Notes under the pieces: model-generated
Told to the model about the DNA's origin: nothing
Databases searched by the model: none
What the model saw: the letters and a program-made list of their open reading frames with translations, nothing else
Part shown: in pieces, positions 1 through 64,000 of the stretch
How positions within the stretch are numbered: position 1 is the first letter of the stretch
How the letters are laid out: the number at the start of each line of letters is the position of its first letter
Position numbers and translations under genes: made by a program
Assembly: GCA_035289625.1 (NCBI GenBank)
Contig: DATDWP010000021.1
Coordinates: forward strand, 16,053-80,052
DNA: 64,000 bases
Origin: an archaeon
GTDB lineage: Archaea > Iainarchaeota > Iainarchaeia > Iainarchaeales > Iainarchaeaceae
Direction of reading: 5' to 3'

Positions 1-1659
1 CTTCTAACATTCATCCTTCTTGGAAGATACCTCGAGGCCGTAGCCAAAGGGAAAACATCCGAGGCAATAAAGAGGCTCATAGGCCTTGCGCCAAAAACAG
101 CACTGATAATGCGGGAAGGAAAAGAAACAGAAATCCCGATCAAGCAGGTTGTTGTAGGGGACATAATAATTGTAAAGCCGGGAAACAAGATACCGGTTGA
201 CGGAACCATCGTTAACGGGGTTAGCAGCATTGATGAGTCAATGATAACTGGGGAGAGCATGCCGGTGCACAAAAGAAAAGGGGACACGGTAATTGGAGGA
301 ACAATAAACACTACCGGCTCATTTACTTTCCGCGCGACAAAAATAGGCAAGGACACCATGCTTGCGCAGATAATAAAACTGGTTGAGGAAGCGCAAGGCA
401 GTAAAGCCCCAATACAAAAGCTTGCCGACACCGTTGCCGGCTATTTTGTTCACGCAGTAATTGTGCTCTCCGTGCTCGCATTCCTCTACTGGTTCTTTGT
501 TGCAGGCCAGACATTCATATTCGCACTCACAATACTGGTTTCAGTACTGGTAATATCGTGCCCGTGCGCAATGGGCCTTGCAACCCCCACAGCAGTCATG
601 ATTGGGACAGGAAAAGGCGCAGAGAACGGTGTTCTCATAAAGAATGCCCAAAGCCTTGAGATGCTGCACAAAGTAAAGACCATAGTATTTGACAAGACCG
701 GAACAATAACAAGAGGGCAGGCATCGGTCACGGAAATCTTGCCAACCGCACTTAAAGAACAGGAATTAATCTCGCTAGCAGCATCTGCGGAAAAAAACTC
801 CGAACACCACTTAGCGCAGGCAATTGTAAAAAAAGCCAAGGAAATGAAGGCAAAAATAACCGAACCAAAAACATTCAAGGCAATCCCGGGGCACGGAGTT
901 GAAGCTACTATTGGGACAAAGAAAGTCCTGATAGGCACTCTTGTGCTCATGAAAAAAACCGGAATAAAAATAAGTGACAATAAGATTTTGGAGATGCAAA
1001 AGCTCGAAGAACAGGGAAAAAGCGTCGTCATCGTTGCATTGAACCGAAAATATAGCGGAATGATTGCAATTGCAGACACCATAAAAGAGCACTCACATCA
1101 AGCAATAGAACAACTGCAAAACATGGGCTATGAAACAATAATGATAACAGGCGACAATGAGCGCACCGCGAATGCGATTGCAAAGCAGGTCGGGATTTCA
1201 AAAGTCCTTGCCCACGTACTCCCGCAGGACAAGTCGGAAGAAGTGAAAAAACTCCAGCAAAGCGGCAAGGTAGCATTTGTTGGCGATGGGATAAATGATG
1301 CCCCCGCACTTGCCCAAGCAGATGTCGGCATTGCAATAGGGAGCGGGACAGATGTTGCAATAGAGAGCGGCGGAATAGTGCTGGTGAAAAGCGATCTGCG
1401 CGACATAGTAACCGCAATAAAACTCAGCAAATACACGCTTGACAAAATAAAGCAAAACCTATTCTGGGCGTTTGGGTACAATGCAGTAGGAATACCGATA
1501 GCAATGGGAATCCTCTACCCCTTCACGGGTTTTTTGCTAAGCCCGGTGATAGCTGGGGCCGCAATGGCATTTAGCTCGGTTAGCGTTGTCTCTAATTCTC
1601 TGCTGATGAGAGGGTTCAAACCAAATTCCAAAAATGCCCCAACCGCAAACCTAAAATGA
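1..1659 (+). CDS. copA: Heavy-metal (Cu+) P1B-type ATPase, C-terminal ~550 aa; 5' end lies upstream of the window
   Basis: Frame 1 is open from nt 1 ([26 protein letters not shown]...). It carries the CPC membrane metal site ([12 protein letters not shown]), the DKTGTIT phosphorylation motif and the GDGINDAP hinge motif. Ends with a stop at 1659. Confidence 0.85.
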
Positions 1660-1731
1660 CCCAGGCCTTGGCGATTGCCTATAACAAGAGATTTAAAGAA
1701 TTTGCCACTCAAAACATTTAGGTGAAAGAAC

Positions 1732-2808
1732 TTGACAACTAACCCGGGGCCGGAGTATTTTTTGGCACAGGAAAAATATGATCAAGCAAAAACCGCGCAG
1801 GCAAAAATCATCGCCCTCACAGAGATGATCAAATTCTGCCCGCGCCACAAGGCAAGCGAGAAACTGCTAGCTGAGCTTACATACAAACTATCCAAGCTAA
1901 AAAAGGAAGCCGAAACAGAGAAAATCCAACAAGCAGCGCGCGCAGGCGGCGGGCCATCCCTGAATGTCAAAAAAGACGGCGTAGGGCAGATTGCGATCCT
2001 AGGGGGGCCGAATTCGGGGAAGAGTTTTTTTCTAAAAGCCCTGACAGGAGTCAATGTTGAAATCGCGGATTACCCATTCACAACAACCAAGCCGGAAATC
2101 GGAATGATGAAATACAAAAATACCCTCGTCCAGGTTGTTGAAGTCCCGGCAATTGTTGAAGGGAGCTATGAGGGCAAGGCAAATGGCACACAGATGCTCA
2201 GCATTGCAAGGAATGCCGATGCACTCATAATAATGCACCGGGACGGGGCGGAAAAACAAATGATCCTAACTGAACTTTTAAAGAGCGGCATAATTGTTAC
2301 GCATAAAAAACCCAGGATAAAAATCGTGCAAAATTCAGATTACAATGGAATTACTATTGGCGGAAAGCAGTTTTTGAAAATACCCGAAAAAGACATCGAG
2401 GACACCCTCAAAGCGTGCGGGATACACAAGGCAAGCATTCTTTTAGAAGAAGACACCACAATGGAAAAGCTAACTGAAGCGCTTGATGAAACACTCGATT
2501 ACAAGAACGCCCTTTTCATACAAACAGCAGAGCCCCTCGGAAAGTTTGAAGATTTCAAGGCAAAAGTTTTCAGGCTGCTTGAAAAGATAATTGTGTACAC
2601 TAAAAAACCCGGCGAGGAAGCCGATCTAAACGACCCACTTGTCGTAAAAGACGGGTCGACAGTAAGTGATGTCGCAATGCTTGTGCACAAAGACATTGCA
2701 AGCAAACTGCAATTTGCAAAAGTATGGGGTTCGACAAAATTTGAAGGCCAAAGGGTCGGCAAAGATTACAAGCTAAAAGATGGCGATGTAGTGGAAATTG
2801 CCGCGTAA
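1732..2808 (+). CDS. DRG/Obg-family GTPase with C-terminal TGS-like domain
   Basis: P-loop GGPNSGKS, helical N-terminal region then the G domain, 358 aa. A TTG start was chosen by the ORF track, so the start is uncertain. Confidence 0.65.
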   Translation: MTTNPGPEYFLAQEKYDQAKTAQAKIIALTEMIKFCPRHKASEKLLAELTYKLSKLKKEAETEKIQQAARAGGGPSLNVKKDGVGQIAILGGPNSGKSFFLKALTGVNVEIADYPFTTTKPEIGMMKYKNTLVQVVEVPAIVEGSYEGKANGTQMLSIARNADALIIMHRDGAEKQMILTELLKSGIIVTHKKPRIKIVQNSDYNGITIGGKQFLKIPEKDIEDTLKACGIHKASILLEEDTTMEKLTEALDETLDYKNALFIQTAEPLGKFEDFKAKVFRLLEKIIVYTKKPGEEADLNDPLVVKDGSTVSDVAMLVHKDIASKLQFAKVWGSTKFEGQRVGKDYKLKDGDVVEIAA

Positions 2809-2864
2809 AACAGGCCTTTGGAAAGTTCGGTTTTGTTAGTATATTCACTCCCAAATCGTAAATT

Positions 2865-4442
2865 TTAGTGCTTGACCGCAACTTCCTCAATTGCCCCATC
2901 ACTAACATTTAGCATTCGCTGCGCTATTTTGTGAATAAAATACCTATCATGAGAGACAGCTAAAATCGCGCCATCATATCGCAGAAATGCATCCTCAATA
3001 ATTTCGCGCGCATCAACATCCAAATGGTTTGTTGGTTCATCTAGCAAGAGCAAATTCGGTTTGTCAATTAGAATTTTTAGCAAATTGAGCCTTGATTTTT
3101 CACCCATTGACAATTTTGAAATTGGTTTATAGACCTCATCGTCTGAAATAAACCCAACCATTGAAAGATGCTGGCGTGTCTTTGCTAAATCTTTTAAGAG
3201 CGCGTAAATTTCAGCATATAAAGTTACATCACTCGTCAGATCTTTTAACTCCTGATCAGCATACCCAACCTTAGCTTGGTGGTCAAAATTTATTGTACCC
3301 GAAAGCGGCTTTAATCTCCCTTCAATTGTTTTGAGAAAAGTACTCTTGCCAATCCCGTTCTCCCCCACTAAAATAATACGCTGGCCTGTTCCAATATTTA
3401 GGTTGATATCTGAAATAAGAGGTTTAGTGTAGCCAACATCAAGATGTTCAATTTCCAAAACAACACTTGAACGGATTGGAGATGCTTCAAAACGCGTATC
3501 GAATTTTGATTGGTCCATATCAGGCTTTTCAACAACCGCACGCTTTTCTAAAAGCCGCTCCCTGTATTTTCCCTGAGTAACTTTTTGCGGGCTTTTTCCG
3601 ATGCGCGCAATCTTATCCCTCTCATTTGCAAGGTATTCGTTTTCATTTTCGTATGCGGTTTTTTGCGCCTCAAAAGTAGCATTGCGCGCCTTCACATACG
3701 CTGAATAATTCCCATTGTACTTTATCCATTTCCCATTCTCCATTTTTATTATGGTGTCGCAGATCCTATCCAAAAAATAGCGGTCGTGCGTGACCATTAG
3801 AATAGTCCCTTTGAAGCCTTTCAAATATTTTTCCAAAATATCAAGCCGCTTAAAATCCAAATGGTTTGTTGGTTCATCCAGGAGCAAAAAGGCGGCATCA
3901 GAGCACAAAATCTGAGCAAGGGCAATAATTGCCCTCTGGCCGGTTGAGAGTTGCCCAACTTTTTGAGAAAGCCAGGAAGGCTCGATTTCAAGGGTTTGCA
4001 AAACCTCTTTTATTTTACTTGCCTTGCGCGGACTTTTAGGACTTGAAATCTTTGATTGCAGCTCAATAAAACGCTCAGTTAATTTAGTAACTAGGGCATT
4101 ATTTTGGTAAATAAGAGGGTCAGCTAGCTGCTTTTCAATATCTTTAAATTCATCTTCTAACGGCCCGTGGTGGTATGATGTTGCATTCTCCAAAAGGGTT
4201 TGCTCAACGGTTTTTTCTTTGCCCAGATCAATTTCTTGGGAAAAATAAGCAGCTTTACCATCATATTCTATTTCCCCCGTATAATCTGCCTTGCCTAAAA
4301 TTGCCTTGAGAAAAGTTGTTTTCCCCACTCCGTTGCGCCCAATTAACCCCACTTTTGAACCCGTTGCAACCCCAACACTTTGGTCTAGAAGTATCTCCCT
4401 TTTACCGATTGAAATTGAGATATTTTTAATGGAAAGTGCCAT
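2865..4442 (-). CDS. Soluble tandem-NBD ABC ATPase (ABC-F-like), no transmembrane domain
   Basis: Two Walker A motifs (GRNGVGKTT and GENGIGKST), two ABC signatures (LSTGQRAI and LSMGEKSRL) and two Walker B motifs (LLLDEPTNHLD). 525 aa. Confidence 0.75.
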   Translation of the reverse strand: MALSIKNISISIGKREILLDQSVGVATGSKVGLIGRNGVGKTTFLKAILGKADYTGEIEYDGKAAYFSQEIDLGKEKTVEQTLLENATSYHHGPLEDEFKDIEKQLADPLIYQNNALVTKLTERFIELQSKISSPKSPRKASKIKEVLQTLEIEPSWLSQKVGQLSTGQRAIIALAQILCSDAAFLLLDEPTNHLDFKRLDILEKYLKGFKGTILMVTHDRYFLDRICDTIIKMENGKWIKYNGNYSAYVKARNATFEAQKTAYENENEYLANERDKIARIGKSPQKVTQGKYRERLLEKRAVVEKPDMDQSKFDTRFEASPIRSSVVLEIEHLDVGYTKPLISDINLNIGTGQRIILVGENGIGKSTFLKTIEGRLKPLSGTINFDHQAKVGYADQELKDLTSDVTLYAEIYALLKDLAKTRQHLSMVGFISDDEVYKPISKLSMGEKSRLNLLKILIDKPNLLLLDEPTNHLDVDAREIIEDAFLRYDGAILAVSHDRYFIHKIAQRMLNVSDGAIEEVAVKH

Positions 4443-4572
4443 ATAGAAATAACCATCCCAATCATTTAAAATCCTGCCAATATGTTTGGAATTCCACTGC
4501 TCCAGAGGCTTTTGATTTGAACTGAAGGCTTTATAAAATAATTAAAAATCTACTATATTAAGAGGCATAAAA

Positions 4573-4926
4573 ATGAAAATCGTAGAAGAGTTCTCGGAAT
4601 TTTTGAAAAAATACCAAGTGCTAGGGCTTGCGGTTGCATTCATAATTGGCGCAGCCTCAACTAAACTTGTAACCGCGCTTGTAAATGACATTATAATGCC
4701 GCTTGTCGGAATTGCAATACCTAACGGAGACTGGAGAAGCCTAACACTGCCTGTAGGAAACGCGCAACTATTAGTAGGGGACTTTTTAGGGGCACTTGTT
4801 GATTTTGTAATAATTGCAATTGTGGTCTTTGGAGTCGTAAAATTTATAATGAAGGAACACTCTGCAGAGAAGCGCCGGGATACGAAATATTCTAGAAAGC
4901 CTAAAGGCCAAATAGCGTTACAATAA
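4573..4926 (+). CDS. mscL: Large-conductance mechanosensitive channel MscL
   Basis: 117 aa. The N-terminal amphipathic helix plus TM1 (LKKYQVLGLAVAFIIGAASTKLVTALVNDIIMPLVG) is typical of MscL, followed by a second TM and a charged tail. Confidence 0.7.
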   Translation: MKIVEEFSEFLKKYQVLGLAVAFIIGAASTKLVTALVNDIIMPLVGIAIPNGDWRSLTLPVGNAQLLVGDFLGALVDFVIIAIVVFGVVKFIMKEHSAEKRRDTKYSRKPKGQIALQ

Positions 4927-5107
4927 GCAAGTTGAGTTGCCTAACCCCAAAATGACGTCTTTTGTTTTGGATGCCTGAATGCAGGCCTCTAAAAGCCCAC
5001 AAATGGCAAAACCAGGACAGATCTTTTATTTGGCCTCCACAATTGTACAACACAGCGGCAAATTGAGGCCAAGCGGCATTTTTTGATTTGAACAAGGAAC
5101 GCTTATT

Positions 5108-7036
5108 TTACCCGCGCTTATAAATCGTAACTTGCGGGTTTTCAAAAACCTTTGCAAGGGAGGGGTCGGAATCGAGGGAATTGTTGCCAATTAGTTTTTC
5201 ATACTCCCCAACCCAAACAAAATCAATCCTTGCCGGAGGGTTTTGCGGGTCTGAATTTTCATATATTGAAATTATCCGCATGGCCGCTTCATGCGAGTAG
5301 AAGAAAATATTCCCCTCTTTTCCGTTTTCCCTAATTTCTTTCTGCACATCCTGCGGCCAGGAGGCAATCTGATCTTCAAACTTCTTTTCTGACCAGACAC
5401 CGGTTGCGTGATAGAGGAAATGGAACGGGAAATTTGCCGCAAGCGCTTTTTCATGCAATAGCAAATCCTGTTCACTTGCAACAGGCCCAGTTACAGAATG
5501 AATGCTAAGAGTATCTTTTTGCGGAGTAAACAGCCAATTGATTGTATCTTTTCTAACTCCAAAAAATTTGTAGGCAAAACCCACACGCTTCTCTATTTCA
5601 CCATTTTTTGCAGAAGTAAGAAAGCCATTTGGGTAGAATACATAAAGCCCGGTATCGGCACTTATCCGAGAATTTGTCTGGGCGCTAAGTGCGAGCACAA
5701 CATCTTCTTTTGAGGAATTTTCCTCAAGCCATTCAAGGGCCTGGCGCTGCTGCGGGGAAATTGTATATGCGGCGCAGCCGCTTTGAGCGCAACGAAGCTC
5801 AGTGTAGTGGAATTGCGTTACTAGCCCTAAGAAAAGTGCGGCAAGAAGCAAAATTGCCCACGCACTATTTTTGATTTGATCTGGAACTGTAATTTTTGGA
5901 AAGGCAACTTTCAGAGAACCGGCTTTCCATAGGGCAAAAAGGGAAACCAAGAAAATTAGCGACATTTGATCGGCAACCTGGTTTTGCCAGTGCAATACTG
6001 CAAGATTCACCCCGAAAACTACCTGCAAATTCATCCCGACAACTGACCCTAAAAGGATGCCGGCAAGCAAAACCCTTTGCATATCCCATTTTTTTATAAG
6101 AAAATATGCCCCCGCTAAAAGGGCAAGGTATTTGAGGGTGGGGACTGTATAATAGGGGCGGCTTACCTCCCCAAAACCTAAGCGAAGAACCAAATCACCG
6201 GAAAGACCTGAAAAAGCATTTAGGGCAAGATTTGCAAGGTATGGAAGGGCCACAATTGCTGCAGTTGCAAAAATAAGAATTGAGTGCAGTGGCAATGATT
6301 TTAGAATATTTCCAGCCCCCGCTTTTTTTGAATTCCATTCATATAAAAGCACAATAAATAGCCCTGCAAAAAATGCAACGTAGTAAAAGTAGACGTAAAC
6401 TAAAAGCCCTGCAAAAAAGCCCGCAACAACCGCATCTTTTGCCTTTTTTGTTTCAAATGACTTTAAGGTAAAATAAATCGCCAGCAAAAAGAACGGAAGT
6501 GTTGCTATCGGGGAATGGAACCTATCTATGAAAAGGTATGTCGAGGACAGAAGTTTTGAAATATTTACCAAAAGTTCTGGTATCCAGGGACTGAAGAGAT
6601 CAAAAATATTCGGAAAGAGGGTAAAGAGCGCGCTTATTGCAATGCGATTGCCATTGCCTTTTACCCACAGGCCAAACAATAACCATGACAGCAAAAAAAT
6701 CGCAACCGCCCCGGCAAATTTCATTATTATTATCCAATAATTGCCGACAAGCGAATATAGTGCCCCTGCAATAAGGAATGGAAGCCACTCACGCGAGGGA
6801 ATGGTTTTGGATAGTTCGAAGACCTGGGGCTCGGTTACCCAACCGTGCAAAGAAACATGCTTTACAATGGCCGAATACATTGTAAAATCAAGAGTGCGTA
6901 TTGTTGGGCTAAAATAGTGGAATGGGTAAAACTGCTCCCCAGCGAGCGCCATCACAAGAACATCCGAGAGAACTATTATCGCTGCAAGTGAAAATGCGCA
7001 AAGCACCAAAATTACTTTCCAGCCCCTACCTTTCAC
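5108..7036 (-). CDS. Polytopic membrane protein (about 12 predicted TM helices) with a ~200-aa C-terminal soluble domain; candidate GT-C-type glycosyltransferase or glycan-processing membrane enzyme
   Basis: 642 aa. Hydrophobic segments run through the first ~430 aa and are followed by a hydrophilic tail. It is the last gene of the minus-strand glyco-operon. The function is inferred from architecture only. Confidence 0.45.
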   Translation of the reverse strand: MKGRGWKVILVLCAFSLAAIIVLSDVLVMALAGEQFYPFHYFSPTIRTLDFTMYSAIVKHVSLHGWVTEPQVFELSKTIPSREWLPFLIAGALYSLVGNYWIIIMKFAGAVAIFLLSWLLFGLWVKGNGNRIAISALFTLFPNIFDLFSPWIPELLVNISKLLSSTYLFIDRFHSPIATLPFFLLAIYFTLKSFETKKAKDAVVAGFFAGLLVYVYFYYVAFFAGLFIVLLYEWNSKKAGAGNILKSLPLHSILIFATAAIVALPYLANLALNAFSGLSGDLVLRLGFGEVSRPYYTVPTLKYLALLAGAYFLIKKWDMQRVLLAGILLGSVVGMNLQVVFGVNLAVLHWQNQVADQMSLIFLVSLFALWKAGSLKVAFPKITVPDQIKNSAWAILLLAALFLGLVTQFHYTELRCAQSGCAAYTISPQQRQALEWLEENSSKEDVVLALSAQTNSRISADTGLYVFYPNGFLTSAKNGEIEKRVGFAYKFFGVRKDTINWLFTPQKDTLSIHSVTGPVASEQDLLLHEKALAANFPFHFLYHATGVWSEKKFEDQIASWPQDVQKEIRENGKEGNIFFYSHEAAMRIISIYENSDPQNPPARIDFVWVGEYEKLIGNNSLDSDPSLAKVFENPQVTIYKRG

Positions 7037-7053
7037 CTAAATTCACCTAATTT

Positions 7054-7710
7054 TCAAACTCCAATATTTTGCAAAATATTTCCCAAAGCCCTCTTATTTG
7101 CGCCAAAAACAAACTTTAAGCCTGATTTTTTTGCGCAGGCCCTATCATCCAAATCCCCCACAAAAACAACATCACCTCTTTTGCACCCAAGCCTTTTCAG
7201 GGCAAGTTTTATTATACGCCCATCCGGTTTTTCCCTTCCGGCCTCTTCTGAAGTTATCACAAAATCAACTAAATGCGCTATTCCTAAAGAAAGGCACTTT
7301 TCGAGCTGTATTTGGGTTGTGAGGTTGGTTACAATCGCAACTTTGAGGCCTGCGCGTTTGCAGCCCGATAGGAATTTTTTCATTTCTTTGGTTATTTTCA
7401 TTTTTGAAAAATAAGCCCTCCAGAATTGCCTTTCCAGACCCAAAGTAAATTTTACATTTGTTCGCCCTTCAAAAATTTCAACTGCCCTTTTAATATACAA
7501 CAGGCGCGAATGAGAAGCTGCCTGGCCTTTTGTATTTGCCTTTATTTGAGATCTTGCGGATTCATAAATTTTTTCCGCCCTCTTTTTCCCGACCCCGTAC
7601 TTTTTTGAAAGGGCAAAAATTACTTTTTTGGAAGCAAAATTATTGCACACGCGATAGCCATACAACGTATCATCAAGATCTAGCAGGATTGCGCGAATCA
7701 TCCGCTCCAC
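7054..7710 (-). CDS. HAD-superfamily hydrolase/phosphatase
   Basis: N-terminal HAD motif I ILLDLDDTLY and C-terminal VGDLDD (motif IV-like). 218 aa. Confidence 0.7.
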   Translation of the reverse strand: MERMIRAILLDLDDTLYGYRVCNNFASKKVIFALSKKYGVGKKRAEKIYESARSQIKANTKGQAASHSRLLYIKRAVEIFEGRTNVKFTLGLERQFWRAYFSKMKITKEMKKFLSGCKRAGLKVAIVTNLTTQIQLEKCLSLGIAHLVDFVITSEEAGREKPDGRIIKLALKRLGCKRGDVVFVGDLDDRACAKKSGLKFVFGANKRALGNILQNIGV

Positions 7711-8300
7711 CTATCTGTTAGCCCTTTCGAACACATTATAGCGTCAATGTGAATTTTATTTTTCTCCAGGTATTTTTTATATTTTTCAATTTTCTGCGGC
7801 TGGCCCCATCTCTCAGGGCTTACCAGGAAAATCTTAAACCCCGCGCGCCTTATTTTTTTATAGGCATTTTTTGTGAGGGGGAGCTTTGTAAAAGTATCAA
7901 CCCAAACCCAATTGACTTTCCCTTTTAACGCAAGCGAATTTTCAAGTGTCTCAAATTCCGAGAAACGCACCGCAATGTTTTTCTCCCCCTTGGCCAAAAG
8001 TTTTAAAATTGCCGGAAAAGTAATGTCCAAGAAAAAATAATCCCTTATCCCGTGCCTTTTAACAATATCAAGGACCTCGTTTTCAATCCCCTCGGTCTTT
8101 ACATTAAGAAGCATAAATTTGTGCTTATAATTTGCACAATAGTCCTCAAATAAATCCCCGTTTTCAAACGGGTCGTGGTGCAGAATTAATTTTTTGCCAT
8201 CGTTGCGTATATCTATTTCAACGCCCAACTCGTGCGGAATTGTAAGCAGCTCCCCTATGGTATTTACCGCATGCACAACCATTATTGGCTTTTTTTCCAT
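7698..8300 (-). CDS. Glycerophosphodiester phosphodiesterase (GDPD)/PI-PLC-like TIM-barrel protein (tentative)
   Basis: VVHAVNTIGEL...GVEIDIRNDGKKLILHHDPF resembles the GDPD H..N.. / E.D.. / HD motif series. 200 aa. The start may be the internal Met at 8282. Confidence 0.4.
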   Translation of the reverse strand: MEKKPIMVVHAVNTIGELLTIPHELGVEIDIRNDGKKLILHHDPFENGDLFEDYCANYKHKFMLLNVKTEGIENEVLDIVKRHGIRDYFFLDITFPAILKLLAKGEKNIAVRFSEFETLENSLALKGKVNWVWVDTFTKLPLTKNAYKKIRRAGFKIFLVSPERWGQPQKIEKYKKYLEKNKIHIDAIMCSKGLTDRWSG

Positions 8301-10531
8301 AAATGCGCCCTCAAGTTTAATGTAAAATCAATTGTCCTTTTAATGAATCGCATCCTTGACCCAAGCCCCAAATTCCAGCTCGATTTTCCGAACTTCCGAG
8401 CGCCAAATGCAACAGGGAAGCGAATTATTTTAAGGCCGGCCTCTTTTGCCTTATAGAGCGCATATAGATCAAAAGAGAAATCATCCGGGCCATCTAAAAT
8501 ATGTGGCAAAAAAGATGAGTGGAAAAGATTTGGCTGCGCATTAATATCCTCCAGCCATCTCCCAAGCACCATGCTGCAAAATACTGACATCCCAAAAGAG
8601 AAAAAAGAATCCGAAAAACCCCTCCCTAACCTTCTCCCTTTGACAAAAACATTTCCCCCTCTTGCTTTTGCGATTTCAAATGCCCTGAAAACATCTTGCG
8701 GATCTGCCTGCAAATCTGCATGTGTCCAGCACAAGAACTTTCCCCCCGCCTTGTCCAGCCCTTTTTTTACCCCATTTCCATACCCAATATTGGAAGCAAC
8801 ATCAACTTTTTTTATAAAATTGTATTTGCTGAAACAAAGCCGTTCGAGCACTTGTGCACTCTTATCGGTCGAACCGTTATTTACAAGTATTAATTCAAAA
8901 TTTCCCTTGTGAAACCGCGAGAATTTTTCCGCAAGCAGCGGCAAATTTTTTTCCTCATTATAGCACGGAATTACAACAGAAAGCCCCACTAGCCCAAAAT
9001 ACTTCTGCCAATACTCATATGTGTTCAGATCATCCGGTGTTCCCAAAACAACATATTTTTCAACTTCAAAAACCTTCACTTTTCCCCCCTTTTCAATTAA
9101 TTCATTTGGCACGGCATCTGCATAAAACTCATTATTTATGCTTCTTCCCTTTACAATCATTTCCTTAGCGCTATCAAAAAAATCCCCGGCTTTTTTGTAA
9201 TAAAATATCCCGCAAACAGCATGGTCTTGGGTTGGATTTTTGGATATTGGGATTTTGCAAAAAACCCATTCAACACCATTCCCTTTTGCCGTCTTTACCC
9301 ACCCATACGCTTCCGGTTTCCTTCTGACCGCAGCATTATTCCTGAATGTCCAAATAATAGAACCAACTCCCTTTTCCTTAACCGCGCTTAGGAGTTTTTT
9401 GCCGCTAAACAGCACTTTATTGTCGCACGCCGCAATAAGAAGCGCGGAATTTTTATCAATAAAATTTTGTGCAAGAAGGCAGGTTGACGCCTGCCCTGTT
9501 GTTGGCTTTTGAGCAACCACTATTTTTGCGCGGGGGAAATATTTTTTGATTTCTGAATCTACTGAAAATTTTTCCACATGCTCTTTTGAGCAGACAAAAA
9601 CATGCTCATCACATTGCGGCAACGATTCTAGCGCATGAACAAACATGGGTTTTCCAAAAATATCTATAAGCGGCTTTGCCTCTTTATATCCGGCATCGGC
9701 AAATCTCTTTCCGGCCCCTGCCATTGGAATCAGAAGAGTTGTTTTGGGCGGCATTTTTACAAGATTTGTTTTTTTGCTTTGCGCAAAATATTCCGACCAA
9801 TAAATGTACTCCTCAAGATCTGACGGTGTGCCCCACTGCAGAAAATGCCTGACATCATAAACAAAAATACGCTTTCTGTCCCGCAGCAAGAGCCCATAAA
9901 CCGAACTCACATAATACTCACCGTTAACAGAAAGCCCGCTTTCCATAAGTCCTGAAAAATATTTTTTCAAAAGGGCGCCTGATGAAAAGAAATATGTGCC
10001 CGCTGAATGGTAGGATTTTGTCAAATCCTGCGTAAATGAGTGCTTTTCACGAATTTCGAGCAACTGCTTATTCGCATCAACCCTCATTCCCGCATACTTG
10101 TTTGGCCAGGTTAGATGCGGATGAAATGAACTATATCCGGTAATGCCACCGTCCCATTTGCCTGAAATGGCCTTTTTTACAAACGCCGCATAATCCCATG
10201 TCGCAAAAAAATCGCAATAATTCACGAGTACCGGCTCGTCATCTTTTATATGCAAGGCCGCCTGCATAACCGCATACACCGGCCCGAATTTGTGCTTTTC
10301 AATCCCTACTATTTTCCCGCGGGGGGACGATGCCAAGAGCACTTTTTTTAGCGGGGTTTTTTCCAAATGCTCTTTATTGCATATGAAAATGAAATCCTCC
10401 TCTTTTGGGAACATCCCGATTACATGCTCAATGATCGGCTTTCCGTCAACCTCAATGAGGGGCTTTATTTCCCTATACCCCCCATCCCTGAACCTTTTCC
10501 CTTCCCCCGACATTGGAATTACGATCTGCAT
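8282..10531 (-). CDS. Fusion protein: two sugar-phosphate nucleotidyltransferase-like domains plus a C-terminal family-2 glycosyltransferase
   Basis: NT-domain 1 IVIPMSGEGKRF, NT-domain 2 LLIPMAGAGKRFADAGYKEAKPL, then GT2 LSVVIPCYNEEKNLPLLAEKF...ELILVNNGSTDKS. 749 aa. Confidence 0.65.
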   Translation of the reverse strand: MQIVIPMSGEGKRFRDGGYREIKPLIEVDGKPIIEHVIGMFPKEEDFIFICNKEHLEKTPLKKVLLASSPRGKIVGIEKHKFGPVYAVMQAALHIKDDEPVLVNYCDFFATWDYAAFVKKAISGKWDGGITGYSSFHPHLTWPNKYAGMRVDANKQLLEIREKHSFTQDLTKSYHSAGTYFFSSGALLKKYFSGLMESGLSVNGEYYVSSVYGLLLRDRKRIFVYDVRHFLQWGTPSDLEEYIYWSEYFAQSKKTNLVKMPPKTTLLIPMAGAGKRFADAGYKEAKPLIDIFGKPMFVHALESLPQCDEHVFVCSKEHVEKFSVDSEIKKYFPRAKIVVAQKPTTGQASTCLLAQNFIDKNSALLIAACDNKVLFSGKKLLSAVKEKGVGSIIWTFRNNAAVRRKPEAYGWVKTAKGNGVEWVFCKIPISKNPTQDHAVCGIFYYKKAGDFFDSAKEMIVKGRSINNEFYADAVPNELIEKGGKVKVFEVEKYVVLGTPDDLNTYEYWQKYFGLVGLSVVIPCYNEEKNLPLLAEKFSRFHKGNFELILVNNGSTDKSAQVLERLCFSKYNFIKKVDVASNIGYGNGVKKGLDKAGGKFLCWTHADLQADPQDVFRAFEIAKARGGNVFVKGRRLGRGFSDSFFSFGMSVFCSMVLGRWLEDINAQPNLFHSSFLPHILDGPDDFSFDLYALYKAKEAGLKIIRFPVAFGARKFGKSSWNLGLGSRMRFIKRTIDFTLNLRAHLWKKSQ

Positions 10532-10533
10532 CC

Positions 10534-11490
10534 CTAAACCCCTTTTCTAAAGCTTTCAGATTCCATGCCCCTTAATTCGTTTACATTGTTTTTTGTCAAA
10601 AACTTTGGCCTGCCGTACTGCTCGATATTTAGAAGAACGCATAAATGCGCCAGGAAAACTTCAAGGACTTTGTTTCTTTTTTCCCCTGATTTTTCCAGTA
10701 TTTTAATTTTTGAGTCATTTACAATTTCTATATTCTGATTTTCCCCCGAAAAATTGCAATACACTGCGCAATCCGGGAACATATAGTCGGAAAAACCGTT
10801 TTTTAGATTCGCCAGCCCCTCAATAAAATAAATTCCGCCTGTCTTGCCCTCAACTTTCAAATTCTGCGGCAAGTAGAGAGCCACTCCTCTTGATTGCAGG
10901 TATCGCCCTGCAATTCCATCAAGTTCAATGGTTTTTTGGACAGATTCACCCATTTTATTGCACGAAACTATCAGGCCATGATTTTCAAGAATAAAAACGC
11001 CGCTCTTTCTTTTCCGCTCTTTTTCAAAAACAGCCACCGAGAGTTCAACCCCTGGAGTTTTGTATCCAACCCATTCAAAATCCGCATTTCCTAATGCATC
11101 TTTTGCAATATTTTGTGAATTTTGCGCGCAGCTAACGGAATTTATCAAAACAGAATGCGTATGCACAACAGAATTCCCCAGAACGGAATGGAACCCGGTT
11201 TCCATTGAAGCCACCTCATTCCCCTTTGTGCTTTTGCCAATAATTTCCGTGTAATTTTTTTCATTTGCAATGGAACTGTTTTCTGAAGCGCTTTTTAGAA
11301 ATGCACTGACTTTATTAAAATCCACATCTGCAATTCCCCCCTTCTCTGAAACATCTGCAAGGGTTATCCCTGACGCTTTAATGAGCATCCTGGATTTGTC
11401 TTTTATGGAAATATTTCCCCCGCCGGCCTGGACAAGATCTGGCCTTGAGCCGATTTTGCCGCAAGCATCCACTAGCTCTTTAGTTTGCAT
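10534..11490 (-). CDS. Class II aldolase/adducin-family protein (fuculose-1-P aldolase / ribulose-5-P 4-epimerase-like) with a ~100-aa C-terminal extension
   Basis: GGGNISIK, a metal-ligand His cluster (GFHS...VVHTHS) and ILENHGLIV. 318 aa. Confidence 0.6.
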   Translation of the reverse strand: MQTKELVDACGKIGSRPDLVQAGGGNISIKDKSRMLIKASGITLADVSEKGGIADVDFNKVSAFLKSASENSSIANEKNYTEIIGKSTKGNEVASMETGFHSVLGNSVVHTHSVLINSVSCAQNSQNIAKDALGNADFEWVGYKTPGVELSVAVFEKERKRKSGVFILENHGLIVSCNKMGESVQKTIELDGIAGRYLQSRGVALYLPQNLKVEGKTGGIYFIEGLANLKNGFSDYMFPDCAVYCNFSGENQNIEIVNDSKIKILEKSGEKRNKVLEVFLAHLCVLLNIEQYGRPKFLTKNNVNELRGMESESFRKGV

Positions 11491-13957
11491 TCTCTTCCCC
11501 TTTCCTTGCCTTCAGGCTCTCTGAAATCACCCAAAGGATCACTAATTGCACTGCCCCGTCAAGATCCTTTCTCCATACAACAGACCTGTTTTCAAGCACC
11601 TCTTCAAGGTTGGGAACAAGCAAATACGCAATTTCTGCCGCCTGCTCACTAGCCATCTTTCCGCTAAGCGTAATGTTTATAGTCCTCAGATCGCTATTGT
11701 AGTCCATGCCGGCGTTCATTTCTGTGCGCACATTCAGCGCCTCGACAAGTGCAGAGACATCAAATTTATTGTCAAGTGACAAAACAAGCATGAGACCATT
11801 CCCTTTTGGAATATAGCTCACTACGATATCTGCAAATCTCTTTTGAGGAGCAAGGAATGCTTTTGCGTCTTTCCCCCTCTTTTTCATGGACGCAATTACA
11901 TTTGAGGCCGAATATCCCCTCTCGGTTACATCGCGCTGTATTTTCCAGCTCTTTCTAAGGGATGGATGGGGATCCATGAATATCTTAATATCAAGCAGTT
12001 GCCTCATTTTTGTCAGATAAAATGAATGAAGGCCTGAGGCTATTATGAATTTTTTTGGCCAGACATATTTTTCCTTTGTAAATTTTCCCGTTGAATGGTC
12101 ATATTCACGGCGCATCAGCTTTTTTGAACCCTCAAGCGCCTCTATGGATTCGATGTCTTTGTGGAGAAAATTCCCGACCGGATTTAGATGGGTCAGGGTT
12201 TGCCAGTTTTTACTGCCCCTTTCCCATTTGTGCAAATCGTCCCCTTCCAGGAAAGTGATGTTATCTTGCCCAACAAGATCTGCAATAATAGAATTAGTGT
12301 AGCTCTTGCCGCTGCCAGAATCCCCGGATATTCCAATCGCCACCATGGATTTTTTATAGCGCAAATTTGCAATTATCCCGAATTTATACACAAAGTAAAT
12401 ATTTACAATCATAATTCCAATTAGAAGTGTCAGCGCAAAATTTGAGATGAACTGCGCATTAAGGCCAAATGCCTCAAAGATCGAGTACAGGTTTGGGAGG
12501 GTTGAAAACCCGCTAAACAAGGGCTGCAAAGAACCAGGCAGGTCCGCATCTTTACCCAAAAATAGGAAATAGAGCAAAAATAGGGCATTTATGCCCCAAT
12601 AAATCTTTTTTGAAATATTGTCATCCTTTACAAAAAAGTATGCAAGGAAAGGAATTACCCAAAAAAACCACCCTGGCCTTGCAGGAACCAATGTTATAAG
12701 TATTGTAAACACACCCGCAAATGCCATCATAAGCGCGTCTTGGTTAATATTTCTAAAATATGCAAGGCGCAGGAAAAAGAGGAACAAAACAAGGGGCACA
12801 ACAAAAATCACAAGGCCTGTTTGCCCAAATGGTATTTGCAGCAAGAATGCCAGCCACTGTTCTTCCGCGCCCAAAACAAGCTTTTGGTACCCTTGGGAAA
12901 AAATGAACGGCAGGATCAAAACCGCATATGCCCCTATTGCTACTGCAAAGTAGCTGATTGTTTTGCCTGCCAATTCCCTATTGCGCCATAAATACAGGAA
13001 AATGAAAGGGGCCGCAACAAAAATATTTGCCTTCGCGCTAAGAGCAATGCCCAGAACAAGTGCAGACGGGAGATATTTTTTATTTAGGAGCAGGTATACT
13101 GAAAGCAGGAGGAGGAAAATTGGGATCGCGTCCAACTGGCCGTGAAAATAACTTATATATAGTATTATTGGAGAGCACCAATAATACAGAAGAACAAGAT
13201 GCTCCTTTGTTTTTAGCAGTTTGATGAGGATATAGAATATCCCAATATCGGCAAGAAGCAGCGGGGCTTTTGCAAAAAAGAGCTGCAAAAAGCCATTTGA
13301 AAATATCGAAGGCGGAAGAAATGAGAAAAGAAAAGCCGGAAATGATACGGCAAGCAGCATTGTTGTTGAGTACGGAAAAGCCTTGAGTTCGCCCAGTTCA
13401 AAAAAGTGCTGGTAGGGGTTGGAAAAACCGGAAGAGACAAAGTAGTCAATGAATGGGATTGTCCCTTTCAAAATAAAATCCGAGCCGAAGAGAAATGAAA
13501 AAATTATTTTGACCAAAAGCACGGCGATAAAGAGGCGGCTGTGAAAAACTGGCGGCAAACTGATCTTGCGGAAGACCAAAAACTTTGAACCCAAAAAATT
13601 TGTCACGGTGGTTATTGCAATGGCCATGGCGTTTGCGGCAACTGCAACTATTCCAAAAGATTCCACAAGCATTTTTAGAAGGCTGAGGCCAAAAAAAAGC
13701 GAGAAAGTGTAAACCAGGAAATACTTTACAAGCTCTGCAAACTTTTCACCATTTGAGCCAAAAGTAAATTTTTTGTTCAGGCTAAAACCAAAAAGAACCC
13801 CCGCAAAGTAACCAACAGAGGCTGAGAGCAAATAATCAAGACCTGCAAAGTAAAGAAGAAGTATAAAAAGCGAGTAATTCAATATGGTTGAACCTAGGCC
13901 AACAACCGCAAACCGGAGGAACTCTGAACTCACCCCGCCAGACATAAAAAAAACCAA
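11480..13957 (-). CDS. Three-part fusion: N-terminal GtrA-like segment, polytopic membrane domain (GT-C/DUF2029-like), C-terminal P-loop nucleoside/sugar kinase domain (uridine kinase / phosphoribulokinase family)
   Basis: The N-terminus LRFAVVGLGSTILNYSLFILLLYFAGLDYLLSASVGYFAGVLFGFSLNKKFTFGS is GtrA-like. About 10 further TM segments follow. The C-terminus has a Walker A GISGDSGSGKS and a kinase-like core. 825 aa. Confidence 0.55.
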   Translation of the reverse strand: MVFFMSGGVSSEFLRFAVVGLGSTILNYSLFILLLYFAGLDYLLSASVGYFAGVLFGFSLNKKFTFGSNGEKFAELVKYFLVYTFSLFFGLSLLKMLVESFGIVAVAANAMAIAITTVTNFLGSKFLVFRKISLPPVFHSRLFIAVLLVKIIFSFLFGSDFILKGTIPFIDYFVSSGFSNPYQHFFELGELKAFPYSTTMLLAVSFPAFLFSFLPPSIFSNGFLQLFFAKAPLLLADIGIFYILIKLLKTKEHLVLLYYWCSPIILYISYFHGQLDAIPIFLLLLSVYLLLNKKYLPSALVLGIALSAKANIFVAAPFIFLYLWRNRELAGKTISYFAVAIGAYAVLILPFIFSQGYQKLVLGAEEQWLAFLLQIPFGQTGLVIFVVPLVLFLFFLRLAYFRNINQDALMMAFAGVFTILITLVPARPGWFFWVIPFLAYFFVKDDNISKKIYWGINALFLLYFLFLGKDADLPGSLQPLFSGFSTLPNLYSIFEAFGLNAQFISNFALTLLIGIMIVNIYFVYKFGIIANLRYKKSMVAIGISGDSGSGKSYTNSIIADLVGQDNITFLEGDDLHKWERGSKNWQTLTHLNPVGNFLHKDIESIEALEGSKKLMRREYDHSTGKFTKEKYVWPKKFIIASGLHSFYLTKMRQLLDIKIFMDPHPSLRKSWKIQRDVTERGYSASNVIASMKKRGKDAKAFLAPQKRFADIVVSYIPKGNGLMLVLSLDNKFDVSALVEALNVRTEMNAGMDYNSDLRTINITLSGKMASEQAAEIAYLLVPNLEEVLENRSVVWRKDLDGAVQLVILWVISESLKARKGEENAN

Positions 13958-14229
13958 AAACCCTGTTTTTAGATATAGTGCTGGTTAAGGCTTATTAACC
14001 ATTCCAAAAATCGAATTTAAACCCCTTGACTTTGCAAAAAAAACAAGCCCCGGCTACCATTGAAGACGCCCCAAAGGCCATTTAGCCCCAAAATCCATTG
14101 ACTTGACAATATGCCTCATTTTCGGCTTCCCTAGGTTTGACTGACTAGAGGCGATTTGATAAATGTTGAAAATAATATTTTCAATCAGCCACAACCCAGC
14201 CCCAAACTTTTAATTACCTACCAAGCCAA

Positions 14230-15240
14230 TTGTACTATATGAAATTTGCCAAATCCGCCGATTCTTTCAGGGTTGAAGAACTGATGCACCCTAACCTTTT
14301 GGGCGGAAATTACTTCTATTACATTTTGGAAAAACACGGCATTGATTCAGCCAGCGCAATAAAGGCCCTTGAAAAGCAAAACAAAGCCCGCATCCACTAC
14401 TCTGGGCTAAAGGATGCAAACGCCGCCACATCACAGTGGATATGCTCACTAAAAGAGCTCAAAGAAACAGACGACAAGAGAGTACAATTAACATACGCCG
14501 GAAACGGGGAGAACAGGATACATGTGGGGATGCACAGCGCAAACAGGTTCATTGCAAAGCTTAGCGATCTTACGTTGGAAGAGAAAAAATTCCTCAAAAA
14601 GGGACTGCACAAAATCACCCTGCCGAATTATTTTGACGAGCAAAGATTTAATGAAAAAACCCTCCGGTTAGGAAGTGCCCTGCGTTCGGGACAATTCGAG
14701 ATGGCATTAAAAACTGCACTAACAGAAAAACTCGGCATGGAATCTGAAAAATCCCATAAAATAAAGGCAGAAATAAAAGAGAAGTGGGGCAAGTGGGACG
14801 AATTAATCAAATCGGAGACAATTCCTAGAAGCAAAAAAGCAATTTTTGAACATTTACAAAAAGGCGCAAACTTTCGGCAGGCAATAGAACTGCTTGAAAA
14901 AAAGACGGTTGCAATAGCATGCAGGGCAATACAGTCACTTGAATTCAACACTGAACTTTCCGCGCAGATATCAAAGCACAAAAACAGCCCTCAAAAATCC
15001 ATCCAAATAGCAAACAGCACCTACCCAATAGAATTCAGGAAAAGGGCGGTGAAAAGGCAAATTGAGATCAGCGAAGTGTACCCTTCAAAAGTAAAGCTTG
15101 TGAGAAAGACATTTTTTGAACTAAAAAAACCAATTGTAAAATTTTCAGGCAACGATTGCACCCTTGAATTTTTCCTAAAAAAAGGGTCCTACGGAACAAT
15201 TACAATAAAGTGCATCATCGCCCTATGTGAAAACAAATAG
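14230..15240 (+). CDS. truD: tRNA pseudouridine synthase, TruD/Pus7 family
   Basis: Catalytic motif IHYSGLKDANAATSQW (G.KD..A.T.Q) and downstream NYFDEQRF (N.FG.QRFG-like). 336 aa. Confidence 0.6.
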   Translation: MYYMKFAKSADSFRVEELMHPNLLGGNYFYYILEKHGIDSASAIKALEKQNKARIHYSGLKDANAATSQWICSLKELKETDDKRVQLTYAGNGENRIHVGMHSANRFIAKLSDLTLEEKKFLKKGLHKITLPNYFDEQRFNEKTLRLGSALRSGQFEMALKTALTEKLGMESEKSHKIKAEIKEKWGKWDELIKSETIPRSKKAIFEHLQKGANFRQAIELLEKKTVAIACRAIQSLEFNTELSAQISKHKNSPQKSIQIANSTYPIEFRKRAVKRQIEISEVYPSKVKLVRKTFFELKKPIVKFSGNDCTLEFFLKKGSYGTITIKCIIALCENK

Positions 15241-15302
15241 ACCCCACTTTTTAAAAAAATAGGGGTGAAGTGCCGGAGATATTACACCCCGGCAAATCAA
15301 AT

Positions 15303-15461
15303 TCAGTTATTTTTCTGCAGCTCCTTTATTCTCTCTGCAACGCCTTTTGCTTCCTGTTCAAGAGATTCCTGATACTCCTTTAGCATCTCTATTTTTTCCT
15401 CTTTTGTGAGAAAGCCCCTGTAGGCATCATATTTTCCTTCGCATCCGCACATCAAAAACAT
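15303..15461 (-). CDS. Small ORF (52 aa) with N-terminal MCGCEG motif and a coiled-coil tail; hypothetical
   Basis: Hand translation MFLMCGCEGKYDAYRGFLTKEEKIEMLKEYQESLEQEAKGVAERIKELQKNN. It is below the ORF-track cutoff and divergent from padR. Confidence 0.25.
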   Translation of the reverse strand: MFLMCGCEGKYDAYRGFLTKEEKIEMLKEYQESLEQEAKGVAERIKELQKNN

Positions 15462-15480
15462 CCCTCCGTTGCGGCTATAT

Positions 15481-15495
15481 GCCGAACATATCGGC
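15481..15495. promoter_or_regulatory. Palindrome GCCGA-ACATA-TCGGC in the padR / small-ORF divergent intergenic region; candidate operator
   Basis: Perfect 5-bp arms. Flanked by a direct repeat of CGGCTATA (15472-15479 and 15492-15499). Confidence 0.3.
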
Positions 15496-15658
15496 TATAC
15501 GATACAACACTACATGCTATTTTTATATGTATCGCATAACCAATATATCAGAGCGGCCAAAAGGCAATTTAACCCTAAAGATCGCAATATAGCCCACCAC
15601 ACATAGGCAAAAAGCGCGAATTAAAATATTACAATCTCTAATATGATAGCGGGAAAAC

Positions 15659-15967
15659 ATGAAACGAGATGACTATTACGAGGACTGCTGCGACATGCGC
15701 GGCATGCTTGGCTTTCTGATACTCTTTTTACTATCAAAAAAAAGCATGCACGGCCAGCAGATTGCAGATGAACTTGAAAAAAGGAAAGGATATCGGCCAA
15801 GCCCTGGAACAATTTACCCTGCACTAAAAACCCTCAATGAAGCCGGGCTAATAAAAGAGACAAAGAAAGGAAAGGAAATAACATACACCCTAACTGCAGA
15901 TGGAAAAATCGGATTAAAGGCACTAAAGGAGAAATTTTGCAGAATATTTATAGGAGTTATTGATTAG
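15659..15967 (+). CDS. PadR-family transcriptional regulator
   Basis: 102 aa with the winged-helix motif GQQIADELEKRKGYRPSPGTIYPALKTLNEAGLI. Confidence 0.7.
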   Translation: MKRDDYYEDCCDMRGMLGFLILFLLSKKSMHGQQIADELEKRKGYRPSPGTIYPALKTLNEAGLIKETKKGKEITYTLTADGKIGLKALKEKFCRIFIGVID

Positions 15968-16147
15968 AGTTCAAAATTAGGAAGTGGAAATTGAAAAGAT
16001 AAAGTGATGGTTTTCCCCGGAGTTTCAACCCTTTAGAGGCGTACTCTTCCAGGCCCCACCATCAAAATACCTTAGTCCCGGAAAGTATATTTAAATATAT
16101 CCAAAGCACTAATCCTTCCAAATCCCAAAACCAGCTTGTGAACAAAT

Positions 16148-17299
16148 ATGGATAAAGAAAAAATGCGCCAGTTTAGCATACTTGCAGGGAAAATAGGCAT
16201 AGTGCTTCTTGTGCTGCTCTTCCTCTACTTTTACGGAAACTTCATATTGCAGCACCTGCTCGAACAGGTTTTTGAACGCGGATCTGTACAGACAATTTTG
16301 CCGCTTATTTTAGACGTATTAATACTTGTAATCGGCACACAAATATTTTTGATGATTTCAAGGTTTGTAATAACGCGCTACCTTGAAAACCGCGGAAAGA
16401 AAAAGGAAATACGCGTAATACTCACACTCTACACCTACCTGGTGTGGGCATTTATGGGCATGTTTTTGCTATCAACTATTTTCAAAGATATCGGAGCGCT
16501 GCTAACTTCAATCGGGCTCATAGGGTTTGGAATAACATTTGCCCTTCAAAAACCAATACTCAATTTTGTAGGATGGCTAACAATTGTTCTCACAAAACCA
16601 TTTAACATTGGGGATCGAATCGAAGTCACAGGAATTCGCGGAGATGTACTTTCCATAAATACAATGTATACAAGAGTGCAAGGAACTCGCCCGATTGCGC
16701 AGACAAAATCGGAGCAGATAATTACAATTCCCAATGAACAGATACTGACAAACCCTGTAATGAACTACTCCCGCATGGGGGATTTGTATTCAGATGATGT
16801 GACAATTTCAATTACGCGCCAGAGCAACTGGAGAAAGGCAACCGAAATTATGGAAATTGCGACCTCAAATGCGATAAAAAAATTCATTAAAACCAACACG
16901 CCCGCAACATTTGCAGAAAAGAGGTCGTGGCAGGAAGCAATAGCTCTATTGCAGCAGGCATCAAATAGACTAAGAAGGGGATTTGTAAAAGAATCTGTGC
17001 AGGAGAAAATAGAAATGCTAAAAACCGCTGAAACTACCTCCCAGATTGAACCGCCAAAGCCCAGAATACTTACAACAATTGGGCAGTACTCAATCGACCT
17101 CAATGTGCTATACCAGACAGACCTCTACTCTGTGCGCAATACGAAAAACGAAGTGGTGAGAAGCATACTTGAGGCAATTGAAAAAAGGGACGATATAGAA
17201 TTGGCATACCCGCAAACGCAATTCACATACGAGGAAAAGCCCAAAAAATTCACAAAGCAGGAAAAATTATTCCAAAAACCCAAAAGCCCGCCACAATAA
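16148..17299 (+). CDS. mscS: MscS-family small-conductance mechanosensitive channel
   Basis: Three N-terminal TM helices, then the pore-lining TM3 and beta-domain signature LTKPFNIGDRIEVTGIRGDVLSINTMYTRV. 383 aa. Confidence 0.75.
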   Translation: MDKEKMRQFSILAGKIGIVLLVLLFLYFYGNFILQHLLEQVFERGSVQTILPLILDVLILVIGTQIFLMISRFVITRYLENRGKKKEIRVILTLYTYLVWAFMGMFLLSTIFKDIGALLTSIGLIGFGITFALQKPILNFVGWLTIVLTKPFNIGDRIEVTGIRGDVLSINTMYTRVQGTRPIAQTKSEQIITIPNEQILTNPVMNYSRMGDLYSDDVTISITRQSNWRKATEIMEIATSNAIKKFIKTNTPATFAEKRSWQEAIALLQQASNRLRRGFVKESVQEKIEMLKTAETTSQIEPPKPRILTTIGQYSIDLNVLYQTDLYSVRNTKNEVVRSILEAIEKRDDIELAYPQTQFTYEEKPKKFTKQEKLFQKPKSPPQ

Positions 17300-17506
17300 C
17301 TACTCTTTTGCCCCAAAATAAATAAGCAAACCAAACACAAAAATCAAAAATGAATAGAGAGGAAGAAAAACACCGGGTTCAGTTGGCGAGAGCGCAAAAA
17401 AGCACAAATCAGAATTTATTTCCCTGCAATAAGAAAAGAAGAGTTCGTATGCAAAAAGCGCCGCGCCGAAAATTGCAATAATATAACCTATTGATTTTAG
17501 CTTCAT
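17300..17506 (-). CDS. Small two-TM membrane protein, hypothetical
   Basis: 68 aa, two hydrophobic helices. Coding status is uncertain. Confidence 0.25.
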   Translation of the reverse strand: MKLKSIGYIIAIFGAALFAYELFFSYCREINSDLCFFALSPTEPGVFLPLYSFLIFVFGLLIYFGAKE

Positions 17507-17565
17507 TTAAGAAAAATTAGATGATTTGAAATATTAAGCTATGCGCTGCAAACCTATTCACAAAA

Positions 17566-18039
17566 TTAAGCAGACGACCTATAAATGAGCTTGTGCATTG
17601 CCTTGCTTGTGATCTTGCTTGAAGGGCCCTTACTCGCGCTCTTTGTTGCCTTTCCCTTTTTTGCGGCTTTTTTTTTAGAACCTTTCTGCAATTCCTCAAC
17701 AATCTCTTTTAGCGCAATTATTTCAGATTCGGCAGTGGACCTGAAATTATCGAGCTTTTCAACCTTTTTTTTAAGATAAGCGTCTGCTGCAGGAGTTGAA
17801 ACAACCGTTGCCCTGTTCTCTAGCATTTGAAGTCGGCGGTGCGCAAGATCCACTTTTTGTGCAAGCGGGAGAATATTTACAGAACCCCTTTCCGGCTCTT
17901 GCAAAGGTTCAGATATCCCGCTCTCACGCACTTCTTTTGAAAGATTTGGTTTAAGCGGCTTTTTTAAAAAAAACAGCATTACATTGCCAATTACAAGCGC
18001 AACTATCAGAACTACCAAAAATAATGTTACAGGCCCCAT
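17566..18039 (-). CDS. Membrane-anchored, coiled-coil, Lys-rich protein; hypothetical
   Basis: N-terminal TM (VTLFLVVLIVALVIGNVMLFF), charged helical region, KKKAAKKGKATK tail. 157 aa. Confidence 0.4.
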   Translation of the reverse strand: MGPVTLFLVVLIVALVIGNVMLFFLKKPLKPNLSKEVRESGISEPLQEPERGSVNILPLAQKVDLAHRRLQMLENRATVVSTPAADAYLKKKVEKLDNFRSTAESEIIALKEIVEELQKGSKKKAAKKGKATKSASKGPSSKITSKAMHKLIYRSSA

Positions 18040-18071
18040 AAACTACACCTCCACAAAAAATCATTTTAAAC

Positions 18072-18824
18072 CTATGGGCAATAGAGGGCACTAAAATTGG
18101 CCCATGTGGCCTCTTGCACCTCTTTTTTGCTACAGCCCTTTATTTGGGCAACCTTAGCTAGCACAAGCGGGATCCATGAAGGGTCAGAAGTCTTGCCCCC
18201 AAAACTAACGGGGGCATCGGTTTCGAGCAAGAGATTGCTTAGGGGAATATTTTGCACAACCTCACACGAACCCTGATCCGAAAACAAAATCGGCCCGCAG
18301 GAGATAAAATAGCCCAAATCAATAGCCCTGCTACTTGTCTTTTTGCTGTTGGTAAACCAATGCATGTGCACATTTTTGAGCCCGCTCTTTTCCAATATAT
18401 CAAGGCATCGTGTTTCGGCATAGCGTGCGTGCACAACAAGCGGCTTTTTGTATTTTTTTGCCAGATCAATGAATCTCAAAAAAGCATCTTCTTGCAGCTG
18501 CCTTTCCTGAGTGGTTTTAGCATACTTAAAATCGAGCCCGACTTCCCCCACCGCGCTTGCACTTGGAATATTTTCCTCTACAAGTTCAAACGAGCGCTCC
18601 AGCCCCTTATTTGACATTTTGAGCACATCCTCTGGATGGATACCTACTGCACATTTTATTTGAGGGAATTTTTCGGATAACGAGAGGGAGGCCTTGATAG
18701 ATTGAAGGCTTGTTGAATTCGTAACTGCAAAGCCAACCTTTTGCCTGCGCATTTTTTTGATTATATTTTGCGGGTTTTTAAAAAAATCCATATGGCAATG
18801 TGAATCGGCTAACAAAAAAACCAC
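18072..18824 (-). CDS. tatD: TatD-family metal-dependent hydrolase/DNase
   Basis: Motif series HCHMDF, GIHPE, GEVGLD, VVHAR and ETDAP. 250 aa. Confidence 0.8.
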   Translation of the reverse strand: MVFLLADSHCHMDFFKNPQNIIKKMRRQKVGFAVTNSTSLQSIKASLSLSEKFPQIKCAVGIHPEDVLKMSNKGLERSFELVEENIPSASAVGEVGLDFKYAKTTQERQLQEDAFLRFIDLAKKYKKPLVVHARYAETRCLDILEKSGLKNVHMHWFTNSKKTSSRAIDLGYFISCGPILFSDQGSCEVVQNIPLSNLLLETDAPVSFGGKTSDPSWIPLVLAKVAQIKGCSKKEVQEATWANFSALYCP

Positions 18825-18883
18825 CTTTTAAAAAATATGCGCATCTAACGACTATTATCGAAAACAATTATATGTGATTGTGA

Positions 18884-20008
18884 ATGACAGAAAAAGAGCA
18901 AAAAACGCCAAAAAAGAGCATCGAACAAAAAAAGGCCGAATTTTTACACCCGGCAGCTTCCCCGAAATCACAGCAGCAATTCCCAATCCATCTAATAGGA
19001 ATGCTCCTAATACTCGGATTATTGATAGGGGCAGCGCTCACCCTGATAGTTTTCAACCCTAAAAACGGAAACGGGGACGATACAAACAGCATAAACGATG
19101 TGGAGTACCGCACAGTGCCAATTACAATGCTCTACTCAGATCAATGCAATGGATGCTCACAAACAAACACTTTTGAAGAGCTCTTTTTGGTGAGAAATAT
19201 CCCCTACAAACTTGAAAAAGTAGAGGCAAGTTCAGAAGAGGGCAAAGAACTCATAGAAAAATACTCAATACAAACCGTGCCCACGGCAATAATTGATGCC
19301 AAAAAAATAGAATTCTACCCCACAACAAAAAACAATTTTGATAATGTTCTTGAAAAAATAAGCGGGGCATACATAGCCCCTGAACTAAACCTTGATGCAA
19401 AAACATACCACCCGGTCTACTATCTTGAAAAAATTCCTGGATACTGCGATGCAAACAAGCCCACAGTTCTGCAGTTTGATGATTACTATACTCCTCAAAA
19501 TAATTCTGCAAGGCCTCTGCTATACGAATTCATTGCAGATTTTAACACAAGCACTGAACTTAAATATGTATTTGCCCAGAGCATATCACAAGACGAGAAT
19601 GCGGTTTTAGGAAACCTCTTTTTAACCTGCGCTTCAAATCAACAAAAATACCCAGAACTCGAATACAAAATCACCGGGATCTACTGCAACAACCCTTTCA
19701 AGGGCGACCCTGAAGTTGCGACAAGCTCTGAAATTAAAGGGTGCAGGACAATTAGCGAACACTATTCAAAACCCCTCACACAAATAGAGCTAGACATTGC
19801 CGCTGCAAGGGCAAAACTTGACCTAAACAAGCTTGCAGCATGCATTGCAACAAAAGAGACCATTTACAACAATGCAAAAAAACTTATAGAAGAGATCGGG
19901 ATAAATCGCACAGGCACATTCCTGATAAATTGCCAGGAAACAGCAAGCATTGACACACTACGCGATTCATTTTGCAAAATAAACCCGCAAGCGTGCAAGC
20001 GATCTTGA
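18884..20008 (+). CDS. Membrane-anchored thioredoxin-fold protein with CxxC motif (DsbA-like, tentative)
   Basis: TM anchor LIGMLLILGLLIGAALTLIVF then LYSDQCNGCSQ (CxxC). Several further Cys in the C-terminal half. 374 aa. Confidence 0.4.
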   Translation: MTEKEQKTPKKSIEQKKAEFLHPAASPKSQQQFPIHLIGMLLILGLLIGAALTLIVFNPKNGNGDDTNSINDVEYRTVPITMLYSDQCNGCSQTNTFEELFLVRNIPYKLEKVEASSEEGKELIEKYSIQTVPTAIIDAKKIEFYPTTKNNFDNVLEKISGAYIAPELNLDAKTYHPVYYLEKIPGYCDANKPTVLQFDDYYTPQNNSARPLLYEFIADFNTSTELKYVFAQSISQDENAVLGNLFLTCASNQQKYPELEYKITGIYCNNPFKGDPEVATSSEIKGCRTISEHYSKPLTQIELDIAAARAKLDLNKLAACIATKETIYNNAKKLIEEIGINRTGTFLINCQETASIDTLRDSFCKINPQACKRS

Positions 20009-20596
20009 ATGAACGGAACATTTTTCTTTTCCGGAAAAGAATTCCCGTGCCCCCAGAACGTCTACTGCCCCTCAGACGACTCATACTTTCTTGCAGAGCA
20101 TGTAAAAGTAAAACCCGGACAGAGCGTAATTGATCTTGGATGCGGCAGCGGAATACAAACCCTAAATGCCCTCCTTGCGCAAAACGCTTCACACGTACTT
20201 GCACTTGATATCAATAAAGATGCACTTAGTGCAACTCTTCAAAACTGCAAAATAGCAGGAGTGGAAGCAAAAGTGCAAACGCGCGAATCTGATTTATTTT
20301 CAAACTGCGAGCAAAAAGCAGATGTGATAATATTCAATCCGCCATATGTTGCAACGGAGCAAGTGAAATACAAAGACCTCGACGGCGGGAAAAGAGGCAG
20401 GGAAGTTCTTGACAAATTCCTTGAGCAATTTCCATTGCACCTAAACAAAAACGGAAAGTGCTTCTTTTTGCAAACCGATATTAACGGATATAAAAAAACC
20501 GAAAAAATCCTAACGCAAAAAGGCATCAAATTTGAAATCCTTGCAAAAAAAAGAATTTTTTTCGAAGAACTTGCGATCTGTTGCTGCCGGATGTAA
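20009..20596 (+). CDS. HemK/PrmC-family (archaeal Mtq2-like) SAM-dependent methyltransferase
   Basis: Motif I VIDLGCGSGIQ and motif IV IIFNPPYV. 195 aa. The start ATG overlaps the upstream stop (TGAATG). Confidence 0.7.
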   Translation: MNGTFFFSGKEFPCPQNVYCPSDDSYFLAEHVKVKPGQSVIDLGCGSGIQTLNALLAQNASHVLALDINKDALSATLQNCKIAGVEAKVQTRESDLFSNCEQKADVIIFNPPYVATEQVKYKDLDGGKRGREVLDKFLEQFPLHLNKNGKCFFLQTDINGYKKTEKILTQKGIKFEILAKKRIFFEELAICCCRM

Positions 20597-20638
20597 AATA
20601 AAACTAACTACACGCCACAAAAATACTCGACAATCAAA

Positions 20639-21505
20639 CTAATGCGCCCACTTACCGGCGTGTGTTAAATCATCGTCCGAATCGTGCTCTGCGTCACCAT
20701 CTTCTTTTTCTACCCTTGATTTGTAGAAATAAACCAGCACGCAAAGAATTATCGCGCCAATAATCAAAAACACATACAAATCCTTATTGCCCACTTCAAC
20801 TTCAAACCCCTTCTCAATAACATGAGTCCCTTGCGCATCATCAAAAAATACCCTCAAAACAATTGGTGTCCTCCCAGTCTGCTCGCCAATAGTAAAAAAA
20901 ATGTTTCCAGAGACTTTTTCAGATGGAGCTAGTGAAGCTTTTTCAAATGCATCCCCCTGAACAATATAGCCTTGAGAAGAGAAGAGCTCTGCACTAATAT
21001 TTGAAATTTCTTGGCCTGAAATATTTGAAATATCAAAAGAAAAAGAACCCTCTTCTTCTGGCTTTAATGATTTATTTGAAAGATTTGCAGAAATTTCAAG
21101 CGGGCTTTTTTTGGAATGCAGAGGCAAAGAGAAATTCTGATCCTGCCCAAATTGTGCCCACACAGAGCCTGCATTTTGAGTTTCTGAAAGGGCTTTTATT
21201 TCAAAAACCCTCTCCTGCGCAAAATTTGGGGAGAGGACAAGGAAAGTGTAATAGAGTTCATCTCGGGGTTCACCTTTTAAAATCAGCGAAAACTCATCTG
21301 AAGATTTTACAACAATCTGCACATTATCCAAATCTGAAAGAGAGGAATTGAGCGCCCTTATCTTGTAATATCTCACCTCATCGACATAAAAAGGCGAATT
21401 TGAATCTTCAAGAGGGAATAGTGTAACGGAGAGATCTGCTAGCGCAAAACTTAAAAAAAGCAAAACAAAAGAGAGGGCCCAAATTAACCTAGGCATAAAG
21501 GTCAA
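20639..21505 (-). CDS. Type I membrane / surface protein with large extracellular domain; hypothetical
   Basis: N-terminal signal peptide, C-terminal TM (LYVFLIIGAIILCVLVYFY) and an acidic cytoplasmic tail EDGDAEHDSDDD. 288 aa. Confidence 0.5.
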   Translation of the reverse strand: MTFMPRLIWALSFVLLFLSFALADLSVTLFPLEDSNSPFYVDEVRYYKIRALNSSLSDLDNVQIVVKSSDEFSLILKGEPRDELYYTFLVLSPNFAQERVFEIKALSETQNAGSVWAQFGQDQNFSLPLHSKKSPLEISANLSNKSLKPEEEGSFSFDISNISGQEISNISAELFSSQGYIVQGDAFEKASLAPSEKVSGNIFFTIGEQTGRTPIVLRVFFDDAQGTHVIEKGFEVEVGNKDLYVFLIIGAIILCVLVYFYKSRVEKEDGDAEHDSDDDLTHAGKWAH

Positions 21506-22793
21506 CTTCCTGAGTAGGCTCTTTTGAAATAATCCCTTTTATTTTACCCCTGTTGTTGAAAATATAGAGGAGCACGAGAATTGCAACAAGCCCTGCCGCT
21601 ATTTGGAATAAAAGCTGCTGCGAAATGCCTTCAGATGGCGCTATCTGCTTTGCACCCTTCTTGTATACAGCAAGAGCATCATCTAGAGCCTGCGCCGCAA
21701 ACTTTTCAGATTGCCCAAAATTGCGCTCATCATAAAATTTAATTGCGCGAGCATAATTTTGCTCAAGTTCGCGCACCTTTGATTGGTCCTGCCAATCCCC
21801 GCGGTTCTCTTGAGATAAAATATAATTTTTTGCTTCCGTGAGGGTTAGAAAATCCGTGTCCTTTTTTATTTTCTCATTTTCAGAATAGATCAAATTATAT
21901 GCATCATTTTTTTGCACCCTATTGTCAAATTCAGAAAGAACAGCATCCATTCTAAGCGAACTTGCCTGCACTGTAGAAGTTAGAGAGCCTTGCAACTGGG
22001 TTGAATATAAATTATAGTTTCGCAAAGCCTGCAAGCCTTGCGGGATTTCTAGTATTGAAAAAAGCTGCGATTTTGTCTGGGTGTCAAGATCTGCTACTGA
22101 GATCTGCTGCTTCAATTTGTCAAGGTTGCTTTTATATAAAATTCCTTTTGAATTTAAAGAATCGATAGATTCAAAAATCGAATTAAATGATGAATCCATT
22201 TCCAAAAAAGCCTTGCCTGAAGGGGATGTTACAAATTCGCTTTCTGCAGCCCCTGCACCTGAAATTTTTGCTGCAATCGAAGAAGAATCAGATGACATAT
22301 CCCTTAGGGAATTTTTAAGAGATGCCATATCAACATCAATATCATTATCCTCTAAAGTGGATTGGACTGTATTTAGCTGGAAAATTTCATCACTAAGTTC
22401 AACCGAGAGTTCATTGAAAATTGCCTGGTATTTTTGGGTAAAAATCCAATCAGCCCCAGAATTTGAAGAAATAGAGGCCTTGAGAAGCTGGATCTCACGC
22501 AACTTGTCAGCGATTTCAAATAACTCCCTATTAACAGAGCGTGAAACTGAAAGCTCGCCGCTCTGCGCGTCAATTGCAAAATATGTAACAATTGTATTTC
22601 CTGCAGTAAGAGGTATTACCCAATACGAATTCTGCTCTTGAAGAATAGTTACATTTGGCGGAGTATATGTCTCGCCTTCGTAGAGGAAATGGTTTGAAGT
22701 TACAATATAATTTACAGCATCGCTTCCTGAAATTGCCACTACAAATAAAGATAGCGCAAGCGCAAAAAAGGCCACAAAAACCCAACTTTTCAT
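21489..22793 (-). CDS. Secreted / C-terminally anchored surface protein, coiled-coil rich; hypothetical
   Basis: Signal peptide MKSWVFVAFFALALSLFVVAISG and C-terminal TM LLFQIAAGLVAILVLLYIF. 434 aa. Overlaps the downstream gene by 17 nt. Confidence 0.5.
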   Translation of the reverse strand: MKSWVFVAFFALALSLFVVAISGSDAVNYIVTSNHFLYEGETYTPPNVTILQEQNSYWVIPLTAGNTIVTYFAIDAQSGELSVSRSVNRELFEIADKLREIQLLKASISSNSGADWIFTQKYQAIFNELSVELSDEIFQLNTVQSTLEDNDIDVDMASLKNSLRDMSSDSSSIAAKISGAGAAESEFVTSPSGKAFLEMDSSFNSIFESIDSLNSKGILYKSNLDKLKQQISVADLDTQTKSQLFSILEIPQGLQALRNYNLYSTQLQGSLTSTVQASSLRMDAVLSEFDNRVQKNDAYNLIYSENEKIKKDTDFLTLTEAKNYILSQENRGDWQDQSKVRELEQNYARAIKFYDERNFGQSEKFAAQALDDALAVYKKGAKQIAPSEGISQQLLFQIAAGLVAILVLLYIFNNRGKIKGIISKEPTQEVDLYA

Positions 22794-23073
22794 CTATTTA
22801 AAGAGGCTTTTTGAGAATAAAAAACTTGGCTCGGCCTTAAAAAGGCTACAAATTAAACAATCCCACCCCAATCCCCCGGCCCTTTGCCTGCTTAAACGCT
22901 GTTTGCCCAAAGGGGCGTACTATATGGGATTGTTTAAAAAGTATTTTCCAATAAACAAATGAACTAGATTGGGATATGCCCTTTTGAGTCGTCAAAGGGT
23001 AGGCCCCAGGGGTTTTTGAGCAGGGCCTCAGTTTTAGGGAGATATTAAATATTTCTACATATTCTAATTAGTA

Positions 23074-23622
23074 ATGGGATTTGATCTTCTAAAAGGGCTG
23101 CAAAACCTTCTTGATGCATTTGAAAAAGAAGACCCACCTGCCCTAAAAAGCCTTGGAAATGAACTCATAAGAAGGGCGTGCGCAAAAACTAATTATAACC
23201 TTGCAAATATTTCAGTAATAGCATACTCACTCTACAAAATCCTCTCAAAAGAGCATTTTGTAAAAAACCCAAAATGGCAAAAAGTTTCAGAGAGCATACG
23301 AACTGAAATAACAAGAGCAATAAAGGCGTGCCAAAAAGAAGACTATTCTGCGCTTAATATCCATCTTGGCCATGTAATACAAAATATTGAATCAATTGAT
23401 AGAGATCTTTCAAACTATGCACGCAACATTTTTGAAAAGGCCAAAATAAAACAAGCATCAACTGCCTATGCAATTGGACTTAGCTTAAATCAAGCCGCAT
23501 CAATAACAGGAGCCGATAGAAAAGAGCTGCAAAAATATATCGGAATAACAACAATCCATGATGAAATAAAGGAAACTGGAATTGAACAGCGCATGAAAAT
23601 TTTACGAGGAGTTCTCAAATGA
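23074..23622 (+). CDS. Hypothetical all-helical protein (182 aa), first gene of a coupled trio
   Basis: No recognisable motif. Its stop overlaps the next start (ATGA). Confidence 0.45.
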   Translation: MGFDLLKGLQNLLDAFEKEDPPALKSLGNELIRRACAKTNYNLANISVIAYSLYKILSKEHFVKNPKWQKVSESIRTEITRAIKACQKEDYSALNIHLGHVIQNIESIDRDLSNYARNIFEKAKIKQASTAYAIGLSLNQAASITGADRKELQKYIGITTIHDEIKETGIEQRMKILRGVLK

Positions 23623-24338
23623 AACAAGAGCCCTATAATGGAGCTGGAAATTCTCTGCCCACAAAAAAATTTATCCTAGACTCTAGCAGCATAATCACAA
23701 TATCCGATAACTGTTTTATAAAAGTCCTAAAACACCTTGCACAAAAGGAAAATATAACATTCATCATACCAGAATCGGTGTACAAAGAAAGCGTCCTAAC
23801 CCCGCTTAACATAAAAAGGTTTGAACTAAGCGCAATACGAATACAAGACGCTGTCACTGATGGATATATACAAGTTGCAAAAACAACAGAATCAGTAAAA
23901 GGAAAAATGCAACGAATCGAGGCAATAACCGACAGGCTGTGCAGCTTTGAAGGCAGCCCACTAAGAGTTGTGCACCGCGGGGAAACTGAAACCCTTGCAC
24001 TTCTAAAAGAATTGGGGGCCCAAATGCTTGTAATTGATGAAAGAACAACGCGCATGCTAATAGAAGAGCCGAGTAACATCATTAGGTTTTTACAAAAAAA
24101 ATACCCAGGCATAAATGTGAACAAACAAGCAATCAATGAATTTAGAAACGAATACGGGGACATAAAAGTTTGCCGCTCCGTTGAACTCATAGCACTAGCA
24201 CATGAAAACGGAACCCTTGAAAGGGAAATACACAAATCAAATAGATCGCTAGAAGCTTGCCTATATGCCGCAAAATTTGCAGGATGTGCTGTTTCATTTG
24301 ATGAAATTTCAAAATATATGAAAAGGGTGAAACAATGA
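23619..24338 (+). CDS. PIN-like nuclease-fold protein (tentative), 239 aa
   Basis: N-terminal acidic strand KFILDSSSIITISD, then IIPESVYKE, then GETETLALLKELGAQMLVIDERTTR, which resemble PIN motifs 1-3. 4-nt overlaps on both sides. Confidence 0.35.
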   Translation: MKQEPYNGAGNSLPTKKFILDSSSIITISDNCFIKVLKHLAQKENITFIIPESVYKESVLTPLNIKRFELSAIRIQDAVTDGYIQVAKTTESVKGKMQRIEAITDRLCSFEGSPLRVVHRGETETLALLKELGAQMLVIDERTTRMLIEEPSNIIRFLQKKYPGINVNKQAINEFRNEYGDIKVCRSVELIALAHENGTLEREIHKSNRSLEACLYAAKFAGCAVSFDEISKYMKRVKQ

Positions 24339-24787
24339 TAGAAAAGGCCCACTACAAGGACGCAACTGAAATTGCAAAAATAATTGCAAAAGAGTTCCCC
24401 TACAAAAACTATACCGAAAAAGGCCTTCTTGAAAGGCTCAATAGCGGCAAGGTTGCAATATTCAAAAAAACAATCGGAAACTCCATTGCCGGATTTGTCG
24501 AAGTTGAAATGAAAGGAAATTTTGGCATGATAAATGCAATTTCAGTAAAAGAAAAATACCGCAAAAAAGGATTTGGAAAAGAGCTGCTATCCCATGCAAT
24601 TTTTTTCCTCAAAGCAAGCGGAGTGCCTTTTGCTCGGCTTTTAGTAAAAGAGCAAAATAAAAACGCAAAAAACCTATACGTGCTACACGGCTTTTCCCTC
24701 TCAAAAATACACGATAGAAAAATAGAAGGATCAATTGTTGAAGTGTGGGAGAAGAATTTGCAAGAGGAAGAAGAGTACCTTAACTAA
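24335..24787 (+). CDS. GNAT-family N-acetyltransferase
   Basis: Acetyl-CoA binding motif NAISVKEKYRKKGFGKELLSHAI. 150 aa. Confidence 0.7.
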   Translation: MIEKAHYKDATEIAKIIAKEFPYKNYTEKGLLERLNSGKVAIFKKTIGNSIAGFVEVEMKGNFGMINAISVKEKYRKKGFGKELLSHAIFFLKASGVPFARLLVKEQNKNAKNLYVLHGFSLSKIHDRKIEGSIVEVWEKNLQEEEEYLN

Positions 24788-24907
24788 CGGAGCAGAGCAA
24801 AAACATCTTTAAAATATTGCAAACAACCCCTCGTTATGTGGCTAAAAACTACATAACCCTAACCTGGCCGAATCCCTCTTTTGAAAAATTAAAACCACGC
24901 AGCTCCG

Positions 24908-26416
24908 TCAGTACGCTTTTGCGAATAGTACGCGCCTTTTTGCATTTGTCCCCATGAAAATGCACTTTCCCGGAGATTGTTTTTGATCAAATGGGATGCA
25001 GCGCGAACTAACCCCATATTTTTCCTTTATTTTCATTTCATGGCCAGGGTCTTCGCAAAAATATGCAAGCACCATCTTTTTTTGTGAAATCCCTTTCTCA
25101 AATTCTTTGAGTGAATTTGCCTGCACAATATTTTCATCAAGGAACTTTTTTGCCTTTGAAAACATATCAGAGTGCATCTCTTCTAGGATTTGTGGAATCC
25201 TTTTCACAACATCTTTTTCTTTGACAAATTCCTTTTTCCCGCTATCCCTTCTAACAACTACAACATGCCCTTTTTCAATGTCCTTTGGCCCTATTTCGAT
25301 TCGCAAGGGAATCCCTTTCAATTCCCAATCATTGAATTTCCAACCAGTGCTATATTGCTCCCTATCATCTAAAATAGCCCTAAATTCTTGAAGTTTCTTT
25401 TCCATCTCTTTTGCCTTTTTGAGAACTTCTGTTTTTGTTTTTTCAAAAAGCACAGGAACAATTACCGCTTTATTTTTTGCAATGCGCGGCGGAAGAACTA
25501 ACCCTTTATCATCCCCGTGCACCATCACAATTGCGCCAAGCAACCTGGTGCTAAATCCCCAACTAGATTGCCAAGGCAGCTGCTCATTTTTTTTCTCATC
25601 CGTAAATTTTATACCAAAAGATTTTGCAAACCCCTGGCCCAAATTATGGGATGTTCCCATCTGCAAGGCCCTTCCATCCGGCATTAGCGCTTCAATTGTT
25701 GTAGTGTAAAGGGCACCTGCAAATTTTTCCGCTTCGGTTTTCTGCCCAGAAATTACAGGGATTGCAAGAAGCCCTTCAATCATCTTCTTGTACTCATCTA
25801 AAAACATCCGAACTTCCTTATCGCATTCCTCTTTAGTGGTGTATACACAATGGCCTTCCTGCCACAAAAACTCGCGCGTGCGCAAAAAAAGCTTTGTCTG
25901 CTTGACTTCCCACCTCAACACATTGCACCACTGATTTATGCGAAGCGGCAGATCGCGCCACGAGCGCACCCATTTTGAAAAAGAATCATAAATAATTGTT
26001 TCCGAGGTCGGGCGTATTGCCACTTTTTCTTCATCTTTATCATCGGAAGCAACCCAGGCAAGTTCGGGGGCAAATCCTTTTGCGTGCTCGGCTTCCTTTT
26101 CAAAAAAGCTCTTCGGGATAAGGAGCGGAAAGTAGGCATTCTGCACTCCGTGGCTTTCAATCACACGGTTAAAATAGCTCTGAATTGCTTCCCAAATTGC
26201 ATAACCGTTTGGCCGGATTACCATAAAGCCGCGCGTTGGGGCATAATCCGCTAGATTTGCCTTGAGCACTACCTGATTGTACCATTCGACAAAATCCGCG
26301 TCCTTTTTTACGGTAATTCCCAAAAGGTTCTCATCGGCCACAAAATCACTTAAATAGTAAAATATAGAGGAAATAAAAGGGTTTGGACTGATTTGCCTAT
26401 CGCTATTTCCTTGCAA
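24908..26416 (-). CDS. proS: Prolyl-tRNA synthetase, archaeal/eukaryotic-type class II
   Basis: 502 aa. Class II core motifs and a C-terminal Zn-binding-like domain with Cys/His. Architecture typical of archaeal ProRS. Confidence 0.8.
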   Translation of the reverse strand: MQGNSDRQISPNPFISSIFYYLSDFVADENLLGITVKKDADFVEWYNQVVLKANLADYAPTRGFMVIRPNGYAIWEAIQSYFNRVIESHGVQNAYFPLLIPKSFFEKEAEHAKGFAPELAWVASDDKDEEKVAIRPTSETIIYDSFSKWVRSWRDLPLRINQWCNVLRWEVKQTKLFLRTREFLWQEGHCVYTTKEECDKEVRMFLDEYKKMIEGLLAIPVISGQKTEAEKFAGALYTTTIEALMPDGRALQMGTSHNLGQGFAKSFGIKFTDEKKNEQLPWQSSWGFSTRLLGAIVMVHGDDKGLVLPPRIAKNKAVIVPVLFEKTKTEVLKKAKEMEKKLQEFRAILDDREQYSTGWKFNDWELKGIPLRIEIGPKDIEKGHVVVVRRDSGKKEFVKEKDVVKRIPQILEEMHSDMFSKAKKFLDENIVQANSLKEFEKGISQKKMVLAYFCEDPGHEMKIKEKYGVSSRCIPFDQKQSPGKCIFMGTNAKRRVLFAKAY

Positions 26417-27266
26417 AGTTAGCTAGTATCTTCTCCCTGTATGCACTTGCTGCCTGCGGGTTTTTCATACAAGTGAATTGTATGTCGCATTTTATATCCA
26501 TTATATCATTGAGTGATTTTAGTTCAGAACTGAGAAATGAATCGCGTTTTTTGAAAAAATCCCGTAGTTTTCTGACTATATTTTCAGGATAATTGACCTG
26601 TATTATGTGATCCCCGATAACATTGACATCGACATTGGATGGGTAAATGGCCGATTTTGCCTTCCCTACCTTTCCTCCAATTGAGCGGTAATTTGAAATG
26701 GCAACATCATTTATCGGAAAGCCTGCAGGACACACAAAAGTTGACTTGATGCCCTTGTTTATAATAGATTTCCAGAGCGTCATTTCATTCCCATAATTTA
26801 TCTGAAACCACCAATGAATATTATTGTAAGAAATGCATGATTTTGGCTCATCTTTGCCTATATTTTCTGCACAGTATAGCAGCATATCTGTCCAGAAATT
26901 ATCAAGTTCGAAAAGTGACTTTAACCTATATTGCCCATAATCACCTTCCAAAAATTCCCTTGCAAAAACTTTTGAATTTGCACGCGTATTATATGAGACC
27001 GAAAGAGAATCAAAAAATTTCTTAGAGTCAAAAATCCACTTCTTTGAAATTTCATACTCTTTGGATTCGTTCCTGAAAAGAACCCCTTCATCAACTAGCA
27101 TGGTTGCAGCTTTTCTTATCCCCTGAAACGAGACCCTTGAAGAAAATTTTTGGGCAATCTTCCTGTGCATATTTGCAAGCGAGAGCGGGTGCTCTTTTGA
27201 TAAAATCTGGACAAGCTGATTTTTCACAGTGTCTTTTTTTGAACTCTCCTGAAGATAATCCACCAT
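26403..27266 (-). CDS. Hypothetical protein, possible N-terminal winged-helix; overlaps proS start by 14 nt
   Basis: 287 aa. N-terminal LVQILSKEHPLSLANMHRKIAQKFSSRVSFQGIRKAATMLVDEGVL is wHTH-like. The remainder is unassigned. Confidence 0.35.
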   Translation of the reverse strand: MVDYLQESSKKDTVKNQLVQILSKEHPLSLANMHRKIAQKFSSRVSFQGIRKAATMLVDEGVLFRNESKEYEISKKWIFDSKKFFDSLSVSYNTRANSKVFAREFLEGDYGQYRLKSLFELDNFWTDMLLYCAENIGKDEPKSCISYNNIHWWFQINYGNEMTLWKSIINKGIKSTFVCPAGFPINDVAISNYRSIGGKVGKAKSAIYPSNVDVNVIGDHIIQVNYPENIVRKLRDFFKKRDSFLSSELKSLNDIMDIKCDIQFTCMKNPQAASAYREKILANFARK

Positions 27267-27379
27267 GCAACCAATTGGTTCAATTCATATTATTAAACCT
27301 TTTGGTTTAGTTACAGATCAACCAACTGCATAAATCCACCCAAAACCCCAAGTATTACATAAATAATAGGGGGAACAGG

Positions 27380-27715
27380 ATGGAAAATGAATTTGTCAAA
27401 GTACCGGGATGCAAAGAGACGGAAGTAAAAGAACTCTACCACGACAACCAAACGCAAATAAGTGTTGTACAAGTGGCAAGAGGGGGAGAAATACCGATGC
27501 ATTGCCATGATTGCGCCGCCACAATGATAATAACCAAAGGAAGCGCAAAAGCAATTGGAAAAGATTATAAGATTGTTAAAAATGGAGATATAGTTGTAAA
27601 AAAGCCCAAGGAAGCACACGGTTTTACTCAAATAAAAGAGCCATTTGAGTTCATTTCAGTTTCAGAGGGGAATGGAATAATGCACAATGGGGAATTTGAC
27701 ATAAAATACATTTAG
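27380..27715 (+). CDS. Cupin-domain protein
   Basis: 111 aa, His-containing cupin motifs (IPMHCHDCAATMII...EAHGF). Confidence 0.5.
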   Translation: MENEFVKVPGCKETEVKELYHDNQTQISVVQVARGGEIPMHCHDCAATMIITKGSAKAIGKDYKIVKNGDIVVKKPKEAHGFTQIKEPFEFISVSEGNGIMHNGEFDIKYI

Positions 27716-27746
27716 AGACACATGTCTCACTTTATGAGGCAAAAAC

Positions 27747-28115
27747 ATGATAATCGAAGCGCTCTACCAAGCACTAAACCTAAATATCGGCTGGTTCATA
27801 GAGCTCGCACTGGATAATTTGCTCTGGGTTTTCATATTCTTTGCAACCGCAAACATACTTGACGATAGCAAGACCCTAGTTGGCTCTATAATGTTGTTTT
27901 TGTTCTTTGTGTTTGATTTTTTTGCAGAACTTGGGTTTTCACAGGCAAGCGGATGGGTGTTTTTAGGGGCTGGATTTTTAGCGATTGTATATCTTTCAAG
28001 GATTGCAATTTCAATTTGGGTAGAATACACCCCTTCTTTGAAAAGACATATGCTAAAAATCCTCGCCGCCCACTGGCTTGCCGTCTATATTATCTACAAT
28101 CTATTCTTGGTGTGA
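27747..28115 (+). CDS. Small polytopic membrane protein, hypothetical
   Basis: 122 aa, 3-4 hydrophobic helices. Confidence 0.4.
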   Translation: MIIEALYQALNLNIGWFIELALDNLLWVFIFFATANILDDSKTLVGSIMLFLFFVFDFFAELGFSQASGWVFLGAGFLAIVYLSRIAISIWVEYTPSLKRHMLKILAAHWLAVYIIYNLFLV

Positions 28116-28117
28116 AA

Positions 28118-28297
28118 ATGGGAGCCGTCACAAGAGGAATGATTTCGATTGGAATTGGAGTATTTTTGTTTAGCATACTTCTTGTTCTGGCAGATAACGG
28201 AGTTAACTTTTTTGCGGCGGGGTTTTTTTCACTGGTCGGTTTTATTGCATTCACATTATGGATATTTGACTACATGACATACTTTCTTGCTACATGA
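28118..28297 (+). CDS. Small two-TM membrane protein, hypothetical
   Basis: 59 aa MGAVTRGMISIGIGVFLFSILLVLADNGVNFFAAGFFSLVGFIAFTLWIF... The start lies 3 nt after the upstream stop. Confidence 0.3.
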   Translation: MGAVTRGMISIGIGVFLFSILLVLADNGVNFFAAGFFSLVGFIAFTLWIFDYMTYFLAT

Positions 28298-28311
28298 ACA
28301 GAGGCGATTGA

Positions 28312-28680
28312 TTGAAAACTTGGAAAAATCTTGCACCTAATTTAGTTAGGCAGCGACTAATGATGGAAGGCACTACTGAAAAAATCGTAGAGCCAGAACA
28401 AATAAAATCGTACCTTGTAGAATTAGCTAAATTCACTAAAATGGAAATAATAAAAAGAGATTTACCAAATCCTATTGCCTACTCAGCACACGAATGTGGT
28501 TATGGCGGATGGATCCACTGGAAAACATCAGGAGCACACTTTTACAGCTACCCAACAAACCCCCCGCTTTTTACAGTAGACACTTACACTTGCAAACCCT
28601 TTTCCGTAAAAGCGGCAGTTGAATTTACAAAAAAATACTTCAATGCAATTGAACTTGTCTGGAAAGAAGTTGAAGTTTGA
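28312..28680 (+). CDS. Hypothetical protein (122 aa)
   Basis: No secure motif. A resemblance to pyruvoyl AdoMet decarboxylase was considered and rejected. Confidence 0.35.
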   Translation: MKTWKNLAPNLVRQRLMMEGTTEKIVEPEQIKSYLVELAKFTKMEIIKRDLPNPIAYSAHECGYGGWIHWKTSGAHFYSYPTNPPLFTVDTYTCKPFSVKAAVEFTKKYFNAIELVWKEVEV

Positions 28681-28696
28681 AGGAGACGATTGCGGG

Positions 28697-30304
28697 TCAA
28701 ATTTCTTTGAACTGCTCGCGCAGTTTCATCTCCCTTCTCTTGCGATTGTACCCCAGCGCGAATTTGTGCACAGCATCACGCACGGACCTGATAAATAACA
28801 TCATGCGGGAGTTCTTGTCAAATTGTTTAGGCTCATCAAAACCCGGCAGATAGATTTCCTCGTTCTTTTTTGCAAGCGCAATTATCGGGATTTTTAACCC
28901 CAGTTCTCTTAGAGCGTCAAGGCTAGCATTTAATTGGCCAGCTCCGCCATCAATAATTATGAGCGAAGGGAACTGCGCACTCTCTTGCCGGAGCCTTGAG
29001 TATCTTCTGCTAACAATTTCTTTCATTGATGCAAAATCATCGTTTTTGCCCTGAACTGTTTTGATCTTGAACTTGCGGTACTCTTTTTTATCAGGTTTTC
29101 CGTTTGTAAATCGCACCATTGCCCCAACCACGTGGTCATAGTTAAGGTTTGAAACATCAAAGCACTCGATAATTGAAGGTATATCAGGTAAATTCAGAGC
29201 ATCTTTTATAAGAGCAAGAACAGAACCTTCACCAATATTTAGCACTGCATTTTTTTGTGCCATATTAACAAGGCCGAGTTTTTCGCCCCTTTTAGGATAT
29301 ATCAATGAGACATATGTCCCTTTTATTTTTGAGAGGTATGCTTCAACTACTTCGCGCTCGCTCTCCTCTGCCCAGAATTTTTCACTTACAAGTATTTCAT
29401 TTGGAGGTGTGTGGGTTGAATAATAGCGCGTTATGAATTCTTCAAACAATCCTTCGTGGTAATCAAAGGTGAATTCCTTTTTTCCCGATATTACACCGCG
29501 CGAAATTGTAAACATTTCCACAATACACTTCGGTTCATTTTTAACAAGTGCCAAAACATCCTGGTCATATCGCTTTACAAGTTCAACTTTCTGGCGCTCA
29601 TCAAGATTCTCTATTGCCTCTATTTGGTGTTTTTTTTCAAGCGCGCGCTCAAACTTTAACTCTTTTGAAGCGATTTGCATTTCATCTTTTAATTTTTCAA
29701 TAACTCCGCTACGTTCCCCTTTCAAAAAATCATGAACGCCTTGCACCTGTTCTAAATATTGCTCTTGCGATACATTCCCAATGCAAGGAGCAGTACAGAG
29801 CCCAATGTGATAATTAAGGCACTCTTTTTTTGGCAAAATCCTGCAGGTCCTGATTTTGTATAGTTGCACTGCAAGATTTAGAAGCTGAACCCTAGCAAAT
29901 CCATCAACATATGGCCCAAAATACTTTCCATCAGGAGTAACTTTTCTAGTGGAGAGTATGCGCGGAAATTTTTCTGCAGTCAATTTGATGTATGCAAAAG
30001 TTTTGGAATCCTTTAGGTCAATATTGTATTTTGGGGAGTGCTTTTTTATCATATTATTTTCCAAAAGCAGCGCTTCCACCTCATTATCAACAGCAACAAA
30101 TTCTATATTTGCAATGCGCAAAACCATCAGGGCAATTCGCGGATAATGGTTTTTATTCGTAAAATAGCTAGATACCCGTTTTTTCAAATTTTTCGCTTTA
30201 CCAATATAAATTATTTCATTTTGCAAATCCCTAAAAAAATACACGCCCGGTTCTTGCGGAATTTTACTAAAATCAACTTCCCCCTTTTCCCCAACCTCTA
30301 TCAT
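28697..30304 (-). CDS. uvrC: Excinuclease ABC subunit C
   Basis: N-terminal GIY-YIG (GVYFFRDLQNEIIYIGKAKNLKKRVSSYF), UvrBC-interaction region, C-terminal RNase H-like and HhH regions. 535 aa. Overlaps the uvrA stop by 4 nt. Confidence 0.85.
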   Translation of the reverse strand: MIEVGEKGEVDFSKIPQEPGVYFFRDLQNEIIYIGKAKNLKKRVSSYFTNKNHYPRIALMVLRIANIEFVAVDNEVEALLLENNMIKKHSPKYNIDLKDSKTFAYIKLTAEKFPRILSTRKVTPDGKYFGPYVDGFARVQLLNLAVQLYKIRTCRILPKKECLNYHIGLCTAPCIGNVSQEQYLEQVQGVHDFLKGERSGVIEKLKDEMQIASKELKFERALEKKHQIEAIENLDERQKVELVKRYDQDVLALVKNEPKCIVEMFTISRGVISGKKEFTFDYHEGLFEEFITRYYSTHTPPNEILVSEKFWAEESEREVVEAYLSKIKGTYVSLIYPKRGEKLGLVNMAQKNAVLNIGEGSVLALIKDALNLPDIPSIIECFDVSNLNYDHVVGAMVRFTNGKPDKKEYRKFKIKTVQGKNDDFASMKEIVSRRYSRLRQESAQFPSLIIIDGGAGQLNASLDALRELGLKIPIIALAKKNEEIYLPGFDEPKQFDKNSRMMLFIRSVRDAVHKFALGYNRKRREMKLREQFKEI

Positions 30305-33183
30305 TCCATTACCTTTTTCAAAAACTGCCCGGTGTATGAGGAAGCTACCTGCAAAACTTGTTCGGGAGTCCCTTTTGCAATAAGCCTTCCCCCTCCGTCC
30401 CCGCCTTCTGGCCCAAGATCTATTATATAATCAGATGATTTTATCACATCAAGGTTGTGCTCTATTACATAAACGCTATTCCCCTTATCCACAAGCCGAT
30501 TTAGTACTGCAATCAATTTGCGCGTATCTTCAAAGTGCAACCCGGTGGTTGGTTCATCTAGCATGTAAACAGTATTGCCCTTCTTTTGCTTTGCTAATTC
30601 GCGCGTAATTTTTATTCGCTGCGATTCTCCCCCAGAAAGAGTAGTCGAACTCTGCCCAAGCTTAATATAGCCAAGCCCCACATCAACTAGTGTTTCAAGT
30701 TTTCTTCTAATCGATGAGTGGTTTTCAAAAAATGGTAATGCTTCCTCGGCGCTCATTTGCAAAACCTCTGCAATGTTTTTGCCTTTGTATAATATTTCAA
30801 GGGTTTGCTTGTTGTATCTTTTCCCCTTGCACTCCGAGCACTCAACATATACATCCGGCAAAAAATTCATTTCAATTTTAATTAGCCCGTCACCAAAGCA
30901 CGCTTCGCACCTGCCGCCCTTTACATTAAATGAAAATCTCCCTTCTTTATACCCCCGCGATTTTGATTCGCGTGTGAGCGCAAAAATTCCCCTCACATCA
31001 TCAAATATTTTGGTATAAGTAGCCGGGTTTGAGCGCGGGGTTCTTCCAATGGGGTCTTGGTCTATTACAATTATATTTTTCACATTATCAGGAACATGGA
31101 CAAAGCTATGCTTTCCCACCCTCTCTGACCCTTGGTCAAAATGCTTCTTTAGGTACGGAACAAGGGTTTGGTTCATTAAAGTGGATTTTCCGGAACCCGA
31201 AACCCCTGTAATTGTGCACAGAACTTCAGTTGGCAAATCTACTGTGAGCCCGCGCAAATTGTTTTGCGCAGCACCAATTATTCGTATATGGCTTGGGGCT
31301 TTTCTTCTTGTCTGCGGAACCTCTATTTTTTTCTCCCCGGATAAATACTGGCCGGTTAAGCTTTTTGGATTTTCAGCAATCTGCTCCGGTGTTCCTCTCG
31401 CGCACACATGGCCTCCGTGAATTCCGGCTCCGGGGCCCATATCAATTATATAATCAGCAGCGCGGATAGTGTCCTCATCGTGTTCAACTACAATTAAAGT
31501 ATTCCCCACATCTCGCAACCTGTGAAGGGTGTTGATTAATTTTTCATTATCCCTCTGGTGCAAACCAATTGACGGCTCATCTAGAATATAGAGAACACCC
31601 ATTAGGTTTGAACCAATTTGAGTTGCAAGCCTAATTCTTTGAGCTTCGCCACCGGAGAGTGTTCTTGCGCTTCGCGAAAGCGTAAGATATCCAAGGCCTA
31701 CATTTTTTAAAAACCCCAATCTCTCACGGATTTCCTTTAGCACCTGCGTTGCAATGAACTTCTCCTTTTCCCCCAATCTCTCATCTAGCTTTGCAAAAAA
31801 ATCAACTGAATGGAGTATACTCATATCAGTGACATCAATTATTGATTTGGAATCAATTTTTACAGCCAAGACATTTTCTTTAAGCCTTTTTCCTTTGCAC
31901 ACTTCGCAAGGTTCAGCTAGCATGAATTTTTCAATTTCCTCTTTCCTCCATTCAGATTCTGTTTGTTTATAGAGCCGCATTGCCTGCGGAATAACACCTT
32001 CAAATCCATGCTCCATTCGCATGTTCATTCCGACATGCCACTTTCCTGAAATTGGCTCTTTTGAACCATACAGAAGAACTTTTAGTTGTTTTTCGGAAAA
32101 CTTTTTTATCGGAGTAAAAACATCAAACCCATACTTTTTCCCAACAGCAGCTATTTGCTGTGACCTCCATGTAAGATCTGCTTTTGAATAAAGGGCAACT
32201 GCCCCGTCCATTATGCTCTTTGATTTATCCGCAATCACAAGTTCTGGTGAGAGCTGCATAATATCGCCAAGCCCGTGGCATGCACTGCACGCACCGAATG
32301 GGGAATTGAAAGAGAACATTCGAGGTTCAAGCGGCTCAAAGACAACTTCTGGATGGTTTGGGCATGCACCGAATGTAGAATAGAGGGTTTCGCCTTCAGC
32401 CCGCGAGAGTTCTTTTAAGGTCTTTTCTTCACTTGGGGCGTTACTTAACTTCTGCGCTTTTTTTGCATCAATTACAATCATTCTCCCGTTTCCCACATGA
32501 AGCGCTTGCTCAACTGCTTCTGAAACCCTCTGGCGCTCATCTTCATTAATTGTAATAGTATCTATTATTGCCTCAATCCAGTGCTTTTCATATCTTGTGA
32601 GTTTTATTTCTTCCTTAATATTTTCTGATTGATATATTTGTTCATCTACTCTGATTTTTGTAAACCCGTCCTTTTTCAAATCATCAAAAACCTGCTCATA
32701 TGTCCCCTTAGCACCCCTTACCACCGGCGCTAAAATCATCAGTGTCTTGCCATTTTCAGACATTACAAGATTTGTAATGTTCTCTGCCGTCTGAGGTTTT
32801 ATTTTGCTCTCACACTTCGGGCAGTGCAAAACACCAATTCTTGCAAAAAGCAGCCTCAAATAATCATAAATTTCAGTAACGGTGCCAACAGTTGATCTTG
32901 GGTTTTTTGAAGTTGTTTTTTGTTCAATTGAAATTGCAGGAGAGAGCCCGTCAATTGAATCAACATCAGGTTTATTCATAAGCCCCAAAAATTGCCGCGC
33001 GTAAGCTGAGAGGCTCTCAACATATCTTCTCTGCCCCTCCGCATAAATAGTATCAAATGCCAAAGTGGATTTTCCGGAGCCCGAGAGCCCGGTTATTACA
33101 ATGAGTTTATCGCGCGGAAGCTCTACATCAATATTTTTCAGATTGTGCTCTCGCGCGCCCTTTACAGCAATACGATCTTGCAT
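30301..33183 (-). CDS. uvrA: Excinuclease ABC subunit A
   Basis: 960 aa. Two ABC modules (GLSGSGKST and GVSGSGKST; LSGGEAQRI and LSGGESQRI) with Zn-finger Cys pairs (CPKC, CEVCKG, CEAC). Confidence 0.9.
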
Positions 33184-33233
33184 ACGTTCCCTCTATTCGC
33201 AACAATTAAAATTTGCTTCTATCACGAGGACTT

Positions 33234-33812
33234 TTACCTCGGTTTCTGGGCAATGATTTTTATAACTTTTTTCCCTTTTGCGTATTCTCTTTGTGCATAT
33301 TTCGAGCCGCTTGCCTCAATTTCAGTCGGCTTGAATTCCCTTGCAATCACTTTAAAACCGGCATTACGCAAAAGTGGGATTATTTCCCGATCAATGTAGC
33401 GGTGCTCAAATGTGGTTAGCAGGAACTTTCCGCCCGGCACGAGTATTCTTTTGACTTCATTTATATAGCCCGGCAATGTTCTTTGAATCTCTGAAAAAGT
33501 CTGACCTGCAATGGCCGCTCTTTTTCGAATATCAGCCAGATTTGTTACATCTTTGCCATACGGGACATGATGGATGAAAAAATCAGCAATCACTGCAGGA
33601 ACTGAGGCTGATTCTATCTTTTCCGTCTCAGCCAATACATTTCCTTTGACATAGCCCATATTACTTGGCAGTTTATATCTTGGCTTTTGCAAATCCACAA
33701 CTTTCACAGTACCCGGAAGATTTTTTTTCAAGAGCCTTTGTGCAAATTTAAAAGCCCTCCCCTTTGTCGGCCCTTCCCCGAACGATACCATTTTTATTTT
33801 AGGTTTTTTCAC
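33234..33812 (-). CDS. Class I SAM-methyltransferase-like protein with degenerate motif I, embedded between uvrB and uvrA
   Basis: 192 aa. [12 protein letters not shown] in place of the GxGxG motif, motif-II-like [10 protein letters not shown] and motif-III-like [12 protein letters not shown]. Its stop overlaps the uvrB stop region (ATGA coupling). Confidence 0.4.
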
Positions 33813-35788
33813 TTAGAATCCCCCTTTTTCGATTTTGACTGAGCATAAGCCTTTGAATCTTGCAAGAGCGCATACTCCTGTTTTAGGGCTTCGAGCTGGT
33901 CTCTGAATGCAATTGCGTTTTCAAAGTCAAGGTTCTCAGCACTTGTTCTCATTGCAGCGTCCAATTCAGCAATTCTTTTTTCAACATCCTGCCTGCCCAT
34001 GTGCTTTAACCCTTTTATTTCACTCTTCTTTTGTGCAAGCGCCTTTACAACCGGCATTGGAGTGATCCCATTTTCTTTGTTGAATTTCTCCTGATCCCCT
34101 CTTCTTTTTTTTGTAATTGCAACTGCGCCTACTATTGATTTTGTAATTACATCAGCATAGAGAATTACATGGCCATTTAGATTTCTTGCCGCTCGCCCAA
34201 TTGTTTGTATAAGGCTTCTCTCATCCCGCAAAAACCCTTCCTTGTCAGCATCCAAAATACAAATGAGGCTAACCTCAGGCAAATCAAGGCCTTCTCGCAA
34301 AAGATTTATCCCTACAAGAACATCAAATTCTCCAGCGCGAAGCTGCCTTATTAGTTCAATTCTCTGCAAGCTCTCAATTTCCGAGTGCATATACCTTACT
34401 TTGACATTTTCCTTTGCCAAATAATCAGTTAAGTCCTCAGCCATTCTTTTTGTTAGCGTTGTAATTAAAACGCGCTCCCCTCTTTGCACGGTTTTTCCGA
34501 TCTCTTCAAGCATGTCCTTGACCTGGTTTTTTATAGGACGAACTTCAACTTGCGGGTCAAGTAGCCCGGTTGGCCTTATGATCAGATTCACAATTTGCCC
34601 GGAACTTTTCATTTCATATTCAGCAGGGGTTGCAGAAACAAACACAACATGGTTGAAGTACTTTTCAAATTCATCAAATTTTAAAGGACGGTTATCAAAA
34701 GCGCACGGCAGCCTAAATCCAAAATCCACAAGATTTTTTTTGCGCGCAAAGTCCCCATTATACATTGCCCGTGATTGCGGAATTGTCTGGTGTGATTCAT
34801 CAACTATTAGCAAAAAATCATTCGGGAAATAATCCAAAAGAACATAAGGCGGTTTTCCTGGGGGCCTTCCGTCAAAATGGCGCGAATAATTCTCAATCCC
34901 GTTGCAATATCCCATTTCCTGAATCATTTCAAGATCATATTTAACCCTTTGTGAAAGCCTTTGCGCTTCTAGCGGCCCAAGAGTCGGAAGATGATCTTGC
35001 AGCTCCTGTTTTATTGCCCCCATTGCTCGCTGTTGCTTTTCAATTGGAACAACATATTGGCGTGCCGGAAAAACCCTTGCCTCATCAAGAGTGCTAATTG
35101 TAGTTGCAGAGAGCGGATCAATTTCTGAAATTTTACTAACAACACTTGAACCGAGTTCAATGCGAATGATATTTTTCTCAGAAGCAGGAATTATATCAAT
35201 TGTATCCCCTCTTACCCTAAACCTTCCGGGTTCTAATACCTGGTCATTTCTCTCATATTGCATTTCAATTAGGCTCTTTATGATATTTGAGCGCGTAACT
35301 TCTTTTCCCTTTTCAATTACAAGCGAGAGGTTGGAAAAATCATCAGGGTTCCCCAAACCATAAATGCACGAAATCGAGGCAACCACTATTACATCATCGC
35401 GCGACAGAAGGCTTGAAACTGCATGCAGGCGCATCTTTTCAATCTGCTCATTTACAGTTGCTTCCTTTTCAATGTAGAGATCAGAAGTTGGCATGTAACT
35501 CTCCGGCTGGTAATAGTCATAGTAGGAAATGAAATATTCCACCCTGTTTTTGGGAAATAATTCCTTTAGCTCCGTGTAGAGCTGCGCTGCAAGGGTTTTA
35601 TTGTGCGCTAGTACTAGGGTTGGCTTTTGCACCTTTTGTATTAAATTTGCCATTACAAAAGTCTTTCCACTTCCAGTAATTCCAAGCAATGTCTGGCACG
35701 GGTATTTGGAATAGCCTTCGTATAACTCTCTAATTGCCTCTGGCTGGCCGCCTGCTGGCTTAAAGGGAGAAACAAGTTCGAATCCCAT
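33809..35788 (-). CDS. uvrB: Excinuclease ABC subunit B
   Basis: 659 aa. Helicase motif I GITGSGKT, DEAD-like DESHQT, C-terminal UVR domain (coiled-coil tail). Confidence 0.9.
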   Translation of the reverse strand: MGFELVSPFKPAGGQPEAIRELYEGYSKYPCQTLLGITGSGKTFVMANLIQKVQKPTLVLAHNKTLAAQLYTELKELFPKNRVEYFISYYDYYQPESYMPTSDLYIEKEATVNEQIEKMRLHAVSSLLSRDDVIVVASISCIYGLGNPDDFSNLSLVIEKGKEVTRSNIIKSLIEMQYERNDQVLEPGRFRVRGDTIDIIPASEKNIIRIELGSSVVSKISEIDPLSATTISTLDEARVFPARQYVVPIEKQQRAMGAIKQELQDHLPTLGPLEAQRLSQRVKYDLEMIQEMGYCNGIENYSRHFDGRPPGKPPYVLLDYFPNDFLLIVDESHQTIPQSRAMYNGDFARKKNLVDFGFRLPCAFDNRPLKFDEFEKYFNHVVFVSATPAEYEMKSSGQIVNLIIRPTGLLDPQVEVRPIKNQVKDMLEEIGKTVQRGERVLITTLTKRMAEDLTDYLAKENVKVRYMHSEIESLQRIELIRQLRAGEFDVLVGINLLREGLDLPEVSLICILDADKEGFLRDERSLIQTIGRAARNLNGHVILYADVITKSIVGAVAITKKRRGDQEKFNKENGITPMPVVKALAQKKSEIKGLKHMGRQDVEKRIAELDAAMRTSAENLDFENAIAFRDQLEALKQEYALLQDSKAYAQSKSKKGDSK

Positions 35789-35957
35789 AACACTCCTCTA
35801 CACCGCGCGGCTTTTTAAATAATGGCAGGCCTTGTTGCCCGTGCGAACAAAAAAATAAAAATACTGTCCTTTTTTGTCTAAACCTTTCCTATTTTTTTAG
35901 ACTTGAATGAATTAGGGCTTCGCTGCGTTTATATACCACTTTATTGTTCATTATAGC

Positions 35958-36683
35958 ATGGCCTTTATAGAGAGAGTTCCAACCTATATTCCCGGTTTTG
36001 ACAATTTTTTAGAAGGGGGTTTTCCAAAAGGCTCCTTGATTTTAGTTTCAGGAACCCCCGGATCCGGAAAGAGCAATTTTTGCGCCCAACTATTATACTA
36101 CAATGCTCTCAAGGGCAAAAAATGCCTCTACCTAGACCTTGAGCAGGACATGGGAGACCTTGAACTTCAAATGAAAATGTTTGGTTGGGACACATCAGCG
36201 CTTGATAATCTCAAAATATATACAATAGAGAGCTCAAACCCCCAGATAGTTGAAAAAGTCATAAAAGAAATTGAAAGCAAGCGCTATGATATAATTGTTC
36301 TTGATTCAATTGATTCAATCACAACAAACCCGGCTTCAGTTGAAGAAATACAGCAACAATTTCGAGACCGCGTGCCGCTTATAACAATCCCTGCACTTTT
36401 GGACCAGGCAACACTAACACGCCTTAAAATAAAAAAAATATTCAATGCAATAAAGAGCGTAAAATCCACAGCAATAATTACAAGTGAAAGAGTTGAAGGC
36501 TCAATGGGGCTTAGCAGGGACACAGTTTCAGAATTTCTCTGTGACGGAGTAATACTTCTATCCTCAACTGCAATCGGCAAAAAAAGGGCACGCTCAATAG
36601 AAATCAGCAAAATGCGCCACACCGATACACCCGGCGGCAGATACGAACTTGAAATCACCAAAAAAGGCCTTAACGTATTGTGA
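35958..36683 (+). CDS. KaiC/RadA-like single-domain RecA-superfamily ATPase (COG0467-type)
   Basis: Walker A VSGTPGSGKSNFCAQ, Walker B IIVLDSI. 241 aa. Confidence 0.7.
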   Translation: MAFIERVPTYIPGFDNFLEGGFPKGSLILVSGTPGSGKSNFCAQLLYYNALKGKKCLYLDLEQDMGDLELQMKMFGWDTSALDNLKIYTIESSNPQIVEKVIKEIESKRYDIIVLDSIDSITTNPASVEEIQQQFRDRVPLITIPALLDQATLTRLKIKKIFNAIKSVKSTAIITSERVEGSMGLSRDTVSEFLCDGVILLSSTAIGKKRARSIEISKMRHTDTPGGRYELEITKKGLNVL

Positions 36684-36686
36684 TTT

Positions 36687-37835
36687 ATGCCTCGCAACCT
36701 TGGAATAAAAAACGATTTAGTAAATTGGTTTGTAAAAAATGTTGCAATCCCAAACCTCATGCGCCTTGACATACCCGGCTTTGTAATTGTCAAGCAAAAT
36801 TATGAAGGGCGGGAAATAGAGCAGCGCAACATTTTCTTTTCCGAGCTGCAGATAGCAGGTTTTGAGAGCGCGCTTGTGAAAAATTTCGGCGAGCGCGGCA
36901 AAAAAATCGCCTACACAATGCTCACAAATTCCACATATGCATATTGCCACTCATACGGAATCCCACAGCTAAAAGACGGAGAAAAGGCAATTGATGAATT
37001 CTTCTCATTCTACACAGCATTCATGGGGGTTACATGGGGAGAATTTTTGAACCTTGATTATGATCTCAAAACCAAAATACTCCAAGTTAATTTGGGCGAC
37101 CATATAGTGTGCCGCAAAAATGGGCTCGGGTATATGTTTAGCTCCGGAATATTTGCAGGCGGCTGGCAGCACTTAATGCAAGACCCTACAATACAGGCAA
37201 GCCAAATTGAATGCGTTGGAAAAGGAGATAAGAGCTGCAGAGTAATAGCCGGGCCAATTGAATATCTCAAAAAACAAAAATATGAAGTAATAGAGGCAAC
37301 AGGCACCAGAACATATTCAACAGACATTAGCTATTGGGAGATGAACAAATCAAGGCCCATGCAATACTCCAAAGCATCACTTCGAGAACTAATAGCCGCA
37401 GGATTTTTCAAATTCGAAAAAAACAAACTCACATTCCACGAGGATAGGTACTGCTTTACAGGAATTGAACTACTCTATGTATTTGAAGAGACCGCAGCAA
37501 AAGACCCAAAGGTTAGCAAACTTCTTTTTGAAACAACTTTTGAACAAGGCAAAAAAATCGCCCTTGCAGAAAAAACCAACGAATATTCAACCTTCATCCC
37601 CGATATTCTTTCAGCCTTCGGGTATGGCGACACGCTCATTTCACACAACAATTCAAAATTTATAATTGAAACAAACTATTTTCCATACCTTGAAACCTAC
37701 GACCAAATAAATTACCAATATTTCAAAGGGCTTGTCTCAGGACTTCTTAGCGGCTTTTTGGGAAAAGAAATAATTCTCAAAAACCATAGCACAAACGTAT
37801 CGAACGGGTATTTGCAGCTAGTGCTTTTGGAATAG
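36687..37835 (+). CDS. Hypothetical protein with V4R-like Cys motif region, 4 nt downstream of the KaiC-like gene
   Basis: 382 aa. GDHIVCRKNGLGYMFSSGIFAGGWQHLM...IECVGKGDKSCRVIAG resembles the V4R (4-vinyl reductase-type) small-molecule-binding signature. The C-terminal ~180 aa are unassigned. Confidence 0.35.
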   Translation: MPRNLGIKNDLVNWFVKNVAIPNLMRLDIPGFVIVKQNYEGREIEQRNIFFSELQIAGFESALVKNFGERGKKIAYTMLTNSTYAYCHSYGIPQLKDGEKAIDEFFSFYTAFMGVTWGEFLNLDYDLKTKILQVNLGDHIVCRKNGLGYMFSSGIFAGGWQHLMQDPTIQASQIECVGKGDKSCRVIAGPIEYLKKQKYEVIEATGTRTYSTDISYWEMNKSRPMQYSKASLRELIAAGFFKFEKNKLTFHEDRYCFTGIELLYVFEETAAKDPKVSKLLFETTFEQGKKIALAEKTNEYSTFIPDILSAFGYGDTLISHNNSKFIIETNYFPYLETYDQINYQYFKGLVSGLLSGFLGKEIILKNHSTNVSNGYLQLVLLE

Positions 37836-37882
37836 GAAATTTAATGATCGCCAGGCGATCAAAAGAGAGTTGTATATAGTAG

Positions 37883-38614
37883 TTGTTGTTTATTTATTTT
37901 ATGAGAAGCAAACCTTTGAATGGCCCATTCTCCAGATTTTTTTATGAAAGTTTAAGGAATGAAAGAATAAAGCCAAGAAGATTGAAAAACCCCAAAGGAA
38001 TTGAGAGGTTTACATTTTCAGTTTCTACGCCCAGGCAAAGATGGGCAAGAGATTTATACTATGACAAAAGAGCATTGGCAAATCTTGACCATGCAGTAGG
38101 TTTAGTGCCAAATGTAATGCCTGCAATGGTGCAAGCTTTTGGCTACACAATTGAGCATGAAAAAGTCCATGCAGGGGATTCAAAATACCAGGCTTTGCCC
38201 GTCAATGAAATAAAAAAAATTTCCAATTTGAATAACACAGGGCATAGGGCCCAAGCACTTGTTGAACAGGTTGCAAATAGGGGCGTTATTGCAAAAATGC
38301 TTACAGACAGTAAAATAAAATCCCTGCAACACCCATCAGCCAAAAAAGTAATTGCCGATAAGCTTTCGTGGTATATTATACAAAGCCTTATTCAAAGCGG
38401 CGAATTTCGAAGAATGGTAAAGAGCGGATTAAATGCATCTTTGCCAAAAACCAAACAAGAGGCCAGAGCAAGAATACAAATTATTTCACTATACCTAAAA
38501 AAACTTTTTCCGAACCTGGAAAATGAACACCTAGAGGAGATAATAAAAGTCACTAGTCGCAGGTTTGCTTCCCTAATTGAGGTTGGGGCCAAAAACAGCA
38601 GACAAGGCACTTGA
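37883..38614 (+). CDS. Hypothetical protein (243 aa); true start may be an internal Met
   Basis: Open frame with ordinary codon use. No motif recognised. Confidence 0.35.
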   Translation: MLFIYFMRSKPLNGPFSRFFYESLRNERIKPRRLKNPKGIERFTFSVSTPRQRWARDLYYDKRALANLDHAVGLVPNVMPAMVQAFGYTIEHEKVHAGDSKYQALPVNEIKKISNLNNTGHRAQALVEQVANRGVIAKMLTDSKIKSLQHPSAKKVIADKLSWYIIQSLIQSGEFRRMVKSGLNASLPKTKQEARARIQIISLYLKKLFPNLENEHLEEIIKVTSRRFASLIEVGAKNSRQGT

Positions 38615-38623
38615 TAATAAAAG

Positions 38624-38717
38624 TGGGAGAGCCCAGATTTGAACTGGGGTCGACACCAAATTGGAAGCGTTTACCTCTCCCCAAGGTGCCATACTAACCA
38701 AGCTATACTACTCCCCC
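38624..38717 (-). tRNA. Intron-containing tRNA, anticodon most likely UGG (Pro); ~20-nt intron 3' of the anticodon loop; no encoded CCA
   Basis: Reverse complement reads GGGGGAG-TA-GTAT...GGCAC-CTTGGG-[intron]-GTGTC-GA-CCCAG-TTCAAAT-CTGGG-CTCTCCC-A. Acceptor stem 7/7 (one G-U), canonical T-arm, 94 nt. T-rich tract follows on the minus strand. Confidence 0.6.
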
Positions 38718-38871
38718 CTTAAATTACTGAAATCTGGTCGGTTGAGTTTATAATTCAAACTCTCAGAAGCGAGCCTTTAGTTGATTTTGAATCCCAAAAG
38801 AAAATCACTCACCCATATCATTCGATGAATCTGCAAAAGCTTTTAATATTTTAACCCCAAATTTTTAATAG

Positions 38872-39264
38872 GTGATCCAAATGGACAGAGTTGTGCATTT
38901 TGAAGTCCCTGCAGATGATACTGCAAGGGCAAAAAAATTTTATGAAAGCATTTTTGAGTGGAAAATAGAGAGCTACCCGGGATTTGACTACCACGGGCTT
39001 ATTACCTCTCCAATAGATGAAAAAACAAGAATGCCAAAAGAAGCCGGCGCAATAAATGGCGGATTGCTAAAACGCCAAGCGGCAATACAAAAACCCATAA
39101 TTACAATCGGAGTAAAAGACATCAATGAATCTGAAAAGAAAATAAAAAAAGCCGGCGGAAAAATGGTAATGGAACAAAAAAAAGTCGGGGATGTTGGAAT
39201 TTCAAGCTACTTTGAAGACACTGAAGGAAACATTCTGGGACTTTGGCAGGAGCTGAAGAAGTAA
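38872..39264 (+). CDS. VOC/glyoxalase-family protein
   Basis: 130 aa. Paired beta-alpha-beta-beta-beta modules (HFEV..D...A..FY...F.W at the N-terminus, TEGNILGLW at the C-terminus). Confidence 0.55.
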   Translation: MIQMDRVVHFEVPADDTARAKKFYESIFEWKIESYPGFDYHGLITSPIDEKTRMPKEAGAINGGLLKRQAAIQKPIITIGVKDINESEKKIKKAGGKMVMEQKKVGDVGISSYFEDTEGNILGLWQELKK

Positions 39265-39352
39265 TTTGTGGCAAAACCTGCCCCTAATTCTAAAAAATGA
39301 TATCTTAAGATATCATTAAATATTAATTGCCATATAATAACTATGTGATTTT

Positions 39353-39589
39353 GTGATCAAGGGCAAGTACGAAATAATTTTTATGCGCCATGCAATATTG
39401 CGTGCAATTGAGCGCAATATCACCCCCGATGTTGTGGAAAATGCCGTAATGACAGGTTCATTCCACAGATTTGGAAAAAACAGGATGAAAATAATAAAAA
39501 AGCTCAGAAAAATGCAAATAGTTTGCATAGACGAAATAATTGGAAACACAATAAAAATTGTTTCAATTGCAAGGAGGGCAAGAAGATGA
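39353..39589 (+). CDS. DUF4258-like small toxin-type protein
   Basis: 78 aa. HAILRAIERNITPDVVENAVMTG...IVCIDEIIGNTIKIVSI matches the DUF4258 pattern. GTG start. Confidence 0.5.
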   Translation: MIKGKYEIIFMRHAILRAIERNITPDVVENAVMTGSFHRFGKNRMKIIKKLRKMQIVCIDEIIGNTIKIVSIARRARR

Positions 39590-39888
39590 AATGCACAAAA
39601 TGCTCAGGTAAAATGGCCGAAAAAAAAGACATAACAAATGACGGTGTTGAATACACATATTTTGAGTGTAAAAATTGTGGGGAGCAGATAGTCAACATGA
39701 AACAACTCCATGAAATGGCGGCAAGATATGGGGAAATGAAAAAATATACAGCAAAACTCTCTAAATGGGGGGAGAGCATAGGACTTAGGATCCCAAAAGA
39801 GCTAGCCAAAGAATATGGACTTGAAAAAGATACGGAAGTGTCTTTAATACCGGAAAAAAAAGCAATAAGGATAATAACAACAAAATAA
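39586..39888 (+). CDS. Zn-ribbon plus AbrB/SpoVT/MazE-type swapped-hairpin antitoxin-like protein
   Basis: MKCTKCSG...CKNCG (CxxC x2), then LSKWGESIGLRIPKELAKEYGL (SpoVT/AbrB motif). ATG preceded by AAGGAGGG. Overlaps the upstream stop by 4 nt. Confidence 0.55.
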   Translation: MKCTKCSGKMAEKKDITNDGVEYTYFECKNCGEQIVNMKQLHEMAARYGEMKKYTAKLSKWGESIGLRIPKELAKEYGLEKDTEVSLIPEKKAIRIITTK

Positions 39889-39889
39889 T

Positions 39890-40816
39890 TTACCTGCACT
39901 GCCCGCTGCCACTATCAGTAAAGCTCTGCCCCTGCACACTAATAAATTCCCATTCATAGCCGGAAGGTTTTAGCTCTAGGCGCAAAATTCCAAAAGAGCC
40001 AAATTCTTGCACCTCACTATTTTGTGAAATATTTCCAAATGGGCGCAGGCTCTTTCCACCAGCCCCTACAACAAAAGACCTCATGCCTTGTGAATTTATA
40101 TTTCCCAGTGAATCCATTGGGGCAAACCTTTCATAATCATGGTCATGGCCAGCTAACACAATATCTGTCCCGCCATTGTAAAGAGCCGCCCAAATATCTT
40201 GCATAAAAGTACTGTCCCCGTGCTCAGACCCAGAACTGTAGCGCGGATGGTGGAAATATGCAACAGTGCATTTTACATCTTTATTTAGTTCAAGATCATC
40301 TAAAAGCCACCTATACTGGGCAGACCCTTGCAAGCATCCGCCAACTGAAGCGCAATTGCTATTTAGTACAATTGCATGCCACTTGCCAATATCATAGCTA
40401 TAATACCCGCGCGAAGAATCTCCTGCAACGCTGCCAAAATAATCATAGTAGCCCTTTGCTCTTGAAGTATAATATTCATGATTTCCAACAGATGGCATTG
40501 TTCTCAATTTGTGCCTTCCCCAACTAGGCTCATAGCAATTTGAAAATTCGGATGCAGAACCCGCTTCATACACATTATCACCTAACGTAAAGACCGTGCC
40601 GTTCTGAACATCAAGAAGCTGCGCTATTTTCTCATCGCCAACACTTTCACACGAAGCAATATCCCCAGCTCCGCTAAAATTCACATCATTTGCCAAAGGC
40701 TCTATGTGCAAAATATTATGTCCTTCTTGCGAGAGTGGAGTTGGCACTAGAAATAAAACAACCACAATTAGTAAAGAGAGAAAAAATCCAATTAGCAATT
40801 TTATTTTTCCCACCAT
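39890..40816 (-). CDS. Calcineurin-like metallophosphoesterase (purple-acid-phosphatase-like), N-terminally membrane anchored
   Basis: GDNVYEAGS, GNHEY and GHDHDYERF metal-ligand motifs; N-terminal TM. 308 aa. Confidence 0.7.
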   Translation of the reverse strand: MVGKIKLLIGFFLSLLIVVVLFLVPTPLSQEGHNILHIEPLANDVNFSGAGDIASCESVGDEKIAQLLDVQNGTVFTLGDNVYEAGSASEFSNCYEPSWGRHKLRTMPSVGNHEYYTSRAKGYYDYFGSVAGDSSRGYYSYDIGKWHAIVLNSNCASVGGCLQGSAQYRWLLDDLELNKDVKCTVAYFHHPRYSSGSEHGDSTFMQDIWAALYNGGTDIVLAGHDHDYERFAPMDSLGNINSQGMRSFVVGAGGKSLRPFGNISQNSEVQEFGSFGILRLELKPSGYEWEFISVQGQSFTDSGSGQCR

Positions 40817-40858
40817 AAAAATATCTAACCCCTATTAAAATTTTTTATACTTCAAAAT

Positions 40859-42109
40859 TCATTTATCATGTACGCGCAAAAAAAGGCATTTCAAATACGA
40901 GCCAAAGCGCTTTGTGTAAGCCGGAACTAGGTGGTCTTTTGCTGAAAATCGCATTTCAATAATCTCAGCCCTCTTGCTGGCATGGTTTGCAGCATCTACA
41001 ATAACTGAAATGAATTCATCATAAGAAAGCCCTGCACTACAAGAACTTGTAACAAGAATCCCGCCACTTTTTAGAAGTTTCATGCAATTATAATTTATCT
41101 GATGGTATGCCTTTTTGCCTAGCCGAAGGTTCCCGGGTTTTTGTACAAAAGCCGGAGGGTCTAGGGAAATAACATCAAACCGCTCCGGGCGCGACATCAA
41201 TTTATTCGTCTCATCAAAAGCCTTCCCTTCAATAAAAGTGATCTTATCTTCAAGTCCGTTTAACTTTGCGTTTCTTTTGGCCTGCAAAATCGCCTCCGGC
41301 AGATCAATCATTGTAACATTTGCTCCAGCTCTTGCTGCATGCAAGCCAAATCCGCCCGTATAGGAGAACACATCAAGCATCTTTGTGCCATTATTGCAGT
41401 ACTTTTCAATCGCCGCCCTATTTTCCGATTGGTCTAAATAAAACCCGGTTTTGTGGCCGCGCAGCACGTCAACTTCAAATTTTACCCTCCCCTGCTCAAT
41501 TACTGTTTGCACCTTTGGTTTTCCTAGTAGAACCCCTTTTAGAGGATCAAGCCCCAAACTTTCCCGGTTCCTAAAATCATTTCGCTCTGCAATTGTGGAA
41601 ATCCCATCTAGGCCTAGAAGAATTTGTGCTATCTGCTGCTTGTACTTCTCAACGCCCATACAAGAGATCTGAAGCGAGCATATATTTTCAAACCGATCAA
41701 CAAGAAGCCCTGGGATTCCATCTGATTCTCCGTAAAATAAGCGATATGTATTTTTGTATCCGAGAATTTTTTGCCTAAATTCATTTGCTTCTACTATTTT
41801 TTTCTCAAAAAAAGATTCATTGATTATTTCTTTTTCATGAAGGCTAATTAGTTGCACCATTGCATGGCTTTTTGGATTTGCAAACCCCTTTGCAATAAAT
41901 TTACCCGTTGCATCAACAATCCATGCAATTTCCCCGGCGGAAATTTCCCCTTTGGATTTTTCAATTTGCTTTGGACCTAGCACACGCAATCCTTTGCGAA
42001 TTTCTAACTCTATTGCTTTTGAAACAAAAAACTTTGGCACCTGCAATTTATCTACCATAATCATCGCGCAAAAAATTCCTTCATCTTGCTCCAATAGTGC
42101 TCTATCCAA
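40859..42109 (-). CDS. PUA-domain SAM-dependent RNA methyltransferase (RlmI/COG1092-like)
   Basis: 416 aa. N-terminal PUA-like region, SAM motif VLDVFSYTGGFGLHAA, acidic post-I motif ID. 49-nt overlap with the downstream ORF track entry. Confidence 0.7.
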   Translation of the reverse strand: MDRALLEQDEGIFCAMIMVDKLQVPKFFVSKAIELEIRKGLRVLGPKQIEKSKGEISAGEIAWIVDATGKFIAKGFANPKSHAMVQLISLHEKEIINESFFEKKIVEANEFRQKILGYKNTYRLFYGESDGIPGLLVDRFENICSLQISCMGVEKYKQQIAQILLGLDGISTIAERNDFRNRESLGLDPLKGVLLGKPKVQTVIEQGRVKFEVDVLRGHKTGFYLDQSENRAAIEKYCNNGTKMLDVFSYTGGFGLHAARAGANVTMIDLPEAILQAKRNAKLNGLEDKITFIEGKAFDETNKLMSRPERFDVISLDPPAFVQKPGNLRLGKKAYHQINYNCMKLLKSGGILVTSSCSAGLSYDEFISVIVDAANHASKRAEIIEMRFSAKDHLVPAYTKRFGSYLKCLFLRVHDK

Positions 42110-42453
42110 CCAGCCTTTATTTCTTCAAAAAATTCTTCAGGGACATTGCTGTGCGTGAACTTGAGTTTTGTTTTCGATCCCTTTTGCTCAAATTCAAAAA
42201 TAACTTCTGAATAATGCCCCTTAGGCCAATCAGAAGCATGCCAGCTTTGCACAACTTTCTCGCCAGGAATTAATTCAATAGTCGTACCTTCAATATAACC
42301 ATCATATGCACTAAATGAGTCACCAGTATTTTTACCTATTTTACACTCACTTTGCGTAAAAGCCGAATGCTTTTTTGAATCCATAAGGCAATCATACACA
42401 TCCTTTGCAGATGCCTCAAATTTCACAACCTGCCTAATAGTTTTGGTTTTCAT
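42061..42453 (-). CDS. SRPBCC / AHSA1 (activator of Hsp90 ATPase homologue)-family protein
   Basis: 130 aa. SWHASDWPKGHYSEVIFEF...KLKFTHSNVPEE pattern typical of AHSA1-like domains. Confidence 0.5.
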   Translation of the reverse strand: MKTKTIRQVVKFEASAKDVYDCLMDSKKHSAFTQSECKIGKNTGDSFSAYDGYIEGTTIELIPGEKVVQSWHASDWPKGHYSEVIFEFEQKGSKTKLKFTHSNVPEEFFEEIKAGWIEHYWSKMKEFFAR

Positions 42454-42491
42454 ATTATCGCTTTAGTTCTTTTCTTTTTTCGCCAAGGTTT

Positions 42492-42517
42492 CCTGGCAGA
42501 ACGTCTGTTCTGTCAGG
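42492..42517. repeat. 11-bp inverted repeat / hairpin with 4-nt loop
   Basis: CCTGGCAGAAC-GTCT-GTTCTGTCAGG (one G-T). Sits between the tRNA and the SRPBCC gene. Confidence 0.3.
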
Positions 42518-42558
42518 CCCACAAAACCTTCAAGTTTTGCTTGCTTTCTCTTCTTTCC

Positions 42559-42578
42559 AAGAAAAGAAAAAAGGTTGT
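42559..42578 (-). terminator. Oligo-T tract immediately 3' of the tRNA (archaeal-type terminator)
   Basis: Minus strand reads CCTTTTTTCTTTTCTTGG directly after the tRNA discriminator base. Confidence 0.35.
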
Positions 42579-42580
42579 GA

Positions 42581-42700
42581 TGGGATTGCCCGGATTTGAA
42601 CCGGGGTCGTAAGCTCATTTGAAGGCATTCTTGCAAAAGCACGTTTTGCCGAAAAACCCTCCCAAAGCTTATATGCTAGACCAGGCTACACCACAATCCC
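42581..42700 (-). tRNA. Intron-containing tRNA (~42-nt intron), anticodon most likely GGG (Pro) if the intron sits at the canonical 37/38 position
   Basis: Reverse complement GGGATTG-TG-GTGT-AGCCTGGTCTAGC-ATAT-AAGCT-TTGGGA[intron]G-AGCTT-ACGA-CCCGG-TTCAAAT-CCGGG-CAATCCC-A. Perfect 7-bp acceptor stem and canonical T-arm. Oligo-T tract immediately 3' on the minus strand. Confidence 0.55.
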
Positions 42701-42724
42701 GCTGAAATAAAACGTACGGCAATG

Positions 42725-42735
42725 CTTTTTTAAAA
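42725..42735 (-). promoter_or_regulatory. TATA-box-like element about 25-35 nt upstream of the tRNA at 42700
   Basis: Minus strand reads CTTTTAAAAAAG centred about -29 relative to the tRNA 5' end, with a G/C-rich (BRE-like) GCCGCC just upstream. Confidence 0.3.
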
Positions 42736-42791
42736 GGCGGCAAAAGAGCGAAAAGAAGCTATTTTAAGATATAAAACCCCCTAATTTTAGC

Positions 42792-44657
42792 ATGCAATTT
42801 CTCGAACTTGCACTTTATTTTGAAAAAGTCGAAAAGGCCAGTTCGCGCATCGAAATGACTCAAATCCTCTCTGAACTTCTCGCAAAAGCCCCCCAGCAGG
42901 ACATAAAACAGATCATTTACCTCTCCCAAGGGGTTTTGGGCCCCCGCTATGAGGAGGCATTGGAAGCCGGACTTGGGGAAGGGCTTATAGTAGAAGGGAT
43001 AGCAAAGGCCCTAGGGTATAGTAATGAAGAAGTAAAGGCGCTTTATAAAAAAATAGGGGATTTAGGGGAAGTTGCCCAAAACCTTGGGGCAAAAAAGAAG
43101 CAAAAATCACTCTTTGCAAATGACCTAACAGTTGAAAAAGTGTTCAATAATTTCATAAAAATCTCGCAACTTTCAGGAAAAGGCAGCCAGGAGCACAAAC
43201 TCAAAATGTTTGCAGAGCTTCTAAACAGCGCCTCGGGAATTGAATCAAAATTCATCACAAGAATCCCCCTAGGAAATATGCGCCTTGGAATCGGGGACCC
43301 TACCATAATGGATGCGCTTGCACTAAATTACCGAGAAGAATTTTTGAAAGATAAAAAAATCAAAAAACAAATCGAATCAGAACTCAAGGAAAAAAAAGAA
43401 GAAGCGCGCGAAGAGGAATTTGCAAGAAAATCAAAACAGAGGCTGCGCGAAGTGATCGAATCCAAATACAACATCTTTTCAGATCTTGGGGAAATTGCAC
43501 GCAAATTAAAAGAATCCGGCCTTTCCGGGCTGTCTCAAATTTCAATAAAACCGGCAACACCAATTCGCCCCACTCTAGCAGAAAGATTATCCAGCGCAGA
43601 AGAAATTGTGGAAAAACTCGGAATGTGCGCTGTTGAAAAAAAATATGACGGCCTTAGGGTGCAGTGCCACAAATCAGGGGAGAAGGTTACAATATTTTCC
43701 CGCCAATCGGAAAACATCACCCACATGCTCCCGGATATTGTGCAAGCCGTAAAATCGCAAATTAGTGCAAAAGATGCAATATTTGAAGGTGAGGCGCTTG
43801 CCTTCAATGAAAAAACAAACCAATACCTTCCGTTCCAAGTTACAATCCAGCGCAAGAGAAAATATGATGTTGAGCAAATGGCACAGGATTTTCCGCTAAG
43901 GCTTTTTGCATTTGACATAATGTATGCTGACGGAGTAAATATGATGGCAAAACCATTTTCCGAGAGGCGAAAAATGCTCTCAAAATTAATTTCAAAAGGC
44001 CCAATAATCGAACTCACCGGGAGCATTCAAACGAATGATCCTAAAGAAATGGAAAAATTTTTCCTAGAAAGCATTGAAAATGGGCTTGAAGGAATAATTG
44101 CAAAAGACCTAAATGCCCCATATATTGCCGGCGCAAGAAAATACGCCTGGATTAAATTAAAACGCTCATATAAAGGCGAACTAACTGATTCGGTTGATGT
44201 TGCAATAATAGGATATTTCAAAGGCAGGGGAAAGCGGACACAATTTGGCCTTGGAGGTCTTCTTAGCGCAGTGTATGATGAGGATAGCGACACATTCAAA
44301 TCGGTTACAAAAATAGGCACGGGAATGAGCGAGGAAATGTTAGAAGAACTCGAATCAAAACTTAGCAAAATCTCCCAAAAGCAAAAACCCGCACGGGTTG
44401 AAAGTGAAATAGAACCAGATGTCTGGACGACCCCGCATTATGTAATAGAAGTTGTAGCTGATGAAATCACCAAAAGCCCCCTACATACAGCTGGCCGTGG
44501 AAAGGATGGCATTGGATATGCGCTACGTTTCCCTCGCATGATAAAATTTCGCGACAAAAAAGCAGAAGATAGCACCTCGGTATCTGAAATAATTGAAATG
44601 TATAAAAAGCAAGGAAAGGTGCAAATAGCTACTGAAGAGACAACTCCTGATACATAG
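42792..44657 (+). CDS. lig: ATP-dependent DNA ligase (archaeal LigB/Lig1 type)
   Basis: 621 aa. Adenylation motif I KYDGLRVQ (KxDG), N-terminal DNA-binding domain and C-terminal OB-fold. Confidence 0.85.
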   Translation: MQFLELALYFEKVEKASSRIEMTQILSELLAKAPQQDIKQIIYLSQGVLGPRYEEALEAGLGEGLIVEGIAKALGYSNEEVKALYKKIGDLGEVAQNLGAKKKQKSLFANDLTVEKVFNNFIKISQLSGKGSQEHKLKMFAELLNSASGIESKFITRIPLGNMRLGIGDPTIMDALALNYREEFLKDKKIKKQIESELKEKKEEAREEEFARKSKQRLREVIESKYNIFSDLGEIARKLKESGLSGLSQISIKPATPIRPTLAERLSSAEEIVEKLGMCAVEKKYDGLRVQCHKSGEKVTIFSRQSENITHMLPDIVQAVKSQISAKDAIFEGEALAFNEKTNQYLPFQVTIQRKRKYDVEQMAQDFPLRLFAFDIMYADGVNMMAKPFSERRKMLSKLISKGPIIELTGSIQTNDPKEMEKFFLESIENGLEGIIAKDLNAPYIAGARKYAWIKLKRSYKGELTDSVDVAIIGYFKGRGKRTQFGLGGLLSAVYDEDSDTFKSVTKIGTGMSEEMLEELESKLSKISQKQKPARVESEIEPDVWTTPHYVIEVVADEITKSPLHTAGRGKDGIGYALRFPRMIKFRDKKAEDSTSVSEIIEMYKKQGKVQIATEETTPDT

Positions 44658-44743
44658 CCAAGTGAGCGGGTATTTGTTAAAACCGCCTTTCAAATCTTGA
44701 GGCAAAAAAGTCACAATTCAAAAGACCAGAAAGGGCACATCAG

Positions 44744-45088
44744 ATGGCAGGCAAGGAATTTCGGCTTTTGAGGCAGAAAGATAAATATGGGTTAGCACAT
44801 CTATTAACCTATATGAAAAATTCCTTTTACTGGATTGAAAAAGCAATATATCTTGCAATAGGGTTTGCTGCAACAATATTTTTCCTCTACCTCTTCAAAA
44901 TATGGGGGGTTGAGAAGAACAGCTACTTTCTTTTCGTTGGCGATCTTGAGAGCGTAATAATTGTACTTGCAACCACTTTTGCAATAGGATTGATTTTGGA
45001 AAAACTCTGGAAATGGGAAGTGCGCTCCATATTCAAGCCGCGCCAGGCAAATTCTAGAGGTGATCGGAAATGGAGAATTCGCCACTAA
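44744..45088 (+). CDS. Small membrane protein, hypothetical
   Basis: 114 aa with two hydrophobic helices and a basic tail. Confidence 0.35.
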   Translation: MAGKEFRLLRQKDKYGLAHLLTYMKNSFYWIEKAIYLAIGFAATIFFLYLFKIWGVEKNSYFLFVGDLESVIIVLATTFAIGLILEKLWKWEVRSIFKPRQANSRGDRKWRIRH

Positions 45089-46002
45089 AACTGCTTGTAA
45101 CAATAATAGTTGCAGCGGCCCTAATCTATCTTGCAATCGGATATTTTGCCCCTCCAAATGATAAGAATTTAGATGAAGTGAAAAACGGCCTAGCTTATGC
45201 GCAGGCAAATGAGGGAGAATTGCATAAAATCGAACTCTTTTTGCAAAAAGATTTTGCCCTAAAAGGCTCGCTTCTAGATGATCCTTCACGCAGCGTGCGA
45301 TTTGAGTGCAGTAGCAGCCAAACATGCTCAGCTGACGGGATAGAAATTGACCCGCGACAAGTTTTTGTAACAGAGCAAGGACCCCATGAGATATATTTCA
45401 GATGCAAAAATGAAGGAGAGATAGATGATTGCGTGATCTATTTTGGGCAAGAGCCGGCCCAGCTTTTAATTGAAAGAGTGAATGTAACAAAGAGCGCAAA
45501 ACGCGGTGAAGTAGTTTCAATTTCATTTGAAATAAAAAATACCGGAAATCTCACCGCGCACGATCTAACTCATGAGGTAAAAATATACCTAAAAAATAAG
45601 GATGAAAACGGAAGGCAAATAGAGCTGCTTTCGCAAAACTTTACAGGCACAATTGAGACACTTCTAAGAAACGAATCAACAACTATTTTGCGCCAATTTT
45701 CACCAACCGGCCCCGGCAAATACTCGGTAAAAATAATTGCAGACGGGGAAATTTCCGGAAGATCAGTTGCAGAAGATGAATTTGAAGTAATTGAATCAAT
45801 TTCACAGAGCTGCACTGCAACTTCAATCGGAAAAACAACACTTGAAAACGGAGTGTGCAAAACAGAGCACCTTTGCAGCGGATGCGAATTTGGGTTTGAG
45901 TGCTCTACAAAATGGAAAGAGCGCGGAATTGAAAATATTTCAGAATCATTCCCAAACACAGCATACACCCAAAAAGAACCAATAGATGGACAGTGCCAAT
46001 AA
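45070..46002 (+). CDS. Membrane-anchored extracellular protein with CARDB-like beta-sandwich segment and Cys-rich C-terminus
   Basis: N-terminal anchor LLVTIIVAAALIYLAIGYF; VVSISFEIKNTGNLTAHDLTHEVKIYL resembles CARDB; 8 Cys in the last 70 aa. Confidence 0.4.
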   Translation: MENSPLKLLVTIIVAAALIYLAIGYFAPPNDKNLDEVKNGLAYAQANEGELHKIELFLQKDFALKGSLLDDPSRSVRFECSSSQTCSADGIEIDPRQVFVTEQGPHEIYFRCKNEGEIDDCVIYFGQEPAQLLIERVNVTKSAKRGEVVSISFEIKNTGNLTAHDLTHEVKIYLKNKDENGRQIELLSQNFTGTIETLLRNESTTILRQFSPTGPGKYSVKIIADGEISGRSVAEDEFEVIESISQSCTATSIGKTTLENGVCKTEHLCSGCEFGFECSTKWKERGIENISESFPNTAYTQKEPIDGQCQ

Positions 46003-46039
46003 TCTGCTCTACTCGCTCAATTGTTATATAATACTTATT

Positions 46040-47242
46040 ATGGAAGTAAAAATCATGCTCCTTAAGAATTGCAGATACATTGTAACGCAAAACAAAAACC
46101 GCACCATCCTGCAAAATTATGATGTTCTAATTGATGGAAATAGGATTTTAAAAGTAGGGAAAAACCTAAACGCAGGGGCAAAAATCGATTGCTCAAAAAA
46201 AATAGTAATGCCGGGGCTTGTAAATACCCACACACATCTCGGAATGCACTCGCTTCGCGGGATGAATGATGAGAGCGAACTATTCGAGTGGCTAAAATCT
46301 CTAAAAGAACAAGAACAAAAAATGGGTGCAAAAAAAGTAAAAGAGAACACTGCTGCCGGGCTTATTGAAGCTGTGCGATTTGGCACTACTACAATTTATG
46401 ATTCCTACAAATTCCCCAATGAGCGAACAGAAGAATTTGAAAAACTTGGGGTGCGCGGCGTAATATCTTCAACAGTAAAAGACAAAAAGAGCCTGCAACA
46501 ATCACAAGAATTTCTCAAATCAAATAAAGCAAAACTTGTAAAGGGCGCAATTGCTGCAAACTCTATTTATAGCTGCGAAGAGGAAATATTGCAAAAAGTA
46601 GTAGAATATAGTGATAAGCACTCAATTTTGCGCAGAATACACGTAGGGGAAACACGATCTGAGCGTTTTGATACTTTCAAAAAAACCGGAAAACTTGCAA
46701 TAGAATACCTCGATTCGTTAGGATTTCTTTCTTCTAATTCACTTCTTGTTCACTGCATTTGGATAACAAAAGGGGAAATCAAAAGGATTGCAAATGCAAA
46801 CGCTAAAGTTGCCCACAACCCTGTTTCGAATATGAAACTAGCATCAGGCGGAGTGATGCCGCTTGTTGAAATGCTGCGCGAACATATTAGCGTGGGGCTT
46901 GGAACAGACGGAGTTGCCAGCAACAATAACCTTGACATGTTTGAGGAGATGAAAATGTGCGCACTTTTGCACAAACACCACAAATGGGACCCAAAAGCAA
47001 TAAGCGCCCAGAAAGTTCTTGACATGGCAACAATTGACGGAGCGCAGTGTTTGGGCTTTGGGGAAATAGGTTCAATTGAACAAGGAAAACTAGCAGACAT
47101 TATCACGCTTGAAATCGGGGCAAATATGACACCTGTAAATGATGTTGTTTCTAATATAGTGTATGCTGCAAATGGGTTCAACACATCAGATGTTATAATT
47201 GACGGGAAAACCATTATGCAAAATCGGCAATTTACAAAATAA
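46040..47242 (+). CDS. Amidohydrolase of the TRZ/ATZ family (MTA/SAH deaminase MtaD-like)
   Basis: MPGLVNTHTHLGMHSLRG (HxH metal site) plus further His/Asp ligands. The start was moved to ATG 46040 to avoid overlap; the ORF track starts at 45986. Confidence 0.7.
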   Translation: MEVKIMLLKNCRYIVTQNKNRTILQNYDVLIDGNRILKVGKNLNAGAKIDCSKKIVMPGLVNTHTHLGMHSLRGMNDESELFEWLKSLKEQEQKMGAKKVKENTAAGLIEAVRFGTTTIYDSYKFPNERTEEFEKLGVRGVISSTVKDKKSLQQSQEFLKSNKAKLVKGAIAANSIYSCEEEILQKVVEYSDKHSILRRIHVGETRSERFDTFKKTGKLAIEYLDSLGFLSSNSLLVHCIWITKGEIKRIANANAKVAHNPVSNMKLASGGVMPLVEMLREHISVGLGTDGVASNNNLDMFEEMKMCALLHKHHKWDPKAISAQKVLDMATIDGAQCLGFGEIGSIEQGKLADIITLEIGANMTPVNDVVSNIVYAANGFNTSDVIIDGKTIMQNRQFTK

Positions 47243-47256
47243 CCCGCTTTGTAAAA

Positions 47257-47940
47257 TCATTTTGCAACAACTTTTGCCTCGATTATTTCAAGAATGCCGC
47301 TATTTTGAGAACCCATGACTTTTTTTGTTTTCACAAGTTCGATCCTCTTTTTAAAAATTGGGCCATCAACAACAAAGCTCTCATACTCTCCGCCTTCGCC
47401 GGCTATATGGAAGTCGTATTTTTTGTGCAGATCAGAAAATGACCCTATCATTTTTTCATCAATTTTTTTTCCTAAAAATTCCTCCCCCATCCCTTGAGAG
47501 GCAACACCTACAATGCGCGCATCAAACCCTAGAGAAACAATTTCTCGCAAAAGCCTCTCTTGCTCTTTGTGCCAGAGCGGAGCGTAGCACTTGAGGCCCA
47601 AAGAGTGGCAAATTCTATTCACGCGCTCGTGTTGATAATCCGATAGCAGCGCTCCCAGAGCAACCCCTGTTATTTTGAATTTTTTCTTTGCACGTAAAAG
47701 CGCCTTTTTCAAATCCAAAAGTTCGCTCTCTTTTTCACCCTTGGTTTTCTGGACAATTAATGGAATTGCAAGTGCCTCTGATTGCAGAGTTGTCAACTCT
47801 ATTGCAGGGGTGTGAAACATCCAACTCGACTTGTTTTCAGATTGCAAAGAGATGAGGCATTTTACATCCCACCCTTGCTCTAGGTAGTAATAAGTGGCGA
47901 AAACCGAATCCTTGCCTCCGGAAAAGAGAATTCCAAGCAT
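47257..47940 (-). CDS. PP-loop ATPase of the Dph6 / MJ0570 family (diphthine-ammonia ligase-like)
   Basis: N-terminal PP-loop MLGILFSGGKDSVFATYY. 227 aa. Confidence 0.6.
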   Translation of the reverse strand: MLGILFSGGKDSVFATYYYLEQGWDVKCLISLQSENKSSWMFHTPAIELTTLQSEALAIPLIVQKTKGEKESELLDLKKALLRAKKKFKITGVALGALLSDYQHERVNRICHSLGLKCYAPLWHKEQERLLREIVSLGFDARIVGVASQGMGEEFLGKKIDEKMIGSFSDLHKKYDFHIAGEGGEYESFVVDGPIFKKRIELVKTKKVMGSQNSGILEIIEAKVVAK

Positions 47941-48151
47941 TATGAATTTTACAAATCATGAAATTATAAAACAACATTACGAAGGCATTATGATTTGGCT
48001 TTTGTGCAAAATACCCTAAAGATGGAAATTATAACTGCCCTATAGGCCTCAACCCGGGTTTTTTGGTACCCTTCAAAAAAGATCTTTGGCCGGGCAATCA
48101 TTTAATAAAAATTATCTTCTTTTCAATATTAGCCGTTAAAGAGGGGAAAAA

Positions 48152-49054
48152 TTGGGATATGAAAAAGATCTACTGGTTCTGCCATTCGACCACAAAACAT
48201 CGCTTCTAAAAAAACTCTTTGGAATAGAGGGCAGGCCGCCAACAAAAGAAGAGGCAGAGCAGTACTCATCGCTAAAGGAAATGGTGTATGAGGGATTTTT
48301 GGAGAGCCTCAAACTTGGGGTACCCAAACAAACCGCCGCAGTTTTAGTTGATGAACAGTTTGGCGCAAAAATACTAAAGGATGCAAAATCAAAAGGGATA
48401 ATGACCTGCACCCCGATAGAGAAGAGTGGGCAGGACGAATTTAATTTTGAAGAAGAGAACTTCAAGGCGCAAATACAGCGAATCGACCCAACAATTGTAA
48501 AAGTGCTAGTACGCTACAACCCTGAAAATGACAAATCACTCAACACCCGCCAGCTTGAAAGGCTAAAGCAGGTTAGCGATTATGTAAAAGAAATCGGGAA
48601 AAAATTCATGTTTGAACTACTAGTACCAGCAACTGAAGGGCAGCTGAAAAATTCAGGAAATGATAAGGCAAAATATGATCTTGAAATTCGCCCCAAAGTA
48701 ATGGTTCGCGCCTTAAAAGAAATCCAGGATTTTGGAGTTGAACCGGATATTTGGAAACTTGAAGGAGTTGAGAGGATTGAAGATTCAAAAGCGCTTGTTG
48801 CACAGGCAAAATCCGGAAAAAGAAGCGCCGGAATAATTACACTTGGAAGAGGGGAAGACCCACAAAAAGTAAAAGATTGGCTAAAGGTTGGCGCAAAAGT
48901 AAAAGGGATAATAGGTTTTGCAGTTGGAAGGACGGTTTTTTGGGAGCCGATGAAAAACCTGCACGAGAAGAAGATCTCACGCAAAGAGGCCGTAGTGCAA
49001 GTTGCCCAAAATTACAAAACACTTGTTGATTTGTGGACTTCTGAGAGGAAGTGA
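48152..49054 (+). CDS. TIM-barrel class I aldolase-like protein (LacD/DUF2090-like), tentative
   Basis: 300 aa. DIWKLEG and GIIGFAVGRTVFW motifs resemble those families. Weak call. Confidence 0.3.
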   Translation: MGYEKDLLVLPFDHKTSLLKKLFGIEGRPPTKEEAEQYSSLKEMVYEGFLESLKLGVPKQTAAVLVDEQFGAKILKDAKSKGIMTCTPIEKSGQDEFNFEEENFKAQIQRIDPTIVKVLVRYNPENDKSLNTRQLERLKQVSDYVKEIGKKFMFELLVPATEGQLKNSGNDKAKYDLEIRPKVMVRALKEIQDFGVEPDIWKLEGVERIEDSKALVAQAKSGKRSAGIITLGRGEDPQKVKDWLKVGAKVKGIIGFAVGRTVFWEPMKNLHEKKISRKEAVVQVAQNYKTLVDLWTSERK

Positions 49055-49058
49055 TTGC

Positions 49059-49370
49059 ATGCCTAAAATACCGAAGCGAAGGGAAAATGTTACAATAGGA
49101 CTCAAAAATACAAAAACTGGACAGGTATTGGTTGGCTCACGGAATTTACCGCCAGAAAGAGCCCAGAATTTTGAAAGAGGGGCAATAGTCGCAACTGAGT
49201 TTATCACCAATAAAAATCCAAATGTTGTTGGTACAGTAATAAGACAATCAGTTGGAACTTCTGCTGGATATAATTCTGCGTTCGCCAAGGGTTATGGGGA
49301 AATAAAAGGATTTAGCAAAAATACCAACCCACAACAGAAAAAGAAAAAGCGTAGACCAGGGAAGAAATAA
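49059..49370 (+). CDS. Small basic protein with Lys/Arg-rich tail, hypothetical
   Basis: 103 aa ending QQKKKKRRPGKK. A possible nucleic-acid binder by composition only. Confidence 0.3.
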   Translation: MPKIPKRRENVTIGLKNTKTGQVLVGSRNLPPERAQNFERGAIVATEFITNKNPNVVGTVIRQSVGTSAGYNSAFAKGYGEIKGFSKNTNPQQKKKKRRPGKK

Positions 49371-49406
49371 AACACGGTTTAATAATAAAATGCAAGTAAA
49401 GTATAA

Positions 49407-50069
49407 GTGTTAGCAATGAAAGAACTACTAGCAGAACTTATCGGAACATTCATACTCGTTTTTGCAATCACTTCAACAATTGCAGGCACGCTTTCTATTT
49501 CAGCAACTTTTGGCCTACTTAACATTATTGCAATCGCCCTAACTGCAGGTCTTGCCCTTGCAGCAATTGCATACTCATTTGGCCAATTCTCCGGCGGCCA
49601 CTTTAACCCCGCAGTAACAATAGGCCTTTGCGCTGCCGGGAAATTCCCGGCAAAAAGTGTCCCATCATACCTGATTTTCCAATTTTTAGGAGCAATGCTA
49701 GCAAGTATTGCCCTCTTGCTACTAGCTGGGCCCGGGCAGCTTGGGGCAACAACTGCAGGAAACTTTGGACTTGGAGCTGCGCTTGCAGTTGAAACAGTTG
49801 CAACAGCACTTTTTGTAATAATTATTCTCTCGGTTACAAAAAATAAAGAAAACGCAAACCACGCTCCGCTTGCAATCGGATTCTATTTGCTTGTTGCGCA
49901 CCTTTATGCAATCCCATTTTCAGGTGCCTCACTAAACCCCGCGCGCTCATTAGGGCCCGCGCTACTAACTGGCGGGGCTGCACTTTCTGAACTGTGGATT
50001 TATTTTGCAGGGCCAATACTCGGAGCAATAATAGGCGCTTTGATATTCAAGCATCTGCTTGAGAAGTAA
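49407..50069 (+). CDS. aqpM: MIP-family aquaporin/aquaglyceroporin
   Basis: Two NPA boxes (SGGHFNPAVT and SLNPARSLGP), six TM helices, 220 aa. Confidence 0.85.
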   Translation: MLAMKELLAELIGTFILVFAITSTIAGTLSISATFGLLNIIAIALTAGLALAAIAYSFGQFSGGHFNPAVTIGLCAAGKFPAKSVPSYLIFQFLGAMLASIALLLLAGPGQLGATTAGNFGLGAALAVETVATALFVIIILSVTKNKENANHAPLAIGFYLLVAHLYAIPFSGASLNPARSLGPALLTGGAALSELWIYFAGPILGAIIGALIFKHLLEK

Positions 50070-50071
50070 AT

Positions 50072-50974
50072 TCATATTTTTGCGATCCATTTAGGGTTTG
50101 ATTTTCTTTCAAGCTTGTGATAAAAAACTGAATTTAGGAAAATACCTAAAAAAATTAATGCAATAAACACTGTACTCTGCGAAGTAATTGCCGATATCAT
50201 AGAGAGACTAAAAAAACTTGTCTTGTGGATTGAGAGCTGATGCAAAATATACCCATTATTGTAAAAGAAGAGCAAAATTGCAAAAAGAATGACAGGAATA
50301 GATGCAATATAGAAATTAAAAAATACTATCTGCAAACTCGCAGTTGCAATTAATACCACCGAACAGAGCAAAACTGATTTTTTCTCCCCAAGTAAAATTG
50401 GAAGAGTGGAATTTCCAGCACGCTTATCATGAATTATATCTCTTAAATCCCCAATTATTGCCCTTACTGTGTAGAGCATTAATATCATAAGAGAGAGTGC
50501 AACAACTTCAAATACAAATATTTCATTTGAAAAAAAGGTTAATACGTAAAGAAAATAAAATATCTGTATGATTCCTCTTACTAAAGAACTTGCAAGCCCT
50601 AGTAGAGGATTGAACTTCTTTTCCAGATAAATAAAGCAAAAAACTATAGATAGAATTGCAAACAGTGCAGGTAGGACTCCGTTTACTGCGCCTATAATAA
50701 TTCCTATTAGCATGAAAGGCAGTGATGCAAGAAAAGTTATGTTGCCTCTATACGCATATTTCTTCTTTGCCTCAAGTGCAATGTTAAAAAAACACCAAAG
50801 GCTCAAAAGTCCGGAAATGAAAAACAAATCATTTAATTCAAATACGAGATTTTTTGTAACCATGAATTTAGCAAGATAGCCAAGCAGAACTAAATCTACC
50901 CATGAGTAAGGGCGGACATTGAAAAGTAAATGCCGCAGGCTTTTGCCCAAAGAACTGAACTGAAATACCCCCAT
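50072..50974 (-). CDS. UbiA-family prenyltransferase (DGGGP-synthase-like)
   Basis: Polytopic, 300 aa. Asp-rich motif GDLRDIIHDKRAG characteristic of the UbiA superfamily. Confidence 0.55.
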   Translation of the reverse strand: MGVFQFSSLGKSLRHLLFNVRPYSWVDLVLLGYLAKFMVTKNLVFELNDLFFISGLLSLWCFFNIALEAKKKYAYRGNITFLASLPFMLIGIIIGAVNGVLPALFAILSIVFCFIYLEKKFNPLLGLASSLVRGIIQIFYFLYVLTFFSNEIFVFEVVALSLMILMLYTVRAIIGDLRDIIHDKRAGNSTLPILLGEKKSVLLCSVVLIATASLQIVFFNFYIASIPVILFAILLFFYNNGYILHQLSIHKTSFFSLSMISAITSQSTVFIALIFLGIFLNSVFYHKLERKSNPKWIAKI

Positions 50975-51043
50975 AATATCACCAATTAAGGTTTCCTAGT
51001 TAATTTAGGGCATTTTAAAATAATAAAAGTTTTTTACTAAATT

Positions 51044-52147
51044 TTGCTCAAAATGCAAATATTTATATTATTATTTTCATATATTCTAACTATGGCAATT
51101 GAAGACCTCGACTTACAAGACCGCAAGATTCTATTTGAGCTTGACAAAAACAGTAGAATTACATTCAAAGAACTCGGAAAAAAACTTCACATTTCAAAAG
51201 AAACCGCATCTTTTAGGGTAAAGAGGCTTGCAAATGAAGGATACATCAAGAACTTCATCACAACAATTAATGTATCAAAACTCAACAGGTTCTACTACAA
51301 AATGTTCTACAAGTTCCACAAAACAACACCTGCAATAGATTTGGAAATAATAACATTCGTGCAAAACTACCGAGCAGTTGCCTACTTTGCAGGCCTTGAA
51401 GGAAGGTATGACATCACTTTTCTTCTCCTCTCAAAAAATTTCAGTGACCTCTATAAATTCCTTGTCCCATTCCGGGAAAGGTTTGGGGAATATATCTTAG
51501 AACAGGAAATTCTCACGCTCACCTCTACCCATAGATTCAACTTCAGGTTCTTTTTTGAACGGGAAACAGAACTAGTGCATACAAAATATCCAGAAGAGCT
51601 AAAAGAACCAGATATTGATCAAATAGATTACCAGATCCTTGCAAACCTTGCGAAAAACTCCCGCATCCCATTAATAGAACTTGCAAAAATCACAAAAACC
51701 GAGACAAATGTAGTAAAATACAGAATCAAAAAACTGCTCAAGGAAGGGATTATAGGCACGAATGTCCTTGACGTGAATTTTGAAAAATTCAAAATCCAGC
51801 AAATACAAGTGGATTTTACGCTAAAGGATCATTCAGTCACCAGCAAACTCATTGATTTTGTCGCCCAAAACCCAAAATCAACATTTGCGACAATCACTTT
51901 GGGAAAATACGATCTTGCAGTTGAATTTGTTGTCCAGGGCACTAAAGAGCTGCGCAAAATACTAAGTGAAATAAAGGAAAAATTTTCCCAAGACATCATT
52001 AACCATGACATTTTCATAATGGAAGAGCACATTGTCAACTGGTTCCCATATAAGCCGGAAAAAAGCTTCTTCGACCTCAAGCCATTTAAAGGGAAGGACA
52101 AAGATGCAAGCTCTACAGTAGATGAAATAGTATATGGCGGAAAATAA
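51044..52147 (+). CDS. Transcriptional regulator with two tandem Lrp/AsnC-type HTH-RAM modules
   Basis: DLDLQDRKILFELDKNSRITFKELGKKLHISKETASFRVKRLANEGYI and IDQIDYQILANLAKNSRIPLIELAKITKTETNVVKYRIKKLLKEGII. 367 aa. Confidence 0.6.
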   Translation: MLKMQIFILLFSYILTMAIEDLDLQDRKILFELDKNSRITFKELGKKLHISKETASFRVKRLANEGYIKNFITTINVSKLNRFYYKMFYKFHKTTPAIDLEIITFVQNYRAVAYFAGLEGRYDITFLLLSKNFSDLYKFLVPFRERFGEYILEQEILTLTSTHRFNFRFFFERETELVHTKYPEELKEPDIDQIDYQILANLAKNSRIPLIELAKITKTETNVVKYRIKKLLKEGIIGTNVLDVNFEKFKIQQIQVDFTLKDHSVTSKLIDFVAQNPKSTFATITLGKYDLAVEFVVQGTKELRKILSEIKEKFSQDIINHDIFIMEEHIVNWFPYKPEKSFFDLKPFKGKDKDASSTVDEIVYGGK

Positions 52148-52167
52148 CCAGCCGACAGATATCTATC

Positions 52168-53070
52168 TTAAACTGACAAGTGCTTCCTTGCAAGTTCAAT
52201 CTCTTTCTTCCCGCCTAAATACAGAGGAGTTCTTTGCGCGAGCGATTGCGGTTTTATATCATGCAGAGCAATAGCTCCGTTTGAACCGGCACCCCCTGCT
52301 TCTTTTGCAATGAGTGCCATTGGGTTTGCTTCAAAAATAAGCCGCAGTTTTCCCTCTGCAGAAGATTTTAGAGCAGGATAGCAAAATATTCCGCCATAGG
52401 AGAGGATTTGCGAAAAATCCGGAACAAACCCACCGGAAAATCTTAACTTATAATTTTGCGATTCCAAATCTTCAATAAATTTTTTATGCCCCTCGATCCA
52501 ATCGCTGCGAATCCCGCCGGGACAATAAATTTTTCCTTGCGGAATTTGGATATTTTCTTTTTTTAGAACAAAATTCCCGGCAGAATTCATAACAAATTCA
52601 TGTACTCCGCTCTTTGCAGTGTAGACTAGCGAAGTAAGAGGCCCATATACAATATACATTGCCCCGTCCATTTTTGAGCCCTTCTCCATTACATCCCCTT
52701 CATTAAAAAAGCCCGCAATTGTGCCCACTGCAAGATTGGTTTTTATAAGAGAACTGCCATCAAGCGGATCGAGGGTAACTCCAAAAGAGCCCTTTGCTTT
52801 TACAATTTCAATTATATCATCCTGCTCTTCAGAAGCAACAGTTCTAACAAGCCCAGATTTTTCCATAGCAGTTAGAAAGGTAGAGTCGGCAAACTTGTCA
52901 AGTTCCATTTGCTGCTCACCATGGATATTTTTGGTTGAGGCAACCCCGCTATGAGTAAAAAATGCCTTCTGCACGTTCCTACTCTTTTTTGCAATAAGCA
53001 GCATTATTTTTGCAAGCCCCCTATCTACCCCATTTTGCTTCAAATGCTGTTCAAAACGCATAAAACCCAA
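52168..53070 (-). CDS. fbp: Fructose-1,6-bisphosphatase class I
   Basis: GEQQMELDKFA, DPLDGSS and GKLRLIFEANPMALIAKEAGG correspond to the GEVQQKLDLFA, DPLDGSS and [21 protein letters not shown] motifs of class I FBPases. Confidence 0.75.
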   Translation of the reverse strand: MGFMRFEQHLKQNGVDRGLAKIMLLIAKKSRNVQKAFFTHSGVASTKNIHGEQQMELDKFADSTFLTAMEKSGLVRTVASEEQDDIIEIVKAKGSFGVTLDPLDGSSLIKTNLAVGTIAGFFNEGDVMEKGSKMDGAMYIVYGPLTSLVYTAKSGVHEFVMNSAGNFVLKKENIQIPQGKIYCPGGIRSDWIEGHKKFIEDLESQNYKLRFSGGFVPDFSQILSYGGIFCYPALKSSAEGKLRLIFEANPMALIAKEAGGAGSNGAIALHDIKPQSLAQRTPLYLGGKKEIELARKHLSV

Positions 53071-53122
53071 ATATTAGGAGCACCATAAACTAATAAAAAA
53101 AGAGGCTTGTTTCTATTCTCCT

Positions 53123-54157
53123 ATGGCCAAGCGAAAACCAAAGGTACTTATTATAGGGACTGGCGGAGCAATAAGTGCCAAAAAGGTCGATGGGAGATGG
53201 AAATATGGGGAAATTAGCGCAGAAGAGCTCATAAAAAACATACCCCAAATCCAAAAAGAATACGAACTAGAAATCACCCACCTCTTCCGAATGGATAGCT
53301 CAGATATCCAGCCCGAGCAGTGGCTAACCCTTGCAAACTTCATATACTACCGCCTGAAAAACTACGATGGAGTTGTTGTCACAATGGGCACTGATACCCT
53401 CGCTTATGCTGCAACTGCAATATCATTTCTCATACAAAACCTCCCAAAACCAATAGTATTCACAGGTTCAAAAACCGACCCACTAGAACTTAACACAGAT
53501 TCTTATGCAAATTTGCGCCAGGCAATAATGGTTGCAGCACAGGCTAATATTGCAGAAACAGTGATTGTATTTGACGGGAAAATAATGCTTGCAACAAGGG
53601 CAAAAAAAATTAACGCATCCGAATACGGGACATTTGCAAGCTTTGGGGCGCCTGAAATCGGCAAAATACAGCAGCTGATTAGCCTTAGCGGGAAATACAA
53701 AAAAAGATCAAAAGTTTCACCACAGCTCCACCAGAGCCTTGAAACAAAAGTTGCGATATTAAAAGTCTATCCGGGGTTTGATGGGAACCGCATAAAACAT
53801 CTTGTCGATTACGGCGCGCGCGGCATAATTCTTGAAGGCTATGGCCTTGGAAACCTCCCTCTACTTAACAGTAAAGTACAGGAAGGACTCGAATATGCAA
53901 ATGAAAAAAAAGTGCCTGTTGCAATAGCAAGCGACTGCTCCCTTGGAGAGTATTGGAATTCTATTTATGAAACCGAAATAGGGAAAAGGCTAACCGGCCT
54001 TCATGTAATACCACTCTATGACATGATCACGGAAACAGCATATGTGAAAATGATGTGGGTAATGGGACAAACAGAGGATATGAAAAAAGTGCGTGAGATG
54101 ATGCAAAAGAACTACTCACACGAAATCACTGTCCCTAAAAAAAATGGCGGCAAATAA
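53123..54157 (+). CDS. L-asparaginase type I-fold protein (AnsA-like paralogue immediately upstream of gatD)
   Basis: KVLIIGTGGAIS (TGGTIA-type), GVVVTMGTDTLAYAA. 344 aa, lacks the GatD N-terminal domain. Confidence 0.65.
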   Translation: MAKRKPKVLIIGTGGAISAKKVDGRWKYGEISAEELIKNIPQIQKEYELEITHLFRMDSSDIQPEQWLTLANFIYYRLKNYDGVVVTMGTDTLAYAATAISFLIQNLPKPIVFTGSKTDPLELNTDSYANLRQAIMVAAQANIAETVIVFDGKIMLATRAKKINASEYGTFASFGAPEIGKIQQLISLSGKYKKRSKVSPQLHQSLETKVAILKVYPGFDGNRIKHLVDYGARGIILEGYGLGNLPLLNSKVQEGLEYANEKKVPVAIASDCSLGEYWNSIYETEIGKRLTGLHVIPLYDMITETAYVKMMWVMGQTEDMKKVREMMQKNYSHEITVPKKNGGK

Positions 54158-55478
54158 AATGGACGCAGAAAAATTCACCAAAAAAAACAAGCTCTTAGCC
54201 GGCCGGGGAATAAAAGTAACAAAAAACAATGAGCATTATAGCGGAATACTGCTTCCTTCCCCGGAAAACTCGGAAAATTTACACCTAAAGCTCTCTTCAG
54301 GATATAATATTGGCGTAAAAATTGAGGGGAAAATAAAAATCGAAAAATTACCGGAAAGCAAAAAAATCGGAAAAGCGCAAAAAAAAGAAATTTCGCAAAA
54401 TAACTCTCTTCCAAAAATTTCAATACTTCACACCGGCGGCACAATTGCAACGCGCGTTGACTACCGCACAGGAGCAGCATTTTCCTCATTTGACCCGCAG
54501 GATCTTCTTTCAATGTTTCCGGAACTCTCCCAAATAGGGAATTTTTCTTCAAAACTCCTTGCCAATATGTGGAGTGATGACCTGCGCTTTGAGCACATAG
54601 CCCTAATTGCAAAGGAAGTCAAGAACGCACATGAAAAAGGAGCAAGTGGAATAATTATCGGAATGGGAACTGACAATTTAGCAGTAGGATCAGCTGCTCT
54701 TGCATTTACGCTAGAAGAGTGCCCAATACCTGTAATATTTGTAGGAGCACAAAGAAGTTCAGATAGGCCAAGTTCAGATGCTGGAATGAACCTAATATGC
54801 GCAGCCAAATTCATTGCAAAAACCGATTTTGCAGGGGTTGCAATCTGCATGCACAATTCAAGTTCAGATGATAAATGCGCAATACTGCCCGCTTGCAAAA
54901 CCCGCAAGATGCACTCTTCGGAGCGCGGCGCGTTCAAGGCAATAAATGACATCCCCATTGCACTTGTTGACTTTTCGGTCGAGAAAATTGAATTTTTGAA
55001 AAAGGATTATTCGCGCAGAAGCGAGCAGAAAATTATTCTAAAGCCAAAATTTGAAAATAAAGTGGCACTTTTCAAAATCCATATCAATATGCACCCCGAC
55101 CAATTTGAATTCTATTCAAAAAACAAATACAAAGGGGTGGTAATTGAAGGCACAGGGCTTGGCCACACTCCCGGGCATAACCCAAACCAATTTACAAAAA
55201 TACACGAAAAGTTCTTCCCGGCGCTAAAAAAACTCATTTCTTCAGGATGCACTGTTGTAATGACTACAAATACAATCCACGGAAGAGTGCAGATGCATGT
55301 ATATGATAAGGGAGCCGACTTAACAAAATTAGGGGTAATCTCAGGCGAGGATATGCTCCCAGAAACTGCATTTGTAAAACTTTCATGGCTTTTAGGAAAT
55401 TACAAACCTGCAGAGGCCAAAGAACTTATCGGGAAGAATTTGCGCGGGGAAATAAGCGAATTTACCAAGTATACCTAG
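54144..55478 (+). CDS. gatD: Glutamyl-tRNA(Gln) amidotransferase subunit D
   Basis: GatD-specific N-terminal domain (YSGILLPSPE...LKLSSGYNIGVKI) plus asparaginase core (ILHTGGTIATRVDY, GMGTDNLA). 444 aa. Overlaps the upstream gene by 14 nt. Confidence 0.75.
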   Translation: MAANKMDAEKFTKKNKLLAGRGIKVTKNNEHYSGILLPSPENSENLHLKLSSGYNIGVKIEGKIKIEKLPESKKIGKAQKKEISQNNSLPKISILHTGGTIATRVDYRTGAAFSSFDPQDLLSMFPELSQIGNFSSKLLANMWSDDLRFEHIALIAKEVKNAHEKGASGIIIGMGTDNLAVGSAALAFTLEECPIPVIFVGAQRSSDRPSSDAGMNLICAAKFIAKTDFAGVAICMHNSSSDDKCAILPACKTRKMHSSERGAFKAINDIPIALVDFSVEKIEFLKKDYSRRSEQKIILKPKFENKVALFKIHINMHPDQFEFYSKNKYKGVVIEGTGLGHTPGHNPNQFTKIHEKFFPALKKLISSGCTVVMTTNTIHGRVQMHVYDKGADLTKLGVISGEDMLPETAFVKLSWLLGNYKPAEAKELIGKNLRGEISEFTKYT

Positions 55479-55530
55479 CAACTCTGAAACTGACAGATCA
55501 GTTTTTATACCTCAAAAACACACTTGATTC

Positions 55531-55977
55531 ATGCCTCATACCTGGGAAGAAGTTTACAACCCAAGCAAAGAAACCATCGAAAGAATATTAGCAAGAGCTG
55601 AAAAACTCGGGATACCAAAAAGAAAATTTCCGCAAGTCAGAAGATTTATTGAATTGAGTTTGGGAAGGGAAGAGATTGCAGAATCAGGATATGGAAAACA
55701 CACTGACAAAAGAGCGGCAGTTTATGAAACGTTGCGTAAAATTACACATGGCGAAATGAGAAAAATTGCCGTTTTGAATAAGCTTTCAAGAGCGCTTCAA
55801 CTGCCTATAATGGAGCAAGGCAAAACTTACAAAATAACAGGACTTTTGGTAACCAACGGATGGATAGGCGATTATAGAGGGTTACTCAGATATGCCAGCG
55901 GGGAAATGGAAAGGCGCGCTAGAAAATACAAAAAAAGCCCATCTCTGTTTGTAATGAAGAAAAAATTTACCCGATGA
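55531..55977 (+). CDS. Hypothetical protein (148 aa)
   Basis: Open frame downstream of gatD. No motif recognised. Confidence 0.35.
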   Translation: MPHTWEEVYNPSKETIERILARAEKLGIPKRKFPQVRRFIELSLGREEIAESGYGKHTDKRAAVYETLRKITHGEMRKIAVLNKLSRALQLPIMEQGKTYKITGLLVTNGWIGDYRGLLRYASGEMERRARKYKKSPSLFVMKKKFTR

Positions 55978-55985
55978 AAATAAAT

Positions 55986-57074
55986 TTACCTCTGCTCTGT
56001 CACTTCCCCGGCATAGTTTGTGCTCATTGCTTTTCTGAAATCCTCAATTGTTGAACAAATACCATTTCCGATAAGCCAACGCACTTTCACATCCACTGCA
56101 ACATCAGTGTGGTCATAGCAGGGAATCGCGCCTGCTTTTACAGCTTCAAACCCTGTTTCATAATGCATAGCCAGTGCATTGCCACCGGTAAATTTTGTTG
56201 TGATAAAGAGCGGAGTCATATATTCATGCGCAGCTTGTTTTATTGTAGGGATAAGACTGAATTCGCCTTCATTGCATACATTTCCCTCTCCAAGTGATTT
56301 GAGTATCATTGCTGAAACGCCGCCGCCAGTAATAAACCCGAGCAACAAACTCGGCTCAATCCCTGGAGATAATTCAAAGCTCACAACTCCCCTTCCAAAT
56401 TTTGGCGCAATGGAAACACCGCCAGATTGGCTCTTCTTTTTCAAAAGCAACATATTAAGGTGCACACCGGATGCATCAATTACACCCACATTTGGAAAAG
56501 CCGGAGAATGAAATGCATCAAAATCTTTCTCGCTTCTTTTTAAGGCTCGGCATCCCAACATCACCCTATCCCAGAAATTAATCATTACATCTGCAACCTC
56601 GTTTTTTATCCCGGATTCGAGCGTTCTGAAAAGATTCTCAAGATTAAACCGCCCATCTCCACCCTCCTGATAAATCGGGGTTTGAGAACCGGTTATACAA
56701 ACAGGTATTTTGAGCCAACTCTTTTTTAGTTCGCGACCATTTAACGAATATGCAAGAGCAGTTGCAGTGTATGCCATTGTATCGGTTCCGTGGGCAATTC
56801 CTACCCCATCAAACCCTTCGTCATCCTGGGCTTTTTTGATGCGGAAAATCAATTTTTCCCAATCATTAGGAGTCATATTAGTACTATCTTTAGCAGTGAC
56901 TATTTCGAACTTCACATCAAGCCTATTTGAAAATTTCTCTAAAATTGGATTGCATGCCTCCTCAAAAACTTTTGAATCTTTAGGAGGTATTAGTACAATT
57001 TCTTCGCCCCTTTTTTCAGGTATTTGACCAATAGTGCCACCGTTGTATAGGAATAGCACTTTTTTCTTTGCCAT
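55986..57074 (-). CDS. Third L-asparaginase-fold paralogue
   Basis: KKVLFLYNGGTIGQ and GIAHGTDTMAYTA. The start is taken at MAKKK (57074); the ORF track extends to 57119. Confidence 0.6.
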   Translation of the reverse strand: MAKKKVLFLYNGGTIGQIPEKRGEEIVLIPPKDSKVFEEACNPILEKFSNRLDVKFEIVTAKDSTNMTPNDWEKLIFRIKKAQDDEGFDGVGIAHGTDTMAYTATALAYSLNGRELKKSWLKIPVCITGSQTPIYQEGGDGRFNLENLFRTLESGIKNEVADVMINFWDRVMLGCRALKRSEKDFDAFHSPAFPNVGVIDASGVHLNMLLLKKKSQSGGVSIAPKFGRGVVSFELSPGIEPSLLLGFITGGGVSAMILKSLGEGNVCNEGEFSLIPTIKQAAHEYMTPLFITTKFTGGNALAMHYETGFEAVKAGAIPCYDHTDVAVDVKVRWLIGNGICSTIEDFRKAMSTNYAGEVTEQR

Positions 57075-57254
57075 AACAAAACCACAAAACTCTTCTCTGT
57101 CCCCTAAATTGAAAAGCATAATATAGTGGCCAGTTGATCAATATAACCTTATTCCATTTTTAACCGTAAATAATTCAATATAATTATAAAAATACTCTAA
57201 AAATGGAATATTTCCCCATATTATTTAATAAATGATGAATATTATAAGGCGTAC

Positions 57255-57707
57255 ATGGACCAACCTAAAATAGATCCAAAAGACAGAGAAATAATCAATC
57301 AACTTATTAGCAACAGCAGGCAAACAGTTGGCCAGCTTGGCAAAAAAATCGGCATGCCGCCCACTACAATCCACAACAGGATAAAAAAGCTCGAACACGA
57401 AGGGATAATTCGCAACTACACAGCAGATATTGACTACAAAAAACTCGGAAGGCCGGTGATGGCATTTGTGGGAATTACTGTAAACTATAATGTTGAGGGC
57501 AAGAAAATCAAGCAGCAGGAAATTGCGCGGCAAATAAAAAAACTCGAAGGCGTGCGCGAAGTGACCATACTAACAGGCGGGCTTGACATAATCGTAAAAG
57601 TTATGGCAATCGACATTGACGATCTAAATGAACTTGTCACAGAAAAACTGCGCGACATCGATGGCGTTGACAAAACGCAGACAATGATTGTACTCACGCA
57701 GGTATGA
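57255..57707 (+). CDS. lrp: Lrp/AsnC-family transcriptional regulator
   Basis: DREIINQLISNSRQTVGQLGKKIGMPPTTIHNRIKKLEHEGII plus a RAM domain. 150 aa. Confidence 0.75.
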   Translation: MDQPKIDPKDREIINQLISNSRQTVGQLGKKIGMPPTTIHNRIKKLEHEGIIRNYTADIDYKKLGRPVMAFVGITVNYNVEGKKIKQQEIARQIKKLEGVREVTILTGGLDIIVKVMAIDIDDLNELVTEKLRDIDGVDKTQTMIVLTQV

Positions 57708-57743
57708 GAAAACTTTAAATAAGACAAATGTCTCATTAGTGCA

Positions 57744-57947
57744 ATGGCCCTCAAAGCTGACAAACAAGAAAAAGTAATACAAGCCCTCAAAAGCGCCCCG
57801 CATGGAATGTGGGTTCGCGAAATTGCAAGAAAAAGCGGCATTGATAAGAGCACATGCTCGCGCTATCTTGAGAAGATGGGTAGTGAAGTAGAATTTGAGT
57901 TCTGGGGCCGCAACAAAATCTTCCGGCTAAAAAACCTAAACAGCTAA
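57744..57947 (+). CDS. Small winged-helix DNA-binding protein (67 aa), hypothetical
   Basis: VIQALKSAPHGMWVREIARKSGIDKSTCSRYLEKM is HTH-like. Confidence 0.4.
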   Translation: MALKADKQEKVIQALKSAPHGMWVREIARKSGIDKSTCSRYLEKMGSEVEFEFWGRNKIFRLKNLNS

Positions 57948-57989
57948 GTTTTAAATCAGTTCAATTATGCACTATTAGAGTGATAGTAA

Positions 57990-59876
57990 ATGGATTACGA
58001 TTACAAATCCCTTGGGCTAAAATGCGGGCTTGAAGTGCACCAACAGCTCGATACCGGAAAATTATTCAGTAGGTCCCCTTCAATATTGCGCGAAGACAAG
58101 ACGGATTTTACAATCAAAAGGTTTTTGCGCCCAGTTGCCTCTGAAACAGGAGAATATGATAGGGCGGCACTAGAAGCCCATTCAAAAGGACTCTTTTACA
58201 ACTACGAAGGCTATCGTGATACTATTTCCCTAGTCGAACTTGACGAAGAGCCCACACAGCCAATTGATGAAGAGGCATTTAGAACCGTTCTTGAAATTGC
58301 ACTCCTCACAAACAGCAACATTGTGGATGAAATGTTTGCCATGAGAAAAATGGTAATCGATGGCTCTAACACATCCGGCTTTCAGCGCACAATGCTTGTT
58401 GCAACAGGCGGACAAATAAAACTAAAAGAAGCTGAACTTGGAGTTCAAACAATTGTAATTGAAGAAGATTCAGCCCGCCCAATTGAAAAAACAGACAAGC
58501 ATATAACCTACAGGCTTGATAGACTTGGAATTCCACTAATCGAACTGGCAACAGCCCCGGATATCAAAACCCCGCAACAGGCAAAAGAAGCGGCACGCGC
58601 CATTGGAAATTTATTCAGAAGAACAGGCAGAGTAAAGCGTGGACTTGGGACAATCCGCCAGGACCTTAACGTCTCAATTTCTGGGGGAGCTCGAGTTGAA
58701 ATTAAAGGAGTGCAAGAACTTGAAATAATCGATGAATATGTAAAAAGGGAAGTGCAGCGCCAGAAATCGCTTCTTGAAATAAAAGAAGAACTTGCAAAAA
58801 GGGGAGCAAAAAAAGAAATTTTAAAATCAACTGCAAAAGACATTACACCACTTTTTAGTTCAACTGAAGCAAAAATAATAAAAAATTCAATTTTACGCAA
58901 CGATAAAATTCTTGCTCTAAAACTTGAAAAATTTGCAGGAATTATAGGAAGGGAAGTGCAGCCAAATAGAAGGCTTGGAACCGAATTTGCCGACCATGTG
59001 AAAACCAAAACCGGGCTAAAGGGCCTATTCCACAGCGATGAACTGCCAAATTATGGAATATCTCAAGAAGAAGTTGGAAAAATAAAATTAGAGCTAGGAT
59101 GCTCATCCGAGGATGCATTTGTAATGGTTGCCGGCGAGCAGCAAAAATGCCAAAACGCCTTGGCAGCGGTTTTGCAAAGGGCAGCCCAGTGCTTTATTGG
59201 TGTTCCGGAAGAAACCCGCGGGGCAATTGATGCAGGAAACTCCGAATACCTAAGGCCACTTCCGGGAGCTGCGCGAATGTATCCTGAAACCGACCTTGAA
59301 ACAATCTGCGTTGAGCAAAAAACACTAAAACAAATAAAATCCTCTCTTCCTCTAACAGAAGACCAAAGATCACAGCTCTACTCAAAATGGGGACTTAACG
59401 AAAACCATATTGAGCAAATGAAACTGAGTAACTTTGCAAGGCTATTTGAGCGCGAAGTAAAGAATGGGGCAGACGCAAAAAAAACAGCGGTATTTTTGCT
59501 AGAAGCTTTAATAGAGGCGCGAAGGGACGGAGCACAAATTGATAATTTGCACGAAAAAGAGCTCTCCGAATTTATTGATGGAATTAAGAGCGGGAAAATA
59601 ACAAAAGAAATACAAAAAGAACTAATAATTGAAAAGAGCGCAAACCATTCACTTGCCATAACGCAATTGCTAAAATCAAAAGGAACCCAGGCAAATTCAA
59701 ATGAGCTGCAAAAAGTAATTGAAAAAATTGTCAATAGCAATATTGCGCTTATAAAAGAGAAGAAAATGGGATCCCTTGCAGCGCTGATGGGGGACTCGAT
59801 GAAAGAATTAAAAGGAAGGGCATCCGGAAAAGAGGTAAGCGAAGAATTAAAGAGGCAAATAGGCAAAATGGTATAA
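57990..59876 (+). CDS. gatE: Glutamyl-tRNA(Gln) amidotransferase subunit E
   Basis: 628 aa. N-terminal LGLKCGLEVHQQL (GatB/E signature), an insertion domain, a C-terminal YqeY-like tail. Archaeal-specific enzyme. Confidence 0.85.
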   Translation: MDYDYKSLGLKCGLEVHQQLDTGKLFSRSPSILREDKTDFTIKRFLRPVASETGEYDRAALEAHSKGLFYNYEGYRDTISLVELDEEPTQPIDEEAFRTVLEIALLTNSNIVDEMFAMRKMVIDGSNTSGFQRTMLVATGGQIKLKEAELGVQTIVIEEDSARPIEKTDKHITYRLDRLGIPLIELATAPDIKTPQQAKEAARAIGNLFRRTGRVKRGLGTIRQDLNVSISGGARVEIKGVQELEIIDEYVKREVQRQKSLLEIKEELAKRGAKKEILKSTAKDITPLFSSTEAKIIKNSILRNDKILALKLEKFAGIIGREVQPNRRLGTEFADHVKTKTGLKGLFHSDELPNYGISQEEVGKIKLELGCSSEDAFVMVAGEQQKCQNALAAVLQRAAQCFIGVPEETRGAIDAGNSEYLRPLPGAARMYPETDLETICVEQKTLKQIKSSLPLTEDQRSQLYSKWGLNENHIEQMKLSNFARLFEREVKNGADAKKTAVFLLEALIEARRDGAQIDNLHEKELSEFIDGIKSGKITKEIQKELIIEKSANHSLAITQLLKSKGTQANSNELQKVIEKIVNSNIALIKEKKMGSLAALMGDSMKELKGRASGKEVSEELKRQIGKMV

Positions 59877-59877
59877 G

Positions 59878-60735
59878 ATGCCAAAAACAATTACCCTAAA
59901 ATCAGTAAAAAAATCCCTACCAAGACGCAATCCACTCTCGCACAAAGGCCAAAATGGCAGGGTTCTTTTAATTGGCGGCTCGCAAGATCTAGTAGGCGCC
60001 CCAGCACTATCTGCCCTAGCAGCGCTTGCAACACTTAGAATTGGTTCAGATCTTTGCACCCTTGCAGCCCCGCAAAAGGTTGGATGGGCAATACACAAAT
60101 ACTCCCCAGATCTTATTGTTAGAAAATTTAGCGGAAAAATATTTACCAAAAAACACCTAAAAGATCTTCTTGCGCTTGAAAAAAACTCTAATGTGACACT
60201 AATCGGCCCAGGAATTGGGAAAAATCGCAAAACCCTCTTTCTTGCACGCAAATTTTGCGAAAAAGCAAAAAACCCGCTTGTAATTGATGCCGATGCAATA
60301 GGCGCGTGCCGCAAAATCCGCTTCAAAACAAAAGCGCTTATCACCCCGCACGCAAAAGAATTTGAACAATTCAGCGGAATTGATATATCAAAAATGAGCT
60401 TAAAAGAAAAAATAAGTTCTGCTAAAAAAGTTGCGGCAAAATCCAATTGTACAATTTTACTAAAAGGGCCAACAGACATTATAACCGACGGAAAAACAAC
60501 CTATTTGAATACAACAGGAAATGCTGCAATGACTATTGGAGGAACCGGGGACATACTTGCAGGAATTTGTGCAGGCCTTATTTCCCAGCGCGCAGATCCA
60601 ATTAGTGCAGCAGGAGCGGGAGCATATGTTAACGGAAAAATCGGAGAAGAGCTTTTTTCAAAATCAGGATATGGCCTAATAGCTTCGGATTTTCTAGCAC
60701 TAATTCCCAAGTGGACAAAAAGAATACTGAAGTGA
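59878..60735 (+). CDS. nnr: ADP-dependent NAD(P)H-hydrate dehydratase (YjeF C-terminal / Nnr family)
   Basis: GGSQDLVGAPALSALAALATLRIGSDL, LIGPGIG, GGTGDILAGI. 285 aa. The start lies 1 nt after the gatE stop. Confidence 0.75.
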   Translation: MPKTITLKSVKKSLPRRNPLSHKGQNGRVLLIGGSQDLVGAPALSALAALATLRIGSDLCTLAAPQKVGWAIHKYSPDLIVRKFSGKIFTKKHLKDLLALEKNSNVTLIGPGIGKNRKTLFLARKFCEKAKNPLVIDADAIGACRKIRFKTKALITPHAKEFEQFSGIDISKMSLKEKISSAKKVAAKSNCTILLKGPTDIITDGKTTYLNTTGNAAMTIGGTGDILAGICAGLISQRADPISAAGAGAYVNGKIGEELFSKSGYGLIASDFLALIPKWTKRILK

Positions 60736-60833
60736 ATTCAGACCAAAACTACAATCCTTCTGCAGAAACCGGCAAAAAGCCCTAAACCCGCAGGACACAT
60801 TAACAGGCCGGGAAATTTTAGTATTGTGAACTC

Positions 60834-61445
60834 TCAGATTTTTGTCCCGAGCACTATAAATGAAATAACCAAAGTAAACACCAATATAACCCCGAGCACA
60901 ATATTTAGCGGAACAAGAACAACTATTAGCCCCTGTGCATCAGTTAGGTTAAATCTTGCCTTCACAAACCTAAACATCAGAACAACCCCATAGAACTGCA
61001 CAAGCACAGATACAATCCATCCAAGCACCGGAACAAGCGCAACAACACCTCGCACAAGAGTAATTGAGCCAAATAGAGAAAGGAGAGCCCCGTTGAAATT
61101 ATTGAGAGAATCCGGCTTATTGCTAAAAAATTTTGCAATAAAAAAATGCAGCGCGCCCCATACATAGCTAATAAGCAAATTCAGAACAAAACCGACCGGA
61201 ATTAGTATCAATGACCCCAAAATTGCCGCCCCTATCAAAAGAAAGGAGCTAAGAAGGCTCTGTGGCGAGAGAACAATCCCCACAATGAGAAATAAAATCA
61301 CTTCAAAAAGAATAAGCGCGGCAACAACAAAAAATGCAAGCGCGTTTGTCTTGATCCCTTCAGCTATCGAAATGTTCTGCCCGGCAAAAGAGTCCATATG
61401 GGTCTTGCCTAAAAAAAGGTCGATCATTTCACGGATGTGCATCAT
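60834..61445 (-). CDS. Polytopic membrane protein (Yip1-like topology), hypothetical
   Basis: 203 aa with 5 hydrophobic helices. Confidence 0.4.
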   Translation of the reverse strand: MMHIREMIDLFLGKTHMDSFAGQNISIAEGIKTNALAFFVVAALILFEVILFLIVGIVLSPQSLLSSFLLIGAAILGSLILIPVGFVLNLLISYVWGALHFFIAKFFSNKPDSLNNFNGALLSLFGSITLVRGVVALVPVLGWIVSVLVQFYGVVLMFRFVKARFNLTDAQGLIVVLVPLNIVLGVILVFTLVISFIVLGTKI

Positions 61446-61564
61446 AACAATCTAAATGACTAAACTGGGAGGTATTTAAATGCTTTACTAAACCCGGCAG
61501 TTCGGATCTTGCGACCAGTGTTTCATAAAAATTATAAACAACCTACCCGCTAAATGTAGCTAGC

Positions 61565-61912
61565 ATGGAAAAAACAAAACTTGTAAAAAAACCTTGGGGA
61601 AAATTCGAAGAATACGCCACCAATAAAAAAGTCACGGTAAAAATCATTACTGTAAAAAAAGCAGGGATACTCTCGCTCCAATCCCACAAGCACCGCGACG
61701 AACTCTGGATAGCACTAGATAGCGGCCTTATTGCAATTGTAAATGGAAGGGAAAAAAAACTAAAAATCGGGCAAACAATACTAATCCCACGCAGATCAAA
61801 ACACCGCGTGAAGGCAACCCGCAACGCGCGCTTTCTTGAAATCTCCTCAGGAAAATTTGATGAAAATGACATTATACGCTACGAGGATGTGTACGGCAGG
61901 GCTAGTAGATAA
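61565..61912 (+). CDS. Cupin of the mannose-6-phosphate isomerase type II C-terminal domain family
   Basis: KPWGKFEEY...VKIITVKKAGILSLQSHKHRDELWIALDSG. 115 aa. Confidence 0.55.
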   Translation: MEKTKLVKKPWGKFEEYATNKKVTVKIITVKKAGILSLQSHKHRDELWIALDSGLIAIVNGREKKLKIGQTILIPRRSKHRVKATRNARFLEISSGKFDENDIIRYEDVYGRASR

Positions 61913-62411
61913 ATATAGCCATATAATCAGTAACCGGCCCTAGAAGAATTATCCTAGAAGGCATACTAAAGGTTGTACTGAAAATTAAAAACCGCAGACC
62001 GCGTGCAAATGATTTTACGCGATAGATTCTTCTAAATAGCAAATAATACCCGATTAGAAGCAAAACCACCCAATGTTCATAGAAAGAAAAATATACCCCT
62101 AAAAATAAAAGCAAGGCAAATTTTGAAAGTGTGAAAAAGAACGCCCTATGAATGCTTGCATGCTTATTACCCGCTAGATGAGTAAGTGATGCATTAATTG
62201 CGGTCCCAATTAAAATCGTTGCAATCACGGCCACAAAATAATAAATCGCCATTAAGATTAGGCGCTCTTTTAGAAAAATAAGCACTAGTTGTGGCCTAGG
62301 ACAACAACAATTAAATAAATACCCCACTCCAAAATGAGTATGATTGCAGATGCTCTTGCATATTTGGGGTTTAGCCCTTCTGAAATAAAGGTATACCTTT
62401 TCCTTGTGCAA
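61902..62411 (-). CDS. Small polytopic membrane protein, hypothetical
   Basis: 169 aa with 4 hydrophobic helices. Overlaps neighbouring ORFs at both ends, so the start is uncertain. Confidence 0.3.
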   Translation of the reverse strand: MHKEKVYLYFRRAKPQICKSICNHTHFGVGYLFNCCCPRPQLVLIFLKERLILMAIYYFVAVIATILIGTAINASLTHLAGNKHASIHRAFFFTLSKFALLLFLGVYFSFYEHWVVLLLIGYYLLFRRIYRVKSFARGLRFLIFSTTFSMPSRIILLGPVTDYMAIFIY

Positions 62412-63074
62412 AAGGGAAGCAGCTATCCAAATGAAATAAGCGCAAATACGTCAGTTAACAGGACAAATGTATATGAAGCTCTAAGCAGGCTTGTTTCAAA
62501 AGGCGTGATATCCTATATAACCCGCAATAAAGTAAAAGTTTTTGAAGCAAAATCCCCGGGCACTCTAAAAATGCTAATAGATGAAAAAAAGAAAGAAGAT
62601 GAAAAAAATACCAAATTAGCACTCAAAGACATTGAAAGATTATCAAAATCACCCCCACATGCAAAAACCAAACTTGACGCAGGAATTTTTATAGGAAGAA
62701 GAGGGATAAAATCACTTTTTGAAGAAATGCTAACTGCAGGAAAACCACTACATTTTTTTGCAGCAGATCTGCAATTCCGCTACTTTTTTGGACCCTATTT
62801 TTCCCAATGGCACAAAAAAAGATCAGAACTAGGAATAGAGCAAAGAACAATTTTCCCAGAAACCGTGAGAAAGAAAACCTGGGCAATGCCTCTTTGGAAA
62901 AGAAAATTCATCCCAAAAGAATACGCAAACCCCACAACAACCATAATCTATGGAGATACCTGCATTTTTGTGCAATGGCTCGGAGAGCCTTTAGCAATAA
63001 AAATAGAAAATCCCGGAATTGCAAAATCGCATTTGAACTACTTTAACCTTTTGTGGAAAATTGCAAAGAACTAG
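62340..63074 (+). CDS. TrmB-like winged-helix transcriptional regulator
   Basis: N-terminal LGFSPSEIKVYLFLVQKGSSYPNEISANTSVNRTNVYEALSRLVSKGVI. 244 aa from ATG 62340. Confidence 0.5.
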   Translation: MIADALAYLGFSPSEIKVYLFLVQKGSSYPNEISANTSVNRTNVYEALSRLVSKGVISYITRNKVKVFEAKSPGTLKMLIDEKKKEDEKNTKLALKDIERLSKSPPHAKTKLDAGIFIGRRGIKSLFEEMLTAGKPLHFFAADLQFRYFFGPYFSQWHKKRSELGIEQRTIFPETVRKKTWAMPLWKRKFIPKEYANPTTTIIYGDTCIFVQWLGEPLAIKIENPGIAKSHLNYFNLLWKIAKN

Positions 63075-63094
63075 AACCTAAATCATTCACCCTA

Positions 63095-64000
63095 CTAAAG
63101 TAAAATTTCTCGTTCATCATAATAAAGTGGTTTAGATCCGTAATGTAACCAACTATTTATTTTATAGAAATAGTTTTTTGTCAAATTTAATTTTTTAAAA
63201 ATCCTTCGCCTTCCAAGACCACTCTCATGCATTTTTATTACCAGATCATATATCTCCCATTCTTTTTTCAGATTTGATATATTATTGGAAAAATAATATG
63301 CTGAAGAAGTAAACTTCTGCTGTTTTTGATCGGCATATATGAATGGAATTTCCTTGAATAAACGCATAATATTTGGACTATGAGAATTAATTGAAAAATA
63401 AAGTTTTTTTGAAAAAGAACCGTCTTTTCTTATTGTTTTGTAACTATTATCCACGGTAACATTTGAAGTGCATATTCCAAACGCCCAAAGTAAATTTTTA
63501 ATTTGTTCTAAGAATTGTTTCAAAGAAGATTCTTCACTCTCAATTTTATGCAATCCGAAGCTAGAAGCGTCAAATGCATTTTTAGCCCTTAATTTTGAAT
63601 ACTTCAATTCATTACCTAACAACACCCCAAGAAAAGTACGCTTTATTTCTTCGTCACCTTCCATTATCCAATTTGGAACTTTCATCGCAGTAGCAACTTT
63701 ATCCCCACATGGAACTCCAGCCAAGTGTAATAACCGTGAAAGAGGACTATTACTTACCTCTAATCTCCAACATGACCCCTTCACTACCTGGGAGTAAACT
63801 TTGTCTTTTTTAACTTTCTTTATTATACCCTCGCTGTGATGATGTTTAATTTTTGTGGAAATCCCATAAAGATTAAATATTTTTGACCTAATTTTTTCTA
63901 AATCGTGCTTTTGACCAAATAAAGTAAATCCACCTAAATGTTTCATTAAATGCCCATCGCCAAATAAAAAAGCCACAAGTTCAGTAAAAAGAATAAACTC
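63095..64000 (-). CDS. LAGLIDADG-like endonuclease candidate; the frame stays open to the window edge, so the N-terminus may lie beyond it
   Basis: First motif (E)LVAFLFGDGHL, second motif-like FLGVLLGNELKYS about 105 aa later, basic/aromatic C-terminal part. The ORF-track M at 63976 is a GTG. Confidence 0.35.
   Translation of the reverse strand, partial: EFILFTELVAFLFGDGHLMKHLGGFTLFGQKHDLEKIRSKIFNLYGISTKIKHHHSEGIIKKVKKDKVYSQVVKGSCWRLEVSNSPLSRLLHLAGVPCGDKVATAMKVPNWIMEGDEEIKRTFLGVLLGNELKYSKLRAKNAFDASSFGLHKIESEESSLKQFLEQIKNLLWAFGICTSNVTVDNSYKTIRKDGSFSKKLYFSINSHSPNIMRLFKEIPFIYADQKQQKFTSSAYYFSNNISNLKKEWEIYDLVIKMHESGLGRRRIFKKLNLTKNYFYKINSWLHYGSKPLYYDEREILL

What the first reader, a model, noticed from the sequence alone, without database searches (positions are those of the whole stretch)
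35958..37835. KaiC/RadA-like ATPase paired with a V4R-like Cys-motif protein
A single-domain RecA-superfamily ATPase (COG0467-type, Walker A GTPGSGKS) is followed 4 nt later by a 382-aa protein containing a V4R-like signature (IECVGKGDKSCRVIAG), a domain usually implicated in small-molecule sensing, plus about 180 aa of unassigned sequence. The pairing suggests an ATPase-driven sensory or regulatory module that is not a characterised system.
Basis: partly seen in the sequence, partly recalled or inferred. Interest (0 to 1): 0.5.

Follow-up and report, generated by a model that had tools for sequence, protein, structure and literature searches.

The report
KaiC ATPase paired with double-V4R protein
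A small ATPase and a ligand-binding partner built from two V4R/Bet3-type domains form a conserved gene pair in tiny DPANN archaea; in most lineages, though not in this window, the pair sits among membrane-lipid synthesis genes, so it may control or assist archaeal lipid making.

The parts
35928..35935 (+). TTTATATA, an archaeal TATA-box-like element about 23 nt upstream of the ATG of A. It suggests a leaderless A-B transcript.
   Evidence: Read directly from the sequence. Function is inferred, not tested.
35958..36683 (+). Gene A: single-domain KaiC-type (RecA-superfamily) ATPase, 241 aa.
   Evidence: Pfam KaiC E 6.6e-47, covering residues 7-240. The best PDB matches align to the CI domain of KaiC (residues 18-246, E ~1e-30 to 1e-33), then PH0186 and PH0284. 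No NCBIfam equivalog cutoff is reached.
36051..36074 (+). Walker A, GTPGSGKS (residues 32-39).
   Evidence: G..G.GK is at least 90% conserved in 45 KaiC-cluster proteins from the B-bearing loci.
36132..36149 (+). LDLEQD, containing the putative catalytic Glu62.
   Evidence: The Glu is conserved in at least 60% of partner KaiCs. The catalytic assignment rests on analogy with RecA/KaiC.
36288..36308 (+). Walker B, DIIVLDS (Asp116).
   Evidence: DS is at least 90% conserved.
36687..37835 (+). Gene B: soluble 382-aa tandem V4R/Bet3-fold protein.
36759..37274 (+). Repeat 1 (about residues 25-196): beta-hairpin, three helices, and a V4R beta/alpha/beta core with a metal motif.
   Evidence: DSSP elements. 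The Pfam V4R hit covers residues 151-190. Profile positions 149-195 align to MopR 158-203.
37110..37112 (+). Cys142, the first ligand of the putative Zn site (HIVCRKNG).
   Evidence: Cys in 111 of 125 family members.
37203..37238 (+). Q173-x2-C176-x7-C184, which aligns with MopR E178-x2-C181-x7-C189.
   Evidence: Conservation is C176 107/125, C184 112/125, and Q173 as Q in 75 and H in 20. That these MopR residues bind Zn is from my own knowledge of the MopR/PoxR structures. PMC10933270 confirms Zn-Cys sites in PoxR and Thor-TRAPPC3.
37368..37832 (+). Repeat 2 (about residues 228-382): the same fold without the Cys motif.
   Evidence: hhalign of N half against C half gives probability 89%, E 2.3e-6 over 104 columns, with R47~R254 and E60~E267. 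The order of secondary-structure elements matches. Profile positions 220-286 align to MopR 11-80, its XylR_N part.

Best explanation
A and B form a conserved bicistronic module of DPANN-type archaea. B is a soluble internal pseudo-dimer of two PoxR/MopR-like V4R (Bet3-fold) modules. The first is stabilised by a Cys3(+Gln/His) metal site. Like other members of this fold, B offers a buried cavity for a hydrophobic ligand. A is a catalytically competent single-domain KaiC-type ATPase, presumably a hexamer. I propose that B binds a geranylgeranyl-bearing intermediate of ether-lipid synthesis (GGPP, GGGP or DGGGP/archaeol) and that ligand occupancy gates the ATPase or oligomeric state of A. The module would then act as a post-translational switch that tunes or organises the lipid enzymes GGGPS, DGGGPS and GGR. 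This would be a split, RecA-type analogue of the V4R-sensor/AAA+ ATPase logic of XylR, DmpR and PoxR. Shown here: the genes, the fold, the duplication, the motif conservation, the A-B linkage and the linkage to lipid genes. Inferred: the A-B contact, the ligand identity, and the direction and target of the signal.
For: The pair is conserved. KaiC is immediately adjacent to B in 28 of 40 non-redundant loci and within two genes in 33 of 40. Gaps are mostly 29 nt or less, or the genes overlap. Most exceptions are contig edges. Starting instead from the KaiC side, P0172 again leads to B.
The duplication evidence is. The Cys triad is conserved in about 88% of 125 members. ATPase motifs are conserved in the partner KaiCs.
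Unbiased clustering of neighbours gives UbiA in 16, GGR-like in 14 and PcrB in 10 of 40 loci. A lipid gene lies within 6 kb in 31 of 40 loci and immediately adjacent in 26 of 40. At least six different gene orders occur across Aenigmatarchaeota, Altiarchaeota, Micrarchaeota, Iainarchaeota and Marsarchaeota.
The GGR neighbours pass the TIGR02032 cutoff, and the PcrB neighbours hit GGGP-synthase families best. Even in the window's clade, L044 has GGR plus a cis-prenyltransferase 2.2 kb downstream.
The lineages that carry B are those reported to encode lipid synthesis (PMC12892359). Fold relatives bind hydrophobic ligands: phenols in PoxR/MopR and palmitate in Bet3. BchJ is a proposed pathway chaperone (PMC7242693).
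Against: In the window itself, and in its nearest relatives L001, L004 and L006, no lipid gene is adjacent. The neighbours are uvrB and an orphan gene. Only a weak UbiA-like gene lies 12 kb away.
One close KaiC orthologue (P0171, 76% identity) has no B within 5 kb, and one B locus on a 1.1-Mb contig (L018) has no KaiC within 6 kb.
The Cys motif is lost in most PcrB-linked members, so the metal site is not essential. No physical A-B interaction, ligand or output was tested. The loci are related genomes, so the counts overstate the number of independent events. The UbiA and PcrB neighbours are below NCBIfam equivalog cutoffs. My rough NJ tree does not show the B-linked KaiCs as a clean clade.
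Confidence: 0.4

Rival explanations
1. Lipid carrier or chaperone. B holds hydrophobic geranylgeranyl intermediates and hands them between the soluble GGGPS (PcrB), the membrane DGGGPS (UbiA) and GGR. The KaiC ATPase powers loading, release or extraction from the membrane. Under this reading the module is a stoichiometric pathway component, not a regulator.
For: B often overlaps, or lies 0-13 nt from, PcrB, GGR or UbiA on the same strand, as expected for co-translated pathway subunits. Neither protein has a DNA-binding domain. Among fold relatives, BchJ is proposed to be a pathway chaperone, Bet3 carries palmitate and BcsD acts in polymer handling.
Against: To my own knowledge, the characterised single-domain KaiC-like ATPases (ArlH, GvpD, CirA) are regulators rather than small-molecule chaperone motors. 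B has no amphipathic or TM membrane anchor. The window's clade keeps the pair away from any lipid gene.
Confidence: 0.25
2. Generic KaiC-centred signalling pair whose V4R input senses some other small molecule. The lipid-gene neighbourhood in other lineages is then a lineage-specific accident or reflects only co-regulation, and in this genome the module has nothing to do with lipids.
For: The window, L001, L004 and L006 show only the bare pair with unrelated, variable neighbours. V4R domains sense diverse ligands. KaiC-like ATPases have been proposed as general archaeal signalling hubs (cited in PMC5847659).
Against: Lipid genes lie within 6 kb in 31 of 40 loci, in at least six gene orders across several phyla. 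I estimate about 8% would be expected by chance. L044, 61% identical to the window's B, still has GGR and a prenyltransferase nearby.
Confidence: 0.2
3. B is an enzyme, possibly with A as a kinase-like partner, that fills a gap in DPANN lipid synthesis. One candidate gap is the supply of glycerol-1-phosphate in lineages that lost G1P dehydrogenase. Another is a modification of the isoprenoid chain.
For: Polar residues are invariant in all members even where the Cys are lost: R47, N220, R254, E53, E60 and E267. The order KaiC-B-PcrB-(GGR)-HAD recurs in Micrarchaeota and Iainarchaeota, lineages reported to have lost G1PDH (PMC12892359). The V4R superfamily includes the ATC hydrolase domain (PMC5847659).
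Against: R47/R254 and E60/E267 occupy equivalent positions in the two repeats, and the Arg is shared with the MopR XylR_N segment. They therefore look like fold determinants rather than a catalytic site. No catalytic precedent exists for PoxR-type V4R domains. This reading is pure inference.
Confidence: 0.07
4. DNA-repair accessory: a RadA/RadB-like ATPase working with the divergently transcribed uvrB-uvrA-uvrC cluster.
For: uvrB lies 169 nt upstream on the opposite strand, followed by uvrA and uvrC. A has weak similarity to RecA, RadA and RadB.
Against: The uvr adjacency is seen only in contigs of the same population. It is absent in L001, L004, L006, L044 and all distant loci. RadA and RadB models score far below cutoff (45 bits against 403, and 42 against 172), whereas KaiC is matched end to end.
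Confidence: 0.03

Closest known systems
Sensor (A) domains of the sigma54 activators PoxR, MopR, DmpR and XylR (XylR_N + V4R)
   Different: There the sensor is fused to an AAA+ sigma54-interaction domain and an HTH, and it dimerises between chains. Here two sensor modules are fused in one chain, there is no AAA+ or HTH domain, and the ATPase is a separate RecA-type KaiC protein. The hosts are bacteria degrading aromatics versus DPANN archaea.
Archaeal single-domain KaiC-like ATPases (PH0186, PH0284, SSO2452, ArlH/FlaH, GvpD, CirA)
   Same: One KaiC/RecA domain of about 240 aa with Walker A/B and a catalytic Glu. These are thought to act as ATP-dependent switches that bind partner proteins (own knowledge; PMC5847659).
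   Different: No NCBIfam equivalog cutoff is met: ArlH 64.6 bits against 215, thermo_KaiC_1 95 against 307. The partner is a tandem V4R protein, which I did not find described.
BchJ, the namesake of V4R ('4-vinyl reductase')
   Same: It is a V4R-fold protein of unclear role, proposed to be a chaperone of a pathway handling hydrophobic intermediates (PMC7242693). From my own memory, bchJ lies beside bchG (UbiA family) and bchP (GGR family) in purple-bacterial clusters, the same enzyme families that flank B.
   Different: BchJ has a single V4R domain, no KaiC partner, and acts in bacterial tetrapyrrole rather than archaeal ether-lipid metabolism. The bchEJG-bchP gene order was not verified here.
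TRAPP Bet3/TRAPPC3-C6 family, including Asgard TRAPPC3
   Different: No sequence-level membership. There is no longin, roadblock or GTPase partner, and the context is metabolic rather than trafficking.

Membership tests
KaiC domain family (Pfam PF06745) | Full-length match above the gathering score | tested here: met
   160.3 bits against 26.6, with residues 7-240 matching profile positions 1-226 of 231.
KaiC domain family (Pfam PF06745) | Walker A, Walker B and catalytic Glu present | tested here: met
   GTPGSGKS, DIIVLDS and E62 are present, and are conserved in the partner KaiCs.
Circadian KaiC (TIGR02655 / NF006799) | Double CI+CII domain protein of about 500 aa that reaches the equivalog cutoff | tested here: not met
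   The protein is 241 aa with one domain. It scores 85.7 bits against 546 and 115.7 against 408. PDB alignments cover only CI residues 18-246.
Circadian KaiC (TIGR02655 / NF006799) | KaiB (and KaiA) partner genes | not tested
   No recurrent KaiB-like cluster appeared among the neighbours. Singleton ORFs were not all annotated.
ArlH/FlaH archaellum ATPase | NCBIfam equivalog cutoff and an arl gene context | tested here: not met
   64.6 bits against 215. No arl genes occur in any locus.
RadA/RadB recombinases | Equivalog cutoffs | tested here: not met
   RadA(sms) 45.4 bits against 403, and RadB 42.3 against 172.
V4R domain (Pfam PF02830) | Match above the gathering score (31 bits) | tested here: not met
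   The window protein scores 20.3 bits, E 5.8e-4. 39 of 125 relatives match at E<=0.01, best 3.2e-7.
V4R domain (Pfam PF02830) | V4R/Bet3 alpha-beta fold | tested here: met
V4R domain (Pfam PF02830) | Conserved Cys cluster (metal site) | tested here: met
   C142, C176 and C184 are present in the window protein and in 107-112 of 125 relatives. They align to MopR C181 and C189. Metal binding itself cannot be tested here.
XylR/DmpR/PoxR-type NtrC activators | AAA+ sigma54-interaction domain and C-terminal HTH fused to the sensor | tested here: not met
   No such Pfam domains occur in B or A. B is entirely two sensor-like modules.
TRAPP Bet3 family | Sequence-level membership and TRAPP partner subunits | tested here: not met
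Anti-phage defence systems (PADLOC) | Match of both components to a defence-system model | tested here: not met
   B has no hit. A has only a partial generic P-loop hit to mad8 (E 1.6e-9).

The most novel reading that the evidence does not exclude
The KaiC plus tandem-V4R pair is a previously unrecognised accessory of archaeal ether-lipid biosynthesis. It would be an ATP-dependent sensor or carrier for geranylgeranyl intermediates, and so the first candidate post-translational control or hand-over device for archaeal membrane-lipid synthesis. It would also point to a general role of V4R proteins (including BchJ) alongside UbiA-type prenyltransferases and GGR-type reductases.
Probability: 0.4. 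Interest if true: 0.75.

Novelty: new variant of a known kind. Interest (0 to 1): 0.58.

Why it matters
To my knowledge, almost nothing is known about how archaea regulate or organise synthesis of their ether lipids, or about how genome-reduced DPANN archaea manage their membranes. A conserved ATPase/ligand-binder pair wired into PcrB, UbiA and GGR gene clusters gives a concrete, testable candidate. It also assigns a structure and context to a family of about 280 representative 'hypothetical' proteins, adds a defined input module to the proposed KaiC signalling hubs of archaea, and offers a fused pseudo-dimer relative of the V4R/Bet3 fold that underlies eukaryotic TRAPP.

Tried and rejected
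- **First structure prediction.** AF2 with only 5 sequences gave pLDDT 47.5 and was unusable. I redid it with 22 sequences.
- **Locus searches that failed.** The search for related loci with the 125- and 22-sequence alignments failed for lack of a conserved peptide. A 14-sequence subset worked.
- **Metagenome scan.** The scan with the window's clade gave only 3 loci, all redundant with ones already held.
- **afdb50 fold library.** Unavailable.
- **Makarova et al. 2017 (KaiC hubs).** Could not be retrieved by DOI, PMC id or PMID. Whether a KaiC-V4R link is mentioned there is unchecked.
- **Gene C (37883/37901..38614).** It has no Pfam, NCBIfam or PADLOC hit and no homologue next to B in other genomes. 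It also appears to have its own TATA-like box. I rejected it as part of the module.
- **DNA-repair, circadian-clock, archaellum and defence-system readings.** All rejected; see the membership tests.
- **Membrane anchoring of B.** No TM segment was found, and the N-terminal helix is not amphipathic.
- **KaiC phylogeny.** The rough NJ tree was too poorly resolved to say whether B-linked KaiCs are monophyletic.
- **Sigma70 promoter and terminator scan.** Uninformative for an archaeon.

Full report
**Observation.** A is 35958..36683 (+), 241 aa. B is 36687..37835 (+), 382 aa. Three nucleotides separate the TGA of A from the ATG of B.

The window is archaeal. It has intron-containing tRNAs, an ATP-dependent DNA ligase and diphthamide synthase. 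NCBI labels B's protein 'MAG TPA: archaeon'. The closest named KaiC homologues are from 'Candidatus Diapherotrites'.

A TTTATATA element lies 23 nt upstream of A's ATG (35928-35935). A T-rich tract and a second TATA-like element follow B, ahead of the next gene. A-B therefore looks like a leaderless bicistronic unit. This is an inference.

**Gene A.** A matches Pfam KaiC end to end (E 6.6e-47). It reaches none of NCBIfam's equivalog cutoffs, whether for circadian KaiC, the thermo/arch KaiC groups, ArlH, RadA or RadB.

Its best solved relatives are KaiC proteins, aligned over their CI domain (residues 18-246). The Pyrococcus single-domain proteins PH0186 and PH0284 follow. Walker A (GTPGSGKS), Walker B (DIIVLDS), Glu62 and the C-terminal R/K-M-R motif are conserved in 45 KaiC-cluster proteins from the B-bearing loci. 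A is most likely an active ATPase.

**Gene B.** The only Pfam hit is V4R, below threshold (20.3 bits against 31; residues 151-190). Family-level evidence makes the assignment firm.
- A profile search of 1.84 billion representatives finds 278 relatives, 136 of them at E<=1e-30. Almost all are 360-390 aa and match over their full length.
- 39 of 125 full-length members hit V4R, and 2 hit XylR_N.
- The family profile hits the MopR phenol-sensor domain at E 1.8e-5 in two pieces. Profile positions 149-195 align with MopR 158-203 (its E178-x2-C181-x7-C189 region). Profile positions 220-286 align with MopR 11-80 (its N-terminal XylR_N part).

The '180 aa of unassigned sequence' is a second copy of the same module.
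- hhalign of the N half against the C half gives 89% probability, E 2.3e-6, over 104 columns.
- The order of secondary-structure elements repeats: hairpin, three helices, hairpin, helix, hairpin.

Cys142, Cys176 and Cys184 are present in 111, 107 and 112 of 125 members. Gln173 (Q in 75, H in 20) sits where MopR has Glu178. The second repeat has no such motif.

The triad is partly or wholly lost in most PcrB-linked members, while R47, N220 and R254 never vary. The metal site therefore looks structural rather than catalytic. B has no predicted membrane segment.

PoxR and TRAPPC3 work as dimers with ligand cavities (PMC10933270). B is thus best seen as a covalently fused pseudo-dimer. This is an inference.

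**Conservation of the pair.** Every close homologue of B with upstream sequence has the KaiC gene directly upstream. The same holds for distant homologues at 21-33% identity and for 31 loci from GTDB species representatives. Those representatives are Aenigmatarchaeota, Altiarchaeota, Micrarchaeota, Iainarchaeota and Marsarchaeota, plus two contigs labelled bacterial, which I suspect are mis-binned.

In 40 non-redundant loci, KaiC is the immediate neighbour of B in 28 and lies within two genes in 33. Most of the rest are contig ends. Six loci carry two tandem KaiC genes.

Starting from the KaiC side, P0172 (75% identical to A) again precedes a B gene. There are two exceptions. P0171 (76% identical to A) has no B within 5 kb. 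L018 has no KaiC within 6 kb of B.

**Unexpected context.** I clustered all ORFs within 6 kb of B without prior labels, then annotated the cluster representatives. After KaiC, the commonest neighbours are:

| Neighbour family | Loci (of 40) | Note |
|---|---|---|
| UbiA-family prenyltransferase | 16 | |
| Geranylgeranyl-reductase-family flavoprotein | 14 | L008 and L044 pass the TIGR02032 cutoff |
| PcrB (GGGP-synthase family) | 10 | 9 of 10 lie 0-13 nt downstream of B |
| 277-aa winged-helix protein | 7 | |
| SAM methyltransferase | 5 | |
| HAD hydrolases | 4 + 4 | |

A lipid gene (UbiA, GGR, PcrB, GGPP synthase or a UbiA-like 276-aa protein) is within 6 kb in 31 of 40 loci and immediately adjacent to B in 26.

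My rough expectation for a random gene in a genome of about 1000 genes with 5-8 such genes is about 8% and 1-2% respectively. This is an estimate, not a computation.

The arrangements differ:
- KaiC>B>PcrB>(GGR>)HAD
- KaiC>KaiC>B>UbiA
- UbiA>GGR>B><KaiC
- KaiC>UbiA>B
- KaiC>B><MTase<UbiA-like
- GGPPS<KaiC>B><UbiA

The linkage has therefore survived repeated rearrangement. The lineages involved are the DPANN groups reported to encode lipid synthesis (PMC12892359).

**The window's own clade is the weak point.** The window, L001, L004 and L006 show only the bare pair among unrelated, variable neighbours. L044 (B 61% identical) has GGR and a cis-prenyltransferase 2.2 kb downstream.

The window holds a weak UbiA-like gene at 50072-50974 and a homologue of the 277-aa winged-helix protein at 26403-27266. 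Neither is close to the pair.

**Mechanism.**
- Shown: an ATPase with intact motifs; a two-module V4R-fold partner with a conserved metal motif; tight genetic coupling; and a neighbourhood of isoprenoid-lipid genes.
- Inferred: B binds a geranylgeranyl-type ligand, and ligand occupancy controls the KaiC ATPase or oligomer, which in turn tunes or organises GGGPS, DGGGPS and GGR.

This mirrors XylR, DmpR and PoxR, where a V4R sensor gates a fused AAA+ ATPase. Here the ATPase is a separate, RecA-type protein and there is no DNA-binding output.

A nearly equal rival is a carrier or chaperone role. It fits the operon positions and the proposal that BchJ is a pathway chaperone (PMC7242693). From my own memory, bchJ also lies beside bchG (UbiA family) and bchP (GGR family). 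Less likely readings are an unrelated ligand, an enzymatic role, or DNA repair. Each is listed under the rival explanations with its evidence.

**Novelty.** Sources name B 'hypothetical protein' or 'predicted hydrocarbon binding protein'. No Pfam or NCBIfam model covers it. Full-text searches found no paper containing both KaiC and geranylgeranylglyceryl. The three papers that mention both V4R and KaiC do not link them, judged from the passages I read in one and from titles and abstracts for the other two. The 2017 KaiC survey could not be read.

The parts are of known kinds. The fused double-V4R architecture, its obligate-looking KaiC partner and the lipid-cluster context appear to be new.

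Noticed in passing
window 38623-38717 (-) and 42581-42700 (-): Two long tRNA genes that probably contain introns. ARAGORN calls a 95-nt tRNA-Pro(GGG). Rfam calls a 120-nt tRNA that ARAGORN misses, and Rfam at gathering threshold does not report the tRNA-Pro.
   Followed up: no
window 28697-35788 (-): A bacterial-type uvrC (535 aa), uvrA (960 aa) and uvrB (659 aa) cluster in an archaeal MAG. A 192-aa ORF (33234-33812) with no Pfam hit is wedged between uvrA and uvrB, and its start overlaps the end of uvrB by 4 nt.
   Followed up: partly
window 50072-50974 (-): A divergent UbiA-family prenyltransferase (Pfam 35 bits against a cutoff of 34.2). It is homologous (E 6.6e-32) to the 276-aa 'unknown' protein that sits beside a SAM methyltransferase next to B in L008, L020 and L025. 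It lies in a low-GC stretch (0.34).
   Followed up: partly
window 26403-27266 (-): A 287-aa protein with no Pfam hit. It is homologous (E 6.5e-42) to a 277-aa weakly FUR-like winged-helix family that recurs, often in 2-3 copies, near B in 7 of 40 loci. It could be a transcription factor associated with the lipid clusters.
   Followed up: partly
window 37883/37901-38614 (+): An orphan gene directly downstream of B with no family hit in Pfam, NCBIfam or PADLOC. It was seen only in contigs of the same population. Public gene callers start it at the ATG at 37901 (237 aa), not the TTG at 37883.
   Followed up: partly
L007 2-184: The 60-aa fragment upstream of B looks like an ScpA N-terminus (by eye) joined to the last ~13 residues of the KaiC partner (…YDLEIAGRGLVVL*). 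The sister contig L044 has an intact KaiC there. This is either an assembly chimera or a real deletion/fusion.
   Followed up: partly
L001 8276-10381 (also L002): A 701-aa tyrosine recombinase (Phage_integrase) interrupted by an intein with a LAGLIDADG endonuclease, three genes downstream of B in a relative. L046 also has an intein-bearing MCM.
   Followed up: no
L036 (whole locus, 8.6 kb): Several B-like fragments (179-354 aa, on both strands) and three KaiC copies are packed together with UbiA and GGR. This may be local duplication and decay of the module, or a misassembly.
   Followed up: no
loci L011, L025, L027-L032, L034, L035, L037, L038, L040-L042: The Cys triad of B is partly (CxSC) or fully lost in the PcrB-linked, the L034/L038 methyltransferase-linked, and some UbiA-linked (L041, L042) members. 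It is kept in most UbiA/GGR-linked members and in the window's clade. R47, N220 and R254 stay invariant.
   Followed up: partly
window 39353-39888 (+): A small possible toxin-antitoxin-like pair. A 78-aa ORF overlaps the start of a 121-aa protein that has an N-terminal Cys-rich (zinc-ribbon-like) segment and a C-terminal MazE/AbrB-type domain (Pfam E 5e-7).
   Followed up: no

Follow-up and report, generated by a model that had tools for sequence, protein, structure and literature searches.

The 64,000-nucleotide stretch of DNA analyzed here (the window) belongs to a DPANN archaeon related to Candidatus Iainarchaeum. Its gat region encodes GatD, GatE, an Lrp/AsnC regulator, a 67-aa winged-helix protein (wHTH), two further asparaginase-fold proteins that we call ORF A and ORF C, and a 148-aa ORFan. 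All ORFs named in the initial annotation were found where it had placed them, including three asparaginase-fold genes (ORF A, gatD, and ORF C) around gatD and gatE, and their identities were backed by Pfam and NCBIfam. The features are as follows.

52168-53070, minus strand: class 1 fructose-1,6-bisphosphatase (FBPase), conserved left flank (Pfam FBPase and FBPase_C)
53123-54157, plus strand: ORF A, type I asparaginase-fold protein, 344 aa (Pfam Asparaginase and Asparaginase_C)
54144-55478, plus strand: gatD, glutaminase/asparaginase-type subunit of the archaeal Glu-tRNA(Gln) amidotransferase GatDE, 444 aa (GatD_N, Asparaginase, and Asparaginase_C)
55531-55977, plus strand: ORFan, 148 aa, in the variable gatD-ORF C spacer (ORF only)
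55986-57074, minus strand: ORF C, asparaginase-fold protein, 362 aa; the ORF up to 57119 has 377 aa (Pfam Asparaginase and Asparaginase_C)
57075-57254, no strand: divergent ORF C-lrp promoter region (conserved blocks in the intergenic alignment)
57141-57157, no strand: second half-site and TATA-like box in the ORF C-lrp spacer (intergenic alignment)
57203-57219, no strand: conserved palindrome ATGGAATATTTCCCCAT in the ORF C-lrp spacer (intergenic alignment)
57255-57707, plus strand: full-length Lrp/AsnC-family regulator, divergent from ORF C (Pfam HTH_AsnC-type and AsnC_trans_reg, HTH and RAM domain)
57744-57947, plus strand: winged-helix protein, 67 aa, directly upstream of gatE (Pfam HTH_IclR and HTH_24)
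57990-59876, plus strand: gatE, kinase/transamidase subunit of GatDE (NF003107, 769 bits versus 456; GatB_N, GAD, and GatB_Yqey)
59878-60735, plus strand: NAD(P)HX dehydratase, conserved right flank directly after gatE (TIGR00196, 233.8 versus a cutoff of 129.85)

Iainarchaeum AR10 and at least five Iainarchaeia MAGs have the entire arrangement, which makes the layout typical of the lineage. Its flanks are shared as well, with the FBPase gene at the same position in AR10, L008, L009, L028, and L125 and the NAD(P)HX dehydratase gene at the same position in AR10, L009, and L032. Three modules can be distinguished: ORF A followed by gatD, ORF C divergent from lrp/asnC, and the 67-aa wHTH gene followed by gatE and nnrD. 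These modules also occur separately, as ORF A precedes gatD without ORF C in L124 and the wHTH gene, which is 55 to 60% identical in front of gatE across relatives, precedes gatE without ORF C or Lrp in L125. An A/T-rich, TATA-like box lies upstream of each of lrp, the wHTH gene, and gatE, and cotranscription of this run is therefore only putative. The two regulators had been described as lying between gatE and both extra paralogues, which applies directly to ORF C and not to ORF A. The spacer between gatD and ORF C spans 29 to 470 bp or holds unrelated small ORFs in relatives. In the window it contains the 148-aa ORFan, which the initial annotation had overlooked; this ORF gave no family match in Pfam or NCBIfam and no tblastn match in related loci, and its sole database match was a 99%-identical copy of itself.

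GatD and GatE are both canonical. The specific N-terminal domain reported earlier for GatD was confirmed by GatD_N and by equivalog scores above the cutoffs (NF003217, 465 bits versus 310; TIGR02153, 445.7 versus 324), and the catalytic T/T/D/K residues are all present. The 14-nt overlap between ORF A and gatD holds only if gatD starts at ATG 54144; another ATG in the same frame (54159) is found 1 nt past the ORF A stop, and the genes are tightly coupled from either start.

ORF A had been described as an AnsA-like asparaginase directly upstream of gatD, and its score against the type I asparaginase model (TIGR00519, 267 bits versus a cutoff of 260.5) agrees with this, with scores of 241 to 244 against the GatD models, under their cutoffs. 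The catalytic set is intact in this copy (Thr13, Ser59, Thr90-Asp91, and Lys161). About 40 homologues share at least 44% identity, all of them labeled Iainarchaeia or "Diapherotrites," and the next relatives are 40% (Heimdallarchaeota) and 35% (Thermococcus) identical. At all loci examined, gatD lies directly downstream within about 40 nt. ORF A is a lineage-specific paralogue coupled to gatD. Across the family, Thr12, Thr89, or Asp90 is lost in about 15 of 40 members, with the nucleophile replaced by Met or Leu and the second Thr by Leu, Arg, Met, or Ile, and many of these members are still upstream of gatD.

The third asparaginase-fold protein was likewise confirmed on the opposite strand. 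Its start is most likely Met16 (57074), giving 362 aa, because database entry P0001 is 100% identical with this length and conservation does not reach into the 15-codon extension. ORF C scored 173 against TIGR00519, under the 260.5 cutoff, with a weak C-domain match (37 bits), and its AF2 model (pLDDT 81.5) gave TM values of 0.77 to 0.86 against type I asparaginases and GatD. In class 1 asparaginases the nucleophilic Thr is essential, as established for the EcAII, guinea-pig, and GatD enzymes. In ORF C, this Thr is replaced: the Asn of the motif YNGGTIGQ occupies the alignment column of the nucleophilic Thr in GatD and in solved asparaginases. Among the 120 best database homologues (117 counted at this position), we found Asn in 107, Cys in 5, His in 3, and Thr in none, and Thr was also absent from the 32 labeled genome loci of the clade; Cys or His occurs in the basal CPR members. 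The lid/loop Tyr is missing from the family consensus. Thr-Asp and Lys are invariant over the 120 homologues, the substrate Ser is kept, and DS-N and other motifs are invariant over 20 diverse sequences.

These data bear on the proposal that ORF A and ORF C are working asparaginases or glutaminases that supply ammonia or amide nitrogen to a GatDE transamidosome or recycle Asn/Gln to Asp/Glu for nondiscriminating synthetases. Both proteins are encoded in the gat cluster, ORF A passes the type I model and has the Thr, Ser, Thr-Asp, and Lys residues, ORF C retains the Thr-Asp-Lys triad and substrate Ser, and the Cys of basal ORF C clade members is a possible nucleophile. Against this, ORF C falls below the family cutoff, and its clade has Asn, Cys, or His for the nucleophilic Thr and no loop Tyr, so ORF C is probably not a conventional asparaginase and is unlikely to supply ammonia. 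The ORF A family tolerates catalytic substitutions, with residues lost in roughly 40% of members, while GatD and the GatA proteins adjoining ORF C homologues elsewhere keep their own catalytic residues, indicating that no extra ammonia source is obviously needed and that ORF C is not a replacement glutaminase. We consider this proposal improbable for the pair, and the suggested ammonia or amide donor role thus fits ORF C poorly, although ORF A in the window may simply be an active asparaginase. A "noncatalytic" label may also be wrong for part of the ORF C clade, because the basal Cys or His could support real catalysis. The further suggestion that paralogues had taken on new roles gained support, as at least ORF C has clearly left the canonical enzyme family.

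Loss of catalytic residues in ORF C and many ORF A-family members could also mean that the extra copies are decaying relics of once-active asparaginases, and L125 has a short, 161-aa asparaginase-N-only gene at the ORF C position. This explanation is very improbable. ORF C is among the best-conserved proteins of the locus (72% identity to AR10, versus 54 to 62% for GatE and GatD) and, over the 20 diverse sequences, about 100 residues of this full-length protein are invariant. ORF A, also full length, shows a degree of conservation similar to that of GatE and FBPase. The L125 protein is only 30% identical to ORF C and therefore represents a separate short family rather than a truncated ORF C.

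ORF A, GatD, and ORF C are only 23 to 27% identical to each other, indicating that they are old rather than recent duplicates, and a rough neighbor-joining tree placed them in separate clades. ORF A and ORF C thus represent ancient, separate asparaginase-fold families. Homologues of ORF C share 57 to 91% identity across DPANN archaea (Iain-, Woese-, Pace-, Aenigmat-, and Nanoarchaeia) and CPR bacteria (Nomura-, Kaiser-, Berkel-, Taylor-, and Peribacteria, with bacterial gene context verified), and everything else is at most 38% identical. Bacterial and archaeal members are 63 to 69% identical, and the family has been passed between CPR bacteria and DPANN archaea by transfer. We found no literature describing the ORF C or ORF A family, and the former is a previously undescribed, highly conserved family. 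The initial annotation had set its proposal against two outcomes, that the extra copies are pseudo-enzymes or an ordinary AnsA conserved at this locus in relatives. ORF C is pseudo-enzyme-like, whereas ORF A keeps its full catalytic set here, and the cluster is kept in relatives. Neither observation makes the locus ordinary: the paralogues are not recent duplicates, and the ORF C family moved between CPR bacteria and DPANN archaea.

The proposed amidotransferase link is real at the level of gene neighborhood, with ORF C relatives beside gatDE or gatCAB far above chance. Among 29 deduplicated ORF C loci with at least 2 kb of flank on both sides, 11 had gatD/gatE or gatC/gatA/gatB within 2 kb. 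The binomial P of 5e-12, calculated against a 2% chance rate that we estimated from genome size, overstates significance because many associated loci are interrelated; only about six or seven arrangements are clearly independent. The arrangements observed include C-gatC-(ppi)-gatA-gatB adjoining a bacterial-type AspRS in Woesearchaeota L023, ligA-C-gatC-gatA in Kaiserbacteria, a homologue tail-to-tail with gatA-gatC-gatB in Peribacteria, gatD-lrp<>C-...-gatE in Woesearchaeota L012/L088, and gatE-gatD<>C in L059.

A second possibility is that ORF A and ORF C are stand-alone amino acid metabolism genes with no functional link to GatDE, positioned by synteny, compact genomes, or block cotransfer. 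The cluster is inherited within Iainarchaeia, roughly half of the ORF C loci with good flanks have no nearby amidotransferase gene, and homologues also lie near ProRS, ThrRS, PheRS, and CCA-adding enzyme genes, translation genes being abundant in such genomes. Horizontal transfer of asparaginase genes is known to be frequent (PMC9500103). More distant relatives lacking Thr12 (36 to 52% identity) had no amidotransferase neighbors in the two contexts that were readable. We nevertheless consider this explanation unlikely, since adjacency recurs in varied gene orders and with nonhomologous partners (archaeal gatD/gatE; gatC/gatA/gatB in CPR bacteria and Woesearchaeota), which inheritance of a single arrangement cannot explain, and same-strand gaps to gatC are just 22 to 64 nt.

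A divergent Lrp/AsnC partner within 1 kb was found at 16 of 52 deduplicated ORF C loci, and all those checked were archaeal. The best solved relative of the regulator in the window is E. coli AsnC (2CG4, 74.9 bits), and its scores against the NCBIfam equivalogs AsnC, LysM, LrpA, and Lrp were all under the cutoffs. In an alignment of nine ORF C-lrp spacers, ranging from Iainarchaeia to Woesearchaeota locus L035, the TGG...CCATTTT and GGAATA...TTATAT blocks were invariant. Archaeal ORF C genes thus often share a divergent, palindrome-bearing promoter with an AsnC-like regulator.

Sequence and gene neighborhood together suggest that ORF C is a noncanonical, amino acid-regulated accessory of tRNA-dependent amidation and ORF A a GatD-coupled partner, in a lineage-typical neighborhood for tRNA-dependent glutamine formation; we give this joint reading about an even chance. 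In such a model, the retained ORF C pocket would accommodate an amino acid of the amide (Asn/Gln) or acidic (Asp/Glu) type, and ORF C would sense or hand over an amide donor for a shared GatB/GatE-type subunit or, alternatively, serve this subunit by slow, noncanonical hydrolysis via the Thr-Asp-Lys triad. The AsnC-like regulator would set ORF C expression according to amino acid supply. ORF A would be coproduced with GatD and might pair with it via the asparaginase-type dimer interface; in this genome, ORF A may still hydrolyze Asn or Gln. In unrelated ultra-small bacteria and archaea alike, members of the ORF C family also adjoin amidotransferase genes, of the gatDE as well as the gatCAB kind.

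Hp0100 of Helicobacter pylori is an accessory factor of the transamidosome. Our model shares with such factors the concept of an amidotransferase with extra lineage-specific proteins, but ORF C has no sequence or fold relationship to them, and its interaction with an amidotransferase is hypothetical; work on the dynamic transamidosome is available (PMC3241645). Similarity to GatD (Pyrococcus abyssi 1ZQ1; M. thermautotrophicus 2D6F) lies in two asparaginase-type domains (Foldseek TM 0.79 to 1ZQ1), the genomic company of gatE, and the Thr-Asp-Lys triad. Unlike GatD, ORF A and ORF C lack GatD_N (equivalog scores of 244 and 118 versus 310), and ORF C lacks the nucleophilic Thr and has homologues in GatCAB-using bacteria without GatDE. 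Both ORF A and ORF C are matched best, in structure and in sequence, by class 1, type I cytosolic L-asparaginases (E. coli AnsA/EcAI 2P2D; Pyrococcus/Thermococcus 1WLS, 5OT0, and 9UFQ), to which they correspond in fold, length, lack of a signal peptide, and the Ser and Thr-Asp-Lys motifs. ORF C differs from these enzymes in Asn (basal Cys/His) for the TGGTI nucleophile, lack of the lid Tyr, an insertion preceding the ITG(A/S)Q strand, a weak C-domain match, and failure against TIGR00519, and the ORF A family differs in its fixed position upstream of gatD and tolerance of catalytic-residue loss. Consistent with E. coli asnC-asnA and archaeal Lrp/FFRP systems with palindromic operators, a full-length AsnC-like regulator is divergent from an amino acid-related gene, with a conserved A/T-centered palindrome as a putative operator in the shared spacer; in contrast to asnC-asnA, the putative target is an asparaginase-fold protein rather than asparagine synthetase.

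ORF calling over 50-64 kb of the window, with identities assigned by Pfam and NCBIfam profiles, recovered every gene described in the initial annotation, namely, three asparaginase-fold paralogues and two regulators interleaved with gatD and gatE, and added one ORF that it had overlooked. Class 1 fructose-bisphosphatase (FBPase) forms the left flank of the locus and NAD(P)HX dehydratase its right flank, and the genes between them are as follows:

53123-54157 (+): ORF A, type I asparaginase fold, 344 aa (TIGR00519, 267 versus a cut-off of 260.5)
54144-55478 (+): GatD, 444 aa (GatD_N and both asparaginase domains; NF003217, 465 versus 310)
55531-55977 (+): the overlooked 148-aa ORF, between gatD and ORF C
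55986-57119 (-): ORF C, asparaginase fold, 377-aa ORF (TIGR00519, 173 versus 260.5)
57255-57707 (+): Lrp/AsnC regulator, 150 aa (HTH_AsnC and AsnC_trans_reg)
57744-57947 (+): winged-helix protein, 67 aa (HTH_IclR and HTH_24)
57990-59876 (+): GatE, 628 aa (NF003107, 769.4 versus 456)

GatD and GatE are canonical. ORF A, GatD, and ORF C all matched PF00710 and PF17763, and the GatD-specific N-terminal domain PF18195 was found only at 54144-55478 (52.4 bits versus 25.7), with none in ORF A or ORF C. GatD also scored 445.7 against 324 for TIGR02153 and contains all of the catalytic T/T/D/K residues, and GatE is composed of a GatB_N catalytic domain, a GAD insertion, and a YqeY-like GatB_Yqey tail. 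Because ORF A (243.7) and ORF C (117.7) both scored under the GatD equivalog cut-off of 310, neither is GatD. The 14-nt overlap reported between ORF A and gatD holds if gatD starts at the ATG at 54144 and is replaced by a 1-nt gap if it starts at the second ATG at 54159. For ORF C, homology places the start at Met16 (57074), giving a protein of 362 aa. A collection of 5.8 billion proteins lacks the exact ORF A protein (best match, 62% identity) but includes that of ORF C (from an NCBI MAG). The public assembly may have no call for ORF A or a differing version of it; a contig look-up for the exact ORF C protein (P0001) returned no record. The 148-aa ORF had no Pfam or NCBIfam match and no homologue among the 5.8 billion proteins except a 99%-identical copy. 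With its own copy as sole homologue, we rejected it as a conserved member of the cluster; at its position, the gatD-ORF C spacer in relatives consists of 29 to 470 bp or other small ORFs.

The three asparaginase-fold families at this locus are ancient and arranged in modules. Pairwise identities of 27% (A versus GatD), 26% (A versus C), and 23% (GatD versus C), together with a rough neighbour-joining tree that placed the paralogues in three separate clades, led us to reject a recent gatD duplication. In the closest complete genome, archaeon GW2011_AR10 (AR10; Candidatus Iainarchaeum, CP010424.1), the gene order is FBPase, A-like, gatD, C on the opposite strand, AsnC, a 68-aa HTH gene, five inserted genes, gatE, and NnrD. 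Since tblastn detected this cluster in five or more additional Iainarchaeia MAG contigs, the window follows the usual layout of the lineage. Modules also occur apart from one another: one relative's locus (L124) has the A-gatD module alone without C or Lrp, and another (L125) has FBPase, A, and gatD and, elsewhere, the 67-aa winged-helix gene (58% identity) followed by gatE (69%), with C and Lrp missing.

ORF A is closely coupled to gatD, and its family is eroding catalytically. Homologues with at least 44% identity number about 40, all labelled Iainarchaeia ('Diapherotrites'), with Heimdallarchaeota proteins (40%) and Thermococcales asparaginases (about 35%) as the next relatives. The A gene lies directly upstream of gatD in every readable context, those of the most divergent members included. 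ORF A of the window retains Thr13 (TGGAIS), Ser59, Thr90-Asp91, and Lys161. Across the family, the nucleophile is Met or Leu in 8/40 members, the second Thr is replaced by Ser, Leu, Arg, Met, or Ile in 6/40, and the Asp is replaced by Asn in 2/40. The Ser, the GG, and a WKYGE motif specific to the family are retained throughout. In the lid of ORF A, the Thermococcus enzyme's Tyr aligns with a Trp, and two residues further on, within WKYGE, there is a Tyr. ORF A is 56% identical to its AR10 counterpart, a conservation similar to that of GatE or FBPase. Because the family is conserved yet its catalytic residues are eroded, it is evidently under selection, although not consistently for catalysis. 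ORF A is probably made together with GatD as its partner.

The ORF C family, as judged from alignments to GatD and to solved asparaginases, has lost the Thr/Tyr half of the active site and kept the other half. ORF C contains the motif YNGGTIGQ, with Asn at the nucleophilic-Thr site of TGGTI, and its best 120 database homologues have Asn (107), Cys (5), or His (3) at this site and Thr in none. The lid-loop consensus of the clade is without a Tyr, the catalytic residue found there in type I enzymes. The HGTDT and Lys positions and the substrate-binding Ser (DST-NMTPNDWE) are invariant. ORF C also fell below the type I asparaginase model cut-off (TIGR00519, 173.3 bits versus 260.5). Its AF2 model (pLDDT, 81.5) matched solved type I asparaginases at TM scores of 0.77 to 0.86 and 25 to 29% identity, and the structure search with this model confirmed the fold only and gave no new functional lead. 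Because the Thr nucleophile is essential in the established enzymology of the EcAII, guinea-pig, and GatD enzymes, ORF C would not be a conventional asparaginase; the pocket that it retains has probably kept its affinity for an amino acid of the amide or acidic type. The initial interpretation had proposed that the extra copies supply ammonia, act as amide donors for the transamidosome, or have taken on new roles, and it was supported only in part. That A and C are both working asparaginases feeding the transamidosome is plausible for ORF A in the window genome but fits ORF C poorly, and we consider this explanation unlikely as a whole.

Variation at the nucleophile site extends beyond the close homologues of ORF C. 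A full search of 1.8 billion representatives yielded 122 proteins at E ≤1e-30. Among the best 150 representatives, the nucleophile site is Thr in 66, Cys in 16, Asn in 6, Ala in 6, and gapped in 31, with Phe, Met, Tyr, His, Leu, Trp, Glu, Asp, and others also occurring. In the 58 best, the Ser, Thr, and Lys are essentially fixed where aligned, and the Asp is Asn in three proteins (P0242, P0247, and P0261). The representatives compared at this site (P0242-P0391) are 30 to 52% identical to ORF C. These findings suggest a wider asparaginase-fold radiation that does not use the textbook nucleophile. The two readable contexts of distant Thr12-less relatives (P0248 and P0250) had no gat genes nearby and were uninformative.

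DPANN gat loci attract further asparaginase-fold genes as well. A family of 161 to 163 aa consisting of the N domain only occurs next to gatD in L125, an Iainarchaeia contig (8370-8855, -), and near lrp-C-gatCAB in a Woesearchaeota locus (L023; 6930-7421, -); it retains HGTDTM and has Ala or Thr at the nucleophile site. We rejected these genes as truncated C, since their 25 to 30% identity to C marks a distinct short family. The L023 gene adjoins a gene for a 450-aa protein without a family match. In an Aenigmatarchaeota contig, a canonical TGGTIAG enzyme is encoded tail-to-tail with C.

The C clade combines extreme conservation, spread between domains, and recurrent synteny with gat genes. 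Scans of species-representative genomes and metagenomes showed the clade to be sharply bounded, with 57 to 91% identity inside and 38% or less to all else. Its archaeal members belong to the Iainarchaeia and the Woese-, Pace-, Aenigmat-, and Nanoarchaeia, and CPR members within the same identity range belong to the Nomura-, Kaiser-, Berkel- (complete genome CP011213.1), Taylor-, and Peribacteria. The surrounding genes show the bacterial contexts to be real: they include LepA, bacterial-type PheRS, a CCA enzyme of the PolyA_pol type, gatCA, and genes resembling those for NAD ligase and pilin. Identities of 63 to 69% between bacterial and archaeal members indicate horizontal exchange of C. In a rough tree, CPR members with Cys or His are basal, and the Asn-type crown mixes DPANN and CPR members. 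The idea that the A and C copies are decaying relics is contradicted by their conservation, and we regard it as highly improbable.

Proximity of C to gat genes recurred in several forms:

Woesearchaeota L023: bacterial-type AspRS ... lrp <> C - gatC - PPIase - gatA - gatB
Kaiserbacteria L024/L027: ligA - C - gatC - gatA, with a C-gatC gap of 63-64 nt
Peribacteria L036/L091/L092: C tail-to-tail with gatA - gatC - gatB
Woesearchaeota L012/L088: gatD - lrp <> C ... gatE
L059/L060: gatE - gatD <> C
Iainarchaeia: arrangement as in the window

Deduplication at 90% identity left 52 C loci, 29 of which had at least 2 kb on both sides. An amidotransferase gene was found in the flank of 13 of these 29 and within 2 kb of C in 11 (binomial P = 5e-12 against an assumed chance rate of 2%, a figure inflated by shared ancestry). 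Because the approximately six to seven differing arrangements involve non-homologous partners, gatDE or gatCAB, they do not reflect inheritance of one layout. This variety weakens the explanation that A and C have no functional link to the gat genes, which we hold to be unlikely. GatA proteins adjoining C keep the Lys and GGSSGG/GGS catalytic motifs. We rejected ORF C as a stand-in for a defective glutaminase, since the catalytic residues of both the neighbouring GatA proteins and the GatD of the window (T/T/D/K) are intact. In L023, the region at 3259-14679 contains a bacterial-type AspRS with a GAD insertion, gatC-gatA-gatB, a C homologue, and an Lrp gene, a set resembling a bacterial cassette for the Asn-tRNA pathway acquired by transfer.

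The regulator at 57255-57707 has the Lrp/AsnC architecture, with PF13404 and PF13412 (AsnC-type HTH) and PF01037 (RAM), and E. coli AsnC (2CG4) is its best solved relative. An Lrp/AsnC gene lies divergent from C within 1 kb in 16 of the 52 deduplicated loci. Alignment of C-lrp spacers from Iainarchaeia to Woesearchaeota revealed a conserved palindrome common to C and the AsnC-like gene, ATGGAATATTTCCCCAT at 57203-57219 in the window, and, at 57141-57157, a TATA-like box joined to a second half-site, GGAATA. The palindrome is a candidate operator. A degenerate search of the window gave 29 matches versus 16 +/- 6 expected, which is no clear enrichment, and no convincing extra copy; the pattern was too loose, and the spacer site itself needs two mismatches. 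Because each spacer has its own TATA-like box, we do not claim an lrp-wHTH-gatE operon. A tandem Lrp-like regulator with two AsnC-type HTH domains (367 aa; 51044-52147, +) is encoded two genes upstream of ORF A, where the GC content is low (0.34 for 50-52 kb), and a TrmB-like gene is located at 62334-63074; counting these, the neighbourhood has at least four HTH regulators.

Elsewhere in the window, ARAGORN alone called a 95-nt tRNA-Pro(GGG) at 38623-38717 (-), and Rfam alone gave a 120-nt tRNA match at 42581-42700 (-); both exceed plain tRNA size, so introns are probable in both. A complete bacterial-type UvrC-UvrA-(192-aa ORF)-UvrB block occupies 28697-35788 (-) of this DPANN archaeal window, with ProRS nearby at 24908-26416. 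Neither a 293-aa ORF (63095-63976, -) nor a 203-aa membrane-like ORF (60834-61445, -) had a Pfam match, and the final 2 kb of the window is low in GC (0.34).

To our knowledge, archaea lack GlnRS, so that the formation of Gln-tRNA has to take place on the tRNA. For Asn-tRNA, this route is used by many CPR and DPANN organisms too, and ultra-small CPR and DPANN symbionts scavenge amino acids. Considering the evidence as a whole, we give an even chance to a model where C is a non-conventional accessory of the amidation pathway and A is a partner of GatD. C would act with a part common to both amidotransferases, either a GatB/GatE-type subunit or the whole pathway, and could serve as a sensor, a donor-handling factor, or a slow non-canonical hydrolase, possibly in amino-acid-responsive control. 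A more speculative proposal, about which we are doubtful, is that the C clade is an unrecognised fourth component of tRNA-dependent amidotransferases in CPR and DPANN organisms and that A and GatD form a heterodimer in Iainarchaeia. Nucleophile-less C would then dock on the common GatB/GatE-type subunit or GatC, where it would serve to gate or sense the amide donor or, alternatively, to supply nitrogen via Thr-Asp-Lys triad chemistry, and the heterodimer would produce an asymmetric GatD-A-GatE enzyme in Iainarchaeia.

Public labels of A and C homologues include asparaginase, L-asparaginase, asparaginase domain-containing protein, and even GatD; the asparaginase and GatD labels probably misdescribe C and are questionable for some of the A family. 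Literature searches found no description of a Thr-less CPR/DPANN asparaginase clade or of its gat association. Both the C clade and the pattern seen in the A family represent new versions of a familiar fold, with a testable tie to an essential pathway. If C is an accessory of amidation, its recurrent pairing with gat genes would point to an unknown layer of the pathway in donor supply, regulation, or complex assembly, and the class 1 asparaginase fold would serve a function independent of the textbook Thr nucleophile. In fold, A and C resemble both type I asparaginases and the catalytic module of GatD; by sequence-defined membership, ORF C falls outside both type I asparaginases and GatD, and ORF A lies narrowly inside the asparaginase model and outside that of GatD.
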